A stretch of 64,000 bases of DNA from Acidobacteriota bacterium (GTDB taxonomy: Bacteria > Acidobacteriota > Thermoanaerobaculia > UBA5066 > Gp7-AA6): positions 11,625 to 75,624 of the forward strand of contig DAHUXD010000039.1 of the NCBI GenBank assembly GCA_027307335.1, in the 5' to 3' direction. Under the pieces are notes generated by a model. The model searched no databases, had not been told where the DNA came from, and saw nothing but the letters and a program-made list of their open reading frames with translations. Positions within the stretch are counted from its first letter, which is position 1. Every line of letters begins with the position of its first letter. The position numbers and the translations under genes were made by a program. Shown piece after piece: positions 1-64,000 of the stretch.

Positions 1-1
1 T

Positions 2-67
2 CAATCGCACATCGGCGAGAACGTCGGATCCACCGAGACGCACGTGCTGGTCATCGAACTCAAGTGA
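2..67 (+). CDS. 3' end of an upstream CDS (partial, product unknown); ends ...HIGENVGSTETHVLVIELK*
   Basis: Frame 2 shows strong GC3 bias and ends at TGA 65-67; the other frames look non-coding. Confidence 0.3.
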   Translation, partial: QSHIGENVGSTETHVLVIELK

Positions 68-192
68 TCGCACCGGCACGGGTCGTCCCGGTGCGAAGCG
101 GTCACCACGATGTCCGGCCGGTTGACATGCGCTCGGGTTCGGCTCCTCGCGAGCCGCGGCCGCGCCATCCGTTTGGCGGCGGAAGCCGGCGG

Positions 193-693
193 ATGTGGTT
201 TGGAGGCTGGGCCCTCGTGGCGTTGGCATTGGCCTTCTGCAGCTCCGGGACCCGCGCCGCCGCCGGGACGCCGGCGACGGCACGGCCGGACTCGAGCTTC
301 GGCCGGAGCCTGAGTCTCGCCGTGTCGTTGGGAAGCGCCTTGAGGGCGGGGGACGCGGCGGTGACCGCGAACTTCGCGCTGACGAACACGGGGTCCGCGG
401 TCTTCCACGGGTGCTTCGGGCAGTCGTGGGGCGTCAGCGTGATCGTGGGAGGGCACTACGCCGGCTACGACGTCGGCGTCGACCATCCCCGGTGCGAAGA
501 GAAGTTGACGCTGCTGTCGGGCCAGACGATCGTGTGGTCGAAGAAGGTGCCGCTCAACGAGCTGCGGGAGGGCACGGCGAAAGTGACGGGGTGGGTGAAG
601 GTCATCGATCCGGCCACGTGCGCTCAACGCAGCGGTTGCCGCGAGGTCTCGGTCGCGTCTCCGCTGATGTCGCTGCCGGTCGGGGCGAGATAG
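193..693 (+). CDS. hypothetical secreted protein
   Basis: ATG 193 gives MWFGGWALVALALAFCSSG, a signal-peptide-like N-terminus, in the frame of ORF 64..693; a GGAAG motif lies upstream; no family recognised. Confidence 0.5.
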   Translation: MWFGGWALVALALAFCSSGTRAAAGTPATARPDSSFGRSLSLAVSLGSALRAGDAAVTANFALTNTGSAVFHGCFGQSWGVSVIVGGHYAGYDVGVDHPRCEEKLTLLSGQTIVWSKKVPLNELREGTAKVTGWVKVIDPATCAQRSGCREVSVASPLMSLPVGAR

Positions 694-804
694 ATCGCGC
701 CGCCGCCCGACGGGCGCGCGCGGCGGGCTCGCTGCATGCCGCCGGATCCCCGCCGACCCGCCGCTCGTCCGTCGCGCCGTCCTCCGCCAGAATCCCGGAT
801 GCGC

Positions 805-831
805 TGTCGAATCGGGGCGGATCCGTTCGTC
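805..831 (+). promoter_or_regulatory. candidate ECF-sigma-type promoter (TGTCGA-N17-CGTC) upstream of the yciI-like/ECF sigma operon
   Basis: TGTCGA at 805-810 and CGTC at 828-831 with a 17-nt spacer, about 50 nt upstream of the YciI start. It resembles the -35/-10 architecture I recall for ECF41/42-type sigma factors; recollection only, not verified. Confidence 0.25.
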
Positions 832-879
832 GCACGGGTGAGCGGGCGCCCGGGCGCGCCGCCCACGAGGGAGACCGAG

Positions 880-1212
880 ATGAAATACCTGATTTCCGTG
901 ATCGACGACGGGACCGGCCGGGCCACCCCGACGGAGGAGGCCGACATCGACGCGTTCAACGACCGGCTCCGAGCCGGGGGTCACTGGGTCTTCGCCGGCG
1001 GCCTCGGGTCGCCGGAGCCGGCCACCGTCGTCGACAACCGGCGCGGGAAGGCGGTGATCACCGACGGGCCCTTCCTGGAGTCGAAGGAGTACCTCGCCGG
1101 TCTCTGGATCGTCGAGGCGCCCGATCTCGACGTGGCGCTCGAGCTCGCCGCCGCCGGGTCGAAGGCCTGCCATCGGAAGATCGAGGTGCGGCCGTTTCTG
1201 GGAGCGGCGTGA
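880..1212 (+). CDS. YciI-like (YCII-related/DGPF domain) protein
   Basis: MKYLISVIDDG...DGPFLESKEYLAGLWIVEAPDLDVALELA shows typical YciI/DGPF signatures. Its stop overlaps the GTG start of the sigma gene (GTGA). Confidence 0.8.
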   Translation: MKYLISVIDDGTGRATPTEEADIDAFNDRLRAGGHWVFAGGLGSPEPATVVDNRRGKAVITDGPFLESKEYLAGLWIVEAPDLDVALELAAAGSKACHRKIEVRPFLGAA

Positions 1213-2435
1213 TCGAGGCCGAGGAGGCGGTCGCGCGGGCTCACCGCGAGGAGTGGGCGCGAGTGGTCGCCGCGGTGGCCCGGCGCTTCGGCAGCCTCGA
1301 CATCGCCGAGGAGGCGGCGGCCGAGGCTTTTGCGGCCGCCGTCGCGAGGTGGCCGGCCGACGGCGTCCCCCCCAATCCCGGCGCATGGCTGACCACCACC
1401 GCCCACCACAAGGCCATCGACTGGATCCGGCGCGAGAACAAGCGCGACGACAAGCAGAAGAAGGCGCAGATGTCCTACGACGACGACTCGCCCGAGCCCA
1501 TCGACGCCATCGAAGACGAGCGGCTCCGGCTGATCTTCACCTGCTGCCACCCGGCGCTCTCGATGGAGGCCCGCGTGGCGCTGACCCTGCGCATGGTCGG
1601 CGGCCTGACCGTGCCCGAGATCGCCCGCGCCTTCCTGGTGCAGGAGACCACGATGGGGCAGCGGATCAGCCGCGCGAAGGCGAAGATCCGGCTCGCTCGC
1701 ATTCCCTATCGGACGCCGTCGGCGGAGGAGCTCCCGGGGCGGATCTCGGGAGTGCTCGCCGTCCTCTTCCTCGTCTTCAACGAGGGCTACCTGTCGACCG
1801 GTCCCGACCGCGATCCCATCCGTCCCGGCCTGACCGCCGAGGCGATCCGGCTCGTTCGCCTCATCCGCACCCTCATGCCGGAAGACGGCGAGGTGGCCGG
1901 GCTGCTGGCGCTGATGCTCCTGACCGAGGCGCGCCGGACGGCCCGGGTTTCGGGAAGCGGCGAGCTGGTCCCGCTCGCCGAGCAGGACCGCGGCGCCTGG
2001 AATGCGGCGCTGCTCGCCGAGGGCCATCGGCTGGTGCGAGAGCGCCGGGCCTCCGGCGAGGCGCCGGGCCGCTACCAGATCCTCGCGGCGATCAACGCCG
2101 TGCACACCTCGGCCCGGGATGTCCGGGACACCGACTGGGCGCAGGTTGTCGCCCTCTACGACCGGCTCGTCCGCCTCGACCCTTCGCCGGTCGTCGCCCT
2201 CAACCGGGCCATCGCGGTCGCCGAGCTCGAGGGCCCCGCGGTGGGGCTCGCGGCCGTCGACCGGCTCGAGGACCACCTGTCCGGTTACCACGCCTACCAC
2301 GCCACTCGCGCCGAGCTGCTCCGCCGGCTCGACGCGAATCGCGAGGCGCGCGCGGCCTACGACCGGGCCATCGAGCTCGCGGGCAACGTCGCCGAGACCG
2401 CCTACCTGAGGCGCCGCCGCGACCAGCTGGAGTAG
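1209..2435 (+). CDS. ECF RNA polymerase sigma factor with C-terminal TPR-like extension (ECF42-like)
   Basis: AWLTTTAHHKAIDWIRRENKR matches sigma region 2 and LTVPEIARAFLVQETTMGQRISRAKAKIR matches region 4. The protein is about 409 aa with a long C-terminal extension. A YciI/DGPF partner immediately upstream is the known context for this group. Confidence 0.85.
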   Translation: MIEAEEAVARAHREEWARVVAAVARRFGSLDIAEEAAAEAFAAAVARWPADGVPPNPGAWLTTTAHHKAIDWIRRENKRDDKQKKAQMSYDDDSPEPIDAIEDERLRLIFTCCHPALSMEARVALTLRMVGGLTVPEIARAFLVQETTMGQRISRAKAKIRLARIPYRTPSAEELPGRISGVLAVLFLVFNEGYLSTGPDRDPIRPGLTAEAIRLVRLIRTLMPEDGEVAGLLALMLLTEARRTARVSGSGELVPLAEQDRGAWNAALLAEGHRLVRERRASGEAPGRYQILAAINAVHTSARDVRDTDWAQVVALYDRLVRLDPSPVVALNRAIAVAELEGPAVGLAAVDRLEDHLSGYHAYHATRAELLRRLDANREARAAYDRAIELAGNVAETAYLRRRRDQLE

Positions 2436-2489
2436 TCGACGCGGAGCGAGTCCGTCTGCTTGCGGCCCGGTTGGCGGTAGTCTCTCCGA

Positions 2490-3044
2490 ATGCGCCCGCT
2501 TCGGTATTCGATCAACGTCACGCTGGACGGGTGCTGCGATCATCGCGTCATGATCGCGGACGAGGAGATCCATCGTCACGTGGCCGAGAGCATCGACCGG
2601 GCCGATGCCCTCCTCTTCGGACGGGTGACGTTCGAGATGATGGAGGCGGGGTGGCGGTGGCCGGCGGGGGCGAGGCCCGATGGGGTGGCGCCCTGGATGG
2701 AGCCCTTCGCCCGCACGATCGACGCGAAGAAGAAGTACGTGGTGTCGAGCACTCGGGAACGGGTCGACTGGAACGCGGAGCTCGTGCGCGGGAATCTGGC
2801 GGAGGCCGTGGAACGGCTGAAGCGGGAGCCGGGGAGGGGGCTGCTCACGGGAGGCGTGACGCTCCCGCTGGCGCTGACGGAGCTGGGGCTGATCGACGAG
2901 TACGAGTTCGTCGTGCAGCCCCGGCTGGCGGGGCACGGGCCGACCCTGTTCGCCGGGCTGTCGAAGCGCGTCGACCTGAAGCTCGTGGGCCGGATGGAGT
3001 TCGGCTCGGGAGCGGTCGCGATGCGGTACGAGCCGCGGAGGTAG
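2490..3044 (+). CDS. dihydrofolate reductase-family protein (RibD C-terminal domain-like)
   Basis: MRPLRYSINVTLDGCCDHR...LLFGRVTFEMM...KYVVSSTR follows the typical YwjB/RibD-C pattern. Confidence 0.75.
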   Translation: MRPLRYSINVTLDGCCDHRVMIADEEIHRHVAESIDRADALLFGRVTFEMMEAGWRWPAGARPDGVAPWMEPFARTIDAKKKYVVSSTRERVDWNAELVRGNLAEAVERLKREPGRGLLTGGVTLPLALTELGLIDEYEFVVQPRLAGHGPTLFAGLSKRVDLKLVGRMEFGSGAVAMRYEPRR

Positions 3045-3053
3045 GAGGACGCC

Positions 3054-3440
3054 GTGAAGAGAGTCACCGGAATCGGAGGAGTCTTCTTTCACGCGAAGGA
3101 TCCGGCCGCGCTCGGCGCCTGGTACAAGAAGCATCTCGGCATCGACGTCCAGGGCTGGGGCGGGGCCGCGTTCCGCTGGACGGACGCGGAGGGCAAGCCG
3201 GTCCGGGGGACGACGGCCTGGCTGATCGCGCCCGCCGGCTCCGACCAGTTCGCGCCGAGCCGGTCGCCCTTCATGATCGATTACCGAGTCGACGACCTCG
3301 GCGCGCTTCTCGAGGCGCTTCGCGCCGAAGGCTGCGAGGTGCTCGAGAAAACCGAAGAGTCCGAGTACGGGAAGTTCGGGTGGGTCATGGATCCGGAGGG
3401 CAACAAGATCGAGCTGTGGCAGCCGCCGCCGGGCCAGTGA
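3054..3440 (+). CDS. VOC (glyoxalase/bleomycin-resistance) family protein
   Basis: The N-terminus ITGIGGVFFHAKDPAALGAWYKKHLGI and C-terminus DPEGNKIELWQ are the VOC fold signature. Confidence 0.7.
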   Translation: MKRVTGIGGVFFHAKDPAALGAWYKKHLGIDVQGWGGAAFRWTDAEGKPVRGTTAWLIAPAGSDQFAPSRSPFMIDYRVDDLGALLEALRAEGCEVLEKTEESEYGKFGWVMDPEGNKIELWQPPPGQ

Positions 3441-3445
3441 GTTCC

Positions 3446-4876
3446 ATGCCCGAGGTGGCGGCCGAAACGCTGGAGTCGGACTACCTCGTCGTCGGCGCCG
3501 GGACCGCCGGAATGGCGTTCACCGACGCGCTGCTCGCGCACTCCGACGCGACCGTCACGATCGTCGATCGCCGCCACGCCCCCGGCGGACACTGGGTCGA
3601 CGCCTATCCTTACGTCCGTCTCCATCAGCCGTCCGCGTTCTATGGAGTGAACTCGGTGCCGCTCGGGCGGGACGCCCGCGACGTGGCCGGGACCAACGCG
3701 GGCTACTACGAGCTCGCCGGCGCGGACGAGATCCGCGACTACTTCGCGAAGGTGATGCACGGGCGCTTCCTGCCCACCGGCCGCGTCCGGTACTTCCCGA
3801 GCAGCGAGTATGTCGGCGAGGGCCGCTTCGTCTCGCGGCTCGCGAACGTCTCGCGGACCGTGCGCGCGCGGAAGGTCGTCGACGCGCGGTACGTCGAGGG
3901 CGAGATTCCCGCGACCTCGCCGCCTCCGTTCGAGGTGGCCGCCGGCGTGCGCTGTGTGGCCGCCGGCGGGATCGCCCGAGTGGAGGACCGCCCGGAGCGG
4001 TTCGTCGTCATCGGCGCGGGCAAGACCGCGCTCGACGCGTGCGTCTGGCTCCTCGAGCAGGGCGTTCCCGCATCGGCGATCCGCTGGATCAAGGCGCGCG
4101 AGGCCCGGTGGGTGAACCGGCGTTTTCAGCAGCCGCACGCGCTGCTGCCCGACTTCTATGGCGGCGCGGCGATGCAGATCGAGGCGATGGCCCAGGCGGC
4201 GTCGACCCGGGATCTCTTCGACCGTCTCGAGGCGGAGGAGTACTTCCTGCGCGTCGATCCCGCCGTCGCGCCGACGATGTTTCGCGGGGCCGTGATCAGC
4301 GAGGGCGAGCTGCGGCTCCTCCGTCGCATCGAGGACGTCGTCCGCCTCGGGCACGTGCGCCGGATCGAGCGCGACGAGATCGTGCTCGACGGAGGCCGCG
4401 TGCCGACGAGCGATCGAACCGTGCACGTCCACTGCGCGGCGAGAGGCCTGTCGCGCCCGCCCCTTCGTCCGATCTTCGAGCCCGGACGCGTGACCGTTCA
4501 GCCCTTCCAGTGGGGCTTCGTCTCCTTTCAGTTCGCGCTGCTGGGCTTCCTCGAGGCCACGATCGAGAGCGACGCGGAGAAGAATCGTCTCTGCCAGCCG
4601 ATCGCGTACTGGGACGTGGACACGGACTACCTGACGGCGTTCCGGGCGACGCTCGTCAACCAGCAGGCGTGGGCCGCGCACCCGGCGATCGCGAGCTGGG
4701 CGAGGAGCACACGTCTCAATCCGATGACCGGCGTCGAGCTCCTCCGCGACGACCCGTCCGTCGCCGACTCGCGCGAACGAATCCGGCGCTTCGCGGCCGG
4801 GGCCGTGAGCAATCTCGCGAGGCTCGTCGAGGAGGGCGGCCCCGGACCGGGGCGCGACGGTTCCCGCGAGGCCTGA
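3446..4876 (+). CDS. FAD/NAD(P)-binding oxidoreductase
   Basis: Two dinucleotide-binding motifs are present: YLVVGAGTAGMAF and FVVIGAGKTALDA. The ATG at 3446 is in the frame of the long ORF 1253..4876. Confidence 0.75.
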   Translation: MPEVAAETLESDYLVVGAGTAGMAFTDALLAHSDATVTIVDRRHAPGGHWVDAYPYVRLHQPSAFYGVNSVPLGRDARDVAGTNAGYYELAGADEIRDYFAKVMHGRFLPTGRVRYFPSSEYVGEGRFVSRLANVSRTVRARKVVDARYVEGEIPATSPPPFEVAAGVRCVAAGGIARVEDRPERFVVIGAGKTALDACVWLLEQGVPASAIRWIKAREARWVNRRFQQPHALLPDFYGGAAMQIEAMAQAASTRDLFDRLEAEEYFLRVDPAVAPTMFRGAVISEGELRLLRRIEDVVRLGHVRRIERDEIVLDGGRVPTSDRTVHVHCAARGLSRPPLRPIFEPGRVTVQPFQWGFVSFQFALLGFLEATIESDAEKNRLCQPIAYWDVDTDYLTAFRATLVNQQAWAAHPAIASWARSTRLNPMTGVELLRDDPSVADSRERIRRFAAGAVSNLARLVEEGGPGPGRDGSREA

Positions 4877-5037
4877 CCTCGGCAGGCGCTCGTCGTGCGC
4901 TTTCGAGGACAGGGCGGAATCCTCCCTTCGCGAGCAAGCCTCCTGTCTGGAGTATTTGTGGGAGCTCGGGTTTGGCACCCGCATTGCGATGGAAAGGGCG
5001 CGACCCGCGGCGGAGCTCGCGGGCAGGAGGTCGCAAA

Positions 5038-5391
5038 ATGAAGAGAGCGCTTCGCAGGACGGCGTTGCCAGCCCTCGTCGTCGCGGCGGCCGGGATGTTC
5101 GCGTTCGCGTCGCCGGCGAAGGCCGGCGTGGGCTTCGGGTTCTATGGCCCGGGCGTCTCGGTCTCGATCGGCGTCCCCGGACCGTTCTATCCTGGTTATG
5201 TCGTGCCCGCTCCCCGCGCGGTCTTCTATCGCCCGTATTACGGCTACGGTTTCTGGGCGCCCGCGGGCTTCGGTTACGCGGCGCCGTACTGGGTGCCGGT
5301 GCGGCCGTACCACTCGCGCTGGATCGTGTCGCCCTACGGGCGCTACGCGCGGGGATACGGACGCGCGTACGGACACGGACGCCATTGGTGA
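5038..5391 (+). CDS. small Gly/Tyr/Pro-rich secreted protein (unknown function)
   Basis: A GGAGG motif precedes the ATG. The signal peptide is MKRALRRTALPALVVAAAGMFAFASPAKA. The mature ~90 aa is dominated by G, Y, P and R, and GC3 is strongly coding. Confidence 0.55.
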   Translation: MKRALRRTALPALVVAAAGMFAFASPAKAGVGFGFYGPGVSVSIGVPGPFYPGYVVPAPRAVFYRPYYGYGFWAPAGFGYAAPYWVPVRPYHSRWIVSPYGRYARGYGRAYGHGRHW

Positions 5392-5460
5392 GCGCGCGTC
5401 GGTCCTGAAATCTCGCTTCGCCCCCGACGTCTCGAGGCCGGAGCGTTAGGCTTCGCGGCG

Positions 5461-5964
5461 ATGGGCCGCGTGAAGAGCGAGGGTGGGCGACGACGGGCGC
5501 TCTGGCGCTGCGCGAAATGTGGCCGGCGCTTCGCGAACCGCAACCAGTCCCACTTCTGCCGGTCTCGCCGGCCGCTCCGGAACCACTTCGAGGGCAAACC
5601 GAGCGCCGTCCGGAGACTCTTCGAGCAGGTGCGGGCGGCGGTGGAATCCTGCGGCCCCGTGACGGTCTTGTCGGAGAAGACCCGGATCGCCTTTCACGTC
5701 CGGATGTCGTTCATGGCGATCATGGTTCAGCGGTCGGGGCTCCGAGGTCACTTCGTCTTCGCGTCGGTCCACGAGCACTCGCGCTTTGCCCGGGTGGACA
5801 CCATCTCCCCGCGGAATCACGTCCACCACTTTCGCCTAGCGGGGCCGGGCGACGTCGATGCCACGTTCATCGCGTGGGTGGCCGAGGCGTATTCCGTGGG
5901 GAGGCAGGAGCACCTCTCGAGCCGCGTCGACGCCCGCGGGCCGGGGAAGACTCCCGGAGGCTGA
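5461..5964 (+). CDS. hypothetical protein with N-terminal zinc-ribbon-like motif (DUF5655-like)
   Basis: CAKCG...HFC cysteine/histidine cluster at the N-terminus; the family assignment is from memory. Confidence 0.5.
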   Translation: MGRVKSEGGRRRALWRCAKCGRRFANRNQSHFCRSRRPLRNHFEGKPSAVRRLFEQVRAAVESCGPVTVLSEKTRIAFHVRMSFMAIMVQRSGLRGHFVFASVHEHSRFARVDTISPRNHVHHFRLAGPGDVDATFIAWVAEAYSVGRQEHLSSRVDARGPGKTPGG

Positions 5965-5995
5965 AGATCGGGCGGCGAGGCGCTAAGCTCTGCGC

Positions 5996-6388
5996 GTGGG
6001 CGACGCGCCGCCGGACACCCCCTCGATCGAGTCCGCCGCTCCGCAGTTCCTCGTCGAGAGGCTCGACGTCTCGCTGGCGTTCTACGAGGACCGGCTCGGC
6101 TTCTCCCGCGACTTCGTCTACGAGGGCTTCTACGCCGGCGTGTCCCGCGGTCGAGCGCTCCTCCATCTGAAGTGCGCGCCGAAGCTCGCCGCGGAGCGCG
6201 CGCATCGACGGGCGGGCGACCATCTCGACGCGTATCTCCAGGTCTCCGGGATCGACCGGCTGCACTCGGAGCTCGTCGCTCGCGGCGCCTCCATCGCCAG
6301 GCCCCTCGAGCGGCAACCCTGGGGCACGCGCGATTTCCACGTCGTGGATCCCGACGGCTACATCCTGTGTTTCTCCGAGCGCGAATGA
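5996..6388 (+). CDS. VOC family protein
   Basis: FLVERLDVSLAFYEDRLGF...FHVVDPDGYILCF is a glyoxalase-like fold. Confidence 0.7.
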   Translation: MGDAPPDTPSIESAAPQFLVERLDVSLAFYEDRLGFSRDFVYEGFYAGVSRGRALLHLKCAPKLAAERAHRRAGDHLDAYLQVSGIDRLHSELVARGASIARPLERQPWGTRDFHVVDPDGYILCFSERE

Positions 6389-6753
6389 AGGATCCGAGGG
6401 CTCGGGCGGCGAGCGAGGAGGCGGGAGTGAAAGGGACCGAGCGATTCGAGGCCGTCGTGCTCGAGGGACACAAGGGTCTGGCCTTCGAGCTGCCGTTCAG
6501 CCCGTCCGCGCGATGGGGCATCGAGGAAGAGCGCCTCTGGCCGGGGCGCCGCGGGTACCGCGTGAAGGGGTCGGTGAATCGCGTGCGGTTCGAGAGCGTC
6601 GTCGTGCCGCGGTCGCGGCGCTTCTTCGTGCTCGTCTCGGAAGAGATGAAACGAGCCGGTCGTCTGCGAGCGGGCTCCGCTGTGAAGGTCTCGATCGGAG
6701 CGGCGTCGCGCTCGCGCGGCGAGCGCCGCCCCGAAGCCCTCTCCCGGCGGTAG
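6385..6753 (+). CDS. DUF1905-like hypothetical protein
   Basis: RFEAVVLEGHKGLAFELPF...GSAVKVSI matches DUF1905. The ATGA start/stop overlap with the upstream VOC gene indicates coupling. Confidence 0.6.
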   Translation: MKDPRARAASEEAGVKGTERFEAVVLEGHKGLAFELPFSPSARWGIEEERLWPGRRGYRVKGSVNRVRFESVVVPRSRRFFVLVSEEMKRAGRLRAGSAVKVSIGAASRSRGERRPEALSRR

Positions 6754-6774
6754 AGGGTGGGGTGAGGGGCGACC
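6737..6774. repeat. G-rich hairpin element, copy A (CCCTCTCCC...GAGGGTGGGGTGAGGGGCGACC)
   Basis: It lies immediately after the stop of the DUF1905 gene and is related to copies at 37410-37449 (opposite strand) and 47057-47098. Confidence 0.5.
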
Positions 6775-6789
6775 GGGGGGAGGATTTCC

Positions 6790-7251
6790 ATGACTGACCA
6801 GGCCGAGCGAATCCGCCGTGCCGTCATCGATGCCGGTCTGAGCGCCTACGAGGACGCGGGCGTCCGGGGCCTTTGCGAGGAGGGACGCTGGGAGGCAGCG
6901 GTGGACGCGATGCGATCGCTCGACCTCTCCGCGGACAGGGAGGGCGACCGCGGCGAGATCCACGAGCTCGCGCGATACGAGATCCGGCCGGAGGCGCTGG
7001 AGCAGTGTCTCGCCGCGATCCACGAGTTCGTCGCGTACGTGCGCGCGAGCGAGCCGGGCGCGCTGCGCTACGAGGTGTGGCAGGAGGCCGAGCGCCCGAC
7101 CCGCTTCGTCCACATCTTCGTCTGGAGGGACGAGGAGGCGAACCGGATCCACGGAGAGTCCGCCGCGGTGAAGAAGTTCGCGGGCATCCTGTACCCGAAC
7201 TGTCTCGCGCCCGTCGAGTTTCGCGTCTACCGGCAGATCGATGCGGCCTGA
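6790..7251 (+). CDS. ABM (antibiotic biosynthesis monooxygenase)-like domain protein
   Basis: The C-terminal ~95 aa follow the ABM pattern (EPGALRYEVWQEAERPTRFVHIFVWRDEEANRIHGES). Confidence 0.55.
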   Translation: MTDQAERIRRAVIDAGLSAYEDAGVRGLCEEGRWEAAVDAMRSLDLSADREGDRGEIHELARYEIRPEALEQCLAAIHEFVAYVRASEPGALRYEVWQEAERPTRFVHIFVWRDEEANRIHGESAAVKKFAGILYPNCLAPVEFRVYRQIDAA

Positions 7252-7645
7252 CGCGACGGCGTTCTTGCCGAAAGCGGCGCTGGGCCTCCTCCTGCTCGCT
7301 TCCGGATGCGTCTCGGTCGCGAGACTCACGACGCTCTCGGATCCCGGCTGTCAGCAGAGGCTCACGACGGCGCTCGCCTCCGTGCTGCAGGGCCAGGGCG
7401 AAGCGCCCGAGGAGGCGCAGCGCCTCGCCGGGTCGGCCGTGGAAGCGCTGCGGACCGTCGAGCTCGGCCCGCGGCCGTTTCTCGTGGCGGCTCCGTCGGG
7501 CGTCGACTACTCCTTCTTCGTCGAACGGAAGGGCGCGTCGTGTCTCCTCCGGCTCTATGGACGCCAGAAGGGGTTCGTCTCGTACACGAACGACCTCACC
7601 TACATCGCGACCGAACCTCTCGCGCCGTGCGAGTGCGCGGAATGA
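7241..7645 (+). CDS. hypothetical lipoprotein
   Basis: The signal peptide carries an LASGC lipobox (MRPDATAFLPKAALGLLLLASGC). Confidence 0.55.
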   Translation: MRPDATAFLPKAALGLLLLASGCVSVARLTTLSDPGCQQRLTTALASVLQGQGEAPEEAQRLAGSAVEALRTVELGPRPFLVAAPSGVDYSFFVERKGASCLLRLYGRQKGFVSYTNDLTYIATEPLAPCECAE

Positions 7646-7718
7646 AAGAGCCGGCGACGCTCGAAGCGGCGCGAGCCGCGACGTTCCGGTGCTAACCTTC
7701 CGGCTCCGAGGAACGCCC

Positions 7719-8099
7719 ATGCCCCGTCAGATCGTCGCGACGCCGAACGCCGCCCAATCTCCCGCGACGTACAGCCAGGCCGTGAAGGCCGCCGGGCTCG
7801 TCTTCGTCTCGGGCACCGCGCCGGCCGATCCGGCGACCGGCGCCCTCAAGGGCGCGACGATCCAGGAGCAGACGCGTCAGTGCCTGACCAACGTCGCGGC
7901 GATCCTCGAGGCGGCGGGGAGCTCGATGGACAAGATCGTCAGCGCGACGGTCGTGCTCGCGGACGAGGACGACTTCGCCGGCATGAACGAGGAGTGGCTG
8001 CGCTGGTTTCCGTCGAATCCTCCGGCGCGTCAGGGCGCGAAGCTTCCGGCCCGGATCCCCGGACTGAAGGTCTCGATCGCCGTGATCGCCGAGGCCTGA
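7719..8099 (+). CDS. RidA (YjgF/endoribonuclease L-PSP) family protein
   Basis: AGLVFVSGTAP...TRQCLTNVAAILEAAGSSMDKIV matches RidA motifs. Confidence 0.8.
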   Translation: MPRQIVATPNAAQSPATYSQAVKAAGLVFVSGTAPADPATGALKGATIQEQTRQCLTNVAAILEAAGSSMDKIVSATVVLADEDDFAGMNEEWLRWFPSNPPARQGAKLPARIPGLKVSIAVIAEA

Positions 8100-8118
8100 C
8101 GCGCGCTGGGACGAGCGC

Positions 8119-8526
8119 TTGAAACCGGAGATTCCTCCCGCCGTTCCGGAGATGCCGGTCGGCGACCTCGCCGCCGCGACGAGCTATTACCGCGACCGGC
8201 TGGGATTCGTCCTCGACTGGGGCGGCGAGGAGCTCGGCCTCGCGGGAATCTCGAACGGGCCGTGTCGGATCTTTCTCGCGAGCGTCGGGTATCGCGCGAG
8301 TTACGGCAACGCCGGCCCCTCCCTGATCTGGCTCAATCTGGGAAGCCGGGAGGAGGTGGACGAGCTCCATCGCGCCTGGAGCGCCGCCGGCGCGCGCATC
8401 GTCTCCGCTCCGGAGTCGAAGCCGTGGGGCCTCCACGAGTTCACCGCGGCCGACCTCGATGGCAACCTGCTGCGCGTCTTTCACGACTTCGCGACGCCGG
8501 AGCGGGAGCGGCGAGAAGGCCGATGA
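8119..8526 (+). CDS. VOC family protein
   Basis: VGDLAAATSYYRDRLGFVLDW...DLDGNLLRVF is a glyoxalase-like fold. Confidence 0.7.
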   Translation: MKPEIPPAVPEMPVGDLAAATSYYRDRLGFVLDWGGEELGLAGISNGPCRIFLASVGYRASYGNAGPSLIWLNLGSREEVDELHRAWSAAGARIVSAPESKPWGLHEFTAADLDGNLLRVFHDFATPERERREGR

Positions 8527-8542
8527 AGGAGAGCGCCAGAGG

Positions 8543-9298
8543 ATGCGGAGGCGCATGACCCCGATCGGCCGCGTCGTCGAGATCGTGCGCTATCCGGTCA
8601 AGTCGATGGCCGGAATCCCGGCGGAGTCGGCCACCCTCGGGTGGCACGGACTCGAGGGCGACCGCCGGTTCGCGTTTCGCCGCGCGGGCGAGGACGGCGG
8701 CTTCCCGTGGCTCAGCGCGAGCCGCCTGCCGGAGCTGCTCCTCTATCGGCCCGAGGGGCTCGACGAGAGCGAGGGCGAGCCGGTCCCGACGCACGTGCGC
8801 ACGCCCTCCGGCTCGCGGGTCGCGCTGCGGAGCCCCGAGCTCGCGGCCGAGATCGGCGCGCGCTTCGGCGGCGGCGTCGAGCTGATGCGGCTCCGCCACG
8901 GCGTCTTCGACGAGGCGACGGTCTCGGTGATCGCCCTCGCGACGATCGAGGGCATCGCCCGCGAGGCGGGCCGCGAGCTCGACCGCCGGCGCTTCCGCGC
9001 CAACGTCGTCGTGGACACGGAGGGCGGCGAACCGTTCTTGGAGGACGCGTGGGTCGGCGGGACGCTCGTGTTCGGCGACGGCGATTCGCGGCCCTCCGTC
9101 GGCGTCACCATGCGCGATCCGCGCTGCGTGATGATCAATCTCGATCCCGAGACCGCGGAGAAGGACGCGCGGGTCATGAAGGCGGTCGCACGGATCCACG
9201 GAAACGACGCGGGCGTGTACGGGACGGTCGTCGGCCGCGGGACGATCCGCGTCGGCGATCGCGTGCGTCTCGCGGGACCCGCCGAAGCCGGCGGCTGA
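8543..9298 (+). CDS. MOSC domain-containing protein
   Basis: IVRYPVKSMAGIP...RRFRANVVVD matches MOSC; AAGGAG sits 12 nt upstream of the ATG. Confidence 0.75.
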   Translation: MRRRMTPIGRVVEIVRYPVKSMAGIPAESATLGWHGLEGDRRFAFRRAGEDGGFPWLSASRLPELLLYRPEGLDESEGEPVPTHVRTPSGSRVALRSPELAAEIGARFGGGVELMRLRHGVFDEATVSVIALATIEGIAREAGRELDRRRFRANVVVDTEGGEPFLEDAWVGGTLVFGDGDSRPSVGVTMRDPRCVMINLDPETAEKDARVMKAVARIHGNDAGVYGTVVGRGTIRVGDRVRLAGPAEAGG

Positions 9299-9322
9299 TC
9301 GGAACGAGGGAGGCGGGGAGCC

Positions 9323-9613
9323 ATGGCCAAGGGTTACTGGGTCGTGACGTATCGCTCGGTCTCGGATCCCGACGCGCTCGCGCGCTACGGCGGTCCCGCC
9401 GTGAAGCGGATCGCCGAGAGCGGAGGGCGCATCCTGGCCCGGGGGATGCCCGTGAGGGTGTACGAGTTCGCCGAGGAGCAGCGCTGCGTCGTGGTCGAGT
9501 TCGACAGCGTCGACGCCGCGATCGCCGCGTTCGAGGATCCCGAGTACCGGAAGATCGCCGCGATTCTCGAGGGCGGCGTCGAACGGGAAGTCCGGATCGT
9601 GGAGGGGACGTGA
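9323..9613 (+). CDS. DUF1330 domain protein
   Basis: [13 protein letters not shown]...GGRILARG...[22 protein letters not shown] matches DUF1330. Confidence 0.7.
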
Positions 9614-9635
9614 GGCGGAGCGCGGCGCGAGGGCG

Positions 9636-10043
9636 ATGATGGCGATCGTGCCGACGGTCCGTTGCCGCAGCATGCGGCGGGCGCTCGCGTTCTACACGGG
9701 CGTCCTCGACTTCGAGCGCGTGGGGGGAGATGGCCGGCCGGACGACCCCTCGTTCGCCGTCCTCGCGCGCGAGGGTCATCGGCTCTTCCTGTCGAGTCAC
9801 GCGGGCGACGGCGAATTCGGACAGGCGATCGTGGTCGAGACCGGCGACGTCGATGGGCTCTTTCGCACTCTGTGCGGCCGCGGGCTGAATCCCCCGGACC
9901 GCCCCGAGTCGCCGGTGCACCGGGGGCCGGTCGACCAGACGTGGGGCACGCGCGAGTTCTACGTCGACGATCCCGACGGCAACACGCTGCGCTTCGCGCA
10001 GCGGCTCCAGGAGCACCGCGCGACGGGCGGTGCGCGCCCGTGA
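9636..10043 (+). CDS. VOC family protein
   Basis: [14 protein letters not shown]...[11 protein letters not shown] is a glyoxalase-like fold. Confidence 0.7.
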
Positions 10044-10522
10044 ATGCGTCCACGAACGAGGCCGATCGCCAGGGAAGGGTGGTCCCGCCGCCGCTGCTGG
10101 TTCTCGTCTGCCTCGGCGGCGGGTGGGTGGCGCACCGCCTTCGGCCCGTGCGCTTCCTGCCGGATCTCGGCGCCGTGGGTCCCGTCGCCGGCGCCGCCCT
10201 GGTCCTGCTCGGCCTCGTCGTCGGCGTCGCCGGCGTCCGCGAGTTCCACCGCCATCGCACCCCGACGAGCCCCTTCCGGCCGACGACCGCTCTCGTCACG
10301 AGCGGAGTGTTTCGCTTCACGCGCAACCCGATGTACCTCGGCTTCGTACTCCTGACCGTGGGCGTGGCGGTCGCCTTCAACTCCGTGGCCCTTCTCGTCT
10401 CGGCCCTGCTCCTGGCGGTGCTGCTCGACGCCGCCGTCATCCGGCCCGAGGAGCGCTTCCTCACGCGGCGGTACGGGTCCGACTTCGAGGCCTACCTCCG
10501 CGCCACGCGCCGCTGGATCTAG
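10040..10522 (+). CDS. isoprenylcysteine carboxyl methyltransferase (ICMT)-family membrane protein
   Basis: A multi-TM N-terminus is followed by [17 protein letters not shown] and [18 protein letters not shown]. The GTG start overlaps the upstream stop (GTGA). Confidence 0.7.
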
Positions 10523-10529
10523 GAGACCG

Positions 10530-10895
10530 ATGCCGATCGTGCGCCTCGATCACGTCCAGCTTGCGATGCCGAAAGGCGGCGAAGAGCGGGCGCGCGGGTT
10601 CTACGCGGGACTCCTGCGGATCCCCGAGGTGGCGAAGCCCGCGGCGCTCGCCGGTCGCGGCGGCGCGTGGTTCGAGAGCGGCGACCTGAAGGTCCATCTC
10701 GGCGTCGACCCGGAGTTTCGCGCGGCGCGCAAGGCCCATCCCGCGTTCCTCGTGCGCGGGCTCCCCGAGCTCGTGGCGCGGCTGCGGGCGGCCGCCGTCG
10801 AGGTCGTGGAGGACGACGCGCCGGAGCCCGGCGCGCGCGTCTACGTCGCGGATCCGTTCGGCAACCGGCTCGAGCTGGTCGCCGACGAGGGCTGA
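10530..10895 (+). CDS. VOC family protein
   Basis: RLDHVQLAMPKGGEERARGFYAGLLRI...DPFGNRLELV is a glyoxalase-like fold. Confidence 0.7.
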   Translation: MPIVRLDHVQLAMPKGGEERARGFYAGLLRIPEVAKPAALAGRGGAWFESGDLKVHLGVDPEFRAARKAHPAFLVRGLPELVARLRAAAVEVVEDDAPEPGARVYVADPFGNRLELVADEG

Positions 10896-10923
10896 ATCGA
10901 AGCGAGAATCGAGAGGAGGAGCG

Positions 10924-11589
10924 ATGCGACTCATCTTCCTGGGACTCGTGGCGCTCGCCGCCGTGGCGGCTGCGGGGCCGGACGCGCCGGTTCCGGTCGA
11001 GAAGGAGCCCCACCACAAGACGGCGTTCCAGAACGACTACGTGCAGGCGTTCCGCGTGACGATCGAGCCGGGCCAGGCGACGCTCGTGCACATCCACGCG
11101 CACGACGACGGCGCCGTGCGCCTGAGGGACTCGACGTTCGCCTCCGACGTCCAGGGTCAGCCGCCCGGAAAGCCCGAGGAGGCGCATCCCGGCGGCGTCT
11201 CGGCGCGCAACAACGAGCCCACACCCCTGATTCACCGCGTGCGCAACGTCGGCGCCACACAGTTCGACGTGATCGACGTCCAGGTCCTGAGCCGTCCGCC
11301 GGGCGCGGCGAGCGAGGCGATCGCGACGCCGGCCGCGGAGAACGCCAGGATGCGCGTCTACCGCTGGGACCTCGCGCCGGGCGCGACCTCGCCGACCCAC
11401 ACCCACAAGCGGCCCTACCTCATCATCGCGGCGACCGACACCCATCTGCGCATGACCTCGCCGGACGGCCGGTCGATGGAGCACCCGATCCAGGCGGGCG
11501 ACATGCACTGGGTCGACACGGAGGTGACCCATTCGCTCGGCAATACCGGCGGGGAGAAGGCCGTGATGGTGGAGTTCGAGCTCAAGTAG
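10924..11589 (+). CDS. secreted cupin-domain protein
   Basis: A signal peptide (MRLIFLGLVALAAVAAAG) is followed by two cupin-like segments with His-rich motifs. Confidence 0.6.
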   Translation: MRLIFLGLVALAAVAAAGPDAPVPVEKEPHHKTAFQNDYVQAFRVTIEPGQATLVHIHAHDDGAVRLRDSTFASDVQGQPPGKPEEAHPGGVSARNNEPTPLIHRVRNVGATQFDVIDVQVLSRPPGAASEAIATPAAENARMRVYRWDLAPGATSPTHTHKRPYLIIAATDTHLRMTSPDGRSMEHPIQAGDMHWVDTEVTHSLGNTGGEKAVMVEFELK

Positions 11590-11694
11590 CGCGAAGGGAC
11601 GGCGCATGAACAACGACGACGCCGGATCCGCGTGCGCCGGGTCGGCGGCCGGGTTCGAGGACGCGGGGCTCGTCCGGTGCTTCCGGGAGGACGC

Positions 11695-12099
11695 GTGAAG
11701 TCCGCGCGGCCCGTCGCGGCGGGGCCCGGGAGGAAGACCTTCCCGCCGCGGGTACTCGACGCGCTGGCGGTCGAGAAGATGATCGGCATCCGCTCCGGGA
11801 GGATCCATCGATACACCGGGGTCTGGGCCGTCGTCGTGCGCGGGCGCGTCTACGTCCGTTCCTGGAACGACAAGGAGACGGGCTGGTACCGCGCGTTCCT
11901 CGAGGAGCCTCGCGGCGAGATCCGAGTGGGCGAGCGCGTGGTCCGCGTGCGGGCGAGGACGGTCCGCGGCGCACGCAGGATCGAGGCGATCGAGCGCGCG
12001 TACGCCGAGAAGTACGACACCACGGCGTCCCTGAAGTGGGTGCGCGGCTTCCGCGCGCCGCGACGCCGCGCCACGACGACCGAGTTCGTCCCGGCGTAG
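11695..12099 (+). CDS. DUF2255-like protein
   Basis: VWAVVVRGRVYVRSWNDKETGWYRAF matches the family core. The GTG start overlaps the TGA of a 30-codon upstream ORF (11606-11698). Confidence 0.55.
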   Translation: MKSARPVAAGPGRKTFPPRVLDALAVEKMIGIRSGRIHRYTGVWAVVVRGRVYVRSWNDKETGWYRAFLEEPRGEIRVGERVVRVRARTVRGARRIEAIERAYAEKYDTTASLKWVRGFRAPRRRATTTEFVPA

Positions 12100-12129
12100 G
12101 ATCCGCGGTCCCGGATACACTCGCGCACG

Positions 12130-12573
12130 ATGGCGACGCTCCGACTCGGCCACGCGAAGACGATCGTGGACCGCGCGCTCGCGGAGGCCCGGCAGCGGCG
12201 CCTCGCACCGGTCGCCGTGGCCGTGCTCGACCCCGGCGGGCGTCTCGTCGCGTTCCAGCGCGAGGACGGCGCGGGATTCTCGCGGTTCGACATCGCGAAC
12301 GGCAAGGCATGGGGCGCTCTCGGCATGGGCTTCGGCACGCGCGAGCTCGCGGAGCGCGCGGCGAAGGCGCCGGGGTTCTACTCGGCGCTCGCCGCGCTGA
12401 GCGAGGGGCGCATGGTGCCCTCGCCGGGAGGGGTGCTGATCGTGGGCTCCGACGGGGAGGTCGCGGGCGCCGTCGGCATCTCGGGCGACACGGGCGACAA
12501 CGACGAGGCCTGCGCGGTCGCGGCGATCGAGGCGGCCGGCTTCTCCGCCGCGCCGGGCCGGCGGGAGCCGTAG
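12130..12573 (+). CDS. GlcG/HbpS-like heme-binding protein (DUF336)
   Basis: GHAKTIVDRALAEARQRRLAPVAVAVLDPGG...GGVLIVGSDGEVAGAVGISGDTGDNDEACA matches DUF336. Confidence 0.7.
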   Translation: MATLRLGHAKTIVDRALAEARQRRLAPVAVAVLDPGGRLVAFQREDGAGFSRFDIANGKAWGALGMGFGTRELAERAAKAPGFYSALAALSEGRMVPSPGGVLIVGSDGEVAGAVGISGDTGDNDEACAVAAIEAAGFSAAPGRREP

Positions 12574-12625
12574 AGCCCCCGCGCCGCGGCCCCATGCGTC
12601 TCTTCCCGCTTCCCTGAGCGCCGCC

Positions 12626-13738
12626 GTGGTTTTCGCGATCGCCGCCGCGCTCCTCGCCGGCGCGGCGCTCCTCGTCATCGCGCGTTCGACCGACTGGCTC
12701 GCCGCGTTCGGCGCGGGCGCGGCGGGGGAGCGGCGGCACCGGGTGCGCCGCTCGTCGCGCTGGCGCGAGGGCCGCTTCCACAACGTGGACCCGACGCGCA
12801 CGATCCTGCACGGAGGCCTGCCGACGATGCTGCACCTGCAGCTGCGCGGCAAGCAGATCCGCTATCCGCGGCGGCCGATCCCGGTCGAGGCCCGGCGGAC
12901 GGACGACTATGAGAGCCCTCCGGCCTCGGGGCTGCGCGCGACCTGGGTCGGGCACGCGACGGTCCTCGTCGAGATCGCCGGACGGCGCGTGCTGACCGAC
13001 CCGGTATGGAGCGAGCGCGTCTCGCCGTCGACGCTCGTGGGGCCGCGGCGCTTCTTCGCGCCGCCGATCGCGCTCGACGCGCTGCCGCCCATCGACGCGG
13101 TCGTGATCTCTCACGATCACTACGACCACCTCGACATGACGACCGTGCGGGCGCTCGCGCGCCGCGGCACGATGTTCCTCGTGCCGCTCGGCGTCGGCGC
13201 GCACCTCGAGCGCTGGGGCATCCCCGCCGCGCAGACGCGCGAGCTCGACTGGGGCGAGACGGTCCGGCTCGATCCGGTGACCTTCACGATCGCGCCGTCG
13301 CGGCACTTTTCGGGGCGCGGGCTCCACAACCGGGACACGACCCTGTGGTCCTCGTGGGTCATCGCGTCCGACCGGAGCCGCGTCTACTGCTGCGGCGACT
13401 CCGGGTACTTCGGCGGGTTTCGGGACATCGGCCGCGACCTCGGTCCGTTCGACCTGACGCTGATCAGCGCGGGCGCGTACAGCCCGATCTGGCCGCTCAT
13501 CCACATGACGCCGGAGGAGGTCGTGCAGGCGCACGTCGACCTGCGCGGCCGGCTCCTCGTGCCCATCCACTGGGGCACGTTCAATCTGGCCTTCCACGAC
13601 TGGAACGAGCCGGCGGTCCGCGCCTCCGCGGCGGCCTCGGCGCGCGGGGTGCCGATCCTGTTGCCGCGGCCCGGCGGAATGGTCGAGCCGGCGCGCGCGG
13701 GGAGCCTCGCGGCGGACGATTGGTGGCGGATGCGATGA
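12626..13738 (+). CDS. MBL-fold metallo-hydrolase
   Basis: ATWVGHATVLVE and VISHDHYDHLD provide the HxHxDH motif, and YCCGDSGY is also present. Confidence 0.8.
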   Translation: MVFAIAAALLAGAALLVIARSTDWLAAFGAGAAGERRHRVRRSSRWREGRFHNVDPTRTILHGGLPTMLHLQLRGKQIRYPRRPIPVEARRTDDYESPPASGLRATWVGHATVLVEIAGRRVLTDPVWSERVSPSTLVGPRRFFAPPIALDALPPIDAVVISHDHYDHLDMTTVRALARRGTMFLVPLGVGAHLERWGIPAAQTRELDWGETVRLDPVTFTIAPSRHFSGRGLHNRDTTLWSSWVIASDRSRVYCCGDSGYFGGFRDIGRDLGPFDLTLISAGAYSPIWPLIHMTPEEVVQAHVDLRGRLLVPIHWGTFNLAFHDWNEPAVRASAAASARGVPILLPRPGGMVEPARAGSLAADDWWRMR

Positions 13739-13764
13739 AGAGACGACCGGCTTAGGATGGGACC

Positions 13765-14154
13765 GTGATTCCGATTGCGACCCGCTCGGCGGTCCCGACC
13801 TTCCTCGTCCCGAACGTCGCGCGGTCGGCTCGGTGGTACGCGGAGCAGCTCGGCTTCGAAGTCGCGGGGACGTTCCCGAAGCAGGAGCCCTGGGCGTACG
13901 CGAGCGTCCAGCGCGGCGGCGCCGAGATCATGCTGCTCGCGCTGGCCGGCTACGAGAAGCCGGACCTGCGGGCGAGGCGGCCGGAGGGACTCTGGGACGC
14001 CTACGTGCGGGCGAGCGGCGTCGCCCGTTTCTGGGAGACGGTGCGCGAGCGCCCCTTCGTCCAGATGCCGCTCCGGCAGCAGCCGTACGGCGACTGGGAG
14101 TTCGAGATGCGCGATCCGGACGGGTACGTCGTGGTCTTCGGCGGCGATCGATGA
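13765..14154 (+). CDS. VOC family protein
   Basis: PTFLVPNVARSARWYAEQLGFEV...DPDGYVVVFG is a glyoxalase-like fold. Confidence 0.7.
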   Translation: MIPIATRSAVPTFLVPNVARSARWYAEQLGFEVAGTFPKQEPWAYASVQRGGAEIMLLALAGYEKPDLRARRPEGLWDAYVRASGVARFWETVRERPFVQMPLRQQPYGDWEFEMRDPDGYVVVFGGDR

Positions 14155-14250
14155 GGGACCGAGCGCATCGTCGCTCCGCGACTCGAACCTTCCGGAGCCG
14201 GCGCGGAGAGCGCCCGCCGCCGCGGGCCGCGTGAGTCGAAAGGGGGAACC

Positions 14251-14835
14251 ATGCGCATCGTGGTCGTCGGGGGCACGGGAACCATCGGGAAGGCCATCGT
14301 CGCGGCGCTGTCGCGCGAGCACGAGGTGCTCGTCGCGAGCCGAAGCTCGAAGGTCCGCGTGGACATCGCCGATCCCGACTCGATTCGCTCGATGTACCGG
14401 GGGATCGGAAAGCTCGACGCGGTCGTCAGCGCCTCCGGCGACGCCCGATTCCAACCGCTCGAGCAGCTCGGCGACGCCGACTTCGAATTCTCGCTGCGGC
14501 ACAAGCTCATGGGCCAGGTGAATCTCGTGCGGTACGGCCTGGAGTCGGTGCGCGACCGCGGCTCCTTCACGCTGACGAGCGGCGTGCTCGCGCGCCGGCC
14601 GATGCCGGGCAGCGCCGCGGTCAGCCTGGTCAATGCGGGCCTCGAGGGATTCGCGCGCGCGGCCGCGCTCGAGGCGCCGCGGGGGATCCGCGTCAATGTC
14701 GTCAGCCCGCCGTGGATCACCGAGACGCTCCGGGCGCTCGGCATGGACCCCTCGCACGGCATGACGGCGGAGGCCGCGTCCGGCCTCTACGTCCGGAGCG
14801 TCACCGGCACCGAGTCGGGCGCGACGATCGAGTAG
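14251..14835 (+). CDS. short-chain dehydrogenase/reductase (SDR) family protein
   Basis: MRIVVVGGTGTIGKAIV contains the glycine-rich NAD(P) motif; a GGGGGAA motif precedes the ATG. Confidence 0.8.
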   Translation: MRIVVVGGTGTIGKAIVAALSREHEVLVASRSSKVRVDIADPDSIRSMYRGIGKLDAVVSASGDARFQPLEQLGDADFEFSLRHKLMGQVNLVRYGLESVRDRGSFTLTSGVLARRPMPGSAAVSLVNAGLEGFARAAALEAPRGIRVNVVSPPWITETLRALGMDPSHGMTAEAASGLYVRSVTGTESGATIE

Positions 14836-14897
14836 GGGGTCAGGTCTCTCAAAGAGCGTCTCGGAGAGGAAAGATCACCTTTGAGGGATCTGACCCC
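14835..14897. repeat. structured inverted-repeat element, copy 1 (GGGGGTCAGGTCTCT...AGGGATCTGACCCC)
   Basis: A 63-bp element lies between the SDR stop and the DinB start. It shares conserved 5' and 3' modules with the copy at 57126-57196. Confidence 0.55.
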
Positions 14898-14908
14898 ATA
14901 ATCGGCCG

Positions 14909-15442
14909 ATGAAGCCGGAGCCGGCCCCGCTCGATCTCGCCGCCGCGATCCGGGACGCGTGGAGGACGAACCACCGCGCCACGGTGCTCCTCGTCGAGAG
15001 CGTGCCTCCGGCCGCATGGGCGGCGCCGGCGCCGGGGCTCCCGAGGAAGTCGATCCGGACCATCGCCGCCCATCTGCACAACAGCCGCTGCGGATGGCTC
15101 CGGACGCTCGGCGCGCCGCACGGGATCCGAGTGCCCGAGCGGGTCGACAAGCGCTCCGTCACGCCGAAGCGGCTCGCCGCCGCGCTCGATCGGAGCGGCC
15201 GCGCCATGGAGGAGCTCCTCGCGCTCGGCGCGCGCCGCGGCGGCCGGATCCCGCCGACGAAGGCCTACGTCTGGCGCAACCTCCCGCTCGACATCCCGCA
15301 CGTGCTCGCCTACTTCGTGGCCCACGAGGGTCATCATCGCGGTCAGATCCTCGTGCTCGCGCGGCAGCTCGGGCGCCCGCTTCCCGATGCGGCGGCGGAC
15401 GGCGTCTGGCACTTCACGCGTCTGTCGAAGGCGGAGCGCTGA
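14909..15442 (+). CDS. DinB-family (DinB_2-like) protein
   Basis: HLHNSRCGW...AYFVAHEGHHRGQI contains the DinB-like His motifs. Confidence 0.7.
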   Translation: MKPEPAPLDLAAAIRDAWRTNHRATVLLVESVPPAAWAAPAPGLPRKSIRTIAAHLHNSRCGWLRTLGAPHGIRVPERVDKRSVTPKRLAAALDRSGRAMEELLALGARRGGRIPPTKAYVWRNLPLDIPHVLAYFVAHEGHHRGQILVLARQLGRPLPDAAADGVWHFTRLSKAER

Positions 15443-15446
15443 CGCC

Positions 15447-16103
15447 GTGTCGCGACTGCGCGTCTACTCCTTCTCCGTCTCGCTCGACGGCTTCTCGGCC
15501 GGGCCGCGCCAGGACCTCGAGCATCCGCTCGGCGTGGGGGGCGAGCGGCTCTTCGACTGGTTCTTCCGGACGCGGACCTTCCAGAAGATGCACGGCGGCG
15601 AGGGCGGAGAGGAAAACGCCGACGACGCCATCGCCGCGCGGGGGTTCGCGCCGTTCGGCGCCTGGATCCTCGGCCGGAACATGTTCGGCCCGGTGCGCGG
15701 CCCGTGGCCCGACGAGAGCTGGAAAGGCTGGTGGGGCGACGAGCCGCCGTACCAAGTGCCGGTCTTCGTGCTGACGCATCACGCGCGCGCGCCTCTCGCG
15801 ATGAAGGGCGGCACCGTCTTCCACTTCGTCACCGGCGGCATCGAGGAGGCGTTCGCGAGGGCGAGGGAGGCGGCGGGGGACCTCGACGTGCGCCTCGGCG
15901 GCGGCGCCTCGACGATCCGGCAGTATCTCCGCGCTCGCCTCGTCGACGAGCTTCATCTCGTGCTGTCGCCGGTGCTGCTCGGCGAAGGCGAGCCCCTGTT
16001 CCGCGACCTCGACCTGCCCGCGCTCGGCTACGAGTGCGTGGAGCACCTTCCGGGCGCGCGCGCCGCGGCGCACGTGGTGCTGCGCCGGAAGACGGGCGCC
16101 TGA
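15447..16103 (+). CDS. dihydrofolate reductase-family protein (RibD C-terminal-like)
   Basis: RVYSFSVSLDGF...ILGRNMF...VDELHLVLSPVLLGEG follows the RibD-C pattern; GTG start. Confidence 0.75.
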   Translation: MSRLRVYSFSVSLDGFSAGPRQDLEHPLGVGGERLFDWFFRTRTFQKMHGGEGGEENADDAIAARGFAPFGAWILGRNMFGPVRGPWPDESWKGWWGDEPPYQVPVFVLTHHARAPLAMKGGTVFHFVTGGIEEAFARAREAAGDLDVRLGGGASTIRQYLRARLVDELHLVLSPVLLGEGEPLFRDLDLPALGYECVEHLPGARAAAHVVLRRKTGA

Positions 16104-16116
16104 GTCTCGGCGGGGA

Positions 16117-16767
16117 ATGAGCGCTCCCGATCCGGCTCCGCCGATCGACTACGCGGTGTTCGCCGCTTCGGACGCCGGTCCGATGGCGCGGCTCCTCGGC
16201 GACGTGTTCAGCCGGCGCGATCCCCCCGCCGTCGCCGCCGGTCTGACCGCGGCGGAGTTCGAGGCCTTCGTGCGCTCCCTCTGCCCGAGGGCCGCGGCCG
16301 AAGCGCTGACGATCGTCGCGCGCCTCGCGACGACGGGCGAGCTCGTGGGCGCGCTCCTGACGCAGGACGCGGCGGCGGACGCGCTGAAGGGTGTCGAGGC
16401 GCCGAGCCCCCGGTTCGCGCCCGTCCTCGACATCCTCGGCCAGCTCGAGCCCGAGGGCGGGTACCGGCCTCCTCCGCCCGGTGACACGCTGCATCTGCTG
16501 CTTCTCGGTGTCGCGGACCGCGTCTCGGGACGCGGCGTCGCGCAGCGCCTCGTGCGCGAGTGCCTCGAGCACGGCGCGAAGCGCGGGTACCGCGCCGCCG
16601 TGACGGAGGCGACGAATCCGGTCTCGCAGAGCGTCTTCCGGAGGCTCGGGTTCGCCGAGCGCTCGCGCCGCTCCTACGCCGAGCACCGCTACGAGGGCCG
16701 GGCGGTGTTCGCGTCGATCGCCGAGCACGGCGGACCGATGCTCATGGAGCGGTCGCTGACGGGATGA
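16117..16767 (+). CDS. GNAT family N-acetyltransferase
   Basis: LLLGVADRVSGRGVAQRLVRECLEHGAKRGYRAAVTEATN is the acetyl-CoA-binding core. Confidence 0.65.
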   Translation: MSAPDPAPPIDYAVFAASDAGPMARLLGDVFSRRDPPAVAAGLTAAEFEAFVRSLCPRAAAEALTIVARLATTGELVGALLTQDAAADALKGVEAPSPRFAPVLDILGQLEPEGGYRPPPPGDTLHLLLLGVADRVSGRGVAQRLVRECLEHGAKRGYRAAVTEATNPVSQSVFRRLGFAERSRRSYAEHRYEGRAVFASIAEHGGPMLMERSLTG

Positions 16768-16810
16768 TCTCGAGGCGCCGAGGCTCGCTCCCGCGAGAGA
16801 ATGGGAGAGC

Positions 16811-17317
16811 ATGACTCGATCGGCGCGCGCGGCGGGCGCGCTCCTTCCTGCCGCGCTCCTGCTCGCGGCCGCGTGCGCACGGACCGAGGCGCCGGAACGC
16901 GTCGCGGTCCGGAATCCGGACTACCTCGTCGTGCGCACGATCGCCCGCGAGGCGGACGCGGAGCACGGGATGCGGGTCGATCTGCCTCACGCGGGCGTGG
17001 GGTACGGCTACGCGTCGGCGCCGCTCTTCGATCTCACGGCGGTGGACGCCGCGGGCGCCACGTTCGCCGGCGGACGCACGAGCCTCGCGGGGGAGGCGAC
17101 GATCTGGCTCCCCCTGACCGCCGAAGGCCGCGCGCGGCTCGAGGCCTGGTCCTCGACGCATGCCGGCGACCGCCTCGGCATCTTCCTCGACGGGCGGCTG
17201 GTCGCGGCGCCGCAGATCAAGGCGGCGATCGGGGGCGGCATTCCGCTGCGGGTCGAGAGCAAGGGCGAGGGCGACGCGGTGCTCGCCCGCTTGCGCAACG
17301 GCGGCGCGCCGCCATAG
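16811..17317 (+). CDS. hypothetical lipoprotein
   Basis: MTRSARAAGALLPAALLLAAAC is a signal peptide with an AAAC lipobox. The C-terminal segment GIFLDGRLVAAPQIKAAIGGG loosely resembles the SecD head domain. Confidence 0.5.
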   Translation: MTRSARAAGALLPAALLLAAACARTEAPERVAVRNPDYLVVRTIAREADAEHGMRVDLPHAGVGYGYASAPLFDLTAVDAAGATFAGGRTSLAGEATIWLPLTAEGRARLEAWSSTHAGDRLGIFLDGRLVAAPQIKAAIGGGIPLRVESKGEGDAVLARLRNGGAPP

Positions 17318-17348
17318 CCTCGCGAGCGTGGAATCCCGCGTCGCGCCC

Positions 17349-19469
17349 ATGCGTGTCGGCCGCGTGAGGATCCGGCCGGCGCTGCTCGCCGGAGTCGCCC
17401 TCGCAGCGACCCTGGCGACGGCACGAGGCGGCGCGGCTCCCTCGCCCGCCGCCGGGGAGCCCTCCCCGCCGCGCTTCGACGTGACGATGGAGGAGGCGTG
17501 GATCCCGATGAAGGACGGGGTGCGTCTCGCGGCGGACGTGTGGCGTCCGAAGGGTCCCGGCGCGGACGGCCGCTTCCCCGTGCTCCTCGAGTACCTGCCG
17601 TACCGGAAGAACGAGAGCCGCGGCGAGATGCACACCGAGTACGCGTACTTCGTCCGTCGCGGCTACGTCGTCGCGCGCGTCGACATCCGCGGGACCGGCT
17701 CGAGCGACGGGACGCTCATCCCGTACGAGTACAGCGAGATCGAGCAGCGCGACGGCGAGGAGGTCATCGCGTGGCTCGCGAAGCAGAAGTTCTCGAACGG
17801 CAACGTCGGCATGTTCGGCATCTCGTGGGGCGGGTTCAACTCGATCCACATGGCGATGCGGCATCCGCCGGCGCTGAAGGCGATCGTGGCGATCGACGCG
17901 ACGGACGACCTGTACCACGACGACGTGCACTTCATGGACGGCATGATGCACGTCGACGACTGGGAGATGAGCCAGGACCTCGCGAACGCGATGCCCGCCG
18001 CGCCCGACTACCGGATCGACGAGGCGTACTTCCGCGACCGCTTCGACCAGCCGCCCTGGATGCTCGTCTACAAGCACCAGCAGCGCGACGGGCCGTTCTG
18101 GGACCGCACCGCGCTGAAGGCGCGCTACGAGTCGCTCCGGATCCCGACGTTCATGATCGGCGGCTGGTACGACGGGTATCGCGACAGCATCCCGCGCATG
18201 CTCGAGAAGGTAAAGGCGCCCACGAAGGCGATCGTTGGCGCGTGGGACCACACGTATCCCGACGAGCCCTACCCCAGGCCGGGCTTCGACGGCCGGCGCG
18301 AGATGGTGCGCTGGTTCGACCAGTGGCTGAAGGGGCGCGACACCGGCATCCTGCGCGAGCCGAAGCTCGCCGTGTACGTGCGCGAGTGGCACCCGCCGGG
18401 ACCGTACCTGGAGACCGCGCCCGGCTTCTGGCGCTACGAGGACGGCTGGCCGGTCGCGCGGATCCGCGATCGGGTCTTCTATCCGCATCCCGACGGCTCG
18501 TTGTCGAGCGAGCCCTCTGCATCCGCGGTTCACGCCGAGCTCCGGTGCGTGCCGACGAGTGGCGTCGAGGCGGGCGGCCCCGTCCTCTGGTTCGGCGACG
18601 TCGCGCCGGACCAGCGGCCGACGGACGCCTTCAGCCTCGTCTACGAGACGCCGCCGCTCGAGGAGCCCGTCGAGATCCTGGGACTGCCGCGCGCGCTGCT
18701 GAAGGTGTCCGCCGACGCGCCGCTCGCGCACTGGTTCGCGCGCGTCAACGACGTCGCGCCGGACGGAACGGTCACGCTCGTCGCGAACGCGGGAGAGAAC
18801 GGCTCGCACCGGGAGTCGGCGCGCGACCCGAAGGCGATCGTGCCGGGGCAGACGTTTCCGCTCGAGATCCGGCTGCACTTCACGTCCTGGGTCTTCCCGA
18901 AGGGCCACCGCATCCGCCTCGCGGTCTCGAACGCGCAGTGGCCGATGATCTGGCCGACGCCGTACCCGACGACGACGTCGCTCTGGATGGGCGCGGACGG
19001 CTCGCGGCTGCTGCTGCCGGTCGTGCCTCCGGGCGGAAACGAAGGACCGAGGCCGGAGTACCTGCCGATCCCGCCGCCCGAGCCGGAGCTTCCGGGCTTC
19101 GGCACGATCGATTCGGAGACGCCGTCCGGGTACGGCGAGATCTCGTCGATCGACCGGAACCCGCGGACCGGCCATGCGACGGTCTCCGCGACCAACGCGA
19201 GCGGGCACCGTTATCCGTGGGGCGAGGAGCGGCGGACGGGGCGGTTCGTGCACGAGGCCGAGAACGACAAGCCGGAGCAGGCGTCGGTCCGCGGCGAATA
19301 CTCGACCGAGGTGAAGCTGCCCGACCGGACGCTCCGGTGGGAGTGCGTCGTCACGATGACGAGCGATCGCGCGAACTTCTACTACGAGCACGAGCGCCGA
19401 CTCCTGAAAGACGGCGTCCTGGTGCGCGAGAAGAGCTGGAAGGAGACGTTTCCCAGGGACTTCCAGTGA
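17349..19469 (+). CDS. CocE/NonD-family hydrolase (S15 X-Pro dipeptidyl-peptidase-like)
   Basis: A signal peptide is followed by FPVLLEYLPYRK...VGMFGISWGGF, a GxSxG-like serine motif, and a large C-terminal beta domain. Confidence 0.8.
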   Translation: MRVGRVRIRPALLAGVALAATLATARGGAAPSPAAGEPSPPRFDVTMEEAWIPMKDGVRLAADVWRPKGPGADGRFPVLLEYLPYRKNESRGEMHTEYAYFVRRGYVVARVDIRGTGSSDGTLIPYEYSEIEQRDGEEVIAWLAKQKFSNGNVGMFGISWGGFNSIHMAMRHPPALKAIVAIDATDDLYHDDVHFMDGMMHVDDWEMSQDLANAMPAAPDYRIDEAYFRDRFDQPPWMLVYKHQQRDGPFWDRTALKARYESLRIPTFMIGGWYDGYRDSIPRMLEKVKAPTKAIVGAWDHTYPDEPYPRPGFDGRREMVRWFDQWLKGRDTGILREPKLAVYVREWHPPGPYLETAPGFWRYEDGWPVARIRDRVFYPHPDGSLSSEPSASAVHAELRCVPTSGVEAGGPVLWFGDVAPDQRPTDAFSLVYETPPLEEPVEILGLPRALLKVSADAPLAHWFARVNDVAPDGTVTLVANAGENGSHRESARDPKAIVPGQTFPLEIRLHFTSWVFPKGHRIRLAVSNAQWPMIWPTPYPTTTSLWMGADGSRLLLPVVPPGGNEGPRPEYLPIPPPEPELPGFGTIDSETPSGYGEISSIDRNPRTGHATVSATNASGHRYPWGEERRTGRFVHEAENDKPEQASVRGEYSTEVKLPDRTLRWECVVTMTSDRANFYYEHERRLLKDGVLVREKSWKETFPRDFQ

Positions 19470-19560
19470 CTCTCGAGACACCTTTAATTTGGAACGGTCG
19501 GATGAATCCGCTGAATCCCGCCTCGATTCCGGTGTCTAGTTCGTCGTGGAGGGTGCCGCC

Positions 19561-20100
19561 ATGTCGACGAGTCAGGCTGCCGTGAACGTCTCGGGCAAGA
19601 AAGAGTCCCCGGGGGCGAGCGCGCGCGCGCGGGCGCTCGCCGAGCGCATCGAGGCGGGGGCGCGCGAGCTCGCGGCCTTCGCCGAGGGGCTTTCCGACGC
19701 GGAGTGGAAGACGCCGATGGCGTCGGGCACCGACCGGCGGACGGTCGGCGTGATCGTCCACCACGTCGCGAACATGTACCCGATCGAAGTGGATGTCGCG
19801 AAGACCGTCGCGGGCGGCGGCGCGGTGGACGTGACCTGGGACGCCGTGGCCGACATCAACGCGAAGCACGCCGCCGAGACCGCGGGCGTGACGAAGACGG
19901 CCGCGATCGAGCTGCTGCGGAGGAACAGCCGCGCGGCGGCCGAGGCCGTGCGCGGACTCACGGACGAGGAGCTCGACCGCGCCGCGCCGTTCGGCCTCTC
20001 CTACGGCGCGCCGATGACGGCGCAGTTCGTGATCGAGGACCACGCCCTGCGCCACAGCTGGCACCACCTGGCGCGGATCAGGAAGGCGCTCAAGCGCTGA
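19561..20100 (+). CDS. DinB-family protein
   Basis: It has a four-helix DinB-like pattern with GVIVHHVANMYP. Confidence 0.65.
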   Translation: MSTSQAAVNVSGKKESPGASARARALAERIEAGARELAAFAEGLSDAEWKTPMASGTDRRTVGVIVHHVANMYPIEVDVAKTVAGGGAVDVTWDAVADINAKHAAETAGVTKTAAIELLRRNSRAAAEAVRGLTDEELDRAAPFGLSYGAPMTAQFVIEDHALRHSWHHLARIRKALKR

Positions 20101-20129
20101 GGCCGCATCGGCGGTCATCGAGCAGTCCC

Positions 20130-20660
20130 GTGAATTTTCGGTTCGACGAGGCGGTGCCGGTGCTGTCGCGGACGCCGGCCGTCCTTCGCGGCTGGCTCGC
20201 GGACCTTCCCGCTCGCTGGACGTCCGCGACCGAGGGACCCGGGACCTGGAGCCCCTACGACGTCGTCGGCCACCTGATCCATGCCGAGCGTACCGACTGG
20301 ATCCCCCGCGCGGAGCACATCCTGCGGCGCGGCGAGTCGGTGCCGTTCCCGCCGTTCGACCGCGAGGCGATGTTCGCGGCGTCGCGAGGACGGTCGCTCG
20401 GGGACTTGCTCGACACCTTCGAGGCGCTGCGCCGCGATAGCCTCGCGCGGCTGGAGGGGTTTCATCTGACCGAGGCCGACCTGTCCCGCCGCGGGCTTCA
20501 TCCGGAGCTCGGCTCCGTCACGCTCGGGCAGCACCTCGCGACGTGGGTCGCGCACGACATGAGCCATCTCGCCCAGGTCGTGCGCACGATGGCGCGGCAG
20601 TACACGGAGGCCGTGGGGCCGTGGGTCGCGTACCTGTCGGTGCTCAAGGCGCGTGGATGA
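20130..20660 (+). CDS. DinB-family protein
   Basis: WSPYDVVGHLIHAERTDW...WVAHDMSHLAQV carries the His triad; the GTG start was read by eye. Confidence 0.65.
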   Translation: MNFRFDEAVPVLSRTPAVLRGWLADLPARWTSATEGPGTWSPYDVVGHLIHAERTDWIPRAEHILRRGESVPFPPFDREAMFAASRGRSLGDLLDTFEALRRDSLARLEGFHLTEADLSRRGLHPELGSVTLGQHLATWVAHDMSHLAQVVRTMARQYTEAVGPWVAYLSVLKARG

Positions 20661-21136
20661 CTCCGGAAACCGTCGCCCGCGATCTCCGGGAAGCCGTCGG
20701 TGCGGCGGCTCCGCGCCTCGAGGCGCTGTCCGAGGAGGACGCGAGCCGTCCGCTCGCCCCCGGCAAGTGGTCGCCGAAGGAAGTGATCGGCCACCTGATC
20801 GACTCGGTCTCGCACAATCACCAGCGCTTCGTGCGCGCGCGGTTCGTGGACCATCTCGAGTTCGTCGGGTACGAGCAGGACCGCTGGGTGGCGGAGCAGC
20901 GCTACGGGTCGGTGCCGTGGACGGAGCTCATCACGCTGTGGCGCCTCTACAACCTGCACCTCGCGCGCGTCATCGAGGGAACGCCGCCGGGCGTCGGCGA
21001 GTCGCCGCGGATGCGGCACAACCTGGACCAGATCGCTTGGAAGCCGGTGCCGCGGGACCGGCCGGCGACGCTGCTCTACTTCATGGACGACTACGTCGGG
21101 CACTTGAAGCACCACCTGAAACAGGTGCTCGGCTGA
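20657..21136 (+). CDS. DinB-family protein
   Basis: WSPKEVIGHLIDSVSHNHQR...YVGHLKHH; the start overlaps the upstream stop (ATGA). Confidence 0.7.
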   Translation: MTPETVARDLREAVGAAAPRLEALSEEDASRPLAPGKWSPKEVIGHLIDSVSHNHQRFVRARFVDHLEFVGYEQDRWVAEQRYGSVPWTELITLWRLYNLHLARVIEGTPPGVGESPRMRHNLDQIAWKPVPRDRPATLLYFMDDYVGHLKHHLKQVLG

Positions 21137-21152
21137 TCGCGCGGTCCGTCCC

Positions 21153-21749
21153 GTGAGGGGCTCCGTCTTCGTCGGCGTGAGCGTCGACGGGTTCATGGCC
21201 CGCCCCGACGGACGTTTCGACTTTCTTCCCGAGGGCGGCGGCGAGGAGCACGGCTACACGGAGTTCATGGCCTCGGTGGACGCGCTCGTCATCGGCCGCA
21301 AGACCTACGAGGTGGTGCTCGCCTTTCCCGGCTGGGCCTACGGAAAGAAGCCCGTGTACGTCCTGAGCTCGAAGCCTCTCGCGCCGGCGCCCGAGGGCGC
21401 GGTCGTCGAGAGGATGTCGGGCGATCCGCGGGCGATCGCGGCGGCGCTCGACGCGCGCGGCGTCGGGCACGCCTACGTCGACGGCGGCGAGACGATCCAG
21501 GCTTTCCTGCGGGCCGGACTGATCCAGCGGCTGATCGTCACGCGGGTGCCCGTTCTCGTCGGCGAGGGCATTCCGCTCTTCGGCGCCACCGGCGGCGACG
21601 TCGCGCTCCGGCACGTCGAGACGCGCACCTACGCGGGCGGCCTCGTCAAGAGCGAATACGAGGTGCTCGGCTCGCGGCGGAGGAACGCCGCGTCGGAAAC
21701 GCGGGCCTCGCGAAGCGAGGGACGGGGTTCCGAAGGAGAAGGCACGTAA
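21153..21749 (+). CDS. dihydrofolate reductase-family protein (RibD C-terminal-like)
   Basis: SVFVGVSVDGFMARPDG...LVIGRKTYE follows the RibD-C pattern; there is an unusual S/R/E-rich C-terminal tail. Confidence 0.7.
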   Translation: MRGSVFVGVSVDGFMARPDGRFDFLPEGGGEEHGYTEFMASVDALVIGRKTYEVVLAFPGWAYGKKPVYVLSSKPLAPAPEGAVVERMSGDPRAIAAALDARGVGHAYVDGGETIQAFLRAGLIQRLIVTRVPVLVGEGIPLFGATGGDVALRHVETRTYAGGLVKSEYEVLGSRRRNAASETRASRSEGRGSEGEGT

Positions 21750-21784
21750 CGCCGGGAGCCGCGCCGCCGATTACACTGGAGACG

Positions 21785-22237
21785 GTGAGGTCGAAGAGGA
21801 AGGGCGAAGGCGCTCCCGTGGTCCCGTTCCCGCGGCGGGCGGGCAGCGGCGCTCCGCTCCCCGGGGAGACGCCGGCGGAGAGCGCCGCGGCTGCCCTCGA
21901 GCGTCGGCTCCGCCGCGTCACGCGGACCATCCTCGCCGTGGGCTTCGGCGCGGCGGTCGTCGCGTGGATCGTCGCCGGCGCCCGTCCCGAGAACCCGCTC
22001 GGCTACGACCCGCTCGACAACAAGAAGTACATCCACGACCTGCAGGTGTACGGCGGCACCGCCAACGTCCTCGCGGCCGAGTTCCGCGAGTGGTTCGCGG
22101 GACTCTGGTACGGCAGGAACCTGGCGTACACGATCGCCGTGCTGACCGTTCTCGTCGTGCTCGTCGTCCGCTTCACCCTGCTGACGAATCCGTCCGCGGA
22201 CGACGAGACCGCGGGAACGCGGGAGGACGCGTCATGA
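21785..22237 (+). CDS. hypothetical membrane protein (2 predicted TM helices)
   Basis: Hydrophobic segments TILAVGFGAAVVAWIVAGA and LAYTIAVLTVLVVLVV; GTG start. Confidence 0.4.
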   Translation: MRSKRKGEGAPVVPFPRRAGSGAPLPGETPAESAAAALERRLRRVTRTILAVGFGAAVVAWIVAGARPENPLGYDPLDNKKYIHDLQVYGGTANVLAAEFREWFAGLWYGRNLAYTIAVLTVLVVLVVRFTLLTNPSADDETAGTREDAS

Positions 22238-22653
22238 GGAAGGCGCCGCGTCTCTTTCGGATCGCGCTCGAGGTGGGGAACGGCGCGAAGGCCGCGAAGT
22301 TCTACGAGCGGCTGCTCGGCGTGGCCGGGAGAGCGGTCGGCGGCGGCCGGCACTACTTCGACTGCGGCGGCGTCATCCTCGCGCTCGTCGAGGTCTCGCG
22401 GCGGGGTTCCGGAGGCAACGCCGGGCCCGAGCCGGCGCCCGAGAACGTCTACCTCGCCGTCGCGAACCTCGCGGCGGTCCACGCGCGCGCCCGGTCGCTG
22501 CGCTGCCTCTCGAAGGAGAAGGTGCACGACGAGCCGGGGGGCGCGATCGTGCGGCGGCCCTGGGGCGAGCGCTCGTTCTATGCCCTGGACCGCGACCGGA
22601 ACCCGCTCTGTTTCGTCGACGCGCGGACGCTCTTCACCGGCCGCCGCGACTGA
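22234..22653 (+). CDS. VOC family protein
   Basis: LFRIALEVGNGAKAAKFYERLLGV...LDRDRNPLCFVD; ATGA overlap with the upstream gene. Confidence 0.6.
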   Translation: MRKAPRLFRIALEVGNGAKAAKFYERLLGVAGRAVGGGRHYFDCGGVILALVEVSRRGSGGNAGPEPAPENVYLAVANLAAVHARARSLRCLSKEKVHDEPGGAIVRRPWGERSFYALDRDRNPLCFVDARTLFTGRRD

Positions 22654-22707
22654 CGGTTCGCCGGCATCGTCCGCTTCCGGTATCGTTGCCGGGGAAGGGC
22701 GGCGGCC

Positions 22708-23259
22708 ATGGGTGACGCGACGGCGTGGATCGATCAGGGCAGGCGGGCCCGGCGCGAGGGCCGTCCGGACGACGCGCGCCGCGCCTACGCCGAGGCGATC
22801 GAAGCGTGCCGCGGACCCGCGCATCGGCGCCTGCTCCTCGAGGCCCTGAGGGGACTTGCGCGGATCGAGCGGGACCTCGGCGATCCCGCGGCCGCGCTGG
22901 CGCTGTACGAGGAGGCGGTCGCGGTGGCCCGCCAGACGGACGACGCGCTCACACTCGCGCACACGGTGCGGCACCTCGGCGACGTCCACCGCGAAACCGG
23001 CCGAGACGATCTCGCCGAGCCGTTCTATCGCGAAGCGCTCGCGATCTATCGCGGCCACCCGGAAACGGCGCCGCTCGAGCTCGCGAACGCGATCCGGCCT
23101 CTCGCGATCGTGGAGGAGAGGGCCGGCCGCTCCGCCGAGGCGCGGCGGCTCTGGCACGAGGCGCGCGATCTCTACGCCGCCGCGGGCGTCGAGGCGGGGT
23201 ATGCCGAATGCGCGAGCCGCATGGAGGCGCTTCCGGCGCCCGAGGAGCCTCTCCCGTGA
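22708..23259 (+). CDS. TPR-repeat protein
   Basis: Helix pairs repeat, with AYAEAIEA, ALYEEAVAVAR and FYREALAIYR. Confidence 0.6.
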   Translation: MGDATAWIDQGRRARREGRPDDARRAYAEAIEACRGPAHRRLLLEALRGLARIERDLGDPAAALALYEEAVAVARQTDDALTLAHTVRHLGDVHRETGRDDLAEPFYREALAIYRGHPETAPLELANAIRPLAIVEERAGRSAEARRLWHEARDLYAAAGVEAGYAECASRMEALPAPEEPLP

Positions 23260-23335
23260 CGGACGATCGGGCGCTGGCACGTGACATCCGCGTCGACGGC
23301 GGACGCCACGAGTACGCCCTCGACGACAGCTTGCC

Positions 23336-23695
23336 GTGACGCGGCGCCGCGCCGCACGCTCCGCCGCCGCGCCCAATCGATTCGAGCGCGTCTACGCCGT
23401 CGTGCGGCGGATTCCCCGCGGGCGCGTCGCGACGTACGGGCAGGTCGCCGCGCTGGCGGGCCTGCCGGGGCACGCGCGCTTCGTCGGGTACGCGCTCGCG
23501 GCGCTGCCGGCCGGGAGCCGGGTGGCCTGGCAGCGCGTCGTGAACGCCCAGGGTCGGGTGAGCCCGCGGCGGGACGGATCCGGCGTCGAGGCGCTGCAGG
23601 CGGCGATCCTCCGCCGCGAGGGCGTCCGCTTCGGGCGGGAGGGCGCGATCGCGCTCGCCGCGTTCCGCTGGAACCCGGGATACGTCCGACGATAG
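23336..23695 (+). CDS. MGMT-family DNA-binding protein, alkyltransferase-like (ATL; active-site Cys replaced by Trp)
   Basis: RIPRGRVATYGQVA is the helix-turn-helix of the MGMT C-domain. The PCHRVV active site is replaced by AWQRVVNAQG. Confidence 0.7.
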   Translation: MTRRRAARSAAAPNRFERVYAVVRRIPRGRVATYGQVAALAGLPGHARFVGYALAALPAGSRVAWQRVVNAQGRVSPRRDGSGVEALQAAILRREGVRFGREGAIALAAFRWNPGYVRR

Positions 23696-23708
23696 GCTCG
23701 CGCGTCGG

Positions 23709-24329
23709 ATGATCTCGGCGTCGGAAGCGCTCGATCGGCTGCGCGAGGGGAACGGGCGCTTCGTCCGGAACGTCCGGGACTCGTCCGGGCTCGTCGGCGA
23801 GGCGCGGCGCGCCCAGCTCGTGGACGGACAGGAACCGTTCGCGATCGTGCTCGGATGCTCGGACTCGCGGGTGCCGGCCGAGCTCGTGTTCGACCAGGGC
23901 TTCGGCGACCTCTTCGTGATCCGCGTCGCCGGCAACATCGTCGCGCCCTCGCAGGTCGGCAGCGTCGAGTTCGGGGCGGAGCGCTTCGGCACGCCGCTCG
24001 TCGTCGTGCTCGGCCACACGCGCTGCGGCGCGATCCTCGCGACGCTCGAGGCCCTCCGACAGGCGAGGCCCGGCTCGTCCCGCAACCTGCGCTCGATCGT
24101 CGACCGCGTCCGGCCGTCGGTCGAGCCGCTGCTGAAGACGGATCTCGCCGGCGACCCGAACCGTCTCGTCGCGGCCGCCGTGCGCGCGAACATCCGCGCG
24201 TCGACGGCGCACCTGCGGTCGGGCTCCGAGATCCTCGAGAGCCTGATCCTGGGCGGGCGGCTGGCCGTCGTCGGCGCGGAGTATTCGCTCGAGACCGGAG
24301 TGGTCGACTTCTTCGACGGCGCGGCGTGA
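23709..24329 (+). CDS. beta-class carbonic anhydrase
   Basis: The CSDSRV and HTRCGA zinc-ligand motifs are present. Confidence 0.85.
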   Translation: MISASEALDRLREGNGRFVRNVRDSSGLVGEARRAQLVDGQEPFAIVLGCSDSRVPAELVFDQGFGDLFVIRVAGNIVAPSQVGSVEFGAERFGTPLVVVLGHTRCGAILATLEALRQARPGSSRNLRSIVDRVRPSVEPLLKTDLAGDPNRLVAAAVRANIRASTAHLRSGSEILESLILGGRLAVVGAEYSLETGVVDFFDGAA

Positions 24330-25024
24330 TCGCCGTCGCGGCGGCACTGGCGCTCGCGCTCCGGCTCCTCCCGGCGGGCGGCGCGCCGAAGCACGCCGAG
24401 TATGCGGCGCGCTGGGACCCCTCCGCCGGAGGACCGGCGACTTCCGCCGAGGTCCTCTCGCGCCTGGGGCTCGCGGCGTCGGCCGCGGGTACCGCGTGCG
24501 AGATCCGCTACTACGACCTGCCCCCGCCCGAGGGCGCCCCGAAGGGCGCCGCGGTCATCCTGCGCCGCCGCGCCTGCGACGACGGGACCGTGGAGATCCG
24601 CCTGAAATACCGCACGGCGCATCCCCTGGACGCATGGGAATGCCCGCCCGGCCTCGGCTCCGCCTCGAGCGAGGTCGACGTCGGGCTCGGCGCCGAGGCG
24701 CCGTCGCGCGTCGACGCGTACGCCTGCACGCTCTCGGCGGACGCGCCGCCGGCCTCGCTCCGCGCCTCCGCGAAGCCGTGCGTTTCGCGCATGACGCGCG
24801 TCACGGCGCGGACCGGCGGCGGCAGCGGGCACCTCAAGGTCGAGGACTGGACGCTCCCCGGCGGCGCACGCCGCCTGGAGGTATCGCAGAAGGGCCGCGA
24901 CGACGTCGACGCGCTCGCCGCGTTCCAGGCCGTCGTCGAGCGGCTGCGGGAGGCGGGCGCGCGCTTCCTGGACGAGAGCAAGACGGAGCTCGGGAGCCGC
25001 TGTCCCGACGGCGCGGCGCGATGA
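24326..25024 (+). CDS. hypothetical secreted Cys-containing protein
   Basis: GTGA overlap with the carbonic anhydrase gene; the N-terminus VIAVAAALALALRLL is hydrophobic; 6 Cys; no family recognised. Confidence 0.5.
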   Translation: MIAVAAALALALRLLPAGGAPKHAEYAARWDPSAGGPATSAEVLSRLGLAASAAGTACEIRYYDLPPPEGAPKGAAVILRRRACDDGTVEIRLKYRTAHPLDAWECPPGLGSASSEVDVGLGAEAPSRVDAYACTLSADAPPASLRASAKPCVSRMTRVTARTGGGSGHLKVEDWTLPGGARRLEVSQKGRDDVDALAAFQAVVERLREAGARFLDESKTELGSRCPDGAAR

Positions 25025-25070
25025 GCGCCCTCCGCGCCGCGCGCCGGTATGATCGCGCGCGGAACGGATC

Positions 25071-25538
25071 ATGGCCGGACGCATCGACACGCGCCTGAAG
25101 GAGCTCGACATCGAGCTGCCGACGCCGAGCACGCCCGGCGCGAACTACGTGCCGTTCGTCCGCTCGGGGACGCTCCTGTTCCTGACGGGCCAGCTCTCGC
25201 AATGGAACGGCGAGCGGCGGTTCGTCGGCAAGCTCGGCCGCGAGTGGAGCGTCGAGCAGGGGCGCGAAGCCGCGCGGCTCTGCGGGCTGAACCTCATCGC
25301 CCACCTGCGGACGGCGGCGGGCGGCGACCTCGACCGGGTGCGCCGCTGCGTGCGGCTCGCCGGTTACGTCAACTCGACGCCCGATTTCCTCGCGCAGTCG
25401 CAGGTGATGAACGGCGCGTCCGACCTCTTCGTCGACGTGTTCGGCGACGCGGGCCGGCACGCGCGCATGGCCGTGGGCGTCGCGGCGCTCCCCTACGACG
25501 TCGCCGTGGAGGTGGAGGGGGTGTTCGATGTCGAGTGA
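25071..25538 (+). CDS. RidA/YjgF family protein
   Basis: VRSGTLLFLTGQLS...AGGDLDRVRRCVRLAGYVNS matches RidA. Confidence 0.75.
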   Translation: MAGRIDTRLKELDIELPTPSTPGANYVPFVRSGTLLFLTGQLSQWNGERRFVGKLGREWSVEQGREAARLCGLNLIAHLRTAAGGDLDRVRRCVRLAGYVNSTPDFLAQSQVMNGASDLFVDVFGDAGRHARMAVGVAALPYDVAVEVEGVFDVE

Positions 25539-25971
25539 GCGTTTCCACCAGGGATCGCGGGTTGCCGCCCTGTTCCTGGCGACCGCCGCGGCCCTCGCCG
25601 TCCCCGCCCCCGTCGCCGAGGTCCTGGGCGACTGGCGCGGCACATCGACCTGCGTGAAGAGCGCCGAGTTTTCGAGCTGCCGCGACGAGGTCGTCGTGTA
25701 CGAATTCCGGAAGGCGGCCGCGGAGGACGAGAGGGTGACCCTCACCGCCTACAAGATCGTGGACGGCGAGAAGCAGCTGATGGGCGAGTTCTACCTCACC
25801 TGGGATCCGAAGCAGGGCGCATGGACGAAGGACTTCCAGAACGAGCGCTACCACGGGCTGTTCACCTACGTCGTCCGCGGCGACGAGATCACGGGCACCC
25901 TCGTGGATCTGCCCTCGAGGCACGTCATCCGGAACATCTCGGTCCGGCGCGAGAAGCCCGCCAACCGGTGA
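25528..25971 (+). CDS. hypothetical secreted protein
   Basis: A signal-like N-terminus VAALFLATAAALA; no family recognised. Confidence 0.5.
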   Translation: MSSERFHQGSRVAALFLATAAALAVPAPVAEVLGDWRGTSTCVKSAEFSSCRDEVVVYEFRKAAAEDERVTLTAYKIVDGEKQLMGEFYLTWDPKQGAWTKDFQNERYHGLFTYVVRGDEITGTLVDLPSRHVIRNISVRREKPANR

Positions 25972-26023
25972 GGGCAACGTCGGTGGCGCGCAGGAGTGCT
26001 CGCGCCGCGGACCGGAGGGTGCG

Positions 26024-26446
26024 ATGGTCGGGGCGAAGAACAAGACCCAGAAGACGGAAGCGAGCGTCGCGAAGTTCCTCTCCGGACTCGACGCGGAGCG
26101 GCAGGCGGACTGCCGGAAGCTCGCCGCGATGCTGAAGCGCGTCACGAAGGCGGAGCCGAAGATGTGGGGCGCGAACATCGTCGGCTTCGGGGAGCACCGG
26201 CTGAAGTACGAGAGCGGGCGCGAGCTCGACTGGTTCGTCGTCGGGTTCTCGCCGCGCGAGGCCGCGCTGACGCTCTACGGAATGGGCGGCGCGAAGCTCG
26301 ACGCCGCGACCGCGAAGCGCCTCGGGAAGCACGAGACGGGCGGCGGCTGTCTGTACATCCGGAAGCTCGAGGACGTCGATAAGAAGGTGCTCGAGGAGAT
26401 CGTACGGAAGTCGGTCGGACGGATGCGGGCGAAGGTACGGGCATGA
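26024..26446 (+). CDS. DUF1801 (YdhG-like) domain protein
   Basis: VAKFLSGLDAERQADCRKLAAMLKR...GFSPREAALTLY matches DUF1801. Confidence 0.7.
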   Translation: MVGAKNKTQKTEASVAKFLSGLDAERQADCRKLAAMLKRVTKAEPKMWGANIVGFGEHRLKYESGRELDWFVVGFSPREAALTLYGMGGAKLDAATAKRLGKHETGGGCLYIRKLEDVDKKVLEEIVRKSVGRMRAKVRA

Positions 26447-26892
26447 GGCGGCGAGCGGGCGCGGCCGTCGTCCTCCTCCTGCTCGCGGGCGGCGCGACGC
26501 GGCGGGCCCGGGCGGACGACCCGCTGCCGCCGCCCGTGACGCTGCCGCCCGAGCTCGCGCGCGTGCTGACGGACTACGAGACCGCGTGGCGCGCTCACGA
26601 TGCGCGGGTGCTCGCCCGGCTCTTCGCCGAGGACGGCTTCGCGCTCTCGCCGAGCTCGCCGCCCGCCCGGGGCCGCGCCGCGATCGAGAGGCACTACGCG
26701 AATGCCGGCGGCGACCTGTCGCTGCGCGCGTACGCGTATGCCGTCGACGGCCGGATCGGCTACATCGTCGGGGGCTTCGGCCGCACCGGCGAGCCGGAGG
26801 GCGGTAAGTTCACGCTGACGCTCGTCAAGGGCGGCGACGGCCGCTGGCTGATCTTCTCCGACATGGACAACGGGAACGAACGCCGCAATTGA
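26443..26892 (+). CDS. secreted SnoaL-like/DUF4440 (NTF2-like) protein
   Basis: A signal peptide is followed by LTDYETAWRAHDARVLARLFAEDG and WLIFSDMDN; ATGA overlap with the upstream gene. Confidence 0.6.
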   Translation: MRRRAGAAVVLLLLAGGATRRARADDPLPPPVTLPPELARVLTDYETAWRAHDARVLARLFAEDGFALSPSSPPARGRAAIERHYANAGGDLSLRAYAYAVDGRIGYIVGGFGRTGEPEGGKFTLTLVKGGDGRWLIFSDMDNGNERRN

Positions 26893-26969
26893 CCGCCGGG
26901 ACCAGGCGGTCCGCTCCCGGGTTCCGGTCGCGGCGGAGTTTTGACAAGATGCGCGCTCACGGAGGATCC

Positions 26970-27920
26970 ATGGCCGACAGAAAAGTCATCGCGGTGGTGG
27001 GCGCGACGGGCGCGCAGGGCGGAGGCGTCGCGCGGGCGATCCTCGCCGACAAGACGGGCGGCTTCGCGGCGCGGGCGCTGACGCGCAAGCCCGACTCCGA
27101 TGCGGCTCGCGCGCTCGCGCAGCAGGGGGCAGAAGTCGTGCAGTGCGACACCGACGACGCCGAGTCGGTCCGCAAGGCGTTCCGCGGCGCGCACGGCGCG
27201 TACTGCGTGACGAACTACTGGGAGCACTTCTCGGTCGACCGGGAGCTCGCGCAGGCGAAGCACATGGCCGCGGCCGCGAAGGCAGAAGGCCTCGCCCACG
27301 TCGTCTGGTCGACGCTCGAGGACACCCGGAAGTGGGTGCCGCTCTCGGATGCGCGGATGCCGACGCTCTTCGGCAAGTACAAGGTGCCGCACTTCGACGG
27401 GAAGGGCGAGGCGGACGGGATCTTCCGGGCCTCGGGCGCGCCCACGACGTGCATGCTGACGTCGTTCTACTGGGACAACCTCATCCACTTCGGGATGGGT
27501 CCGAAGCGCGGTCCGGACGGGCGGCTCGCCATCACGTTTCCGATGGCCGACAAGAAGCTTCCGGGCATCGCCGTCGAGGACATCGGCAAGTGCGCGTACG
27601 GGATCTTCCGGCGCGGCGGCGAGTTCGTCGGCAAGACCGTCGGCATCTCCGGCGAGCAGCTGACCGGAACGGAGATGGCCGCGAAGCTCTCGAAGGCGCT
27701 CGGACAGGAAGTCGTTTACAACGCCGTGCCGCCCGACGTCTACCGTGGTTTCGGATTCCCGGGCGCCGAGGACCTCGGCAACATGTTCCAGTTCAAGCGC
27801 GACTTCGAGGATTACTACTGCGGCGCGCGGAGCGTCGCGTTCTCGCGGCAGCTGAACCCGCAGCTCCTCTCGTTCGAAGCCTGGCTGGCGAAGTACAAGG
27901 ACCGGATTCCGCTCGGGTAG
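26970..27920 (+). CDS. NmrA-family NAD(P)-binding protein
   Basis: KVIAVVGATGAQGG is followed by NmrA-like helices; GGAGGA precedes the ATG. Confidence 0.8.
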   Translation: MADRKVIAVVGATGAQGGGVARAILADKTGGFAARALTRKPDSDAARALAQQGAEVVQCDTDDAESVRKAFRGAHGAYCVTNYWEHFSVDRELAQAKHMAAAAKAEGLAHVVWSTLEDTRKWVPLSDARMPTLFGKYKVPHFDGKGEADGIFRASGAPTTCMLTSFYWDNLIHFGMGPKRGPDGRLAITFPMADKKLPGIAVEDIGKCAYGIFRRGGEFVGKTVGISGEQLTGTEMAAKLSKALGQEVVYNAVPPDVYRGFGFPGAEDLGNMFQFKRDFEDYYCGARSVAFSRQLNPQLLSFEAWLAKYKDRIPLG

Positions 27921-27930
27921 GTACGGACCG

Positions 27931-28305
27931 ATGATCCAGGGACTGCGGACCGTCATCTACAAGGTGCCGGACCTCGAGGCCGCGAAGGCGTGGTACGCGC
28001 GCGTCCTCGGGATCGAGCCGTACTTCGCGGAGCCTTTCTACGTGGGTTTCCGCGTCGGCGGCTTCGAGCTCGGCCTCGATCCGGACCTCACGGAGGGCGG
28101 CCGTCCGGGCGAAGGCATGGTCGCCTACTGGGGCGTCGCGGACACGAAAGCGGAGTACGAGCGCCTGACGAAGGACGGCGCGGCCGCGCACACCCCACCG
28201 CGCGAAGTGGGCGGCGGCATCGTGGTCGCCGCGGTCGAGGACCCGTTCGGTAACGTCTTCGGGATCATCCAGAATCCGCACTTCTCGCTTGCGGACGTCC
28301 GGTAG
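27931..28305 (+). CDS. VOC family protein
   Basis: TVIYKVPDLEAAKAWYARVLGI...DPFGNVFGII is a glyoxalase-like fold. Confidence 0.7.
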   Translation: MIQGLRTVIYKVPDLEAAKAWYARVLGIEPYFAEPFYVGFRVGGFELGLDPDLTEGGRPGEGMVAYWGVADTKAEYERLTKDGAAAHTPPREVGGGIVVAAVEDPFGNVFGIIQNPHFSLADVR

Positions 28306-28316
28306 ACGGTCGATGC

Positions 28317-28856
28317 ATGGTCTCGATCCGTCTCGCGACGCCGCAGGACGTGCCCGCGCTGAGGGAGCTCATCCCGGTCTCCGCGCGCGCCCTGTCGCGT
28401 GGCTTCTACACGGACGCGGAGACCGAGAGCGCGATCCGTCACGTCTTCGGCCCGGACAGCCGCCTCATCGCCGACGGGACCTACTTTGTCGCCGAGGAGG
28501 ACGGCGTCCTCGCGGGCTGCGGCGGCTGGAGCCGGCGGCGCACGCTGTACGGCGGCGACCAGACGAAGTCGGGCGAGGAGCCGCTCCTCGATCCGGCGCG
28601 GGAGCCGGCCAAGGTCCGCGCGTTCTTCGTGCATCCAAACTTCGCGCGCCGCGGCGTGGGCACGCGGATCCTCGAGGCCTGCCTCGCGGCCGCGCGGGCG
28701 GCCGGCTTCCGGAAGGTCGAGCTCGCCGCGACGCTGCCCGGCGTGCCGTTCTACGCGGCGCGCGGCTTCGTCGAGCGCGAGCGCCTCGCGGCGCCGATGG
28801 CCGACGGGCGCGGGCTTCCCATCGTGCGCATGGAGCGCGAGATTGACGGCGGCTGA
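28317..28856 (+). CDS. GNAT family N-acetyltransferase
   Basis: VRAFFVHPNFARRGVGTRILEACLAAARAAGFRKV is the acetyl-CoA-binding core. Confidence 0.7.
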   Translation: MVSIRLATPQDVPALRELIPVSARALSRGFYTDAETESAIRHVFGPDSRLIADGTYFVAEEDGVLAGCGGWSRRRTLYGGDQTKSGEEPLLDPAREPAKVRAFFVHPNFARRGVGTRILEACLAAARAAGFRKVELAATLPGVPFYAARGFVERERLAAPMADGRGLPIVRMEREIDGG

Positions 28857-29664
28857 GCGGACGGACGAGCCGCGACTCGCGCTCGTCGGATTCCGGTCCG
28901 ACGAGAACTCCTCGTTCCTGCGCGGCGCCGCCGAGGCGCCGCCGCTCATCCGGAGCGCGCTCGCCTCGGACTCCTCGAACGCGTGGTGCGAGAACGGCCG
29001 CGAGCTGACGGGCTCGACCTTCCACGACGCGGGCGACTTCGCCGCGCCCCCGGGCGCCACCATGCTCGCGACGATCGAGGCCGCCATCGGCGCTCTGCTC
29101 GACCGGGGGCTGCGGCCGATCTCGCTCGGCGGCGACCACGCGATCACCTATCCGATCCTTCGCGCCTTCGCGAAGCGCCATCCGCGGCTTTCGATTCTCC
29201 ACGTCGACGCGCACCCGGACCTCTACGACGAGTTCCAGGGCAACCGGCTCTCGCACGCGTGCCCCTTCGCGCGGATCATGGAGGAGGGCCTCGTTCAGCG
29301 GCTCGTCCAGGTGGGCCTGCGCACCATCAACGGGCACCAGCGAGCCCAGATCGCTCGCTTCGGCGTGGAGGCGATCGAAATGAAACAGTTCCGCGACGGC
29401 ATCGACGTCGCGTTCGACGGGCCCGTGTACGTCAGCATCGACCTCGACGGGCTCGATCCGGCGTTCGCGCCGGGCGTCTCGCACCGCGAGCCCGGCGGGC
29501 TCTCGACGCGGCAGACGCTCGACGTGATCGCCGGCGTGCGGGCGCCGGTCGTCGGGGCGGACGTCGTCGAGTTCAACCCCCGCATGGACCCGACCGGCAT
29601 GACGGCGATGGTCTGTGCCAAGCTCGTGAAGGAGCTCGCGGGAAAAATGCTGGAGACCACATGA
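28843..29664 (+). CDS. agmatinase/arginase (ureohydrolase) family protein
   Basis: SLGGDHAITYPIL, HVDAHPDL and SIDLDGLDP are the Mn-binding motifs. The start is probably the TTG at 28843; there is no ATG/GTG before the conserved N-terminus. Confidence 0.7.
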   Translation: MTAAERTDEPRLALVGFRSDENSSFLRGAAEAPPLIRSALASDSSNAWCENGRELTGSTFHDAGDFAAPPGATMLATIEAAIGALLDRGLRPISLGGDHAITYPILRAFAKRHPRLSILHVDAHPDLYDEFQGNRLSHACPFARIMEEGLVQRLVQVGLRTINGHQRAQIARFGVEAIEMKQFRDGIDVAFDGPVYVSIDLDGLDPAFAPGVSHREPGGLSTRQTLDVIAGVRAPVVGADVVEFNPRMDPTGMTAMVCAKLVKELAGKMLETT

Positions 29665-30128
29665 ACCGGAGAATCGTGATGCGGACGGTCCTCGTCCTGG
29701 CGGTCGTCCTGGTGCTGATGCAGTTCGTGCCCGTCGACCGGACGAACCCGCCTCTCGGGGGCGAGGTCCCGGCGCCGGCGGAGGTGCGGGCGATCCTGAA
29801 GCGGGCCTGCTACGACTGCCACTCGAACGAGACGGTGTGGCCCTGGTACGGGAGGGTCGCTCCCTTCGACTGGCTCATGGAGCGGGACGTGCGCGAGGGA
29901 AGACGCGAGGTGAACTTCTCGACGCTGGCGGATGCCCCGCTGAAGCGCCGCCAGCGCAAGTGGATGGAGATTCCCGAGCAGGTCGAGAAGCGCGAGATGC
30001 CGCCGTGGTTCTATACCGCCGTCCATCCCGAGGCGCGCCTGTCCGACGCCGACCGCGCCGCGCTCGTCCGGTGGGCGCAGGAGAACGGGCGCCGCGACGG
30101 GCCGCCGGCGCCGCCGCCCGCGCGGTGA
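29661..30128 (+). CDS. heme-binding domain (CxxCH) small membrane-anchored protein
   Basis: N-terminal TM helix; a CYDCH heme c motif; a Trp-rich segment like the haem-binding domain; ATGA overlap upstream. Confidence 0.65.
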   Translation: MNRRIVMRTVLVLAVVLVLMQFVPVDRTNPPLGGEVPAPAEVRAILKRACYDCHSNETVWPWYGRVAPFDWLMERDVREGRREVNFSTLADAPLKRRQRKWMEIPEQVEKREMPPWFYTAVHPEARLSDADRAALVRWAQENGRRDGPPAPPPAR

Positions 30129-30877
30129 CCGGCGCGGCGCTCCGACTCCGTTTCTGGCACCGGGCGCTCAAGGCCCGCCTCCGGGATCAGAGCGCCGAGA
30201 TCCGCGCGCTCGCCGAGGCGATCCGGCCGGGCGAGGCCGCGGCCGACGTCGGCGCGAACAAGGGCGCGTACCTGCCGTGGCTGTCGCGCGCCGCGGGACC
30301 GGAGGGCCGCGTCTTCGCCTTCGAGCCCCAGGGGGATCTCGCCGGCTACCTCGAGCGCGTCTGCCGCGCCGCCTCGCTCGACAATGTCCGCGTCGAGGCG
30401 GCGGGCGTCTCCGACGAGGCGGGGCGGCGCCGGCTGCACGTGCCGGGCGGCGACGGCCCCTCGCCGGGCGCCTCGTTCGAGCCCTCGGTCGCCGCCGCGT
30501 CGCCGGGCCGGGAGGTCGATGCGAGGATCGTCGCGCTCGACGAATACCTGGCGGGCGAGCGTCGGCGTCTCGCGGCGCTGAAGGTGGACGTCGAGGGCCA
30601 CGAGCTCGCCGTGTTCCGCGGCGCGCGCGGCCGCATCGAGTCGGACGGGCCGCTCGTCGTCTTCGAGAGCGAGACGCGCCACGCGGGGGAGGATGGCGTC
30701 GCCCGGGCGCTCGCCTTCTTCGCCGAGCGCGGGTACGAGGGCTCGTTCGTGCGGCGGGGGAGGCTCCTGCCCGTCGCGGCGTTCGACCCCGCGGTCCACC
30801 AGCGCCGCGGGCCGGGCCGGTTCTGGGACGCGAAGGACTACTGCAACAACTTCGTCATGCGGAGGAGGCGCGGATAG
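30125..30877 (+). CDS. FkbM-family methyltransferase
   Basis: ADVGANKGAY is the SAM motif I, with RVFAFEP and ALKVDVEGHEL; GTGA overlap upstream. Confidence 0.75.
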   Translation: MTGAALRLRFWHRALKARLRDQSAEIRALAEAIRPGEAAADVGANKGAYLPWLSRAAGPEGRVFAFEPQGDLAGYLERVCRAASLDNVRVEAAGVSDEAGRRRLHVPGGDGPSPGASFEPSVAAASPGREVDARIVALDEYLAGERRRLAALKVDVEGHELAVFRGARGRIESDGPLVVFESETRHAGEDGVARALAFFAERGYEGSFVRRGRLLPVAAFDPAVHQRRGPGRFWDAKDYCNNFVMRRRRG

Positions 30878-30887
30878 TATTCCGGCG

Positions 30888-31373
30888 ATGAGCGAGGGCG
30901 GATCGGCGCGCGCGCTCCTGCGGCACACCGTCGCGACGCTGGCATACCGCGGCGGCAAGGCGCTGCGGGGAGCGCCCGAGGGCTTCGCCGAATTCCGCGC
31001 CGGCGCGACCACGCGCACGCCGGCGCAGATCCTCGCCCACGTCGGCGACCTGCTCGACTGGGCGGTGGCGCTGGCGCGCGGCGAGAAGGTCTGGAAGGAC
31101 TCGCCGCCCCTCTCCTGGGACGCGGGCTCCCGGCGCTTCTTCGACGGGCTCGAGCGGTTCGATGCGCTGCTGGCCTCGGACGCGCCGCTCGCGGCGATCC
31201 CGGAGAAGCTCTTCCAGGGACCGGTCGCGGACGCGCTCGCGCACGTCGGTCAGATCGCGCTCCTGCGGCGCCTCGCGCAGGCGCCGGTGCGCGGCGAGAA
31301 CTATTACAAGGCCGACATCGCGGCGGGACGCGTCGGCGAGGAGCAGGCGCCGCCCCGGCTGGAGTTCGAGTGA
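30888..31373 (+). CDS. hypothetical protein (DinB-like four-helix-bundle candidate)
   Basis: Spaced His-containing helices (ILAHVGDLLDW, ALAHVGQIALLRR); 10-nt gap after the FkbM gene. Confidence 0.45.
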   Translation: MSEGGSARALLRHTVATLAYRGGKALRGAPEGFAEFRAGATTRTPAQILAHVGDLLDWAVALARGEKVWKDSPPLSWDAGSRRFFDGLERFDALLASDAPLAAIPEKLFQGPVADALAHVGQIALLRRLAQAPVRGENYYKADIAAGRVGEEQAPPRLEFE

Positions 31374-31558
31374 GGGCGCCGCTCCGCTGCTGGAGCTGCG
31401 GCGTCGAAAACGACCTCGACGTCTCGCAGACGTGCCGCTCCTGCGGCGCGCCGCTCGTGAAGAGCCGCGCGCTCTTCTCGAAGCCGCTGATCTTCGGGAT
31501 CGTCGTCGGTTTCCTGCTCCTGCAGGCCTTCTGCATCCTCGGCCGGCTGCCGCGATGA
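31370..31558 (+). CDS. small zinc-ribbon membrane-anchored protein (62 aa)
   Basis: CWSCG...CRSCG are two CxxC pairs, followed by a C-terminal TM helix. GC3 is near-saturated, and there are GTGA/ATGA overlaps on both sides. Confidence 0.5.
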   Translation: MRAPLRCWSCGVENDLDVSQTCRSCGAPLVKSRALFSKPLIFGIVVGFLLLQAFCILGRLPR

Positions 31559-32916
31559 CCGAGGGCCGCTTCGCCCTCGAACGCGCCGGCCTCGACGCGC
31601 TCCGGGCCGCCCTCGACCGGCTCGACGAGGGCTTCGCCGCCCTGCCGGCGCTCGAGGCTGCGAGCGACGGCGATGCCGCCGCGCTTCGACGTGTGCTGCT
31701 CGAGACCGCCGCGCGTCTGACCGACAACTATCCCTACTTTCACCCGCTCTACGCCGGTCAGATGCTCAAGCCGCCCGATCCGGTCGCGCGCCTCGCCTAC
31801 GCGCTCGCCACCTGGATCAATCCGAACAACCACGCGCTCGACGGCGGCCGCGCGAGCTCGGCGATGGAGAAGGAGGCGGTGGCGGACCTCGCGAAGATGT
31901 TCGGCTGGGACGAGCATCTCGGCCACCTCTGCGGCGGCGGCACGATGGCGAACCTCGAGGCGCTCTGGGCGGCGGGCCGGCTCGCGCCGGGAGCCGTCCT
32001 CGCTTCGGCGCAGGCGCACTACACCCACGAGCGCATCTCGGCCGTGCTCGGCCTGCCCTTCGAGGAAGTTGCCGCCGACCGCTTCGGCCGTCTCGACGCG
32101 GAGGCGCTCGCGCGCCGGCTCGAGCGAGGCGGCGTCGGCACCGTCGTCGCGACGCTCGGCACGACGGCGACCGGTTCCGTCGATCCGCTGCCCGGAATCC
32201 TGCGCCTAAAGGAGCGGCACGGCTTCCGCCTGCACGTGGACGCCGCGTACGGCGGCTACTTCCGCCTGGCGGAGAACCTCGACGCGCCGGCGCGGCAGGC
32301 CTTCGATGCGATCGGCGAGGCGGACTCGATCGTCGTCGACCCGCACAAGCACGGCCTCCAGCCGTACGGCTGCGGGTGCGTGCTCTTCCGCGATCCGTCG
32401 GTCGGCCGGCTCTACCGGCACGACTCGCCGTACACCTACTTCAGCTCGTCGGAGCTCCACCTCGGCGAGATCAGCCTCGAGTGCTCGCGGCCCGGGGCGA
32501 GCGCGGTGGCGCTCTGGGCCACGATGCGGATGCTGCCGCTCGAGCGGCGCGGCACGTTCGCCCGCCGGCTCGAGGACTCGCGCGCCGCGGCGCTCGATCT
32601 GCACGCGCGCCTCGCGAAAGACCCGCGCTTCCTTCCGGCGTTCCGCCCCGAGCTCGACATCGTGGTCTGGCTCGTTCGGGACGCGAGCCTGACCGCGTGC
32701 TCGGCCCGGGCCCGACGCGTGTTTGCCGCGGCCGCGCGCCGGAACCTCCACCTCGCCCTGGCGGAGCTGCCCGCGGCGTTCCTTGACCTTGAGGGCGCGG
32801 GCATCGCCCGGGACCGCGACACGGTGACGTGCCTGCGCTCGGTCCTGATGAAGCCCGAGCACCGGGAGTGGGTCGGCGCGATCTGGGCCGCGCTCGACGC
32901 GGCGGCGGGCGCGTGA
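31555..32916 (+). CDS. PLP-dependent group II decarboxylase-like enzyme
   Basis: The motif ...SIVVDPHKHGLQPYGCG... carries the PLP lysine; length is ~453 aa. Confidence 0.8.
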   Translation: MTEGRFALERAGLDALRAALDRLDEGFAALPALEAASDGDAAALRRVLLETAARLTDNYPYFHPLYAGQMLKPPDPVARLAYALATWINPNNHALDGGRASSAMEKEAVADLAKMFGWDEHLGHLCGGGTMANLEALWAAGRLAPGAVLASAQAHYTHERISAVLGLPFEEVAADRFGRLDAEALARRLERGGVGTVVATLGTTATGSVDPLPGILRLKERHGFRLHVDAAYGGYFRLAENLDAPARQAFDAIGEADSIVVDPHKHGLQPYGCGCVLFRDPSVGRLYRHDSPYTYFSSSELHLGEISLECSRPGASAVALWATMRMLPLERRGTFARRLEDSRAAALDLHARLAKDPRFLPAFRPELDIVVWLVRDASLTACSARARRVFAAAARRNLHLALAELPAAFLDLEGAGIARDRDTVTCLRSVLMKPEHREWVGAIWAALDAAAGA

Positions 32917-33389
32917 CGGTCGCGGTGCGGCCCGCGCGGCCGGACGACCGCGACTTCGTCCTGGCGACGGCGGTCGAGCTCGTCGCCTTCGGTCCGCCCG
33001 GGTGGCGCACGCCCGAGGAGGTCGTCGAGGGCGAGGCGAAAACGCTGAGCGCCTGGTTCGCCGCTCCTCCGCCGGGATCGGCGCTGCTCGTGGCCGAGGA
33101 AGACGGGCGTCCGCTCGGCTTCGCGTACCTCGAGACGCTGCGGGACTACTTCCTGGAGGAGGAGCACGGGCACATCGGGATCCTCGCCGTGACGAAGGAG
33201 GCCCAGGGCCGCGGCGCGGGGGGCGCGCTTCTCGAGGCGGCCGAGGCGTGGGCACGCGGCCGGGGCTACGGCAGGCTGACGCTGCACGTGTTTGAGCGCA
33301 ACGCCCGGGCGCGCGCCGTCTACGCCCGGCGCGGCTATCAGCCCGAGTCGCTGAAATACGTGAAGCTCCTCGGCGAGCCGCCGGCGTGA
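32913..33389 (+). CDS. GNAT family N-acetyltransferase
   Basis: ILAVTKEAQGRGAGGALLEAAEAWARGRGY is the acetyl-CoA-binding core; GTGA overlap upstream. Confidence 0.7.
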   Translation: MTVAVRPARPDDRDFVLATAVELVAFGPPGWRTPEEVVEGEAKTLSAWFAAPPPGSALLVAEEDGRPLGFAYLETLRDYFLEEEHGHIGILAVTKEAQGRGAGGALLEAAEAWARGRGYGRLTLHVFERNARARAVYARRGYQPESLKYVKLLGEPPA

Positions 33390-33877
33390 AGACCGAGCCC
33401 GTGCCGGCGACGTCCGCCGTGCGGGCCCTCCGCGCGGCCGGCGTCCCGTTTGCACCCCGCTTCTACGCGTACGTCGAGAAAGGCGGCACGCGCCACTCCG
33501 CGGAGGCGCTCGGGGTGCCCGAGCACGAGGTCGTCAAGACGCTCGTGATGGAGGGGCGGCGGTCCGCGGGCCCGGAGCCGCTCCTGATCCTCATGCACGG
33601 CGACCGCGAGGTCTCCACGAAGCGGCTCGCGCGCCAGATCGGCGCACGCGAGGTCGCGCCGGCGAGCCCGGACGCCGTCGAGAAGCACACGGGCTACGTC
33701 CCGGGCGGCGTCTCGCCGTTCGGAACGCGCAAGAGGCTGCCCGTGTACGTCGAGCGCTCGGTCCTCTCGCTGCCGCGCGTGCTCGTCAACGGCGGGCGGC
33801 GCGGGTTCCTCGTCGAGGTCGATCCGGCGGCGTTCGCGACGGTGCTCGGCGCGATTCCGGTCGAGGTCGCCATATGA
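33386..33877 (+). CDS. ybaK: Cys-tRNA(Pro)/Cys-tRNA(Cys) deacylase YbaK
   Basis: The YbaK/EbsC pattern is present (KTLVMEG...LILMHGDREVSTKRLARQIG...GYVPGGVSPFG); GTGA overlap upstream. Confidence 0.8.
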   Translation: MKTEPVPATSAVRALRAAGVPFAPRFYAYVEKGGTRHSAEALGVPEHEVVKTLVMEGRRSAGPEPLLILMHGDREVSTKRLARQIGAREVAPASPDAVEKHTGYVPGGVSPFGTRKRLPVYVERSVLSLPRVLVNGGRRGFLVEVDPAAFATVLGAIPVEVAI

Positions 33878-33905
33878 TCGGCGCCAGATTCGCAAGGAGG
33901 AAGGG

Positions 33906-34379
33906 ATGAGGATTCGCTTTTCGGCAGGGGCCCTGATTCTGTCGGCTCTCGGATTCGCGTCGGCCGTGTTTGCTGCGGACGGTCCCGAGGCACTCGACGC
34001 CGCGTGGGTGAAGGCGATGAAGGCGCAGGATGCCAATGCCGTCGCCGCCCTCTACGCGCCCGATGCCGTGCTCTGGATGCCCGGCGCGCCCGAGGCCCGA
34101 GGGGCGAAGGCGATCCACGACGAATACGCGGGCTTGCTCGGCACCTACACGGTCACCGACGTCTCCCTCACCGACGGACACTACGAGACGGTCCAGAACA
34201 TCGGCGTGGCCTCGGGACACTTCATGATGACGCTGCAGCCGAAGGCCGGAGGCGCTCCCACGATCATGGGCGGGCGCTACTCCAGCGTCGCCAAGAAGAT
34301 CGACGGCCAGTGGCGCTACGTGGTCGACCACGCTTCCGTCGAACCGCCGCCCGCCGCGAAGCCCGCCGCGACGAAGTAG
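33906..34379 (+). CDS. secreted SnoaL-like/DUF4440 protein
   Basis: A signal peptide is followed by an NTF2-like fold (WVKAMKAQDANAVAALYAPDAVLWMPG). Confidence 0.6.
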   Translation: MRIRFSAGALILSALGFASAVFAADGPEALDAAWVKAMKAQDANAVAALYAPDAVLWMPGAPEARGAKAIHDEYAGLLGTYTVTDVSLTDGHYETVQNIGVASGHFMMTLQPKAGGAPTIMGGRYSSVAKKIDGQWRYVVDHASVEPPPAAKPAATK

Positions 34380-34392
34380 GCGTCCCCTCGCC

Positions 34393-35010
34393 GTGAGCGC
34401 CGCGGCCGACGAGAAGGAGACGGGGCGGATCGAGGCCTTCAGCGACGGCGTCTTCGCCATCGCGGTCACCCTTCTCGTGCTCGAGCTGAAGGTCCCGCAC
34501 CTCGCCGACGGCGGGGCGGACGGTTCGCTCGGCCGCGCGCTCCTGGCGCAGTGGCCCTCCTACGTCGCGCTCGTCACGAGCTTCTTCACGATCCTGGTGA
34601 TGTGGGCGAACCATCACCGCGTCTTCGAGCTCGTCCACCGCGTCGACGCGCCGTTTCTCTACGCGAACGGGCTGCTCCTCCTCGTGGTCACGGTGGTGCC
34701 GTTCCCGACGGCGCTCCTCGCCGAGTACTTCCGCAAGCCGGGCGCGTCGGTCGCCGCGGCGGTCTACGCCGGCACCTACGTCGTGGCGGGAGTGGCCTTT
34801 CAGCTCTTCTGGCGCACCGCGATCTCCGGACGCCGGCTCCTGAAGCGCAACTACTCGGAGGAGCGCGTCCAGGAGATCAGCCGGAGGTACTGGGTGGGCG
34901 TGCCCGGCTACGCGGCGGCCACGATCGCGGCGTTCGTCAGCGTGTATCTGACCGTCGCGATCTGCGTCGCGCTGCTCGTCGTCTGGATCGCCGTCTCGAG
35001 GAGGGGGTAG
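34393..35010 (+). CDS. TMEM175-family (DUF1211) putative potassium channel
   Basis: RIEAFSDGVFAIAVTLLVLEL is the family N-terminal motif, in a multi-TM protein. Confidence 0.65.
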   Translation: MSAAADEKETGRIEAFSDGVFAIAVTLLVLELKVPHLADGGADGSLGRALLAQWPSYVALVTSFFTILVMWANHHRVFELVHRVDAPFLYANGLLLLVVTVVPFPTALLAEYFRKPGASVAAAVYAGTYVVAGVAFQLFWRTAISGRRLLKRNYSEERVQEISRRYWVGVPGYAAATIAAFVSVYLTVAICVALLVVWIAVSRRG

Positions 35011-35041
35011 GGGTCTCTTGAAGGAAGGAGGAAGCGTGACG

Positions 35042-35938
35042 ATGCCACGATGGTCTCGGGACACGGCCTTCGCGGCCGTGGTGGTGCTCGCGGCGGCCGC
35101 GCTCCGCGCTCAGTCACCGGCGCCGCTCAAGGTCCTCATCTCGGCCGACATGGAGGGCGTCGGCGGCGTCAGCACGTGGTCGGTGCAGGCCGGCTCGAAG
35201 GGGCGCGAGTACGAGAAGTTCCGCGAGCTGATGACGAAGGAGGTCAACGCCGCGGTCGAGGGCGCCTTCGCGGCCGGCGCGACGGAGGTCGTGGTCGGCG
35301 ACTCGCACGGGGACGCCCAGAACATCGACGTGGAGCTGCTCGACAAGCGAGCGCGCCTGATCCGCGCCTGGCCGCGGCCGCTCGCAATGATGCAGGGCAT
35401 CGACGCGACGTTCGGGGCCGTGGTCTTCGTCGGCTACCACGCCGCGGAGGGGCGTCCGGCGGCGACGCTGTCGCACTCCTTCAGCGGCACGATCGAGGTC
35501 GAGCTCGACGGCGTGCCGGTGCCGGAGGCCGGTTTCAACGCCGCGATCGCCGGCGACTTCGGCGTGCCGGTCGTCTTCCTCTCCGGCGACCAGACGATCT
35601 GCGGCGACGCGAAGAAGCTGTTCGGGCCGATCGAGACGGCCGTCGTCAAGGAGGCGACCGGCTTCTACTCGGCCACGATGATCCACCCGGAGGAGGCGCA
35701 GCGGCTCATCCGCGAGGGCGTGCGGCGCGGCGTCGCACGGCGCGGCGAGCTGAAGCCCTACCGCATCGCGCATCCGGTGACGCTGCGGATCCGCTACAAC
35801 TCGGTCGTCGAGGCCGAGGTGGTGGCGATGCTGCCGGGCGTCGAGCGGCCCGCCGGCAACGTCATCGTGTTCCGCGGCCGCGACATGGTCGAGGTGTCGA
35901 AGTTCTTCGAGGCGATCTCGAACATCCGGGTCCAGTGA
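35042..35938 (+). CDS. M55-family D-aminopeptidase (DppA-like)
   Basis: LKVLISADMEGVGGV...VVGDSHGDAQN matches M55; GGAGGA lies 8 nt upstream of the ATG. Confidence 0.75.
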   Translation: MPRWSRDTAFAAVVVLAAAALRAQSPAPLKVLISADMEGVGGVSTWSVQAGSKGREYEKFRELMTKEVNAAVEGAFAAGATEVVVGDSHGDAQNIDVELLDKRARLIRAWPRPLAMMQGIDATFGAVVFVGYHAAEGRPAATLSHSFSGTIEVELDGVPVPEAGFNAAIAGDFGVPVVFLSGDQTICGDAKKLFGPIETAVVKEATGFYSATMIHPEEAQRLIREGVRRGVARRGELKPYRIAHPVTLRIRYNSVVEAEVVAMLPGVERPAGNVIVFRGRDMVEVSKFFEAISNIRVQ

Positions 35939-35983
35939 GGCGCCGAGCCGCTGTCGCGCCCAGGCCGGCGGAGGCGTTCCTCG

Positions 35984-37393
35984 ATGGCGACTGAGGCCGC
36001 CACCTCGGCAGGCACCGCGCCCCGCGGCACGATGCGGTACGTGCTCCGGATCTCCGCCGTCGCGGCGACGGGCGGCTTCCTGTTCGGCTACGACACCGCC
36101 GTCGTCAACGGCACGGTCGGCGCGCTCGAGCGCCACTTCCGCGCGGACGCCGGCCGGCTCGGATTCGCCGTCGCGGCGGCCCTCCTCGGCTCGGCGCTCG
36201 GAGCGATCCTCGCGGGCCGCGTCGCGGACCGCTGGGGGCGAGTCCCCGCGATGAAGGTGACGGCGCTCCTCTTCGCGGCCGGGTCGATCGGATCCGGCCT
36301 GGCCCAGTCGCTCGGGTCGTTCGCGGCCTGGCGGTTCCTGGGCGGGATCGCGGTCGGCGCGGCGAGCGTCGTGGCCCCGGCCTACATCGCCGAGGTCGCG
36401 CCGGCGCGCGTGCGCGGGCGGCTCGGGTCGCTGCAGCAGCTCGCGATCGTCACGGGCATCTTCCTGGCGCTCGCCGTGAACGACCTCATCGCCCACACCG
36501 CGGGGTCGCCGGACGCGCCGTTCTGGTTCGGCGTGCCCGCCTGGCGCTGGATGTTCTGGGTCGAGGTCCTGCCGTCGCTCGTGTACGGGCTCGGCGCCTT
36601 CTTCGTCCCCGAGTCTCCGCGACGGCTCGTGGCGGAGCGGCGCGAGGCGGAGGCGGCTGCCGTGCTCGCCCGCATCGGGGACCCCGACGTGCCCGAGCGC
36701 ATCCGGGAGATCCGGCAGACGGTGGGGGCGCGGCGGCCGGCCTTCGCGGACCTGCGCGCGGCGCGGAGCGGGCTCCTTCCGATCGTGTGGGTCGGCGTCG
36801 GGCTGTCGATCTTCCAGCAGTTCGTGGGGATCAACGTCATCTTCTATTACTCGACGGCGCTGTGGCACTCGGTAGGATTCACCGAGGCGGACTCCATGCG
36901 CATCAGCACGATCACCGGCATCATCAACATCGGCACGACGCTCGTCGCCATCGCCAGCGTCGACCGCTTCGGCCGCAAGCCGCTCCTTCTCGCCGGCTCG
37001 GTCGGCATGACGCTGACGCTCGGCACGATGGCGTGGCTCTTCGGACGCGCCCCGCTCGATCCGCACGGCACGCCCGTGCTGTCCGGCGCCGCGGGAACGG
37101 CGGCGCTCGTCGCGGCGAACCTGTACGTGTTCGCGTTCGGCTTCTCGTGGGGCCCCGTCGTCTGGGTGCTCCTCGGCGAGATGTTCAACAACCGGATCCG
37201 CGGCGCGGCCCTCGCGCTCGCCGCCGCGGCGCAGTGGGTCGCCAACTGGCTCGTCACGCTCACGTTCCCGGGCCTGTCCCGCGCGGGCCTCGGCTGGGCG
37301 TACGGGCTGTACACCGGCGCCGCGGCCGCGTCGTTTCTCTTCGTCGCCCGGTTCGTGAGAGAGACGAAGGGACGCGCGCTGGAGGACATGTGA
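35984..37393 (+). CDS. MFS sugar-porter family transporter
   Basis: 12 TM helices with GRVADRWGR, PESPRRL and GPVVWVLLGEMFNNRIRG signatures. Confidence 0.85.
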   Translation: MATEAATSAGTAPRGTMRYVLRISAVAATGGFLFGYDTAVVNGTVGALERHFRADAGRLGFAVAAALLGSALGAILAGRVADRWGRVPAMKVTALLFAAGSIGSGLAQSLGSFAAWRFLGGIAVGAASVVAPAYIAEVAPARVRGRLGSLQQLAIVTGIFLALAVNDLIAHTAGSPDAPFWFGVPAWRWMFWVEVLPSLVYGLGAFFVPESPRRLVAERREAEAAAVLARIGDPDVPERIREIRQTVGARRPAFADLRAARSGLLPIVWVGVGLSIFQQFVGINVIFYYSTALWHSVGFTEADSMRISTITGIINIGTTLVAIASVDRFGRKPLLLAGSVGMTLTLGTMAWLFGRAPLDPHGTPVLSGAAGTAALVAANLYVFAFGFSWGPVVWVLLGEMFNNRIRGAALALAAAAQWVANWLVTLTFPGLSRAGLGWAYGLYTGAAAASFLFVARFVRETKGRALEDM

Positions 37394-37409
37394 GGGGAGA
37401 GGTTGGCGA

Positions 37410-37449
37410 GGTCGCCCCCTCACCCCGGCCCTCTCCCGAGGGGAGAGGG
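37410..37449. repeat. G-rich hairpin element, copy B (opposite orientation)
   Basis: The reverse complement CCCTCTCCC..GGAGAGGGCCGGGGTGAGGGGGCGACC matches copy A at 6737-6774. It lies just after the MFS stop. Confidence 0.5.
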
Positions 37450-37472
37450 AGAAGGAATGAGGAGGTGACCAG

Positions 37473-37844
37473 GTGAGCAGTCCCGATCGAGTGGGCCCCG
37501 AGAAGAGGCGGGTCGGCGTGGCGGAGGCGATGCGGCAGCTGCCGGGGCCGAACGGCGACCGTTTCGCGACGGTGCTCCGGCACGGCACGCTCGACATCGA
37601 AATCTACGCGCCGCGCGGCACGGATCCGCAGAAGCCGCACACGCGCGACGAGGTGTACGTCGTCGTGCAGGGCCAGGGCGAGTTCCGCAATGGCTCGAAG
37701 ATCGAGCGATTCGGTCCCGGCGACGTGCTCTTCGTCCCGGCGCTCGAGGACCACCGGTTCGAGAACTTCACCCAGGACCTCGTGGTGTGGGTGATGTTCT
37801 ACGGCCCGGAGGGCGGGGAGGCGGCGCTCGCGTCGGCCCCGTGA
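37473..37844 (+). CDS. cupin-domain protein
   Basis: Small beta-barrel pattern (DEVYVVVQGQGEF...GDVLFVPALEDHRFEN). Confidence 0.6.
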   Translation: MSSPDRVGPEKRRVGVAEAMRQLPGPNGDRFATVLRHGTLDIEIYAPRGTDPQKPHTRDEVYVVVQGQGEFRNGSKIERFGPGDVLFVPALEDHRFENFTQDLVVWVMFYGPEGGEAALASAP

Positions 37845-37973
37845 CATCGAGTCGTCTTCGCCGGCCGGTCCTCCATTCTCTCGGGCCGGCTGCCGACGCG
37901 GCGTTCTCCCGCCGCGCGGCGGACGCGTGCGATACTCGCCGCCCGAGAACGTCCGTAACAGGAGAATGACGAC

Positions 37974-38426
37974 ATGATCGAGCGGCTCCGCGAGAGCAAC
38001 GAGAAGGCGTTCGGCTTCAAGGTGACGGGCCGGGTCACGGCGGCGGAGGTCGAGGCCCTCGCTCCGCAGCTCGAGTTCGCGATCAAGGATCGCGGCAAGC
38101 GCACGCTCGGGATCCTCGCGGATCTCTCGGCCATGACGGGAGCCGAGTGGAAGGCGCGCTGGGACGAGATCAAGTTCCTCGCGAAGTTCGGCGAGCACAT
38201 CGAGCGCGTGGCCGTCGTGGGCGCCGGAAAGTGGGAGGACGTGAAGGCGGAGGTCCTCGGCGGCACGGTCCTCGTGCAGGCGGAGACCCGCTACTACCCC
38301 TCGGACGACATCCTGCACGCGTGGCACTGGGTCAAGACGGGGGACGCGGGCGCGGCCGCGGGTCGGACCATCCTGCCGAAGGGCAGCCTCATGGCGGGTT
38401 ACGTGCCGGAGTACTCGGAGGTCTGA
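37974..38426 (+). CDS. STAS/SpoIIAA-like (DUF3478-like) protein
   Basis: LGILADLSAMTGAEWKARWDEIKFLAKFGEHIERVAVVG follows the family pattern. Confidence 0.55.
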   Translation: MIERLRESNEKAFGFKVTGRVTAAEVEALAPQLEFAIKDRGKRTLGILADLSAMTGAEWKARWDEIKFLAKFGEHIERVAVVGAGKWEDVKAEVLGGTVLVQAETRYYPSDDILHAWHWVKTGDAGAAAGRTILPKGSLMAGYVPEYSEV

Positions 38427-38428
38427 CC

Positions 38429-38935
38429 TTGAGCGGCGCGGGCGTCTCGATCGAGCGTCTGACGCCCTCCGACTGGGACGCCGTCCGCGGGATCTACCTC
38501 GAGGGAATCGCGACCGGCGACGCCACCTTCGAGACCGATGCGCCGGGATGGGAGATCTGGGACGGCGCGCACCGCCAGGACGCGCGGCTCGTCGCCCGCC
38601 GCGCCGGGCGCGTCGTGGGATGGGCCGCGCTGACGCGCGTCTCCGGGCGCTGCGTCTACGCGGGCGTCGCGGAGGTCAGCGTTTACGTCGCGGAGAGCGC
38701 GCGCGGCGAGGGCGTCGGCCGCGCGCTCCTCGAGGCGCTGATCGCCGCGTCGGAGCAGGCGGGCGTCTGGACGCTCCAGGCCGGAATCTTTCCCGAGAAT
38801 GCCGCGTCGATCGCGCTGCACGAGCGCTGCGGCTTCCGCATCGTCGGGCGGCGGGAACGGCTCGGCCGTCTCGGTCCGACGTGGCGCGACGTGATGCTGC
38901 TCGAGCGACGGAGCCCGCGCGTGGGCGCGAGCTGA
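38429..38935 (+). CDS. GNAT N-acetyltransferase (phosphinothricin acetyltransferase-like)
   Basis: VSVYVAESARGEGVGRALLEALIAASEQAGVWTLQAGIFPENAASIALHERCGF is the PAT-like core. TTG start inferred. Confidence 0.65.
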   Translation: MSGAGVSIERLTPSDWDAVRGIYLEGIATGDATFETDAPGWEIWDGAHRQDARLVARRAGRVVGWAALTRVSGRCVYAGVAEVSVYVAESARGEGVGRALLEALIAASEQAGVWTLQAGIFPENAASIALHERCGFRIVGRRERLGRLGPTWRDVMLLERRSPRVGAS

Positions 38936-38963
38936 GCCGCCGCGCTTTTCGAACGCGATCCCG

Positions 38964-40220
38964 ATGCCTCACGACGTCTCTCTCATCTCGACGGTCGCGA
39001 TCGGCCTGAGCTTCGCGTTCGTCGGCGGCCTGCTCGCCGTGCGCGTGGGCTTGCCGCCGCTCGTCGGCTACCTGCTGGCGGGCATCGTGGTCGGTCCGTT
39101 CACGCCGGGGTTCGTGGCGGACCAGAAGCTCGCCCCGCAGATCGCGGAGATCGGCGTCGTCCTGCTGATGTTCGGCGTCGGCATGCACTTCTCGATCGGC
39201 GACCTCTGGGCCGTCCGCCGGATCGCCGTCCCGGGGGCGATCGGCCAGATCGCGGTGGCGACCGCGCTCGGCGCGGGTGTCTCGCGGTTCTGGGGCTGGG
39301 AGCTCGACGACGGGCTGATGTTCGGCCTGGCGCTGTCGACCGCGAGCACGGTCGTGCTGCTGCGGGCCCTGGAGGATCGAGGCCTGGTTCAGACCGCGGA
39401 CGGCCGGATCGCCATCGGCTGGCTCGTCGTCGAGGATCTCGTCATGGTCCTCGCGCTCGTTCTCCTGCCGGCGCTCGCCCACGCCCTCGCGCCGCCGGGC
39501 GCCCCACCCGCCGCCGGCGGCATCGGATGGGCGATCGCGATCACGCTCGGCAAGGTGATCGCGTTCGTCGGGCTGATGCTCGTGGTGGGCAAGCGGGTCT
39601 TTCCCTGGCTGCTGAGGCGCGTCGACAGGACCGGGTCGAGGGAGCTGTTCACCCTGGCGGTCATCGCGCTCTCGCTCGGCGTGGCGTTCGGGTCCGCCGA
39701 GCTGTTCGGCGTGTCGCTCGCGCTGGGGGCCTTCTTCGCCGGGATGGTGGTTCACGAATCCGATCTGAGCCACCGCGCGGCGCACGAGCTGCGGCCGCTC
39801 CAGGACGCGTTCGGCGCCCTCTTCTTCGTGGCGATGGGCATGCTCTTCGACCCGTCCGTGCTGGTCCGGGAACCGCTCCGGGTCCTCGTCGTCGTCCTCA
39901 TCATCGTGGTCGGCAAGTCGCTGGCGGCCCTCGGCATCGTGCGGCTGCTCCGCGGCTCGATGCACACGGCGCTCACCGTCTCCGCGGCGCTCGCGCAGAT
40001 CGGGGAGTTCTCGTTCATCCTCGCCGCGCTCGGCGTGAGCCTCGGGCTTCTCGTCCCGGAGACGCAGAGCCTGATCGTGGCCGGAGCGCTCCTCTCGATC
40101 ACCATCAATCCCATCGTGTTCCGGGCCCTCGCGCGACCCGCGCGGCGGGAGAACGCCGCGTTGGAAGCCCGGGCCGGACGAAGCGCGGGCCGGAATTCCG
40201 AAGAAGAAATCAGCCCGTGA
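38964..40220 (+). CDS. cation:proton antiporter (CPA2 family)
   Basis: ~12 TM helices with LPPLVGYLLAGIVVGP and EFSFILAALG; no C-terminal KTN domain. Confidence 0.8.
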   Translation: MPHDVSLISTVAIGLSFAFVGGLLAVRVGLPPLVGYLLAGIVVGPFTPGFVADQKLAPQIAEIGVVLLMFGVGMHFSIGDLWAVRRIAVPGAIGQIAVATALGAGVSRFWGWELDDGLMFGLALSTASTVVLLRALEDRGLVQTADGRIAIGWLVVEDLVMVLALVLLPALAHALAPPGAPPAAGGIGWAIAITLGKVIAFVGLMLVVGKRVFPWLLRRVDRTGSRELFTLAVIALSLGVAFGSAELFGVSLALGAFFAGMVVHESDLSHRAAHELRPLQDAFGALFFVAMGMLFDPSVLVREPLRVLVVVLIIVVGKSLAALGIVRLLRGSMHTALTVSAALAQIGEFSFILAALGVSLGLLVPETQSLIVAGALLSITINPIVFRALARPARRENAALEARAGRSAGRNSEEEISP

Positions 40221-41164
40221 GCATCCTCGTCCTCGGCGGCTCCGGCTTCATCGGAGGCGCCGCCGTGCGGCGTCTACGCGCGCGAGGCGCGGAGGTCCGG
40301 ACCTTTCAGCGGGGCGAGGGAGCCGACGTGCGGGGCGATCGGGCCGAGCTTCCGAGGCATCGCGACACCCTCGCGCGCCTCGCGCCGGACGTCGTGGTGG
40401 ATGCGATCGCGTTCACCGAGGCGGACGCCGCCGCCCTCGTCGAGACGTTCCGCGGCGTCGCCCGGCGCACGCTCGTCCTCTCGAGCCAGGACGTGTACGC
40501 ATCCTACGGCCGACTGCTCGGTCTCGAACCGGGCGCGCCGGGGGAGATCCCGTCGAAGGAAGACGGGCCGCTTCGCGCGGCGCGCTTCCCGTACCGCGCG
40601 AAAGCCGCCGGTCCGCAGGAGATGGCGTACGGGTACGAGAAGATCCTCGTCGAGAAGGTCGCGGCCGCGGATCCGGCGCTGCCGGCGACGATCCTGAGGC
40701 TGCCGTGCGTCTACGGACCCGGAGACCGGCACCATCGGGTCGGAAAGGTCCTCGCGCGTCTCGCGTCGGGCAGACCGTTTCTCCTCGATCGCGCGAAGGC
40801 GCGCTGGCGCTGGATGCGCGGGTCGGTCCGGAATGTCGCGGAGGCGATCGCTCTGGCGGCGCTCGACGGGCGCGCCGCGGGCCGCTTCTACAACGTGGGC
40901 GAGGAGCCGGCGCCGACGGAGTCGGAGTGGGTGCATCGGATCGCGCGGGCCGCGGGGCTCTCGGCCGATGTCCGCGAGGTCGCCCGCGCGGAGCTGCCGC
41001 GGGAGCTCGCCGAGCCGTTCGACTTCGCGCACGACCTCGTGGCGGACACGCGGCGCATCCGGGAGGAGCTGGGATACGGCGAGATCGAGGATCCGGAGGC
41101 CGCGGCGAGGACGGCGGTTGCGTGGGAGCGCGCCGCCGGGACATCGTCGGCCTCCAGCTCTTGA
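40217..41164 (+). CDS. NAD-dependent epimerase/dehydratase family protein
   Basis: ILVLGGSGFIGGAAVRRL is the Rossmann motif; GTGA overlap upstream. Confidence 0.75.
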   Translation: MSILVLGGSGFIGGAAVRRLRARGAEVRTFQRGEGADVRGDRAELPRHRDTLARLAPDVVVDAIAFTEADAAALVETFRGVARRTLVLSSQDVYASYGRLLGLEPGAPGEIPSKEDGPLRAARFPYRAKAAGPQEMAYGYEKILVEKVAAADPALPATILRLPCVYGPGDRHHRVGKVLARLASGRPFLLDRAKARWRWMRGSVRNVAEAIALAALDGRAAGRFYNVGEEPAPTESEWVHRIARAAGLSADVREVARAELPRELAEPFDFAHDLVADTRRIREELGYGEIEDPEAAARTAVAWERAAGTSSASSS

Positions 41165-41215
41165 CCGCGTTTTCCGCTTGACTTACGCCCTTTTGACGCC
41201 TAGTCTCGGCTCCCC
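41161..41215 (+). promoter_or_regulatory. candidate promoter region of dnaE2 (three TTGAC motifs spaced 15-17 nt)
   Basis: It is AT-richer than the genome, and TTGAC occurs at 41161, 41178 and 41193. No clear LexA box was recognised. Confidence 0.3.
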
Positions 41216-44200
41216 ATGGCCGATAAGCGCCACCGCCCGTCGGGCAGCGCGCCGGAGATGCCGCCCTCGCGGAACATGGGGGTGGGCAACTCCTCCTGCG
41301 GCGGACGACACTCGGACGCCGACCCGCTGTCCTCCATCGTCTCGGCCGGGGCGCGCAAGGAGAAGCTGAGGCACCGCGACTTCGTGTCGTCCGCGCCGCG
41401 ACACACGAAGGCGCCCCCGTATTCGGAGCTGCGCTGCGCGTCGGCCTTTTCCTTCCTCGACGGCGCGTCGCTGCCGGAGGACCTGGTCGAGGAGGCCGCG
41501 CGGCTGGAGATTCCGGCGGTCGCGCTCGTCGACCGCAACGGCGTCTACGGCGCGCCGCGGTTCTACAAGGCCGCGAAGGCGGCGGGACTCCGGGCGATCG
41601 TGGGCGCGGAGGTGACCTTGGAGGGCGGGGACAAGCCCCGCCCCTACAAACGCAGGCCCGTAGGGGCGGCCCTTGCGGCCGCCCGTCCGGCGCCTCGCCT
41701 CACACTTCTCGTCGAGTCTCGCGCCGGCTACAGGAACCTCTGCCGGCTGATCACCACGGGTGCGCTCGGGAAGGCGAAGGGGGAGACCGCCGTCACGCTC
41801 GACCAGGTCGCCGCGCACGCGGAGGGACTCCACGTCCTGACTGGCGGCGACGAGGGGCCCGCCGCGCGCGCGCTCGGAAAAGGTGGCCTCGACGCCGCGA
41901 AGGATCTCCTCGCGGACCTCCGCGCGATCTTTCCGGGCCGCCTCCACGTCGAGCTCCAGCGCCATCATCTCCGCGAGGAGGAGCACCGCAACCGCGCGCT
42001 CGGCGACCTCGCCCGCGCGCTGAAGCTGCCGCTCGTCGCGACGAACGGCGTGCGCTACGCGCGGACGAAGGACAAGGAACTCCACGACGTCCTGACTTCG
42101 ATCCGGAACCACGTGACGCTCGATCGGGCCGGCCGTCTCCTCGCGGCGCAGCGCGAGCGCCACTTCCGGGGAAGCGCCGCGATGCGCGAGCTCTTCGCCG
42201 ACCGACCGGACGCCGTCGACGCGGCCGCCGAGCTCGCGCGGCGCCTCGACTTCACGCTCGCGGACCTCGGCTACCGATTTCCCGAGTACCCGCTGCCTCC
42301 GGGCGAGACGCCGTCGTCGCACCTGCGCCGCCTGACCTGGAACGGCGCGCGGGCGCGCTTCCGGCCGCTGACCGCGAAGGCGCAGGCGCAGATCGAGAAG
42401 GAGCTCGCGATGATCGAGAAGCTCGACCTCGCCGGCTACTTCCTCATCGTCCACGACGTCGTGCGCTTCTGCCTCGAGGAGCGGATCCTCGTCCAGGGCC
42501 GCGGCTCGGCCGCCAACAGCGCCGTCTGCTACGCGCTCTCGATCACCGCCGTGGACCCGGTGAAGATGGAGCTTCTCTTCGAGCGATTCCTCTCGGAGGA
42601 GCGCGGCGAGTGGCCGGACATCGACCTCGACCTGCCCTCCGGCGACCAGCGCGAGCGCGTCATCCAGCACGTCTACGGGAAGTACGGGCCGCACGGCGCC
42701 GGCATGACGGCGAACGTGATCACCTACCGCGACCGCTCCTCGGCCCGCGAGGTCGCGAAGGCGCTCGGCTACTCGCCGGAGCAGGTGGACGCGCTGTCGA
42801 AGCAGCTTGGCGGCTGGAACTTCGGCGAGATCCGCGAGCCCGTCGAGGAGCTCGAGGGCGAGATCGCCGCCGCCGGCTTCGACCCCGAGGAGCGGCGTGC
42901 GCGCCACTTCCTGCGCCTCTTCCTCCAGATCCAGAACCTCCCGCGCCACCTCGGCCAGCACTCGGGCGGCATCGTCGTCGCGGCGGGCCGGCTCGACGAG
43001 GTCGTCCCGCTCGAGCCCGCGTCCATGCCGGGCCGCGTCGTCGTGCAGTGGGACAAGGACGACTGCGCCGACCTCGGCATCGTCAAGGTGGACCTCCTCG
43101 GCCTCGGCATGCTCGCCGCGATCGAGGAGTGCATTCCCATGATCTCGACGCACGAGAAGGTCGCGGTCGACCTCGCGCACCTGCCGCAGGACGATCCCGC
43201 CGTCTACGGGATGCTGAACGCGGCGGACACGGTCGGCCTCTTCCAGGTCGAGAGCCGCGCACAGATGGCGTCGCTGCCGCGCAACGCGCCGAAATGCTTC
43301 TACGACATCGTCGTGCAGGTCGCGATCATCCGGCCGGGGCCGATCGTCGGCGGCATGGTCCATCCCTTCTTCGACCGGCGGCAGGGGAGAGCGCCGGTCG
43401 AGTATCCGGACCCCTGCCTCGAGCCGATCCTGAAGCGCACGCTCGGCGTGCCGCTCTTCCAGGAGCAAATCCTGAAGATGGCGATGGTCGCGGCGGGCTT
43501 CTCGGGCGGCGAGGCCGAGGAGCTGCGGCGCGCGATGGGGTTCAAGCGCTCGGCCGAGCGCATGGAGTCGATCGAGACGCGGCTGCGCCTCGGGATGGCG
43601 GCGCGCGGCATCGGCGAGAAGGCGCGCGACCAGATCGTCAAGTGCATCACGTCGTTCGCGCTCTACGGCTTTCCCGAGTCGCACGCGGCGAGCTTCGCGC
43701 TCATCGCCTATGCGAGCGCGTACCTGAAGGCGCACCACCCGGCCGCGTTCCTCGCGGCGCTCTTGAACTCGTGGCCGATGGGCTTCTACCACCCGGCGAC
43801 GCTCGTGAAGGACGCGCAGCACCACGGCACCCGCGTCCGGCCGATCGACGCGACGCGCTCGGGCTGGAAGTGCCGGTGGGAGGAGGGCGCGGTGCGCCTG
43901 GGGATGCGCTTCGTCAAGGGTCTGCGCGAGGAGGCCGGCCTCTCGGTCGAGCGCGCGCAGGCCGAGCGGCCGTTCGCCTCGATCGACGATCTCGCGCGGC
44001 GCTCGGCGCTGCGTCCCGGCGACCTCGAGCTCCTCGCCCACGCGGGCGCGCTCTCGGGGTTTGGGAAGTCGCGGCGCGAGGCGCTGTGGCAGGTGTCGAA
44101 GGTCGCGCGCCGTGCCGGGCCGCTCCTCGACGCGCTGCCGACCGACGGCGTCTCGCCGCTGCCCGAGATGTCGCCGATCGAGGAGACGCGCGCGGACTAC

Positions 44201-44581
44201 CAGACGGCGGAGATGACGGCCGGGCCGCACATGCTCGCGCACCTGCGGGACGGGCTCGCGCGCCGCGGCGTGATCCCCGCGCGGGATCTGCCGCGCCGCG
44301 CGGATGGCGACCGCGTCACGACCGCGGGCGCGGTGATCGTGCGGCAGCGGCCGGGGACGGCGAAGGGCTTCGTGTTCCTGACGCTGGAGGACGAGACCGG
44401 GATGCTCCAGGCGATCGTGCGGCCGGACCTGTTCAAGGAGCAGCGGGCGCTCGTCGTCGGCTCGGGCGCGCTGGTGGTCGAGGGCCGCCTCCAGAAGCAG
44501 GACGGCTCGATGTCGGTCAAGGCGGAGCGGTTCTGGACGATCCCGGAGTTCGAGAGCCTGCCGAGCCACGATTTCCGTTAG
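41216..44581 (+). CDS. dnaE2: error-prone DNA polymerase DnaE2 (ImuC)
   Basis: The PHP-domain start YSELRCASAFSFLDGASLPEDLVEEA is followed by Pol III alpha core motifs and a C-terminal OB fold. Upstream of the conserved N-terminus the frame keeps strong GC3 bias, so ATG 41216 is the likely start; GTG 41384 is an alternative. Confidence 0.85.
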   Translation: MADKRHRPSGSAPEMPPSRNMGVGNSSCGGRHSDADPLSSIVSAGARKEKLRHRDFVSSAPRHTKAPPYSELRCASAFSFLDGASLPEDLVEEAARLEIPAVALVDRNGVYGAPRFYKAAKAAGLRAIVGAEVTLEGGDKPRPYKRRPVGAALAAARPAPRLTLLVESRAGYRNLCRLITTGALGKAKGETAVTLDQVAAHAEGLHVLTGGDEGPAARALGKGGLDAAKDLLADLRAIFPGRLHVELQRHHLREEEHRNRALGDLARALKLPLVATNGVRYARTKDKELHDVLTSIRNHVTLDRAGRLLAAQRERHFRGSAAMRELFADRPDAVDAAAELARRLDFTLADLGYRFPEYPLPPGETPSSHLRRLTWNGARARFRPLTAKAQAQIEKELAMIEKLDLAGYFLIVHDVVRFCLEERILVQGRGSAANSAVCYALSITAVDPVKMELLFERFLSEERGEWPDIDLDLPSGDQRERVIQHVYGKYGPHGAGMTANVITYRDRSSAREVAKALGYSPEQVDALSKQLGGWNFGEIREPVEELEGEIAAAGFDPEERRARHFLRLFLQIQNLPRHLGQHSGGIVVAAGRLDEVVPLEPASMPGRVVVQWDKDDCADLGIVKVDLLGLGMLAAIEECIPMISTHEKVAVDLAHLPQDDPAVYGMLNAADTVGLFQVESRAQMASLPRNAPKCFYDIVVQVAIIRPGPIVGGMVHPFFDRRQGRAPVEYPDPCLEPILKRTLGVPLFQEQILKMAMVAAGFSGGEAEELRRAMGFKRSAERMESIETRLRLGMAARGIGEKARDQIVKCITSFALYGFPESHAASFALIAYASAYLKAHHPAAFLAALLNSWPMGFYHPATLVKDAQHHGTRVRPIDATRSGWKCRWEEGAVRLGMRFVKGLREEAGLSVERAQAERPFASIDDLARRSALRPGDLELLAHAGALSGFGKSRREALWQVSKVARRAGPLLDALPTDGVSPLPEMSPIEETRADYQTAEMTAGPHMLAHLRDGLARRGVIPARDLPRRADGDRVTTAGAVIVRQRPGTAKGFVFLTLEDETGMLQAIVRPDLFKEQRALVVGSGALVVEGRLQKQDGSMSVKAERFWTIPEFESLPSHDFR
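41624..41684. repeat. REP-like double-hairpin element, copy 1 (rearranged; in-frame inside dnaE2)
   Basis: GGCGGGGACAAGCCCCGCCCCTAC-13 nt-TAGGGGCGGCCCTTGCGGCCGCCC. The two hairpins and the CCCCTAC/GTAGGGG ends match the intergenic copies. It encodes GGDKPRPYKRRPVGAALAAARP. Confidence 0.55.
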
Positions 44582-44601
44582 AGACGCCGCAGACGCCTTC
44601 T

Positions 44602-44687
44602 GTCATCCCGAGGAGCGCAGCGACGAGGGATCCCTTTGAAGTCACCGCGGGGGCATCGAAGGGATCCCTCGCTTCGCTCGGGATGAC
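44602..44687. repeat. imperfect inverted repeat built from two GTCATCCCGAG...GGGATCC modules
   Basis: Left arm 44602-44633, right arm 44661-44687. The right arm reverse complement is GTCATCCCGAGCGAAGCGAGGGATCC, which I recognise as a widespread motif that translates as CHPERSEGS in misannotated ORFs. Confidence 0.55.
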
Positions 44688-44731
44688 AAGAAAAGGCAAC
44701 CTTCCGTTCCGAGCCTCGTAAACTCCTCCCG

Positions 44732-46978
44732 ATGCGTCCCGGCACCCTCGCCGCTCTGGCCGTGCTGTGCGCGCCCGTTCTCCTCGGCCAGGAGCAGAAG
44801 CCTCTGCCCGTCCCTCCGACCCTGAATCTGCCGCTCCTCAAGGGCCCGATCACGATCGACGGAGACCTCTCCGATCCGGCCTGGGCCGACGCGCTCGTCA
44901 TCGACACCTTCTACGAGTTCCAGCCCGGCGACGGAACCGTGCCGCCCGTCAAGACGATCGCGCGCGTCGGGCGCGACGACCGGTACCTCTACGCGTCGTT
45001 CTGGTGCGAGGAGCCGGACATGGGCAAGCTCCGCGCGCCGTTCGTCGACCGCGACGGCGTGACCGACCAGATGGACTACGTCGGCATCCTGCTCGACGTG
45101 GACAACGCGCGCCGCTCGGCCGTCGACTTCTGGATCAACCCGCGGGGCATCCAGACCGACTCGATGCTGAACGAGTCCCCCTTTGGCGAGGACACCTCGC
45201 CGGACTGGTTCTGGAACTCGGCCGGGAAGATCGGGACGAACTCGTGGACGGTCGAGGTCGCGATCCCGCTCGCCTCGCTCCGTTACCCGAAGAAGGACCC
45301 CCAGGACTGGGCGTTGATGGTCTACCGGGTCTGGCCGCGCGACTTCAATTACCAGTTCTACAGCGTCCGGATGCCGCGCGGTTCGAACTGCTTCCTCTGC
45401 TGGTCGGCGACCGTGCAGAGCATCGCCGGTCTGCCGCAGGGCATGCACTACGTCCTCGCGCCGTACGCGGCCGGGTTCTCCGACACGACGTATCCGCCCG
45501 ACGGCGTCGTGAACGCCGAACCCGAGACGAAGGACAAGGCCGAGGCCGGCGTGGACCTGAAGTGGCTGCCGGACGCGGGCACCATCGTCGACGCGACCAT
45601 CAACCCCGACTTCTCGCAGGTCGAATCGGACGTCGTGCAGATCGGCGTCAACGAGCGCTTCGCGCTCTTCTACCCGGAGAAGCGGCCGTTCTTCCTCGAG
45701 CAGGTCGATCTGCTGCAGACGCCGATCCAGGCGATCTACACGCGGACGATCACGGATCCTCTCTGGGGGGCGCGCCTGACGAGCCGCGCCGGCTCGACCT
45801 CCTACACGCTGCTCGCGACGGACGACCGCGGCGGCGGCACGGTCGTGATCCCGGGGCCCGTCTTCTCGGACACGGCGCCGCAGGATTTCCAGTCCTGGGT
45901 CGGCATCGGACGCGCGCGCCACGACATCGGCGCCTCGTACGTCGGCGTCGTCGGCACGGCGCGCGTCATCGAGGGCGGCGGCTACAACTACGTCGGCGGC
46001 GCGGACTTCCAGTGGCACCCGAACGACGCCGACCTCGTCTCGGGCCAGTACCTCTACAGCGTCTCCCGCGAGCCCGACAAGCCGAACCTCTATCCGGGAT
46101 GGACGGGTCAGGCTCTCGCGGGCTTCGGCTTGACGACGCAGTGGTCGCACAGCGACTACCACTGGGACTGGCTCCTGCAGTACGACGACTTCGCGGACGG
46201 CTTCCGCGCCGACGACGGCTTCGTGCCCCAGGTCGGCTACGAGCAGGGGACGTGGAACGGCGGATATCGCGTCTATCCGACCGGCTTCTTCTCGCGGCTG
46301 CGCGTGGGGACCGGCGGCAACTACTCGGTCGACCGCGGCGGCGCGCTCATCTCACGGAAGGCTTTCCCGTCGATCACCTTCCAGGCGATGGGCGGATGGA
46401 AGACCGAGTTCGACTACAACCTCGAGGCGGTCTCGATCGGCGGCCGGGAGCTCGACTACGACCGCTTCGTCTGGACGATGACGGCGTCGCCGTCGGCGTT
46501 CCTGCCGGTCGTCGGGCTCTCCGGCAACTACGGCGAGCAGCCGGACGTCGAGAACGTGCGCGTCGGGAAGGGCGGCGACGTGCTGCTGACCGCGCTGATC
46601 CGCCCGACCGACCACCTCGGGCTCGACCTGCGTCTCGAGCGCCGCTGGATCGACGAGACGGTCGGCGGGCTCGCGGGCAACCTCTTCACCGCGGACGTCG
46701 CGCGGCTGAAGGCCGTGTACGTCTTCAACGCGCGCATGCTCGTGCGCCTGATCGGCCAGTACCAGGACGTGCGCCGCGATCCGGCGCTCTGGATCCAGCC
46801 GGCCCTCGAGAAGGAGGGCGCGTTCGCCGGGTCGGTCCTCTTCTCGTACAAGCTCAACTGGCAGAGCGTCGTCTTCGCCGGCTACGGCGACGCGCGCGCC
46901 CTCGACGAGACCGGAACGCTGCTCCTGCCGACGGGGCGGCAGTTCTTCGTCAAGGTCTCGTACGCGTTCCAGCGCTGA
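44732..46978 (+). CDS. large secreted/outer-membrane protein (DUF5916/CBM9-like family candidate)
   Basis: A signal peptide (MRPGTLAALAVLCAPVLLG), 748 aa, and beta-rich Gly/aromatic-rich repeats. The family assignment is from memory. Confidence 0.6.
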   Translation: MRPGTLAALAVLCAPVLLGQEQKPLPVPPTLNLPLLKGPITIDGDLSDPAWADALVIDTFYEFQPGDGTVPPVKTIARVGRDDRYLYASFWCEEPDMGKLRAPFVDRDGVTDQMDYVGILLDVDNARRSAVDFWINPRGIQTDSMLNESPFGEDTSPDWFWNSAGKIGTNSWTVEVAIPLASLRYPKKDPQDWALMVYRVWPRDFNYQFYSVRMPRGSNCFLCWSATVQSIAGLPQGMHYVLAPYAAGFSDTTYPPDGVVNAEPETKDKAEAGVDLKWLPDAGTIVDATINPDFSQVESDVVQIGVNERFALFYPEKRPFFLEQVDLLQTPIQAIYTRTITDPLWGARLTSRAGSTSYTLLATDDRGGGTVVIPGPVFSDTAPQDFQSWVGIGRARHDIGASYVGVVGTARVIEGGGYNYVGGADFQWHPNDADLVSGQYLYSVSREPDKPNLYPGWTGQALAGFGLTTQWSHSDYHWDWLLQYDDFADGFRADDGFVPQVGYEQGTWNGGYRVYPTGFFSRLRVGTGGNYSVDRGGALISRKAFPSITFQAMGGWKTEFDYNLEAVSIGGRELDYDRFVWTMTASPSAFLPVVGLSGNYGEQPDVENVRVGKGGDVLLTALIRPTDHLGLDLRLERRWIDETVGGLAGNLFTADVARLKAVYVFNARMLVRLIGQYQDVRRDPALWIQPALEKEGAFAGSVLFSYKLNWQSVVFAGYGDARALDETGTLLLPTGRQFFVKVSYAFQR

Positions 46979-47056
46979 CGGAAGACCGCCTCCCCCCAGC
47001 CCTCTCTCCCTGAAGGGGGAGCGGGGGTTTGAAAGGACGCGTCCTCCAATGAAAAC

Positions 47057-47098
47057 TCTCTCCCCCCAGCGGGGGGAGAGGGGAGGGTGAGGGGGGAG
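47057..47098. repeat. G-rich hairpin element, copy C
   Basis: CTCTCCCCCC-AGC-GGGGGGAGAG is a perfect 10-bp stem, followed by GGGAGGGTGAGGGGGGAG, related to copies A and B. A second imperfect G/C hairpin lies at 46988-47027. Confidence 0.45.
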
Positions 47099-47137
47099 AA
47101 GGAACTTTCGCGTTGGCGCGGTTTCCCTCCTGACAGA

Positions 47138-50100
47138 ATGCCGACCGTGCTCTCCGTCTCGCAGCGGCTTCGGATCGCCGTCCTCGTGTCGGCGCTCGCG
47201 GGAATCGCGGCGCTCCCCGCCGCGCCGAAGCCCGCTCCGGCCGCAGCGCCCACGTGGGCCGAGGTGGATCGGCTCGTCAAGGACCAGAAGCTCCAGGAGG
47301 CGTCGGGTCTCGTCGACCGCCTCCTCGAATCGGCGAGGGAGCGCCACGACGAGGCCGGCTGGACGAAGGCGCTCGTCCGGGCCGTGCAGCTCCGCATCGG
47401 GCTCGGGAACTACGAGACCGCCGTCCGATTCCTGAAGGAGCAGCCCTGGCCGCCGGGGCTCCTGTCGCAGACGACGCTCGACCTGTTCTATGCGCAGGCG
47501 CTCGTCCAGTACGAGCGCGTCTACTCGTGGGAGATCGCGCAGCGCGAGTCGGTCGTGATCGAAGGCGATCTCGACCTGAAGCTCAAGACCCGCGACCAGC
47601 TCTACGAGGAGGCCCAGGGGGCCTACGCCCGCGTCTGGGCCCGTCGCGCCGAGCTCGGCGCGCTTCCCGTCGGCGTCCTCGCGGAGTACGTGGAACCGAA
47701 CGATTACCCGAAGGACGTCCGCGGCACGCTGCGCGACGCGGTCTCGTATCTCTATGCGGAGCTCCTCGCGGATTCGGCGCTCTGGAAACCGAACCAGGGG
47801 AGCGAGGTCTACCGGCTCGACCTCGCCGCCCTGCTCTCCGAGGACGGGGCCGCGGCGTCCCCGGCGCTCGCGGACCGGAACGCGCACCCGATTTCGAAGC
47901 TCGTCGCCGTTCTCGCCGATCTCGAGTCCTGGCACGCCGGCCGCGGGGATCGTCCGGCGGAGCTCGAGGCGCGGCTCGAGCGCGACCGCCGGCTGCATGC
48001 GGCGTATCCGACCCCCGAGGACCGCGAGCGCATCCGGAAGGACCTCGAGGCGAGACTGACGAAGTACCGGCAGATTCCGTGGTGGTCGATGGGCATGGCG
48101 CGGCTCGCCGAGCTCTGGCAGGCGGAGGACGAGCCGGACAACCTCGTCCACGCGCACGGTTCGGCGCTCGAGGGCGCGCGCGCCTTTCCGGAATCGCCGG
48201 GCGGCGGTCTCTGCGCGCGGATCCTCGACGCGATCGACGCGCCCGACTACCAGCTGACCGCGATGTCCTCGGACGCTCCCGATCGCCGCTCGATCGAAAT
48301 CGTCCACAGGAACCTCCCGCGGCTGTTCTTCCGGATCTACGCCGCGGACCTCGACCGGCGCATCGGCGAGCCGCGCTTCGACCTCAACCCGTCGGCCGAG
48401 GAGGTCCGCGCGCTGGTGCGCTCGGGGCGGCCGGCGTCGGCGTGGACCGAGGGTCTCCCGGCGACGCCGGACTACAAGAACCACCGGACGTTCGTGACGC
48501 CGAAGGCCGGCCGCGGGCTGTGGATCGTCGTCGCCTCGGCCCGCGCCGATTTCGCCGAGAGGGAGAACCGAGTGGTCTCGGTCGCGGTGCTCCTCGGCGA
48601 TCTCGTGATGCTGACCGACGCGGAGACCTCACACGTCGACACTCGCGTGGTCGACGGCTCGGGCGCGGCCGCCTCCGGGGCCGAGGTCACGCTGTACGCC
48701 TTCGACTGGCAGTCGGGGCGCTCGGCGCGCGTCGCCGCGGTCGTGACGGGCGCGGACGGGCTGGCGCGCTTCGACGGGGACCGCTCGGCCGATCGGCGCG
48801 CGCTTTTTCTCGTCGCACGGCGCCTCGGCGACGCCGCCGTGGACCGCAGCGCCTTCTCGCTCACGGCGCGGCCGCCCGCGGCGGAGACGGCCGCCGCGCT
48901 GGTGTACACCGACCGCGCCATCTACCGTCCGCTGCAGACCGTGAAGTGGAAGGTCGTGGCCTACGGCGGCCGCGCGGATCTCGGGCGGTTCCGCGTCTCG
49001 CCGCGGACACCCGTGACCGTCCGGCTGCGCGACCGCAACAACGAGGTCGTCGAGACGGCGACCGCGTTCACCGACGACTACGGCGCGGCGGCCGGCGAGT
49101 TCCGCATTCCCGCGGGGCGCGTGCTCGGCAGCTGGTCCGTCGAGTGCGATCCGAGGGGCTCGGCCGGAATCCAGATCGAGGAATACAAGCGGCCGACCTT
49201 CGAGGTGAAGTGGGAAGCGCCGAACGAGCCGCCGCGTCTCAACCGGCCGGCGGTCCTTCGCGGATCCGCGCGCTACTACTTCGGCCTGCCGGTCTCGGCC
49301 GGAAAGGTCCGCTGGCAGGTCTGGCGCCGCCCGGAGTTCCCGTGGTGGTGGCAGTGGCGCCACCCGTGGGTCGGCCGGGATGGCGGCGGAATCGTCGCGC
49401 AGGGCGAGGCGCCGCTGAAACCGGACGGCACGTTCGAAGCCGCCTTCACGCCGGCGGCCGACGAGCGCGCCGCGGACGCGAAGGAGCTCTCGTACCAGTT
49501 CCGCGCGACCGCGGACGTCACCGACGAGGGCGGAGAGACCCGCTCGGATGCGCGAGCGTTCACGCTCGGCTTCGTCGCGGTGAGCGCCTCGCTCTCGCTC
49601 GAGAGCGGCTTCTTCCGCGCGGGCCGGCCGGGAGTCGTGACGGTTGTGCGAACGGACCTCGACGGCGCGCCGCGGCCGGGCGTGGGAACGTGGCGCCTCG
49701 TTTCGCTCGCGGGTCCCGACCGCGCGCTCCGGCCTTCCGAGGTGCCGGCGCCGCCGCACTTCGACGACACGGTCACGACGCCGGGGGACCGGCTGCGTCC
49801 CCGCTGGGCGACCGCGGAGTCGCTGAGGGTGACGCTCCAGGGCTGGAAGGACGGGCCCGAGAGAGACCGGGGGAGCGTCACGCACGACGCTCAGGGGCGC
49901 GGGCGCATCGACCTCCCGGCCCTTCCCGCGGGCGCCTGGCGCCTGCGGTACGAGACTCGGGACGAATCGGGCGGCGTCTGCGCGCGCGAGGAGGACTTTC
50001 TGGTCGCCGGCGCGACGACGCCGGTGCCGGTCGCGGCGGTGCTGCTCGTCGAGCGAGAGTCCGTCGAGGTGGGGGGCGTCGCCCGCGTCCTCGCCTTCGC

Positions 50101-53100
50101 GGGACTCCCGGGCCAGCCGTGGGTGCTCGAACGCCTCCGGTCGGGCGAAGTCGTCTCGCGCGAGACGCTGTCGGGAGACGCAAAGAGCGTGTTCGAGATT
50201 CCGATCCGCGAGGAGGATCGCGGCGGCTTCGCGCTCCGCCTCTCGCTCGTCTCGGACCACCAGGTGATCACCGAGAGCGCGTCCATCCTCGTCCCGTGGA
50301 CGGACCGGGAGCTCTCGGTGTCGTTCGCCACGTTTCGCGACCGGATCCGGCCCGGCGCTCGGGAGACGTGGCGCGTCACGGTCAAGGCGCCCGCGGGCGC
50401 CGCCGGGGAGGAACGGACCGCGCAGCTCCTGGCTTACATGGTCGACCGCAGCCTCGACGCGTTCGGCGGTTACTACCCGCCGAACCCCCTCTCGCTCTAT
50501 CCGAATCACGCGAACGCGGGATATCTGCGATCGAGCGTCAGCGCCGCGGGCGCCGCCTGGGTCTTCGACAACGCCTTCGGCGCGCGAGGCGCACCCGTGC
50601 TCCTCCATGGCGATCGTCCGAAGTTTCTCGAGGGCTATGGGATCGGGGGCCCGGGCGTGCGGATGTTCGCGCAGCGGGCGATGGCGAAGTCCGAGGCGGG
50701 CGCGGCGAACGCCGCCGTGGATGCGATGAAGGAAGGCGTCGAGGGCGGCCTCGCCGGTGCGCCCGCGCCGGCCTCCGAGCCGGCGCCGGGGAGGGGAGCG
50801 GTCGCGACCGGCGAGGCGCCGCCGTCGCCCGTCCTCCGCAGCGACTTCTCCGAGACCGCGTTCTGGAAGCCGCAGCTGCTGACCGACGCGGACGGCTCCG
50901 CCGTCATCGAGTTCCAGGTGCCCGACTCGGTGACGTCGTGGAACGTCTGGGTCCACGCGATCACCAGGGACATCAAGGCCGGTTCGGTCCACCGCGAGAC
51001 GCGAAGCGTGAAGGACCTGATGGTCCGCCCCTACGTGCCGCGCTTCCTGCGCGAGGACGACCGCGGCGAACTGAAGGTCGTCGTGAACAACGCGTCCGAG
51101 CGGCCCATGAGCGGCACCGTGGCGCTCGACATCCTCGACGCGGAGACGAACCGGAGCGTCCTCGCCGATTTCGGGCTCGCTCCCGACGCCGCCTCCCGCG
51201 CCTTCGCCGCGGCCGCCGGAGGGTCCGCCGACGCCACCTTCACGCTCGCCGCGCCGAAGCGCGTCGGGGCGTATGCGATCCAGGCGACGGCGGTCTCCGG
51301 AGACTTCTCGGACGGGGAATTGCGGCCGGTTCCCGTCCTGCCCGGACGGATGCAGCTTTCGCAGTCGCGCTTCGCGGCCCTGCGGGGCGGCGACACGCGC
51401 ACGCTCTCCTTCGCCGACATGGCGAAGACGGACGACCCGAGCCGGGTGAACGAGCAGCTCGCCGTGACGGTCGACGCGCAGCTGTTCTATTCGGTGCTGA
51501 ATGCGCTTCCCTATCTGGTGAACTATCCGTACGAGTGCGTCGAGCAGACGCTCAACCGCTTCGTCTCGACGGGCATCGTCTCGTCGCTGTTCCGGCAGTA
51601 CCCCGCTGTCGAGAGAATGGCTCAGGACCTCGCGAAGCGCGACACGCCGCTCGAGGCGTGGGCGGCGCCGGATCCGACCCGACGCATGGCGCTCGAGGAG
51701 ACGCCGTGGCTCGAGGAGGCGAAAGGCGGGAAGGGCGCCGGCTCCGGGCTCGTGAAGGTGCTCGATCCGCGCGCGGCGGGGGCCGAGCGCGAGGCGGCCC
51801 TCGCGAAGCTGCGCCGGGCCCAGACCGCGTCGGGGGCCTTCCCGTGGTGGTCCGGCGGGCCGCCGTCGCCCTACATGACGCTGTACGTGATGTACGGCTT
51901 CGCCAAGGCGGCGGAATTCGGCGTCGACGTGCCGAGAGACGTGGTCGCGCGCGGCTGGGCCTACCTCGCCGCGCACTATCGCGGCGAGTACGAGAAGCGC
52001 ATGGCCGCGGACCGCTGCTCGCCGGAGTGGCTGACCTTCCTCGCGTACGTCGCGACGTGCTACCCCGATCCGTCCTGGATGGGCGACGCGCTGACGCGCG
52101 CGGAGCGGGAAGCGATCCTCGCGTTCTCCTTCCGGCACTGGCGGGAGCAGTCGCCGTACCTGAAGGGGATGCTCGCGCTCGCCCTGAAGCGGTCGGGACG
52201 CGGCGACGACGCGCGGCGCGTCTGGGCGAGCATCATGGACTCGTCGAAGACCGACGCCGACCTCGGCACGTACTGGGCGCCGGAGGACCGGGCGTGGCTC
52301 TGGTACGAGGACACGATCGAGACGCAGGCGTTCGCGCTGCGTGCGCTGATGGAGATCTCCCCGACGGATCCGCGCCGGCACGGCCTCGTGCAGTGGCTCT
52401 TCCTGAACAAGAAGCTCAACCAGTGGAAGTCGACGCGGGCGACGGCGGAGGCCCTGTACGCGCTCGTCGCGTACCTGAAGAAGGAGGGCGTGCTGGCGGC
52501 GCGCGAGTCGGTCGCGGTCGCGCTCGCGGGACAGAAGACGGTCTTCGACTTCGAGCCGGATCGGTACACCGGGAGTCGGGACCAGGTCGTCGTGCCGGGG
52601 GAGCGGATCGATCCGAAGCGTGACGCCGACGTGGTGGTGTCGAAGACGGGGACGGGGCTCGCGTTCGCGTCGGCGACCTGGAGCTTCTCGACCGATCGGC
52701 TTCCCGCGGAGGAGCGCGGCGACCTCTTCGCCGTGTCGCGGCGATACTACCGGCACGAGCCCACGCCGTCGGGCGTCGAGCTCCGGCCGCTCGCCGAGGG
52801 GGCGGCGCTTTCGACGGGCGACGAGGTCGAGGTGCAGCTGTCCATCCGCGCGAAGCACGCGGCCGAGTACGTCCACCTGCGCGATCCGCGCGCGGCGGGG
52901 CTCGAGCCGGGCGTCGCGACGTCCGGCTACCGCTGGGACCTCGGCCTCGTCCGCTACGAGGAGATCCGCGACTCGGGCACGAATTTCTTCTTCGAGTGGC
53001 TGCCGGCGGGGGAGTACACGCTGAAGTACCGCGTGCGGGCGAACATGGGCGGCACCTTCCGGGTCGGACCGGCGACGCTCCAGTCGATGTACGCGCCGGA

Positions 53101-53143
53101 GTTCTCGGCCTACTCGGCGGGAACGGTGATTACGGTCCGGTAG
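47138..53143 (+). CDS. alpha-2-macroglobulin family protein (thioester-containing, 2001 aa)
   Basis: A signal peptide (MPTVLSVSQRLRIAVLVSALAGIAALPA), repeated MG-like beta domains, the thioester motif YECVEQT, and an alpha-helical A2M/TED region. Confidence 0.85.
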   Translation: MPTVLSVSQRLRIAVLVSALAGIAALPAAPKPAPAAAPTWAEVDRLVKDQKLQEASGLVDRLLESARERHDEAGWTKALVRAVQLRIGLGNYETAVRFLKEQPWPPGLLSQTTLDLFYAQALVQYERVYSWEIAQRESVVIEGDLDLKLKTRDQLYEEAQGAYARVWARRAELGALPVGVLAEYVEPNDYPKDVRGTLRDAVSYLYAELLADSALWKPNQGSEVYRLDLAALLSEDGAAASPALADRNAHPISKLVAVLADLESWHAGRGDRPAELEARLERDRRLHAAYPTPEDRERIRKDLEARLTKYRQIPWWSMGMARLAELWQAEDEPDNLVHAHGSALEGARAFPESPGGGLCARILDAIDAPDYQLTAMSSDAPDRRSIEIVHRNLPRLFFRIYAADLDRRIGEPRFDLNPSAEEVRALVRSGRPASAWTEGLPATPDYKNHRTFVTPKAGRGLWIVVASARADFAERENRVVSVAVLLGDLVMLTDAETSHVDTRVVDGSGAAASGAEVTLYAFDWQSGRSARVAAVVTGADGLARFDGDRSADRRALFLVARRLGDAAVDRSAFSLTARPPAAETAAALVYTDRAIYRPLQTVKWKVVAYGGRADLGRFRVSPRTPVTVRLRDRNNEVVETATAFTDDYGAAAGEFRIPAGRVLGSWSVECDPRGSAGIQIEEYKRPTFEVKWEAPNEPPRLNRPAVLRGSARYYFGLPVSAGKVRWQVWRRPEFPWWWQWRHPWVGRDGGGIVAQGEAPLKPDGTFEAAFTPAADERAADAKELSYQFRATADVTDEGGETRSDARAFTLGFVAVSASLSLESGFFRAGRPGVVTVVRTDLDGAPRPGVGTWRLVSLAGPDRALRPSEVPAPPHFDDTVTTPGDRLRPRWATAESLRVTLQGWKDGPERDRGSVTHDAQGRGRIDLPALPAGAWRLRYETRDESGGVCAREEDFLVAGATTPVPVAAVLLVERESVEVGGVARVLAFAGLPGQPWVLERLRSGEVVSRETLSGDAKSVFEIPIREEDRGGFALRLSLVSDHQVITESASILVPWTDRELSVSFATFRDRIRPGARETWRVTVKAPAGAAGEERTAQLLAYMVDRSLDAFGGYYPPNPLSLYPNHANAGYLRSSVSAAGAAWVFDNAFGARGAPVLLHGDRPKFLEGYGIGGPGVRMFAQRAMAKSEAGAANAAVDAMKEGVEGGLAGAPAPASEPAPGRGAVATGEAPPSPVLRSDFSETAFWKPQLLTDADGSAVIEFQVPDSVTSWNVWVHAITRDIKAGSVHRETRSVKDLMVRPYVPRFLREDDRGELKVVVNNASERPMSGTVALDILDAETNRSVLADFGLAPDAASRAFAAAAGGSADATFTLAAPKRVGAYAIQATAVSGDFSDGELRPVPVLPGRMQLSQSRFAALRGGDTRTLSFADMAKTDDPSRVNEQLAVTVDAQLFYSVLNALPYLVNYPYECVEQTLNRFVSTGIVSSLFRQYPAVERMAQDLAKRDTPLEAWAAPDPTRRMALEETPWLEEAKGGKGAGSGLVKVLDPRAAGAEREAALAKLRRAQTASGAFPWWSGGPPSPYMTLYVMYGFAKAAEFGVDVPRDVVARGWAYLAAHYRGEYEKRMAADRCSPEWLTFLAYVATCYPDPSWMGDALTRAEREAILAFSFRHWREQSPYLKGMLALALKRSGRGDDARRVWASIMDSSKTDADLGTYWAPEDRAWLWYEDTIETQAFALRALMEISPTDPRRHGLVQWLFLNKKLNQWKSTRATAEALYALVAYLKKEGVLAARESVAVALAGQKTVFDFEPDRYTGSRDQVVVPGERIDPKRDADVVVSKTGTGLAFASATWSFSTDRLPAEERGDLFAVSRRYYRHEPTPSGVELRPLAEGAALSTGDEVEVQLSIRAKHAAEYVHLRDPRAAGLEPGVATSGYRWDLGLVRYEEIRDSGTNFFFEWLPAGEYTLKYRVRANMGGTFRVGPATLQSMYAPEFSAYSAGTVITVR

Positions 53144-53191
53144 GGGCGGCCCTCGTGGCCGCCCGCGGGCGGGGACGAGCGCCGCCCCTAC
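53140..53191. repeat. REP-like double-hairpin element, copy 2
   Basis: GTAGGGG-hairpin-GCG-hairpin-CCCCTAC. The TAG at 53141-53143 is the A2M stop. The CTA at 53188-53190 is the stop of the convergent YceI gene. Confidence 0.65.
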
Positions 53192-53787
53192 CGCTTTGAA
53201 GGCACCCGCGTCGCCAGCAGACTGATGTCCACGGTGACCGTGTTGCCCGCGACCTTCGCCTCGGGATTGCCCGTCCACGCCATGCCGAACTCGCGCCGAT
53301 CGAACGCGAGCGTCGCGTGGATGCCGAGGCGGTCGTCCGGGTGCGGGCCGTCGAAGCGGCCGCGGATCTCGAAGGGAAGAGTGATCTCCTTCGTCACGCC
53401 ATGGACCGCCAGAGGTCCGACCGCTTCCCACCGCCCCTTGACCTTGCGGATGCGCCGGCTCTCGAAGCGGATCTCCGGGTACTTCTGGGCGTCCAGGAAC
53501 GCCGGGGCCCGCAGCCGCGCGTCCCAGGATTCGCTCCCGGTCGCGATGCTCGAGGTCTCGATGACCGCGACGACCTTCGCCTGCGAGAGGTCCCGCGCCT
53601 TGCCGGCCGACATCTTCACGTCGTAGCGCATGAACTTCCCGGTGATCTTCGAGACACCGAGCACGGGCACGGAGAACTGCACGTTCGAGTGCTCGACGTC
53701 CAGCGTGTAGTCGGCGGCGCGCAGCACGGTCGAGAGCAGGAGAAAAAGGGCCGCGGCGGCGCCGGCGCGACGAAACGTGGTTCGCAT
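53188..53787 (-). CDS. YceI-family periplasmic protein
   Basis: A signal peptide is followed by YTLDVEHSNVQFSVPVLGVSKITGKF and a YceI-like beta-barrel pattern. Confidence 0.8.
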   Translation of the reverse strand: MRTTFRRAGAAAALFLLLSTVLRAADYTLDVEHSNVQFSVPVLGVSKITGKFMRYDVKMSAGKARDLSQAKVVAVIETSSIATGSESWDARLRAPAFLDAQKYPEIRFESRRIRKVKGRWEAVGPLAVHGVTKEITLPFEIRGRFDGPHPDDRLGIHATLAFDRREFGMAWTGNPEAKVAGNTVTVDISLLATRVPSKR

Positions 53788-53850
53788 GGTGTGCTCGGCC
53801 GATCTTATCCGGGCGCGAAGATAGAATCCCCCCGCTCTTTCGGAGGAACA
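53788..53850. promoter_or_regulatory. divergent promoter region between yceI-like and M1 peptidase genes
   Basis: AT-richer, with a TAGAAT -10-like hexamer and GGAGGA before the M1 peptidase ATG. Confidence 0.25.
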
Positions 53851-56697
53851 ATGAGACGCTTCGCCGCCGCCCTGGCGCTCGCTCTGGCGCCGCTCGCCGC
53901 CCTCGCGCAGGTCCTGCCCGGCCACCGCCTGCCCGACGGGGCCGACCGCCCGGTCCGGGACCGCGCGTACCACATCGAGAAATACGTCGCGGAGCTCTCC
54001 TTCGACATGGAGAAGGAGGAGATCGCCGGAACGGCGACGGTCACGTTCCAGTCGCTGCGGGCGCCGCTCGACACGCTCTCGCTCGACGCGGCGCGGCTCG
54101 ACGTCTCGCGCGTCGAGCGCGACGGAAAGCCTCTCCAGTTCCAGGTGGATTCGAAGAACTTCAAGCTGAACGTGGCGCTCGGAGCGCCGCTCCCGCTGGG
54201 CCAGTCCGCCACCGTCCGCGTCGCCTATCGCGCGCACCCGCGGGTCGGTCTCTACTTCTTCCCCGGCTCCGGCAAGGAGGAGGCGCAGGCCTGGAACTAC
54301 GGCGAGGGAGGCCTGCACGATGCCTGGCTCCCGATCTACAACGACACGAACGACCGCTTCGCCGTCGAGTTCGTGGTGACCGTTCCGAAGGGTTTCACCG
54401 CCGTGTCGAACGGAACGCTCGAGGGGCCCAGGGAGAACGCCGATGGCTCGCGCACGTTCCACTGGGTCGAAGAGAAGCCGATCCCGAATTACCTGATGAC
54501 CGTCGACGTCGGCCACTTCGCGCGGGTGCCGCTCGCGGATGCGAAGGTCGGCGACCGGTCGGTGCCGCTGGCCGTGTGGACGCGACCCGGCGGCGAGGAC
54601 GCCGCCCGGTACACGTTCGGCGACACGCCGAAGATGGTCGAGTTCTTCTCGCAGAAGATGGGCTACCCGTACCCGTGGGTGAAATACGACCAGGTCGTCG
54701 TCCGCGACTTCGCGGTCGGCGCGATGGAGACCACGACCGCGACGGGCTTCGGCGCCTCGCACGTCCACGTCGCGGGCGATCCGCCCGACTCGGGCCCCGA
54801 CTTCTCCGAGGCGTGGCCCGTCTTCACGGTCGAGGACACGATCTCGCACGAGCTCGCGCACCACTGGTTCGGCGACCTCGTGACCTGCCGCTCGATCGGA
54901 TCGATCTGGCTGAACGAGTCCTTCGCGACGTTCTGGCACACGGTCTGGAACCAGCACGCCCACGGCGAGGACGACCTGACCTACCAGCGCTGGTGGTACC
55001 TGAACAAGTACGTCGACCACACCCGGGAGACGGGCGAGGTTCGCCCGATGGAGTACCTGAAGTACACGGAGCCGACCGCGATGTATCAGGAGGAGCTGAC
55101 GTACGTGAAGGGCTCCCTCGTCCTCCACATGCTGCGGCACTTCCTCGGCGACGAGGACTTCTACCGGATGATCGCGTCGTACCTGCAGCGGCACCAGTTC
55201 GGCAGCGTCGAGTCGGCGGACCTCTACGAGGCGATCGAGCTCGCCGCGGGGCACAACTTCTCGTGGTTCTTCCAGGACTGGATCGTCGGGGGCGGAGGGC
55301 ATCCCCGGTTCGACGTCTCCTACCGGTGGGTCCCCGAGCGCCAGCAGGTCGACGTCACGGTCAAGCAGATCCAGGCGGACCTGCCGTTCGAGAACGACTT
55401 CCGGCTGCCGGTCGAGATCGAGGTCGTGGATGCCTCCGGCGCGGCCGCGACGCACCGCGTGGAGCTTTCGCGCTGGTCGACGACGGTGGCGCTGCCGGCG
55501 GCGAGCCGGCCGCGGCGCGTCACGTTCGATAAGGGCGGCTGGCTCGTGTGCGAGGTCAAGTACGAGCGGCCGATCGGCGAGGTGCTCGACGAGCTCGACC
55601 ACGCGGACCTCTCGAACCGCCTTCGGGCCGCGCCGCAGCTCGCGGACGACTTCGGCCGCGAACCGCGCGCCGTCGCGGCGCTGTCGCGGGTCCTCGCCGA
55701 CCCGGCGTCGCACTGGGGCCTCAAGCAGGAGGCGGCGCTCGACCTCGGCCGCGCGGGCGGGGCCTCGGCGGCGCGCGCGCTCGAGAAGGCGCTCGCGTCG
55801 GAGCCGAACCCGCGCGTGCGCCGCGCGGTCGCCATCGGCCTCGGCACGTGCGGCGAGGCGTCGTCGGCCGCGGCTCTCCGTCGCGCCGTCGAGACCGACC
55901 GCGCCGAGGACGTGATCGGCGCCGCCGAGATCTCCCTCGGGCGGATCGGCGCTGCGGGCACGAAGGACTTCCTCGTCCGGCAGCTCGCGCGGGACTCGCG
56001 CTGGTGGGACTCGATCCGGGTGTCGGCAGTCAGCGGCCTCGGCAAGCTCGACGATCCGACGCTCGCCGGCACGTTCTCCGGATACACCGATCCGAAATAC
56101 GTTCCGGAGCTCCGGTCGGCCGCGCTTTCGGGATGGCTCGCCGCCGCCCCGGACGATCCGAATCTGTCGGCCGCGCTCCGCACGCTGACGAACGACCGCA
56201 ATCGCGGGATCCGCGAGGACGCGGTCAAGAAGCTCGCCGCGCTCCACCACGCGTCGGACCTCGCGCTGCTCAAGGAGCTCGAGGCAGATCCGGATCCGAC
56301 GATCGCCTACTTCGCGAAGGCGGGGGCGGAGGAGACGGAGGGTTTCGTGAAACGGTATGGGCGGGGCTTGTCCCCGCCCGCTCGCGGGCGGCCGCAAGGG
56401 CCGCCCCTACGGCGGAGTGAGCCTCAGGCCGCGGCCTCCCCGTCCCTCACGATCCTTCCGTCCTTGATCTCCACCACCCGTCCCGCGCGCCGGGCGAGCG
56501 TCAGGTCGTGCGTGATGACGACGAGCGTCGAGCCCTGCTGCCAGAGCTCGGTGAAGAGGCCCATGATGTCGCCGCCGGCCGAAGTGTCGAGGTTCCCGGT
56601 CGGCTCGTCCGCGAGGATCACGTCCGGCTTCATCGCGAGCGCGCGGGCGATCGCGACTCGCTGCATCTGCCCGCCCGAGAGCTCGGTCGGCTTGTGA
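53851..56697 (+). CDS. M1-family zinc aminopeptidase (aminopeptidase N-like); ORF as read extends past the probable ancestral stop at 56356-56358
   Basis: A signal peptide, the GAMEN-like VGAMETT, HELAHHWFGDLVT (HEXXH) and NESFATF, and C-terminal HEAT-like repeats. The last ~113 codons are S/P/R-rich and antisense to the ABC ATPase gene. Confidence 0.8.
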   Translation: MRRFAAALALALAPLAALAQVLPGHRLPDGADRPVRDRAYHIEKYVAELSFDMEKEEIAGTATVTFQSLRAPLDTLSLDAARLDVSRVERDGKPLQFQVDSKNFKLNVALGAPLPLGQSATVRVAYRAHPRVGLYFFPGSGKEEAQAWNYGEGGLHDAWLPIYNDTNDRFAVEFVVTVPKGFTAVSNGTLEGPRENADGSRTFHWVEEKPIPNYLMTVDVGHFARVPLADAKVGDRSVPLAVWTRPGGEDAARYTFGDTPKMVEFFSQKMGYPYPWVKYDQVVVRDFAVGAMETTTATGFGASHVHVAGDPPDSGPDFSEAWPVFTVEDTISHELAHHWFGDLVTCRSIGSIWLNESFATFWHTVWNQHAHGEDDLTYQRWWYLNKYVDHTRETGEVRPMEYLKYTEPTAMYQEELTYVKGSLVLHMLRHFLGDEDFYRMIASYLQRHQFGSVESADLYEAIELAAGHNFSWFFQDWIVGGGGHPRFDVSYRWVPERQQVDVTVKQIQADLPFENDFRLPVEIEVVDASGAAATHRVELSRWSTTVALPAASRPRRVTFDKGGWLVCEVKYERPIGEVLDELDHADLSNRLRAAPQLADDFGREPRAVAALSRVLADPASHWGLKQEAALDLGRAGGASAARALEKALASEPNPRVRRAVAIGLGTCGEASSAAALRRAVETDRAEDVIGAAEISLGRIGAAGTKDFLVRQLARDSRWWDSIRVSAVSGLGKLDDPTLAGTFSGYTDPKYVPELRSAALSGWLAAAPDDPNLSAALRTLTNDRNRGIREDAVKKLAALHHASDLALLKELEADPDPTIAYFAKAGAEETEGFVKRYGRGLSPPARGRPQGPPLRRSEPQAAASPSLTILPSLISTTRPARRASVRSCVMTTSVEPCCQSSVKRPMMSPPAEVSRFPVGSSARITSGFIASARAIATRCICPPESSVGL
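56355..56410. repeat. REP-like double-hairpin element, copy 3 (leading GTAGGGG altered to GTATGGG)
   Basis: TATGGGCGGGGCTTGTCCCCGCCC-GCTCGC-GGGCGGCCGCAAGGGCCGCCC-CTAC. Confidence 0.65.
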
Positions 56698-57113
56698 TCC
56701 ATGCGATCGCCGAGGCCGACCTTCGTCAGGAGCTCCACGACCCGCTCGCGCCGCTTCCTCGGCGGCACGCCCCCGAAGAGGAGCGGCAGCTCGACGTTCT
56801 CGAAGGCCGAGATCTGCGACAGGAGATTGAAGCCCTGGAAGACGAAGCCGACGCGGCGGTTGCGCACGTCGGCGAGCGCGTCGCGCGTGAACTTCGAGAC
56901 GTCCTCGCCGCCCAGGCGGTACCGCCCCTCGGTCGGCGTGTCGAGGCAGCCGATCAGGTTCATCAGCGTGGACTTCCCGGAACCCGACGGCCCGACGACC
57001 GCCACGAACTCGCCCTGCTGAACGGAGAAGTCGATGCCCATCAGGGCCTCGACCTTCACCTTGCCGGTGTCGTACACCTTCCGGATCCCCTGCATCTCGA
57101 TGATGGCGGTCAT
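56424..57113 (-). CDS. ABC transporter ATP-binding protein (MacB/LolD-like ATPase)
   Basis: Walker A GPSGSGKST, signature LSGGQMQRVAIARAL, Walker B ILADEPTGNLD. Confidence 0.85.
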   Translation of the reverse strand: MTAIIEMQGIRKVYDTGKVKVEALMGIDFSVQQGEFVAVVGPSGSGKSTLMNLIGCLDTPTEGRYRLGGEDVSKFTRDALADVRNRRVGFVFQGFNLLSQISAFENVELPLLFGGVPPRKRRERVVELLTKVGLGDRMDHKPTELSGGQMQRVAIARALAMKPDVILADEPTGNLDTSAGGDIMGLFTELWQQGSTLVVITHDLTLARRAGRVVEIKDGRIVRDGEAAA

Positions 57114-57125
57114 GGCATCTCCATC

Positions 57126-57196
57126 GGGGTCAGGTCTCTAGAAGAGCGTTCTCGTCTCATTTCTGGACCAAACCGCTCATTGAGAGACCTGACCCC
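57126..57196. repeat. structured inverted-repeat element, copy 2 (GGGGTCAGGTCTCT...AGAGACCTGACCCC)
   Basis: Perfect 14-bp terminal stems around a ~43-nt loop. It fills the gap between the permease stop and the ATPase start. Confidence 0.55.
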
Positions 57197-57197
57197 A

Positions 57198-58454
<1,257 letters not shown>

Positions 58455-58465
58455 GGCTTCGATCG

Positions 58466-59701
58466 CTACAGCTTCATCGCGACCACGGGGTCGAGACGCG
58501 AGGCCTCGCGCGCCGGGAAGTAGCCCGCGACGAGGCCGGTCAGCCCGAGGACCGCCGCGGTCAGGAGCGCGACGCCCATCGAGACGTCCGGATCGCCGAC
58601 GTACTGCGTCACCTTGAAGGACGGGAAGACCGCGCAGACCGCCATCGAGATCCCGAAGCCCACGAGCCCGCCCATCGCGGTGATGAGCAGCGTCTCGAGC
58701 AGGAACTGGCGCAGGATCCACGGCGTCTTCGCGCCGAGGGCCATCTTGATGCCGATCTCCTTGGTGCGCTCCTCGACGACGACGTTCATGATGTTCGACA
58801 CCCCGATGCCGCCGACGATGAGGGTGAACGAGCCGATGATGCCGAGGAACAGCCGGAACGACAGGAAGAACGTCGCGAGGAACGCGAACTGCTCGGTCGC
58901 GTCCCAGACCGAGAAGGCCTCCTTGTCCTCGGGATCGAACCGCTGGCGGCCCGCGAGCACGCGGCGCACGCCGTCGGTGACGGCCTTGCTGTCCTTCATG
59001 ACCGCAGGCTGGTAGATGAGGTTGTCGACCCACTTCGAGCCCGTCAGCGCGCGGAACGTCGTGCCGGGAATGAAGCCCTTGCCGTTGTCGCGGCCGCTGT
59101 AGCTCGACTGCTGGATCTTCTCCTCGAGGACGCCGATCACGAGGAACGGCGAGCCCTTCAGCATCACCGTCTTGCCGACCGGGTCGGTCCCCTTGCCGAA
59201 GACCTGCTCGGCGAGCTTCCAGCCGATGAAGAGGACGCGCCGCTGCTCGTCCATGTCGGTCGGGTTGATGAACCGGCTGCCCGGCTGCGGGTTGATGTTG
59301 CGCATGAAGCCGAACTCCGGTGCAACGCCGGACACGTCGACCGCGACCGTCTTCGTTCCGTAGTTCATCTTCATCGTGTCCGAGTACTCGCTCGAGACCG
59401 CGCGGATGCCCGGCGCCTGCCGGCGGATCGCCTCGACGTCGTCCTCGTTGATGCGGATCTTCCGCCCCTTGCCGAGCCCCTCGAACGGGATCGACGTGAG
59501 GCCCGGCCAGGCGATGCAGATGCCGTCGCCGAGGCCCGCGGCGTTGACCACCATCTGGCTCTGCATGCCCTTGCCGAAGGCGAGGAGCAGCGTGACGGAG
59601 ACCGTTCCCCAGACGATGCCGAAGACGGTCAGGAACGTGCGCAGCTTCTGGCTGCGCATGTCGCGCCACATCTGGCGGAGGGCGTCGCGGAGGGAGAGCA
59701 C
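58466..59701 (-). CDS. ABC transporter permease (FtsX/MacB-like), first of two
   Basis: MLSLRDALRQMWRDMRSQKLRTFLTVFGIVWG...EERTKEIGIKMALGA shows FtsX topology. Confidence 0.8.
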   Translation of the reverse strand: MLSLRDALRQMWRDMRSQKLRTFLTVFGIVWGTVSVTLLLAFGKGMQSQMVVNAAGLGDGICIAWPGLTSIPFEGLGKGRKIRINEDDVEAIRRQAPGIRAVSSEYSDTMKMNYGTKTVAVDVSGVAPEFGFMRNINPQPGSRFINPTDMDEQRRVLFIGWKLAEQVFGKGTDPVGKTVMLKGSPFLVIGVLEEKIQQSSYSGRDNGKGFIPGTTFRALTGSKWVDNLIYQPAVMKDSKAVTDGVRRVLAGRQRFDPEDKEAFSVWDATEQFAFLATFFLSFRLFLGIIGSFTLIVGGIGVSNIMNVVVEERTKEIGIKMALGAKTPWILRQFLLETLLITAMGGLVGFGISMAVCAVFPSFKVTQYVGDPDVSMGVALLTAAVLGLTGLVAGYFPAREASRLDPVVAMKL

Positions 59702-59715
59702 GTCAGAGATCCGTC

Positions 59716-59767
59716 GTAGGGGCGGGGCTCGTCCCCGCCCGCGGGCGGCCGCAAGGGCCGCCCCTAC
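59716..59767. repeat. REP-like double-hairpin element, copy 4
   Basis: GTAGGGGCGGGGCTCGTCCCCGCCC-GCG-GGCGGCCGCAAGGGCCGCCC-CTAC. Confidence 0.65.
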
Positions 59768-59804
59768 GTTGCCGCGGCTCGGCCGGGTTCATCGACGAAA
59801 AATC

Positions 59805-60923
59805 CTAGTCGACGGCCGACGTCAGCTTCTTCGGCGGCCGCTCCAGGACCTTCGCCCCCATCGAGAGGCCATCGACCACCTGGGTCGTCAGCCCGTCGGA
59901 GACGCCGAGCTTGACCGCGACCTTCTTCGCCGGCTCCTTCGGGGTCGCGCCCGGCAGCTCGACGGAGGTCTTCTTGCCGCCGTCCTCGAAGATCACGACG
60001 CGCTCGGGGATCGTCGGGACGTCCTTGACCTCGCGGATGATCAGGTCCGCGTTGGCGGAGTAGCCCGCGCGGAGCGTGATGTGGGAGGCCGGGTCGAGCT
60101 CGATCTCGACGTCGAAGAGCGTCGCGCCCTCCTTCTGCTGTGCCTGCGGCGCGATGCGCGAGACCTTTCCCGTGACGACGTCGGTCGGCAGCGCGCCGAC
60201 CTTGATGCGCGCGATCATGCCGGCGTGGAGCTTGCCGACGTCGATCTCGTCCACCGTGCCCTTGAAGATCAGGTCGCCCATGTCGGCGATCGCGGCGAGC
60301 TCCGTGCCCGGCTGGTACGAGGTCAGCGGTACGACCGGGTCGCCCGGGTTCACGGCGCGCGTCAGGACGGTGCCCGCCGCGGGCGCGCGGATGATCGACT
60401 CCATGTTGACCGTCTCGGTCGTGATCTTGCCGTTGCGGGTCAGGTCGCGCTGCTGCTCGGCCTTCGCGACGGCCACCTTCGCGAGCTCGTACGCTTCGCG
60501 CTTGACGTCGAGGTCCGACGTCGGAAGCACGCCGTCCTTCGACAGCTGCTGGGCCCGATCGAACTCCGCCTTCGCCCGGTCCAGGGTCGCGCGCGTCGAG
60601 TCGAGCTGTCGGTCGACGTCGGTCAGCTCCTGCGGCGTCGGGTCCGGCGCGATCTCCAGGAGCGCGTCGCCGGGCCTCACGCGGTCGCCGACGTTGACCA
60701 TGCAGCGCTTGACGATGCCCGAGATCTTGGACTTGATCGAGAACTTCTGACGGGGCTGGATCTGGCCGACGGCGAGGGCCTTCTCGGTGATCGAGCCCTT
60801 CTCGACGGTCACCAATTTCCGGTCGCCGTCGGCGCCCTTGCCGTTCCGGGTCAGGGCGTACACGCCCGCCGCGGCGGCGACCAGCACGAAAAGCAGCAGC
60901 AGCGTCTTGAAGAGCCTGGACAT
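59805..60923 (-). CDS. efflux periplasmic adaptor (HlyD/MacA-like membrane fusion protein)
   Basis: An N-terminal anchor, coiled-coil, lipoyl and beta-barrel segments; GGGAGGA precedes the ATG at 60923. Confidence 0.8.
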   Translation of the reverse strand: MSRLFKTLLLLFVLVAAAAGVYALTRNGKGADGDRKLVTVEKGSITEKALAVGQIQPRQKFSIKSKISGIVKRCMVNVGDRVRPGDALLEIAPDPTPQELTDVDRQLDSTRATLDRAKAEFDRAQQLSKDGVLPTSDLDVKREAYELAKVAVAKAEQQRDLTRNGKITTETVNMESIIRAPAAGTVLTRAVNPGDPVVPLTSYQPGTELAAIADMGDLIFKGTVDEIDVGKLHAGMIARIKVGALPTDVVTGKVSRIAPQAQQKEGATLFDVEIELDPASHITLRAGYSANADLIIREVKDVPTIPERVVIFEDGGKKTSVELPGATPKEPAKKVAVKLGVSDGLTTQVVDGLSMGAKVLERPPKKLTSAVD

Positions 60924-61105
60924 GCCATCCTCCCGGGCGAAGAAGCGTCGCATCGCGCCGCTCAACGAAACCTTCCTTCGAAGGGAGTTACGCACCGGCC
61001 CATGGGAAGTTCCTCCGTTGAGACGCCGGAACGCCGCCCTTCGTTGCGGCCGGCGCTCGTAATCGGGCGGCCCTTCCGATATCGTTGGATGGCAAGGAGT
61101 TGCGC
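60924..61105. promoter_or_regulatory. divergent intergenic region with inverted repeats
   Basis: CTCAACG and CGTTGAG are 7-bp inverted repeats ~50 nt apart, and there is a CTTCGAAG palindrome. Confidence 0.3.
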
Positions 61106-61633
61106 GTGATTCGAGGCGTACGGGTCTATCTCCGGGCCGTTGAGCGGGACGACCTGCCGCGGTGCCACCGCTGGATGAACGACGAGAAGCTCGTCGCCAC
61201 CCTCGCGCAGCGCTATCCGATGTCGGTCGCGCGCGAGGCGGACTGGATCGAGCGGGCCGCCCGCGGGCAGGACCCGTCGGAGCTCTCGCTCGCGATCTGT
61301 CTCTCGGACGACGACCGGCACATCGGCAACTGCGGGCTCGTGGGAATCGATCGCGACAACCGCACCGCGACGCTCGGCATCTTCATCGGCGAGGAAGAGT
61401 TCCGGGGCCGCGGCTTCGGGGCTGAGGCGCTGCGTCTGCTGTGCCGCTACGGGTTCGACGAACTCGACCTCCGCAAGATCCGGCTCGACGTGCAGGCGGA
61501 GAACGCCGCGGCGATGAAGACGTACGAGCGGCTCGGGTTCAAGCGCGAGGGGCTCCTGCGGGAAGAGGTCTACCGCAAGGGCCGGACGATCGACGTCGTC
61601 CGCATGGGGCTGCTGAAGGAAGAGATCACGTAG
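61106..61633 (+). CDS. GNAT N-acetyltransferase (RimJ/RimL-like)
   Basis: LGIFIGEEEFRGRGFGAEALRLLCRYGFDELDLRKIRLDVQAENAAAMKTYERLGF; AAGGAG lies 6 nt before the GTG at 61106. Confidence 0.7.
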   Translation: MIRGVRVYLRAVERDDLPRCHRWMNDEKLVATLAQRYPMSVAREADWIERAARGQDPSELSLAICLSDDDRHIGNCGLVGIDRDNRTATLGIFIGEEEFRGRGFGAEALRLLCRYGFDELDLRKIRLDVQAENAAAMKTYERLGFKREGLLREEVYRKGRTIDVVRMGLLKEEIT

Positions 61634-61706
61634 CGTTCCATGCGGCGCGTTCGTCATCCCGAGGGCCGCTGGCCCGAGGGAGCCGCACCATGACTCGAAA
61701 GGATCC

Positions 61707-63284
61707 CTGACGCTCCGCCGTTTTCTCCGCGACGTCCGCGACGTCCGCGACGGAGCGCTCCTCGTCGAATTCCCGGAGGCGTCCGACGAGGAGGCCAATG
61801 GCGCCGCGGTCGCTCTCGCGCGGCGCCTGTCCGCGGCGTCGATTCACGGGTTCCGCGACGCGATTCCCGCCGCGCGGACCGTCCTCGTCCTGTTCGACGT
61901 CCGGGACGCATCCCGAGGCGCCGTGGAGGAGGCGATCGAGCGGGCCGCGGGGCGGACGGAGCCGGCCGCCGGGGCGTCGCGTCTCGTCCGGATCCCGGTC
62001 GCGTACGGCGGCGCGGCGGCATTCGACCTCGCGGAGCTCGCCCGCGGCGCCGGTCTGCCGGAGGCGGAGCTCGCGCGCCGGCACGCCGCGGCCGAGTACC
62101 GCGTCGCCTTCCTCGGCTTCGCGCCGGGGTTCCCGTACCTGACCGGGCTCCCGCCCGAGCTTCGCGCGGCGCGGCTCCCGAGCCCGCGGCCGCGGGTCCC
62201 GGCGGGAGCCGTCGCGATCGGCGGCCCCTGGACGGGCGTGTATCCGGCGGCGATGCCGGGGGGCTGGCGGCTCATCGGAAGGACCTCCGCGCGCCTCTTC
62301 GACGCGGGCGCGTCCCGGCCGGCTCTTCTCGCCGCGGGCGACCGCGTGCGCTTCGAGCCGGCCGCCGAGGGCGAGCTGCCGGTCGTCGCGGCCGCCGCTT
62401 CGCGCCCGCGCTCGCTCGACGGTCGTGCGGCCTTCCGCGTCGAGGCGCCGGGTCTCTTCGCGTCCGTCCAGGGCGCGCCGCGGTATGGCCTCGGGTCCTC
62501 GGGCGTGCCGCCCGGCGGCGCGATGGACCTCCGCTCGCTCGCCCGGGCGAACGCTCTCGTCGGCAACGGGGCGGACGATCCGGCTCTCGAGATCGCGCTC
62601 GCCGGACCCGAGCTCGTGGCGCTCGAGGACTCGGTCGTCGCGCTCGCCGGCGCGCCCTGCGTGGCGGAGATCGACGGCCGTCCGGCGCCTCTCGCGGAGG
62701 CGTTCCTCCTCCCGACGGGCCGTCGGCTGCGAATCGGGCGGGTCCATGGGGGCGCCCGCGTCTATCTCGCGGTCGAGGGTGGTTTCGACGCCGAGGACGC
62801 GCCGGGACGGCTGTCGCCGCCACTCGCCGGCGGGCAGGTGCTCGCCGTTCGGCCGACGGCTACCCCGCGGGGCTCCGGCCGCATCCCGGGCGGACCGGAA
62901 CGGGAGGCGGAGCGCGTGCTGCGCGTCGCGGTCGGGCCGCACTCGGACCACTTCGAGCCGGCGTCCGCGGATCGCCTCCTCGCCGCAACCTGGCGCGTGT
63001 CGCCGGTGAGCGACCGGCGGGGGCTTCGCCTCGAGGGCGAGCGCCTCGAGCATGGACGGCCGGCCGAGGTGCCGCCCCAGGGGACCGTGCCGGGCACGAT
63101 CCAGGTTCCCGGCGACGGGCAGCCGATCGTGCTCGGACCCGACGGGCCGGTGACCGGCGGCTACCCCCAGATCGCGACGGTGATCGAGGCGGATCTCCCG
63201 CATCTCGGTCAGGCGGCGCCGGGAGACCGGCTCCGATTTCGAATCGCGACGCGCGAGGACGCCGAGGCCGCGCGCCGGGAGTAG
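61707..63284 (+). CDS. fused 5-oxoprolinase subunits PxpB-PxpC (allophanate hydrolase subunit 1+2 / KipI-KipA-like)
   Basis: GALLVEF...IPVAYGG...FLGFAPGFPYL is PxpB-like; the carboxyltransferase-like half GAMDLRSLARANALVGN is PxpC-like; ~525 aa matches the sum of the two. There is no ATG/GTG/TTG in frame upstream of the conserved N-terminus; the nearest candidate is CTG 61707. Confidence 0.7.
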   Translation: MTLRRFLRDVRDVRDGALLVEFPEASDEEANGAAVALARRLSAASIHGFRDAIPAARTVLVLFDVRDASRGAVEEAIERAAGRTEPAAGASRLVRIPVAYGGAAAFDLAELARGAGLPEAELARRHAAAEYRVAFLGFAPGFPYLTGLPPELRAARLPSPRPRVPAGAVAIGGPWTGVYPAAMPGGWRLIGRTSARLFDAGASRPALLAAGDRVRFEPAAEGELPVVAAAASRPRSLDGRAAFRVEAPGLFASVQGAPRYGLGSSGVPPGGAMDLRSLARANALVGNGADDPALEIALAGPELVALEDSVVALAGAPCVAEIDGRPAPLAEAFLLPTGRRLRIGRVHGGARVYLAVEGGFDAEDAPGRLSPPLAGGQVLAVRPTATPRGSGRIPGGPEREAERVLRVAVGPHSDHFEPASADRLLAATWRVSPVSDRRGLRLEGERLEHGRPAEVPPQGTVPGTIQVPGDGQPIVLGPDGPVTGGYPQIATVIEADLPHLGQAAPGDRLRFRIATREDAEAARRE

Positions 63285-63296
63285 GATGAACATCCC

Positions 63297-64000
63297 TTGA
63301 GCATCGATCTGAACGCGGACGTCGGCGAGGGAATGGACGACGCGGCGCTGCTGCCGTTCGTCACCTCCGCGAACGTCGCGTGCGGCATGCACGCGGGAGA
63401 TCCGACCGTGATGGACGAGACCGTCGCGCTCGCGCTCTCGCACGGCGTACGGGTCGGCGCGCACCCGGGGTATCCCGACCGACAGCACTTCGGGCGCGCG
63501 GCCGTCGAGCTCTCCGCCGAGGCCGTCGAGGACCTCGTCCTCTACCAGGTCGCGGCGCTCGACGGGTTCGTGCGCTCGCGCGGCGGGACGCTGACGCACG
63601 TCAAGCCGCACGGCGCGCTGTACCACAGCGGCGCCGAGTTCCCGGACGTCGCGCGGGCGATCGCCGAGGGCGTGCGGCGGTTCCGCACGAGCCTCGTGCT
63701 CGTCGGCGCCGCGGGGTCGATGCTGATCGAGGCGGGGCGCGACGCGGGGCTCGCCGTCGCCGAGGAGGCGTTCGCGGACCGCCGCTATCGCCGGGACGGC
63801 TCCCTCGTTCCGCGCGGCGAGGCGCGGGCCCTGATCACCGAGGCGGACGAGGTTGCTGACCAGGCCGTCTCGATCGCCCGGGACCGCGCCGTCACGACGG
63901 CCGACGGGGCCCGCATTCCCGTGCGCGCCGACACCCTCTGCCTGCACGGCGACACACCGGGGGCGGCGTCGCTTGCCCGTGGCATCCACGAGCGGTTCCG
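63297..64000 (+). CDS. pxpA: 5-oxoprolinase subunit PxpA (LamB/YcsF family), 5' partial in window
   Basis: The N-terminus (L)SIDLNADVGEG and GAHPGYPDR are family signatures. TTG start inferred; the gene runs off the window end. Confidence 0.75.
   Translation, partial: MSIDLNADVGEGMDDAALLPFVTSANVACGMHAGDPTVMDETVALALSHGVRVGAHPGYPDRQHFGRAAVELSAEAVEDLVLYQVAALDGFVRSRGGTLTHVKPHGALYHSGAEFPDVARAIAEGVRRFRTSLVLVGAAGSMLIEAGRDAGLAVAEEAFADRRYRRDGSLVPRGEARALITEADEVADQAVSIARDRAVTTADGARIPVRADTLCLHGDTPGAASLARGIHERF

Follow-up and report, generated by a model that had tools for sequence, protein, structure and literature searches.

The error-prone DNA polymerase gene dnaE2 of an Acidobacteriota bacterium, in a 64-kb stretch of DNA (the window), carries inside its coding sequence two units of a GTAG-tagged repetitive extragenic palindromic (REP) family, read in the frame of the gene. 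We consider it likely, with a probability of about 0.8, that they represent a translated and tolerated tail-to-tail (TT) REP heterodimer, lodged within the PHP domain in a probably disordered loop that connects strands b3 and b4, and that this loop is a landing pad for repeats. Across the phylum the same loop holds a different cassette in almost every lineage, with sharp boundaries, in an otherwise conserved enzyme of 1100 residues.

The 61 bases that the first-pass annotation had singled out as REP-derived are found exactly at 41624-41684, in the order GGCGGGGACAAGCCCCGCCCCTAC-AAACGCAGGCCC-GTAGGGGCGGCCCTTGCGGCCGCCC, and their reading frame is that of dnaE2, with the product ...TLEGGDKPRPYKRRPVGAALAAARPAPRLTLLVE.... 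Each of the two units consists of the GTAG tag, a G, and an 8-bp stem with a 5-nt loop, within the range of GTAG-tagged REPs (GTAG beside a stem of 5-13 bp with a loop of 2-20 nt). There are two stem types in the family, type A (GGGCGGCC/GGCCGCCC) and type B (GGGCGGGG/CCCCGCCC), which differ by a compensated CC/GG swap. The first unit in dnaE2 is of type B and lies on the minus strand (GTAGGGGCGGGGCTTGTCCCCGCCC, 41623-41647); it forms an 8-bp hairpin and reads ..G DKPRPY on the plus strand. It is followed by a 12-nt spacer, AAACGCAGGCCC (41648-41659, plus strand), between two inward-facing GTAG tags, and then by a plus-strand unit of type A (GTAGGGGCGGCCCTTGCGGCCGCCC, 41660-41684), which reads VGAALAAAR and has the same sequence as its type A counterparts at 56386-56410 and 59743-59767. 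Inverted B, spacer and forward A, with the tags pointing inward, make up a TT heterodimer, and the earlier description of the segment as lying in "reverse orientation and permuted order" was well chosen, the other three copies in the window being arranged head-to-head (HH).

Each half of the segment matches the sites at 53140-53191, 56355-56410 and 59716-59767 with 0-2 mismatches. This amounts to 4 matches per half, where dinucleotide-preserving shuffles lead one to expect 0.03 and 0.00, so that the 72% G+C of the window does not explain the resemblance. The segment at 41624-41684 is thus REP sequence, hairpins and ends included, and the chance similarity of G/C-rich, low-complexity DNA, which the first-pass annotation had named as a possible refutation, is ruled out.

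In total the GTAG family has 8 units at 4 sites in the window, the dnaE2 pair and three HH dimers. The latter are A/B heterodimers with the GTAG tags outside and the units 3-6 nt apart, and all three are located at gene ends. The dimer at 53140-53191 (plus strand, A then inverted B) follows an alpha-2-macroglobulin-like gene, which has the TAG of the first GTAG (53141-53143) as its stop codon; that at 56355-56410 (plus strand, B then inverted A) lies at the 3' end of a peptidase M1 ORF, and that at 59716-59767 (plus strand, B then inverted A) between two minus-strand genes. Across related loci totalling 1.5 Mb we found 22 complete units at 12 sites, counted with a full-unit pattern since 10-mer patterns were too noisy, with chance and conserved-coding matches. 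The dnaE2 loop accounts for two of these 12 sites. None of the other sites in these loci was seen deep within a conserved coding region, and those compared with called genes were at gene ends or intergenic. The three HH dimers of the window and the units in related loci thus follow the placement that is typical of GTAG-tagged REPs, mostly 3' of genes and between ORFs that are co-directional or convergent.

A scan of metagenomes returned at least 120 TT dimers of the GTAG family, with spacers of 6-24 nt and variable sequence, and some of them (L172, L173) have the same inverted-B/forward-A pairing as dnaE2. The "permuted order" is therefore an ordinary arrangement of the family. The TT dimer may be mobilised as such, or may be the inner part of two adjacent HH dimers; inspection by eye revealed no convincing remnants of outer partner REPs beside it, and no target-site duplication was evident by eye around the insert.

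The host gene (41216-44581, plus strand, 1121 codons and a stop, defined by ORF, translation and Pfam) is full length, has a GC3 of 0.95 and contains the active-site motif PDIDLD. Its Pfam domains are PHP (residues 72-250), DNA_pol3_alpha (369-629), finger, HHH_6 and OB. The exact protein is on record (P0123), and the name error-prone DNA polymerase is given to its orthologues, which come from Thermoanaerobaculia and other Acidobacteriota. No imuA/imuB operon context was found near dnaE2, the upstream genes being a Na/H exchanger and an epimerase, and an Rfam scan of 40500-45500 gave no family above threshold.

Within this protein the insert occupies ORF residues 137-160. Alignment to solved Pol III alpha subunits places it between strands IVGAEVTL (b3) and RLTLLVE (b4), in a loop of about 20 residues in Taq and about 9 in E. 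coli. On the DNA the variable cassette comprises 25 codons (41621-41695, plus strand), with the b3 codons (GAEVTL) ending at 41620 and the b4 codons (RLTLLVE) starting at 41696. The first-pass annotation was therefore right that the insert lies in a variable loop, but the loop is within the PHP domain rather than between that domain and the polymerase core, which starts at residue 369. An AlphaFold2 model built from 61 orthologues and of moderate overall confidence (mean pLDDT 67.7, pTM 0.48) has strands at model residues 65-74 and 100-105 with coil between them, and pLDDT is below 50 at model residues 78-95, which corresponds to the insert. The alignment and the low confidence of the model suggest that the b3-b4 loop is probably disordered. 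Mapping on structures and model, as proposed in the first pass, thus leads to a loop of variable length and predicted coil, the kind of loop or linker position looked for in an intragenic REP.

For comparison we collected 120 orthologous proteins (72-90% identical) and 80 genomic loci (53-88% identical). Among them the minimum loop length is 3-5 residues (as in TLESG-GRLTLLVE), against 25 in the window; the difference of about 21 lies at the exact site where an insertion of about 20-22 amino acids had been predicted. The insert peptide of the window was present in none of the orthologues of the protein and genomic sets, although the same segment in orthologues that lack REP elements had been envisaged as an outcome that would speak against an insertion. 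With the host ORF open, the insert in frame and its sequence missing from shorter homologues, the segment has the properties of an intragenic REP, and the central proposal of the first-pass annotation, a REP-derived segment inserted in-frame in dnaE2, is borne out by the orthologue alignment together with the REP matches.

Most orthologues carry inserts of their own in the b3-b4 loop, and only 11 of 114 have loops of 8 residues or fewer. Among roughly 200 Acidobacteriota orthologues this loop is the sole internal site of variable length, ranging from 3 to 154 residues. In the 109 full-length orthologues it spans 3 to 82 residues (median 25, sd 13.7), and the other internal sites have a median of 0. 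At the DNA level the loop measures 9-462 nt in 78 loci; 77 of the 78 loops are multiples of three and none contains a stop, which indicates that they are read through and not skipped. The loop of L014 was resolved by hand, and the frameshift of L055 lies in the loop of a long-read metagenome-assembled genome (MAG), where indel errors are plausible. No indel hotspot was seen in two control genes, DUF5916 and A2M, a weak control with 11 and 5 orthologues only; the rest of DnaE2 is the stronger one. Since a protein of 1100 residues has many surface loops, a single hotspot goes beyond what simple tolerance would predict.

The loop is occupied by at least four unrelated repeat families. With peptide signatures, at least 62 of 114 loops could be assigned to one of four families, and a composite of two families was recognised in two loops; the GTAG signature is present in 7 of the 114. 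In genome L001/L005, with a protein 84% identical to that of the window, the loop holds an HH dimer of the GTAG family, and a copy 98% identical to it lies just 3' of the genome's own dnaE2 stop. The loop of L052 contains hairpin B and, of hairpin A, the 3' arm, apparently what a deletion left behind. Other loops carry a CCCTCTCCC...GGGAGAGGG family that has copies in the window at 6737-6770, 37416-37449 and 47053-47096, and some consist of A+T-rich 7-nt arrays.

A further family is represented in the window by an inverted-repeat element of about 90 nt at 44600-44690 (plus strand), 20 nt 3' of the dnaE2 stop, with a fold z-score of -6.1. This family encodes SHPEERSDEGS...SLAALGMT and in other genomes is found inside the dnaE2 loop; the window element matches the loop inserts of L007 and L011 and, by sequence inspection, that of L205. 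L018, L023, L028, L033, L069 (an Acidimicrobiia MAG) and L080 likewise have copies of the loop cassette elsewhere in the same locus, and for 19 of 56 inserts the fold is far more stable than that of control segments from their own gene. The copies outside the loop and the fold stability support the view that the non-GTAG cassettes are repeats too.

Turnover of these cassettes is evident between close relatives. The closest full-length relatives of the window DnaE2 share 92-94% protein identity with it outside the loop and 84-92% DNA identity in the 300-nt flanks, and all of them have loop cassettes unrelated to that of the window. Nucleotide homology is lost exactly past the Leu codon of GAEVTL and picks up again with the Arg codon of RLTLLVE. 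A loop motif, GPLG[IL]VP, is conserved through synonymous changes in one subclade, implying that the loop is able to acquire function.

We propose that the TT heterodimer became lodged in the codons of the b3-b4 hairpin loop, where it would add about 21 Pro/Arg/Ala-rich residues (DKPRPYKRRPVGAALAAARPA) and expand a stretch that is just a tight turn where orthologue loops are shortest. The frame of the insert avoids the TAG of GTAG, so that the segment is expected to be translated straight through, and presumably the protein is made and active. Given the predicted disorder of the loop, the polymerase is most likely still functional and the insert a tolerated, probably neutral, passenger. Several unrelated palindromic families would have entered and left the same few codons time and again, with selection passing in-frame, stop-free variants only, the sole filter that is visible. 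Candidate routes of arrival are a REP-associated tyrosine transposase, and hairpin-directed recombination or template switching at a resident palindrome; a resident hairpin that both attracts insertions and provokes deletions would be a reasonable mechanism. No REP-associated transposase (Pfam Y1_Tnp) was seen among the 33 window ORFs scanned, in a window of only 64 kb and for a class of genes (RAYTs) that are usually single-copy.

A stronger form of this proposal, which we regard as tentative and rather unlikely, is that the b3-b4 loop is an actively targeted "safe harbour", in which a feature at the DNA level draws unrelated REP or MITE families to two codon boundaries. A hairpin already present might play this part, either by recruiting REP transposases or by causing breaks that are then repaired from a template. 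If so, the turnover of cassettes would outpace point divergence, and the loop might occasionally acquire functional motifs, or frame-shifting arrays that switch a mutagenic polymerase on and off.

Several other explanations were considered. With 72% G+C and a metagenome-assembled contig as the source, one might suspect a chance similarity or a repeat assembly artefact; this is extremely improbable, as shuffles account for at most 0.03 of the 4 matches per half, and orthologues from independent assemblies match the flanks colinearly, each with its own cassette at the exact site. We also think it very unlikely that dnaE2 is a decaying pseudogene in this lineage, accumulating repeats without counter-selection. 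The gene is not adjacent to imuA or imuB, and frameshifts occur in L014 and L055, as might be expected of decay; the window ORF is nevertheless intact over its 1121 codons, with high GC3 and its catalytic motif, hundreds of columns are invariant among 61 orthologues, and decay would spread indels everywhere rather than confine them, nearly always in frame, to one loop. Another proposal is that the segment, with its encoded peptide DKPRPYKRRPVGAALAAAR, never appears in the protein, being excised from the RNA or bypassed by translational hopping. G+C-rich hairpins within a coding region do resemble bypass elements, of which T4 gene 60 and the mitochondrial "byp" elements are examples. Bypassed elements need not keep the frame and frequently contain stops, whereas here all 78 loops are stop-free and all but one are multiples of three, compared with about one third expected without constraint; no Rfam family was matched either, and we give this proposal hardly any credence.

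An adaptive insert, whose hairpins or peptide modulate the activity or partners of DnaE2 or the stability or translation of its mRNA, is improbable. According to this explanation the turnover reflects selection, or a contingency switch for mutagenesis. It would accommodate the uniqueness of the hotspot within dnaE2, the turnover between relatives that are 92-94% identical, and the purifying selection on GPLG[IL]VP in one subclade; the 7-nt tandem arrays of some loops could slip the frame, and the frameshift of L055 does lie in the loop. Di Nocera et al. have speculated, in the same direction, that REP-tagged repair genes may favour mutator states (PMC3733652). A shared function is, however, hard to reconcile with loop contents that have neither sequence nor length (3-154 residues) nor family in common, and for 11 of the 114 orthologues 8 residues or fewer are enough. 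Off-states are also rare, the single exception to the 77 in-frame loops being the long-read MAG in which indel errors are plausible. We therefore favour the tolerated REP heterodimer in a repeatedly used loop.

The presence of REPs inside dnaE2 has been known since 2013. A full-text literature search for DnaE2 together with "repetitive extragenic palindromic" had a sole match, the survey by Di Nocera, De Gregorio and Rocco (BMC Genomics 14:522, PMC3733652), which describes the GTAG-tagged REP superfamily with its HH and TT dimers, the TT dimers typically having variable spacers. The window element shares with this superfamily the GTAG tag, 8-bp stem and 5-nt loop, its multicopy nature and location mostly at 3' gene ends, heterodimers of two stem variants in both HH and TT form, a GTAG that gives the upstream gene its TAG stop, and a VGAALAA-type peptide; Acidobacteriota of the class Thermoanaerobaculia do not figure among the species of the survey in the parts drawn on here. 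The same paper records intragenic GTAG and CGTC REPs in many species, many of them in replication and repair genes, so the earlier statement that in-frame palindromic insertions are rarely documented beyond Rickettsia does not hold.

REP-tagged dnaE2 genes are listed there for four species (PMC3733652, Additional file 3): Opitutus terrae (Oter_4053, insert at residues 934-971), Sphingomonas wittichii (Swit_1119, 166-246), Rhodopseudomonas palustris (RPE_1827, 128-157) and Erythrobacter litoralis (ELI_05390, 175-203). As in the window, these are REP dimers or groups translated in-frame inside the gene for an error-prone polymerase. Searching with the published REP-encoded peptides recovered two fragments, one of which, the Erythrobacter-like P0121, has its REP peptide after PHP strand b5 and a short b3-b4 loop. 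Together with the O. terrae insert at 934-971, this implies that at least some of the published dnaE2 sites differ from that of the window. Unlike in the clade studied here, the portions of the survey consulted contain no report of one loop being reused by several families (PMC3733652).

Taken alone, the window insert is one more case, from a new phylum, of translated REPs in repair and replication genes. The comparative result is more useful, and the hotspot behaviour of the b3-b4 loop across the phylum is the part worth following up. We did not find a phylum-wide loop hotspot described in the consulted text of PMC3733652 or in the listed titles and abstracts on REPINs and RAYTs. The dnaE2 loop provides a naturally replicated set of cases in which REPs were gained, lost or replaced at a defined site, and this can be used to study REP targeting, the rate of turnover and the load of foreign sequence that a polymerase loop bears. 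It also bears on the suggestion, made in 2013, that REPs in repair genes are not accidental (PMC3733652).

Two further systems resemble the window element in part. Rickettsia palindromic elements (RPEs) are likewise palindromic repeats that lie in-frame in genes, where they are presumably tolerated on the protein surface. As a rule, the RPE insertions found at one site are inherited from a common ancestor and are not replaced by other families. They differ from the window element in their tag (CGTC versus GTAG), their host and their A+T-rich sequence; RPE-4 and RPE-6 have been classed as CGTC REPs (PMC3733652).

The REPIN/RAYT system (Bertels and Rainey 2011, PMC3116915) and the BIMEs of E. 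coli share with the window element inverted REP doublets that fold into hairpins and act as non-autonomous mobile units, and the alternating orientation of REPs in their clusters creates both types of junction. REPINs are described as extragenic, whereas the window pair is intragenic and mobilisation by a RAYT is only a candidate route. The evidence for mobility of the loop repeats is comparative: at one site, some relatives have them, some lack them and some have others instead.

The variable loop of dnaE2, between strands b3 and b4 of the PHP domain, differs widely in content among the related loci that carry orthologues of this gene. The peptide motif R-x-GPLG[IL]VP recurs in eight loops (L019, L021, L024, L027, L029, L035, L045 and L047), those of a subclade whose DnaE2 is 64-71% identical to that of the window. 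The codons of this motif show many synonymous differences across the subclade, so that it is the amino-acid sequence that is conserved. The motif may represent a short linear interaction motif that was born inside the variable loop. Four other loops (L004, L006, L008 and L014) consist of A+T-rich tandem arrays of 7-nt units (CGGAATT, CCGAAAT or AAATCCA), with a G+C content of 41-46%, well under that of the surrounding G+C-rich coding sequence. Since the unit length is not a multiple of three, slippage of these arrays could shift the reading frame.

Frameshifts were found in two loci, both from Microflora Danica (MFD) MAGs that we take to be long-read assemblies. In L055 the frameshift lies within the loop (~10412-10485); in L014 it lies at ~10540, ~20 codons 3' of the loop, and the DnaE2 protein is called N-terminally truncated (P0110, 888 aa). 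Each of these frameshifts may reflect either a real off-state or a sequencing error.

Repeats of the kinds that occupy the loop also occur elsewhere. The CCCTCTCCC...GGGAGAGGG(+GGGGTGAGGGG) hairpin family, which fills the dnaE2 loop of the window's closest relatives (L002, L203 and L204), has three apparently intergenic copies in the window (6737-6770, 37416-37449 and 47053-47096). Only 20 nt past the dnaE2 stop lies an inverted-repeat element of ~90 nt (44600-44690; fold z-score -6.1), whose family fills the loop in L007, L011 and L205; a repeat is likewise present directly past the dnaE2 stop in L001, L003 and L004. Additional copies of the respective loop's own repeat were found within the same dnaE2 gene in L033 (10065-10123, 12678-12746 and 13026-13065) and L018 (13071-13117). 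These may mark secondary sites of insertion close to the C-terminal region, which also holds the published dnaE2 insert of O. terrae (residues 934-971). Another small repeat family is probably represented by a 68-nt direct repeat (21673-21740 and 40141-40208, 81% identical) and a 32-nt inverted match to it (37888-37919, 94% complementary), all close to gene ends.

REPs also lie at the ends of genes in the window. The alpha-2-macroglobulin-like gene (47033-53143) takes its stop from the TAG of a REP GTAG tag (53140-53143), giving the C-terminus ...TVITVR*; such donation of a stop to the upstream gene is described for GTAG REPs by Di Nocera et al. 2013 (PMC3733652). The peptidase M1/HEAT ORF runs in-frame across a head-to-head REP dimer (from 56355), read as ...FVKRYGRGLSPPARGRPQGPPLRR..., and meets its first stop ~95 codons further on, at 56697. 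This extension overlaps, in antisense, the convergent gene of an ABC-transporter ATPase (minus strand, 56427-57137), and the called lengths of orthologues are 835-905 residues. The original stop may have been displaced by the REP.

The genes preceding dnaE2 (38964-41164) encode a Na/H exchanger and an epimerase, as in L002, L204 and L205; neither in the window nor in these three relatives does imuA/imuB stand directly before dnaE2. Two pairs of direct repeats spaced by 1250 nt (57387-57627 and 58637-58877, 72% identical; 57837-57935 and 59087-59185, 71% identical) look like tandem paralogous permease genes of the MacB/FtsX type.

Follow-up and report, generated by a model that had tools for sequence, protein, structure and literature searches.

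The window, that is, the whole 64-kb stretch of DNA analysed here, contains eight GC-rich repeat units of 25 nt each, all between 41.6 and 59.8 kb and grouped in four pairs. Three of the four pairs are extragenic, of which two follow the ends of convergent genes and the third is internal to an operon, and the remaining one is intragenic and in frame. The units and the genes that they touch are the following.

41216–44581, plus strand: dnaE2, error-prone DNA polymerase; intact ORF of 1121 codons, start codon uncertain
41623–41647, minus strand: REP unit, GG type, reading GTAG GGGCGGGG cttgt CCCCGCCC on this strand; forms the left side of the dnaE2 heads-in pair and encodes GGDKPRPY
41648–41659: 12-nt spacer between the inward heads (...CCCCTAC-12 nt-GTAGGGG...)
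41660–41684, plus strand: REP unit, CC type, GTAG GGGCGGCC cttgc GGCCGCCC; forms the right side of the same pair and encodes VGAALAAA
47087–53143, plus strand: alpha-2-macroglobulin (A2M) gene, ending on a TAG (53141–53143) within the REP head
53140–53164, plus strand: REP unit, CC type; its GTAG head holds the A2M stop
53167–53191, minus strand: REP unit, GG type; one stem position is mismatched (GGGCGGCG/CCCCGCCC, within 53167–53187); its head holds the YceI stop (CTA at 53188–53190 of the plus strand)
53188–53787, minus strand: gene for a YceI-family protein of 199 aa, with the head TAG as its stop
56355–56379, plus strand: REP unit, GG type; head GTAT in the window, GTAA in the public contig L001
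56386–56410, minus strand: REP unit, CC type, 6 nt (GCTCGC) from its partner and 13 nt beyond the stop codon of an ABC ATPase gene (56424–56426)
59716–59740, plus strand: REP unit, GG type; one member of a heads-out pair that, in a minus-strand operon, separates the HlyD-like adaptor gene from the first MacB-type permease gene
59743–59767, minus strand: REP unit, CC type, 2 nt (GC) from its partner

Anatomy of the repeats and their place in host genes

Each unit is composed of GTAG, an 8-bp stem (GGGCGG followed by GG or CC), a 5-nt loop CTYGY and the complementary arm, and the stem base starts with three consecutive G-C pairs (GGG...CCC). The GTAG lies directly at the hairpin foot in seven of the eight units, the exception being the unit at 56355. 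The pattern GGGCGGSSN5SSCCGCCC gave eight matches in the window compared to a mean of 0.02 in dinucleotide shuffles, and a looser GTAG-hairpin search of the window returned the same eight units and no others. The source-genome sequence covered consists of the window, with its eight units, plus some 17.6 kb from a public contig that is nearly identical to it.

Every unit has a partner in inverted orientation, and each pair combines one GG with one CC unit. The first-pass annotation had placed four copies at these positions, which holds except that the first unit starts at 41623, and had described every copy as GTAG...CTAC, which is right for three pairs and not for 41623–41684, where the heads face inward. 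The spacers of the heads-out pairs are GC in the 53140 and 59716 pairs and GCTCGC in the 56355 pair, not the GCG given before. Over 52 nt, complementarity between the 53140 and 59716 pairs reaches 94%.

The 41623–41684 pair, previously counted as intergenic, sits in frame inside dnaE2. It encodes 22 low-complexity residues in a surface loop of the PHP domain, a hypervariable one flanked by 'VGAEVTL' and 'PRLTLLVE', and the ORF is unbroken. Between the convergent A2M and YceI genes the only spacer is the common 52-bp palindrome, and the ORF ends bear out that its terminal TAG and CTA are the stops of the two genes. At the M1 peptidase gene, positions 56356–56358 of the REP head form the stop codon in the public contig L001; a single base change at 56358 apparently removes this stop in the window, which would give a read-through of 114 codons.

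Other classes of repeat were considered. A CRISPR array and integron attC sites were dropped, as the spacing is not regular and neither cas genes nor an integrase lie nearby. Rfam 15 gave no match at the gathering score over the whole window. By inspection, the three heads-out pairs have no common flanking direct repeats of the kind left by a MITE-type target-site duplication. A full-text literature search with the exact REP sequence and the REP-encoded peptide VGAPLVGA returned no relevant papers.

Distribution across genomes and RAYT genes

The identical 25-mer, loop included, is present in at least 118 genome stretches from many phyla, among them Acidobacteriota, Chloroflexota, Bacteroidota, Firmicutes, Gammaproteobacteria, Desulfobacterota and Planctomycetota, together with compensatory stem variants. 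The family is not restricted to this lineage, contrary to what had been suggested. The 118 fetched stretches hold at least 155 matches, counting those listed. Among these listed matches, the two free stem positions, whose complementarity is not demanded by the search pattern, are complementary in 149 of 155 (GG/CC in 85, CC/GG in 38, GC/GC in 20 and CG/CG in 6), and the loops include CTTGT (48), CTTGC (41), TTTAT (15) and CTCGT (13). When five stem positions were freed, perfect 8-bp stems were found in 211 of 239 candidates, compared to about 50 with shuffled arms, and 20 stem variants were present. The GG and CC pair with a GC spacer also occurs in other genomes (loci L093, L038 and L113). 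Among viral contigs, 86 stretches carry 99 matches, of which 91 have stems that are complementary; these stretches hold no RAYT ORF, and the result says nothing about the vector.

No RAYT gene was detected in the window when its six-frame ORFs were compared with E. coli RayT and an iterated profile. The RAYT search matched in four fetched loci only, where Y1_Tnp ORFs related to E. coli RayT stand beside or around REPs of this type: L037 (Rheinheimera), L073 (Dehalococcoidia), L088 (Ktedonobacteraceae) and L057 (Longimicrobiaceae). These ORFs belong to a family of more than 7,900 members, many of them named 'REP element-mobilizing transposase RayT'. About 100 of the 108 RAYT members examined encode in-frame REP pairs between the HUH and Tyr motifs (VGAxLxxA...RAxxxxAPT), and the encoded inserts include the GG type (VGAGLVPA) and the CC type (RAAARAAPT) of the window; at L073 and L213 the REP inside the RAYT gene was confirmed at the DNA level. 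Neither of the RAYT matches bearing the REP types of the window comes from its source assembly.

REP pairs within RAYT genes are not new: they are described for TnpA_REP subclass 2.4, whose other published traits are a stem base of three G-C pairs and a patchy occurrence over several phyla (Quentin et al. 2018, PMC6006769). In the classification by Bertels et al. 2017 (PMC5581495), this subclass is RAYT Group 4. The Y1_Tnp gene found in L123, at the spot orthologous to the ATPase-peptidase junction, was rejected as the cognate RAYT: the 310-aa protein is of another type, the repeats on either side of the gene are different ones (GGGGTCAACGCTGAAwTCCTGAATC) and REPs like those of the window are absent from L123.

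Orthologous sites and the order of stop codons and elements

The sites were compared with those of close relatives of this Thermoanaerobaculia genome. In L121, which is syntenic and whose YceI is 89% identical, no REP is found at any of the three sites, and the HlyD-MacB junction measures only 4 nt. In L122 (92%), a pair whose spacer measures 16 nt stands at the YceI end and an extra pair lies between the DUF5916 and A2M genes, while L124 and L125 (74%) have no REP at the YceI and peptidase junctions. Since close relatives have no pairs at these sites, or have pairs elsewhere, copies appear to be gained and lost. Deletion could account for part of this pattern, judging by L123, whose HlyD-MacB junction holds a possible collapsed remnant, GCGGGCCGCGGGCG.

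In orthologues without REP, a TAG stands at the aligned stop of YceI (L121, L123, L124 and L125) and of the M1 peptidase (L121, L122, L123, L124 and L125), and at the same codon of A2M in L121. These ancestral-type stops are nearly always preceded by G. The protein C-termini are conserved in length (...TVITVR* versus ...SMVMVR*; ...GFVKR versus ...KFLKK*), and in a JGI contig only 1 nt separates the two stops, too little for an element to fit in. As the REP-free orthologues already carry (G)TAG, the elements lie against ancestral stops that they did not themselves provide; on these alignments, the stops touched by the REP heads predate the arrival of the elements.

A relation between heads and gene ends is also seen across genomes. 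For 165 REP heads, an incoming ORF of at least 120 codons ends between −90 and +200 nt of the head in 88 cases, and 24 of these 88 end exactly on the head TAG, compared to at most 2 at any other single position. One explanation would be that a REP, or a REP pair, integrates just 3' of a pre-existing GTAG, so that one head is host-derived and G-preceded TAG stops, common in GC-rich genomes, act as landing pads. This would resemble the behaviour of IS200/IS605 elements, whose insertions fall 3' of a fixed tetranucleotide, and the stop/head overlap would run opposite to the published reading. Such a target rule agrees with the cross-genome peak and with the coincidence of three heads with ancestral GTAG stops, which random insertion in spacers of 20–85 nt would seldom produce; moreover, the different Y1-transposase element of L123, with ends GTAG-GGGTCAACGCTGAAATCCTGAATC, begins exactly on the GTAG stop of the peptidase. 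However, pairs away from stops, i.e. 59716–59767 and many loci elsewhere, carry both heads, so that the GTAG would usually move with the element, and the HlyD-MacB insertion amounts to 97 nt relative to L121, whose empty site has no GTAG. At A2M/YceI both heads lie on stops, for which a one-sided single insertion does not account; the E. coli TnpA_REP uses GTAG as a protein-bound guide and cleaves at CT (PMC3479197); and the peak could also result from survivorship, if only in-frame TAG insertions near gene ends are tolerated. Integration next to a GTAG is, consequently, a tentative proposal that we consider possible and on balance rather unlikely.

The reverse order, in which the elements inserted in or beside gene 3' ends and their terminal TAG and CTA became the stops, as the first-pass annotation had it, is improbable. 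It would fit the position of the A2M and YceI stops, and of the M1 peptidase stop in the public contig, within REP heads, as well as the 24 exact ORF ends, and it is in line with the statement that GTAG termini 'often provide' a TAG stop, the overlap of TAG with ORF ends being a described property of GTAG REPs (Di Nocera et al., PMC3733652). Nevertheless, for A2M, YceI and the M1 peptidase it is largely refuted by what the orthologue alignments suggest, namely a TAG at the aligned codon where no REP is present, the constant C-terminal lengths and the closely spaced stops of the JGI contig.

Hairpins in RNA and the nature of the elements

The predicted free energies of the pairs range from −43 to −53 kcal/mol. 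The 53140 pair is predicted to form one long hairpin, with fold z-scores of −4.6 and −6.0 for the two strands, and two separate hairpins are predicted for each of the 56355, 59716 and 41623 pairs. Two pairs have weak z-scores (−1.4 and −1.95), because any sequence so rich in GC folds well. Like Rho-independent terminators, the extragenic pairs place a GC-rich hairpin just 3' of gene ends; unlike them, they are followed by no U-rich tract (flanks of the heads-out pairs, CGCTTTGAAGG, GGCGGAGTG and GTTGCCGCGG), and their sequence is common to several sites and phyla. No T-run follows any pair and a terminator and promoter scan of 52500–60500 flags none of them, so that they are not classical terminators, a role once proposed for them. 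E. coli REPs located after gene ends or inside operons stabilise the upstream mRNA and, by analogy, mRNA stabilisation by the present hairpins is plausible. Once transcribed, they would probably shield upstream mRNA from 3' exonucleases, and a hairpin starting at a stop codon may impede translation termination, E. coli REPs located within 15 nt of a stop being reported to lower expression; these RNA-level effects would be side effects and not the reason why the elements exist.

That the hairpins are host regulatory elements evolved in place (factor-independent terminators or operon-internal mRNA stabilisers) and not mobile DNA would agree with their strong predicted folds and with their location after gene ends and between hlyD and macB, as for the mRNA-stabilising E. 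coli REPs, but is very unlikely in view of the missing T-runs and negative terminator scan, of the same 25-mer at unrelated sites in many phyla, which argues against an origin in place, of orthologous sites in close relatives that have no pair though the operon is kept, and of the pair inside a coding sequence.

The anatomy of the units, the stability of the hairpins, the stem covariation, the wide distribution, the adjacency or inclusion in RAYT genes elsewhere and the presence or absence in relatives, all shown by the analysis, point instead to GTAG-tagged REPs that form inverted heterodimers, as BIMEs and REPINs do, and are very probably of the type associated with RAYT/TnpA_REP subclass 2.4. 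The label REP/BIME-type given initially is therefore retained, with a GTAG head at the foot of a GC-rich hairpin, inverted pairs of two types, and units flanking or inside RAYT genes elsewhere. For this genome, we infer mobilisation by a RAYT. The unit would act as a single-strand DNA hairpin with a 5' GTAG 'foot', and a RAYT, an HUH/tyrosine nuclease related to the IS200 transposases, would recognise both foot and hairpin; single-stranded GTAGGGGCGGGGCTTGTCCCCGCCC is the predicted substrate of binding and cleavage by a subclass 2.4 RAYT. Acting in trans on these non-autonomous elements, the enzyme would nick and rejoin single-stranded DNA, so that copies may be added or lost at permissive places, such as gaps after genes, gaps within operons and flexible protein loops where the repeat reads in frame.

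The closest published relatives are the GTAG REPs (Di Nocera, De Gregorio, Rocco 2013, BMC Genomics 14:522, PMC3733652). They share the 5' GTAG at the foot of a GC-rich stem of 6–9 bp with a short loop, the organization in HH dimers (GTAG outside), TT dimers (GTAG inside) and heterodimers differing in the stem, partners 1–2 bp apart in some families, head TAGs over ORF stops and in-frame intragenic copies, including in dnaE2. They differ in that the window consensus GTAGGGGCGGSSCTYGYSSCCGCCC was not found in the text or supplements of that paper, in that Thermoanaerobaculia are outside its sample and in that its REPs 'provide' the stop, whereas the orthologues of the window point to stops first. 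The subclass 2.4 REPs (PMC6006769), termed 'canonical long REP', likewise have a stem base made of three G-C pairs in a row, show 'double foot' forms GTAG...CTAC and are patchily spread over many phyla; the RAYTs reported here are assigned to this subclass by matching the published description, not by profiles.

As in E. coli BIMEs and Pseudomonas REPINs (Bertels and Rainey 2011, PMC3116915), the unit of organization is two inverted REPs that are predicted to fold as one long hairpin or as two, and units of two types take turns in orientation, like Y and Z in BIMEs. The differences are the spacing, which in P. fluorescens REPINs is roughly 70 bp from the conserved 16-mer of one end to that of the other, compared to 2–12 nt in the window spacers, the stem bulge of E. 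coli REPs, compared to perfect 8-bp stems here, and the cognate RAYT, of subclass 2.2 in E. coli and 2.5 in Pseudomonas versus, very probably, 2.4 here. Rickettsia palindromic elements (RPE) and similar in-frame palindromes resemble the dnaE2 REP pair, which inserts residues and does not break the ORF, but RPEs are CGTC-tagged or longer and have no known RAYT, while the window element is a GTAG REP.

Heterodimers, overlap with stop codons and insertion in dnaE2 are already published, and the family belongs to a well-described class of small mobile DNA; taken alone, the REPs of the window raise no new question. For annotation, the 25-mers explain the 52-bp spacer between A2M and YceI, the 22-residue insert of DnaE2 and the apparent read-through at 56358. 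If the tentative integration rule were true, REP/RAYT systems would have a target rule like the fixed tetranucleotide of IS200/IS605. For REP biology, the locus adds a Thermoanaerobaculia example to a multi-phylum REP type, with clean filled and empty orthologous sites, and stops that predate the elements would be a small correction to the usual account of stop-codon overlap.

REP pairs of the window and their gene context

The repeat is a 25-nt unit present eight times in the window, as established by reading the four sites and searching the whole stretch. Each unit comprises a GTAG head, a stem arm (GGGCGG extended by GG or CC, which defines the GG and CC types), a 5-nt loop that, written head-first, is CTTGT, CTTGC or CTCGT, and the complementary arm. 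The stems are perfect in seven of the eight units, with a single mismatch in 53167-53187, and seven heads read GTAG, the 56355 head being GTAT. The pattern GGGCGGSSN5SSCCGCCC exhibited 8 matches in the window, against 0.02 expected from dinucleotide shuffles, so that the repeats reported in the first-pass annotation are real, with corrections. Its single formula for all four copies describes the three heads-out pairs, and fails for 41623-41684, where the heads lie inside; in the same way, the 53140, 56355 and 59716 pairs are intergenic as proposed, while the fourth is in frame within the dnaE2 ORF. Every pair combines one GG-type and one CC-type unit. The gene context was obtained from Pfam scans and from the gene calls of L001, a near-identical public contig (DAHVCS010000256.1, GCA_027313945.1) with 4 differences from the window over 17.6 kb (56358, 55634, 55662, 57546).

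REP pairs and adjoining genes in the window
41623-41684, heads-in pair, 12 nt between heads, in frame inside dnaE2
47087..53143, plus strand, A2M gene, stop TAG at 53141-53143 in a REP head
53140-53191, heads-out pair, spacer 2 nt, between convergent A2M and YceI
53188..53787, minus strand, YceI gene, stop CTA at 53188-53190 in a REP head
56355-56410, heads-out pair, spacer 6 nt, between M1 peptidase (plus) and ABC ATPase (minus)
56424..57113, minus strand, ABC ATPase gene, across the 56355-56410 pair from the M1 peptidase
..59701, minus strand, first of two MacB-type permease genes, one side of the 59716-59767 pair
59716-59767, heads-out pair, spacer 2 nt, inside the minus-strand operon, in the gap between HlyD-like adaptor and MacB-type permease
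59805.., minus strand, HlyD-like adaptor gene, other side of the 59716-59767 pair

In L001 the M1 peptidase (835 aa) terminates at a TAA that falls in the REP head (GTAA), at 56356-56358. At 56358 the window has T instead of A, which turns the stop into TAT; the peptidase ORF, left without a stop, reads through the pair and 95 further codons to 56697, antisense to the ABC ATPase gene. Either strain variation or a sequencing error may account for this difference. Two tandem MacB-type permease paralogues (57198-59701; 418 and 411 aa, about 70% DNA identity across matching segments) share one operon with the HlyD-like adaptor and the ABC ATPase.

The ORF that contains the 41623-41684 pair is intact and 1121 codons long, its domains being PHP, pol III alpha, finger, HHH and OB; its homologues in Thermoanaerobaculia are named error-prone DNA polymerase (DnaE2), and the pair encodes GGDKPRPY-KRRP-VGAALAAA. 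As this reading frame is unbroken, a surface loop probably accommodates the insert. In an alignment of 24 homologues, 'VGAEVxL' and 'PRLTLLVE' bracket a hypervariable loop of the PHP domain, the insert differing in nearly every homologue (RHPEERSDEGS, GPLGLVPDPPPPGTP and IQNPKSKIQN in Thermoanaerobaculia, for example). In L123, a related Thermoanaerobaculia locus, the loop (about 16040-16215) is filled by another palindrome family, CCCTCTCCCC...GGGGAGAGGG. From these sequences, the loop appears to be a hotspot at which repeats of several families insert. REP insertions in dnaE2 of O. terrae (Oter_4053) and S. wittichii (Swit_1119) are reported by Di Nocera et al. (PMC3733652).

Two other repeats were observed. 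A palindromic family at 47058-47097, between DUF5916 and A2M (CTCTCCCCCC-n-GGGGGGAGAG then GGGAGGGTGAGGGG), also occupies the YceI-A2M spacer of the related locus L121 (about 10600-10650) and the L123 dnaE2 loop. A small conserved hairpin motif, CGCGGCGG(G/A)AGAACGCCGCG-T(C/T)GG, is present at 21673-21740, 40141-40208 and, inverted, 37888-37919; two copies are 81% identical across 68 nt, one lies upstream of dnaE2, and the motif has no Rfam match.

Distribution across phyla and link to RAYT transposases

A search of other genomes, which the first-pass annotation had suggested, was made by scanning a genome collection with GTAGGGGCGGSSN5SSCCGCCC and matched at least 118 stretches. Among the matches listed are Acidobacteriota/Thermoanaerobaculia, Chloroflexota, Hymenobacter, Rheinheimera, Flavonifractor/Oscillospiraceae, Desulfobacterota, Planctomycetota, Verrucomicrobiota and others; head, loop and stem are thus common to many phyla among these matches, and the family is not confined to this lineage. 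The two free stem positions are complementary in 149 of the 155 matches listed (GG/CC, CC/GG, GC/GC, CG/CG), and the loops of the 155 are overwhelmingly CTTGT, CTTGC, CTCGT or TTTAT. When five stem positions were freed, 211 of 239 candidates presented perfect 8-bp stems, compared with about 50 with shuffled arms, in twenty stem variants (e.g. GGGCGACC, GGGCACCC, GGGCAGGC). The complementarity and the excess of perfect stems therefore indicate that the hairpin is selected, and head and loop are conserved from phylum to phylum. GG+CC pairs with a GC spacer recur elsewhere, including in an Acidobacteriota MAG and in Flavonifractor.

IMG/VR contigs also carry REPs of the window type (86 stretches, 99 matches, 91 with complementary stems, same loops), with no RAYT ORF near the REPs in these 86 stretches; the stretches could represent the flanks of prophages, or host DNA binned as viral.

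The six-frame ORFs of every fetched locus and of the window were searched with E. coli RayT as seed. Y1_Tnp ORFs adjoining or enclosing REPs were found at L037, L073, L088 and L057, each from a different phylum, whereas the window yielded none. More than 7,900 proteins matched a profile built from these ORFs, many of them titled 'REP element-mobilizing transposase RayT'. In about 100 of 108 members inspected, the stretch from the HUH motif to 'LGxVVGAFKS' is an in-frame heads-out REP pair (VGAxLxxA ... RAxxxxAPT), verified on the DNA of L073 and of L213, another fetched locus. Some members contain the window's own units, VGAGLVPA being GTAGGGGCGGGGCTTGTCCCCGCCC and RAAARAAPT GGGCGGCCGCAAGGGCCGCCCCTAC. 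The GTAG-headed hairpin pairs, with like units adjoining or within RAYT genes elsewhere, bear out the proposed REP/BIME-type identity. The pairs inside RAYT genes are no novelty, since Quentin et al. 2018 (PMC6006769) already described in-frame REPs inside TnpA_REP subclass 2.4 genes. According to that paper, this subclass (RAYT Group 4 of Bertels) is distributed patchily over multiple phyla, and its REPs are of the long canonical kind, have three G-C pairs at the base of the stem and include 'double foot' GTAG...CTAC forms.

Two RAYT genes of the REP-containing subfamily occur in type I restriction-modification clusters (L213 3001-3633, GCA_020723325.1; L215 2266-2862, GCA_900175155.1), one flanked by two HsdM-like genes, the other immediately upstream of HsdR. 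Both share overlapping start/stop codons with adjacent genes, and neither is flanked by REPs within 3 kb. At L057 1700-2560, a Longimicrobiaceae RAYT gene is broken into two overlapping frames and contains seven internal REP units (1768-2274), apparently degraded by growth of its own REPs.

Predicted folding and turnover among relatives

All pairs are predicted to fold strongly (-43 to -53 kcal/mol), the 53140 pair as one long hairpin (z-scores -4.6 and -6.0) and the others as two hairpins each. The suggested terminator role is not supported: no pair is followed by a T-run, and none was called in a terminator scan of 52500-60500. By analogy with E. coli, it is plausible that the pairs shield upstream mRNA from 3' exonucleases. 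E. coli REPs at most 15 nt from a stop lower translation (cited in PMC12306157), and a similar effect is plausible here; the 59716 pair could favour the adaptor over the permease, and A2M and YceI output could be lowered by the 53140 pair.

Syntenic loci of related Thermoanaerobaculia were reached through YceI homologues. The 20 kb of L121 (YceI 89% identical) contain no REP, and the pairs are therefore not essential; the HlyD-MacB gap of L121 is 4 nt, the window being 97 nt longer there. In L122 (92%), the YceI end carries a heads-out pair (spacer 16 nt), and a further pair lies between DUF5916 and A2M, a position without a REP pair in either the window or L121. No REP occurs at the YceI and peptidase junctions of L123, L124 and L125 (81-74%). 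Copies have therefore been gained and lost over a short evolutionary scale, as would be expected of mobile REPs. Some absences may be deletions, the L123 HlyD-MacB junction holding a possible collapsed remnant.

In L123, the spot of the window's 56355 pair holds another element:
6190-7440 of L123 (GCA_035506175.1, DATJPZ010000142.1), 310-aa Y1_Tnp gene, between ABC ATPase and M1 peptidase

It is flanked by inverted GGGGTCAACGCTGAAwTCCTGAATC copies and (GTAGGGGCGGG)x2-3, and could belong to the TIRYT-like or the long-form Y1 elements.

Stop codons at the REP heads

The A2M and YceI stops do lie within the element ends, as first noted. For 88 of the 165 REP heads in the fetched loci and the window, an ORF of 120 codons or more runs towards the head and ends between -90 and +200 nt of it; 24 of these end exactly on the head TAG, any other position being used at most twice. 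According to Di Nocera et al. 2013 (PMC3733652), the TAG stop is one that GTAG termini 'often provide'. However, the claim that the elements supply the stops is contradicted by REP-free orthologues, which carry TAG at the aligned codon. This is the case for YceI in L121, L123, L124 and L125 (with G before it in three of four); in the same way, the M1 peptidase stop is G-TAG in L121, L122, L123, L124 and L125, and A2M of L121 ends ...VR-TAG, all at REP-free sites. Only 1 nt separates the YceI end from the A2M end in a JGI contig. It follows that the stop codons are ancestral, with the REP heads falling on them.

The coincidence could have either of two explanations. One is survivorship, the insertions that persist being those that preserve the stop. 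The other, insertion at a pre-existing GTAG, is somewhat less likely than not. It is supported by the unrelated Y1 transposase element of L123, which likewise starts exactly at the peptidase's GTAG, but a simple GTAG-target rule is at odds with pairs remote from stop codons having both heads, with an empty HlyD-MacB site lacking GTAG, and with the E. coli TnpA_REP, described as cleaving at CT with GTAG as a protein-bound guide (PMC3479197).

The literature on GTAG REPs and subclass 2.4 RAYTs already covers every notable feature of these repeats; the one mildly new point is that the stop codons predate the elements.

Follow-up and report, generated by a model that had tools for sequence, protein, structure and literature searches.

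GTAG-tagged REPs are known to provide TAG stop codons to the open reading frames that flank them, and REPs lying in frame inside genes have been reported too (Di Nocera, De Gregorio & Rocco 2013, PMC3733652). The host phyla listed for these elements are the Proteobacteria, the Cyanobacteria, the Chloroflexi, and the PVC phyla (PMC3733652). The GTAG tetranucleotide is recognised by the RAYT/TnpAREP protein, and in the S. maltophilia system a GTAC abolished cleavage (Corneloup et al. 2021, PMC8266576). The REPs of the window analyzed here (the whole stretch of DNA, 64 kb in length) resemble the elements described in PMC3733652 in that they are short GC-rich palindromic hairpins in the 20-40 bp range that form inverted doublets between convergent genes. 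The present host, in contrast to the listed phyla, is a member of the Acidobacteriota (Thermoanaerobaculia). REP-supplied stop codons are thus already published, and the biology underlying our locus is real but described, here in Acidobacteriota.

The locus contains the following features:

53851..56355, plus strand: M1-family aminopeptidase coding sequence in its expected form, 835 codons (Pfam and orthologues)
56356..56358, plus strand: TAT at the expected stop codon of the M1 gene, with a T at 56358 that is private to the window (sequence and orthologue/assembly comparison)
56356..56697, plus strand: 113-codon run-on, a "shadow" ORF, plus TGA, antisense to the ABC ATPase gene (codon-position GC, no family match)
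56355..56379, plus strand: left REP unit, GTATGGGCGGGGCTTGTCCCCGCCC, canonical GTAG mutated (8-bp stem, 5-nt loop)
56386..56410, minus strand: right REP unit, GTAGGGGCGGCCCTTGCGGCCGCCC, in an inverted doublet with the left unit, REPIN/BIME-like (8-bp stem, 5-nt loop)
56424..57113, minus strand: convergent ABC transporter ATPase, MacB/LolD-like, 229 aa (Pfam ABC_tran, 3e-34)

The M1 protein matches the full model of Peptidase_M1 (PF01433, 5e-44), as well as Peptidase_M1_N (PF17900) and HEAT_2. Its translation has an N-terminal signal-like segment, followed by the GAMET and HELAH...E zinc motifs (HELAHHWFGDLVTCRSIGSIWLNESF), which correspond to the GxMEN-like and HExxH-18-E motifs of the catalytic domain, and by C-terminal HEAT repeats. 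Across the end of the gene, the window reads ...GTG AAA CGG TAT GGG CGG GGC..., and the preliminary description was right in pointing out that TAT is present at 56356-56358 where a TAG was expected, so the stop is absent. From the ATG at 53851, the ORF encodes 948 aa up to the TGA at 56695-56697, as compared to 835 aa up to the expected stop, and it thus does continue for 113 run-on codons to 56697, as had been claimed. The antisense overlap with the ABC ATPase gene, estimated at about 270 nt, amounts to 274 nt.

The terminus of the 835-aa form is conserved. Our orthologue comparison covered 120 listed M1 homologues, and the stop codon was scored at the DNA level at 15 related loci. The 21 nearest orthologues among the matches listed share 73-88% identity and, one fragment excepted, have lengths of 831-846 aa; 19 of these 21 end with ...E.F.K[KR] exactly at the position of the TAT. 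All close orthologues, with lengths of 831-837 aa, have the C-terminal form ...EETEGF[LV]K[KR]*, which means that the C-terminus had been predicted exactly with ...EETEGFVKR. The proposed search for a long tail conserved among orthologues identified none with a tail: not one of the 120 listed homologues covers it, with query coverages of at most 90%. At the DNA level, the stop codon is TAG in 12 related loci and TGA in three. Because TAG is also found at this position in orthologues without any REP, the M1 REP sits on an ancestral TAG and has not created the stop. A scan of genome contigs with the M1 protein gave a best identity of 89%, and the metagenome contigs contained no exact match to the junction pattern in which the key base was given as N.

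The REP family in the window is real, because GTAGGGGCGGSSC has seven exact matches in the 64 kb, as compared to 0.02 expected from shuffles. This number is in line with a family that has many dispersed, mostly extragenic copies. Each of the four REP loci of the window is built as an inverted pair, REPs are also found in frame inside a dnaE2-like gene, and further copies are present in the loci L005, L011, L021, and L022. The M1 stop codon is expected within the 5' tetranucleotide of the GTAG-type doublet 56355-56410, whose two units both have perfect 8-bp stems and 5-nt loops, with hairpins at 56359-56379 and 56386-56406. GTAG is found in 7 of the 8 units in the window, with GTAT as the sole exception, and in 14 of 15 units across five genomes. 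This exception is the left M1 unit, in which the unpaired 5' GTAG is replaced by GTAT in the window and by GTAA in the GCA and Logan contigs (see below); its partner has GTAG. Because of this replacement, the left unit is a decayed member of the GTAG-type family. The known role of GTAG as stop codon of a neighboring gene is seen at a second doublet of the window, and for the M1 gene itself in the orthologues L001, L004, and L010:

53140..53191, no strand assigned: sister REP doublet in which the GTAG at either end provides the TAG stop of a convergent gene (sequence)

At this sister doublet, the A2M-like gene ends with the TAG at 53141-53143 and the YceI gene with the TAG at 53190-53188 on the minus strand. 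The preliminary description ascribed a TAG stop to the remaining REP copies, which holds for this doublet, but not for the doublets 59716-59767 and 41623-41684. The M1 copy differs from the described systems in the fourth GTAG base: the read-level contigs have an A at this position, and the window has a T.

REPs close to stop codons are reportedly able to lower expression, with ribosome stalling and tmRNA involved, an observation ascribed to Liang, Rudd and Deutscher in 2015. The M1 gene shares the geometry that reportedly leads to stalling and trans-translation, as its REP hairpin starts 1 nt past the stop codon; the phylum differs. A terminator scan predicted no T-tract terminator at the M1 3' end, where only the REP hairpins are found. 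A frameshift rescue at the REP hairpin was also considered; the nearest out-of-frame stop, a TGA in the -1 frame, lies at 56418-56420, and no slippery site was evident. A tRNA/tmRNA scan of the window gave no match.

Shadow ORFs antisense to genes are common knowledge in high-GC genomes, as are stop-loss artefacts in draft and MAG assemblies. As in such shadow ORFs, the third codon positions of the M1 tail coincide with those of the ATPase gene on the opposite strand. It carries a non-coding signature: its GC contents by codon position are 0.54/0.71/0.90, as compared to 0.70/0.47/0.94 in the M1 core, and a GC1 below GC2 is an antisense signature, whereas coding sequences of this type have GC1 above GC2 together with a high GC3. 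No family match was found when the tail was searched against Pfam and NCBIfam. Its length is ordinary at this GC content: when the stops of 38 window genes were removed in silico, the median run-on was 97.5 codons, and 16 of the 38 reached at least 113 codons, so that a similar run-on would be expected behind almost any window gene once its stop is removed. The ORF list for this region also contains antisense frames of 671, 1069, and 1740 codons. The 113-codon continuation is therefore not a coding sequence but the kind of open shadow frame that is usual opposite a high-GC gene. The L011 locus resembles the stop-loss artefacts, being another run-on of the M1 gene, which arises there from a 1-nt insertion that results in a 1136-aa ORF.

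The M1 stop is TAA in three independent assemblies of the same strain, all of which encode the 835-aa protein: GCA_027313945.1 and the Logan contigs SRR10333321_14386 and SRR10333320_78403, which are from separate runs. The contig DAHVCS010000256.1 of GCA_027313945.1 aligns to positions 34732-64000 of the window without gaps at 99.97% identity, reads GTAAGGG (TAA) at the site, and has its M1 protein called at 835 aa. The preliminary description had named a G at 56358 in the raw reads as the observation that would speak against a run-on; G is absent, but the base is A in the Logan assemblies from both runs, and since TAA is a stop as well, the sense of this check holds. The claimed change from TAG to TAT is an inference: the orthologues have TAG, but other assemblies of the strain have TAA, and the codon directly ancestral to TAT was most likely TAA.

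Over about 23.2 kb, the window differs from the Logan contigs at only three positions (55634, 55662, and 56358), all of them transversions and all private to the window. The two besides 56358 are:

55634, plus strand: C, where all three other assemblies have G; CGG to CCG, R595P (assembly comparison)
55662, plus strand: A, where all three other assemblies have C; GAC to GAA, D604E (assembly comparison)

These two positions are 724 and 696 nt upstream of 56358, respectively, and all three differences thus fall in the last 725 nt of the M1 gene. By our own calculation, three sites placed at random in 23.2 kb would all lie within 725 nt with a probability of about 0.003. The remaining 22.5 kb or so of the comparison show zero differences, synonymous sites included. 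R595 is invariant in 40 of 40 orthologues, and D604 is a D in 38 of 40, and the private changes (R595P, D604E, and the stop loss) look unfiltered by selection. The window differs from the GCA_027313945.1 contig at seven positions, again all transversions. That record has private transversions of its own, at 39583, 42653, 44466, and 57546: at the two testable sites, 39583 and 57546, the Logan contigs side with the window, and its dnaE2 gene contains a nonsense codon (GAG to TAG) at the window-equivalent position 42653. A literature search on the run and assembly accessions gave no matches.

As to the general quality of the window assembly, there are no indels relative to the other assemblies, and no broken genes were found in the stretches checked; this is not a generally poor assembly, an aspect that speaks against an artefact. 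Chains of overlapping same-strand ORFs, which could have indicated a generally error-prone assembly, were resolved by Pfam into distinct small genes whose domains are full-length. A further aspect of this kind is that "private" differences between same-strain records could be true between-sample variants, because at 39583 and 57546 the Logan contigs match the window and not the GCA record.

Given the stop at this position in three same-strain assemblies and in all orthologues, the tail most probably reflects either an error of the assembly or a private mutation of very recent origin, and not a real protein extension. Between these two, we favor with some reservation the view that the T at 56358 is an assembly artefact. 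In this explanation, the M1 stop, which coincides with the 5' GTAG of a REP doublet between two convergent genes, is TAG in orthologues, TAA in the strain (three assemblies), and TAT in the window alone, and the T at 56358 together with the two private transversions upstream would be consensus or assembly errors in one record. Misassembly mediated by the REPs was dismissed as the source of the T, as every other REP copy would give G and not T. It is less probable, although a possibility to be taken seriously, that the allele is real and that a single strain or sub-population has very recently lost the stop by a change from TAA to TAT. The base is present in the sequence of an otherwise clean assembly without indels, and three private changes in one gene, of which R595P and the stop loss look damaging, are what a dying allele would show. 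Moreover, the nonsense codon in dnaE2 of the GCA record suggests that damaging private variants may circulate, and the run-on of the same gene in L011 is independent. On the other hand, zero differences in the other 22.5 kb leave no time for a neutral decay that added two hits within 725 nt, a transversion-only spectrum is unusual for natural variation, and the M1 gene is intact in two public runs and a deposited MAG. In addition, no gene for the 948-aa product was found in the contig collection, including the Logan assemblies of public runs. If the allele is real, R595P and D604E would be part of one decaying haplotype, or they would stem from a clustered mutational event. With about the same probability as a real allele, the three clustered transversions would record one patch of error-prone repair, by which the exported M1 peptidase lost its REP-embedded stop. 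If the transcript read into the ATPase gene, the peptidase would gain a basic, Cys-containing, unstructured tail of 113 residues; if the mRNA 3' end were at the REP hairpins, no stop would be reached, and the product would be degraded after tmRNA rescue. In both cases, the M1 gene would be under inactivation, and a real allele would be an ordinary loss-of-function variant, albeit one that provides a snapshot of how REP-borne stop codons render genes fragile.

That the extension is functional, with a new domain overprinted antisense to the ABC ATPase gene, we regard as extremely improbable. An ORF that is open for 113 codons is the sole point in its favor, to be set against its absence from all listed orthologues and from the same strain elsewhere (15 loci and three assemblies with a stop), its antisense codon-position composition and lack of a family match, and a length that is ordinary at this GC content. 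Among the three options offered in the preliminary description, an error is thus favored, a private mutation is possible, and a genuine extension is rejected; the M1 extension is not a real feature and not biology worth following. The case calls for caution, as a single wrong stop-codon base in a 71% GC genome yields a plausible extension of about 100 codons that overlaps a neighboring gene, and annotation pipelines will call such false extensions. Here, the answer came quickly once other, independent assemblies of the strain were compared.

The ABC ATPase gene opposite the tail closes an adaptor-permease-permease-ATPase operon, according to the gene tables of the identical contig. With respect to REP mobility, GTAG is nearly invariant in the REP family of the window, as in the RAYT systems of PMC8266576, and by analogy with these systems, GTAT or GTAA at the fourth position is expected to abolish cleavage, because of which the left REP unit is probably immobile. 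A tblastn search detected no RAYT gene within the window. In L004, L010, and L019, the corresponding intergenic site harbors a RAYT-like Y1 transposase (72.9 bits against NF047646, below the cut-off of 80), which is flanked by a different REP type.

The M1 aminopeptidase gene of the window lacks a stop codon after its 835 codons. The window's closest relatives place it in Thermoanaerobaculia (Acidobacteriota). At 56356-56358 we read TAT directly (context ...GTG AAA CGG TAT GGG CGG GGC...), and the frame remains open up to TGA 56695-56697, making 948 codons in total and 113 extra ones. This agrees with the preliminary description, which had reported the stop-codon loss, the run-on to 56697, and an antisense overlap of about 270 nt with the ATPase gene, measured here as 274 nt. 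The TAT forms part of the opening tetranucleotide of a REP doublet (56355-56410), whose units are separated by a 6-nt spacer.

From ATG 53851, + strand: M1-family aminopeptidase, Pfam Peptidase_M1 (5e-44), Peptidase_M1_N and HEAT_2
56355-56379, + strand: left REP unit, GTATGGGCGGGGCTTGTCCCCGCCC, 8-bp perfect stem, 5-nt loop
56386-56410, - strand: right REP unit, GTAGGGGCGGCCCTTGCGGCCGCCC, 8-bp perfect stem, 5-nt loop
56424-57113, - strand: convergent ABC ATPase gene, overlapped by the last 274 nt of the M1 run-on

A C-terminus near ...EETEGFVKR had been expected from orthologues, and the comparison bore this out. The 21 closest listed homologues (73-88% identity) have 831-846 aa, bar one fragment, and 19 of them end in ...EETEGF[LV]K[KR] or a close variant, precisely at the TAT position, while remoter relatives carry about 10-14 additional residues at most. 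The stop position is occupied by TAG in 12 fetched orthologous loci (L001, L004-L010, L012, L014, L017, L021) and by TGA in three (L002, L003, L019). As many of the fetched loci have no REP 3' of the stop, TAG is the ancestral M1 stop, on which the REP sits and which it did not create.

The idea of a genuine 3' extension did not hold up. Query coverage was at most 90% of the 948 aa for every one of the 120 listed homologues, leaving the tail uncovered, and the tail had no Pfam or NCBIfam match. Its GC content by codon position was 0.54/0.71/0.90, compared with 0.70/0.47/0.94 in the M1 core and 0.68/0.43/0.94 in the ATPase gene. A GC1 below GC2 together with high GC3 marks the antisense of a real gene in the frame that shares third positions, where stops are rare. 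When stop loss was simulated for 38 window genes, the median run-on was 97.5 codons, and 16 of the 38 ran on for at least 113 codons. Long shadow ORFs opposite real genes show how easily frames stay open at this GC content (about 71% in the window):

48629-53851, - strand: antisense shadow ORF, 1740 codons
53188-56397, - strand: antisense shadow ORF, 1069 codons
56508-58523, + strand: antisense shadow ORF, 671 codons

An M1 orthologue (74%) in another MAG, MFD05442.bin.1.110 (locus L011, CAVZKA010000001.1, 6478-7411), has independently lost its stop in a comparable way. There, a 1-nt insertion (TTT C ACG AAG AAG TAG) immediately ahead of the last three M1 codons lets the ORF run on to 1136 aa, antisense to the ABC ATPase gene but in another frame than the window tail. 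As run-ons of this size are ordinary here, judging from the 38-gene test, the shadow ORFs, and this locus, the length of the tail is no evidence of function, and a functional extension is extremely improbable.

Same-strain assemblies were found by look-up of window proteins. An exact look-up of the ABC ATPase gave contig DAHVCS010000256.1 of GCA_027313945.1, whose alignment to window 34732-64000 (29.3 kb) is gap-free and differs at just 7 sites. In that contig, the M1 call has 835 aa, and the codon in question is TAA within a REP reading GTAAGGG. The YceI, permease, Na+/H+ exchanger, and DUF5916 proteins led to Logan contigs, which are direct assemblies of the public runs SRR10333320 and SRR10333321. 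Together they span 34434-42537, 44660-53169, 53160-56964, and 56944-59740, about 23.2 kb of the window, and are 100% identical to it save three positions, at which both runs match the GCA contig against the window:

55634: window C, other three assemblies G; CGG to CCG, R595P
55662: window A, other three assemblies C; GAC to GAA, D604E
56358: window T, other three assemblies A; TAA to TAT, stop to Tyr

Of 40 orthologues, all have R595 and 38 have D604. The remaining differences (42653, 39583, 44466, and 57546) are transversions of the GCA_027313945.1 record itself (L028/L027). The Logan contigs carry the window's base at 39583 and 57546, so both differences are private to the GCA record; at 42653, GAG of the window is TAG there, which splits the dnaE2-like gene into 479-aa and 625-aa calls. 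Every one of the 7 changes separating the two records is a transversion, an odd spectrum. The TAG in the change described as TAG to TAT holds for orthologues, but the same strain in the other assemblies has TAA; the most parsimonious history is a TAG ancestor that became TAA, likewise a stop, in this strain, with TAT confined to the window.

For three window-private differences in 23.2 kb to fall within 725 nt has P ~0.003 (range of three uniform points). All three are transversions, and for all 7 differences from the GCA contig to be transversions has P ~0.06 if all substitution types are equally likely, and a lower one under natural transition bias. Two of the three seem damaging, namely proline for the invariant arginine in a HEAT-like helix and the lost stop, and the remaining ~22.5 kb hold zero synonymous differences. 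The pattern does not resemble natural variation that has passed through selection, and a dead gene has had no time to decay neutrally; it resembles unfiltered noise in a single consensus. Speculatively, one bad read pair from a thinly covered high-GC stretch would match the spacings of 28 nt and about 700 nt. From these comparisons, we consider an artefact of the window's assembly probable. A gene with a 948-aa product was not found in the contig collection, Logan assemblies of public runs included.

A real private allele is the distinctly less favored alternative; one clustered mutational event in a private lineage is likewise less likely than noise in one consensus. The artefact reading is weakened by the lack of indels in the window relative to the other assemblies and by the fact that broken genes were not found in the stretches checked. 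REP-driven misassembly was rejected as the source of the T, as it would have given G at 56358, which likewise weakens the artefact reading. The TAT is a single-base difference private to one assembly, at a REP-embedded stop and followed by an ordinary shadow ORF; although the base is present in the window, no real biological feature corresponds to it.

If the allele were real, its consequences would depend on transcription. The hairpins begin 1 nt past the lost stop, and no T-tract terminator was predicted, only the REP hairpins being present. An mRNA ending at these hairpins would leave ribosomes without a stop, with tmRNA rescue and degradation of the product. REPs near stop codons reportedly reduce expression via trans-translation, a finding attributed to Liang, Rudd and Deutscher in 2015. 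Read-on transcription would instead give an exported peptidase with a basic, Cys-containing, disordered tail, and translation would run into the ATPase gene from its 3' end, in antisense. Either outcome would be a loss of function. As fourth-position tetranucleotide mutants were not cleaved in vitro (PMC8266576), the left unit with GTAA or GTAT should also be uncleavable by RAYT.

The REP family is real, as GTAGGGGCGGSSC occurs 7 times in the window versus 0.02 expected, and four related genomes hold more copies. Fourteen of 15 units in the window and these genomes start with GTAG, the sole exception being the unit at the M1 stop; the element there otherwise fits a GTAG REP doublet in its hairpins, dispersed copies, and inverted pairing. 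Four doublets lie in the window:

41623-41684: in frame within the PHP domain of a dnaE2-like DNA polymerase III alpha gene (ORF 41204-44581, + strand), GTAG ends pointing inwards with 12 nt of spacer between them
53140-53191: TAG stops for each gene of the convergent pair, encoding a bacterial alpha-2-macroglobulin-like protein of 2018 aa and a YceI-family protein
56355-56410: at the M1 stop
59716-59767: no stop codon given

The claim that the other copies supply a TAG stop hence applies to 53140-53191 only, and not to 59716-59767 or 41623-41684, the latter inserting about 21 codons without a stop (...EVTL EGGDKPRPYKRRPVGAALAAARPAP RLTLLVES...). In L001, a related locus, the large alpha-2-macroglobulin-like gene ends at TGA, 13 nt ahead of a degenerate doublet copy (GCAG...). 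Several Logan contigs break inside doublets (L029 ends at window 53169, L031 and L032 start at 53160, and L034 ends at 59740), consistent with many genome-wide copies.

The GTAG REPs of Di Nocera et al. (PMC3733652) provide TAG stops for flanking ORFs and have been found inside ORFs, DnaE2 genes among them, and the window shares both features with them, stop-codon supply and a REP within a dnaE2-like gene. A cognate RAYT gene was not found within the 64-kb window by tblastn. The same M1/ABC intergenic site contains a RAYT-like gene, accompanied by another REP type, in the related loci L004, L010, and L019, and the transposase is present there in L006 too:

L004, 5506-6750: RAYT-like Y1 transposase, 337 aa, PF01797; NF047646 at 72.9 bits (cut-off 80)

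Arrays of another GTAG repeat, GTAGGGGTCAACGCTGAAATCCTGAATCGCGGG, flank this transposase, and the M1 stop codon is provided by the array's first GTAG. GTAG elements seem to have landed repeatedly at the M1/ABC intergenic site.
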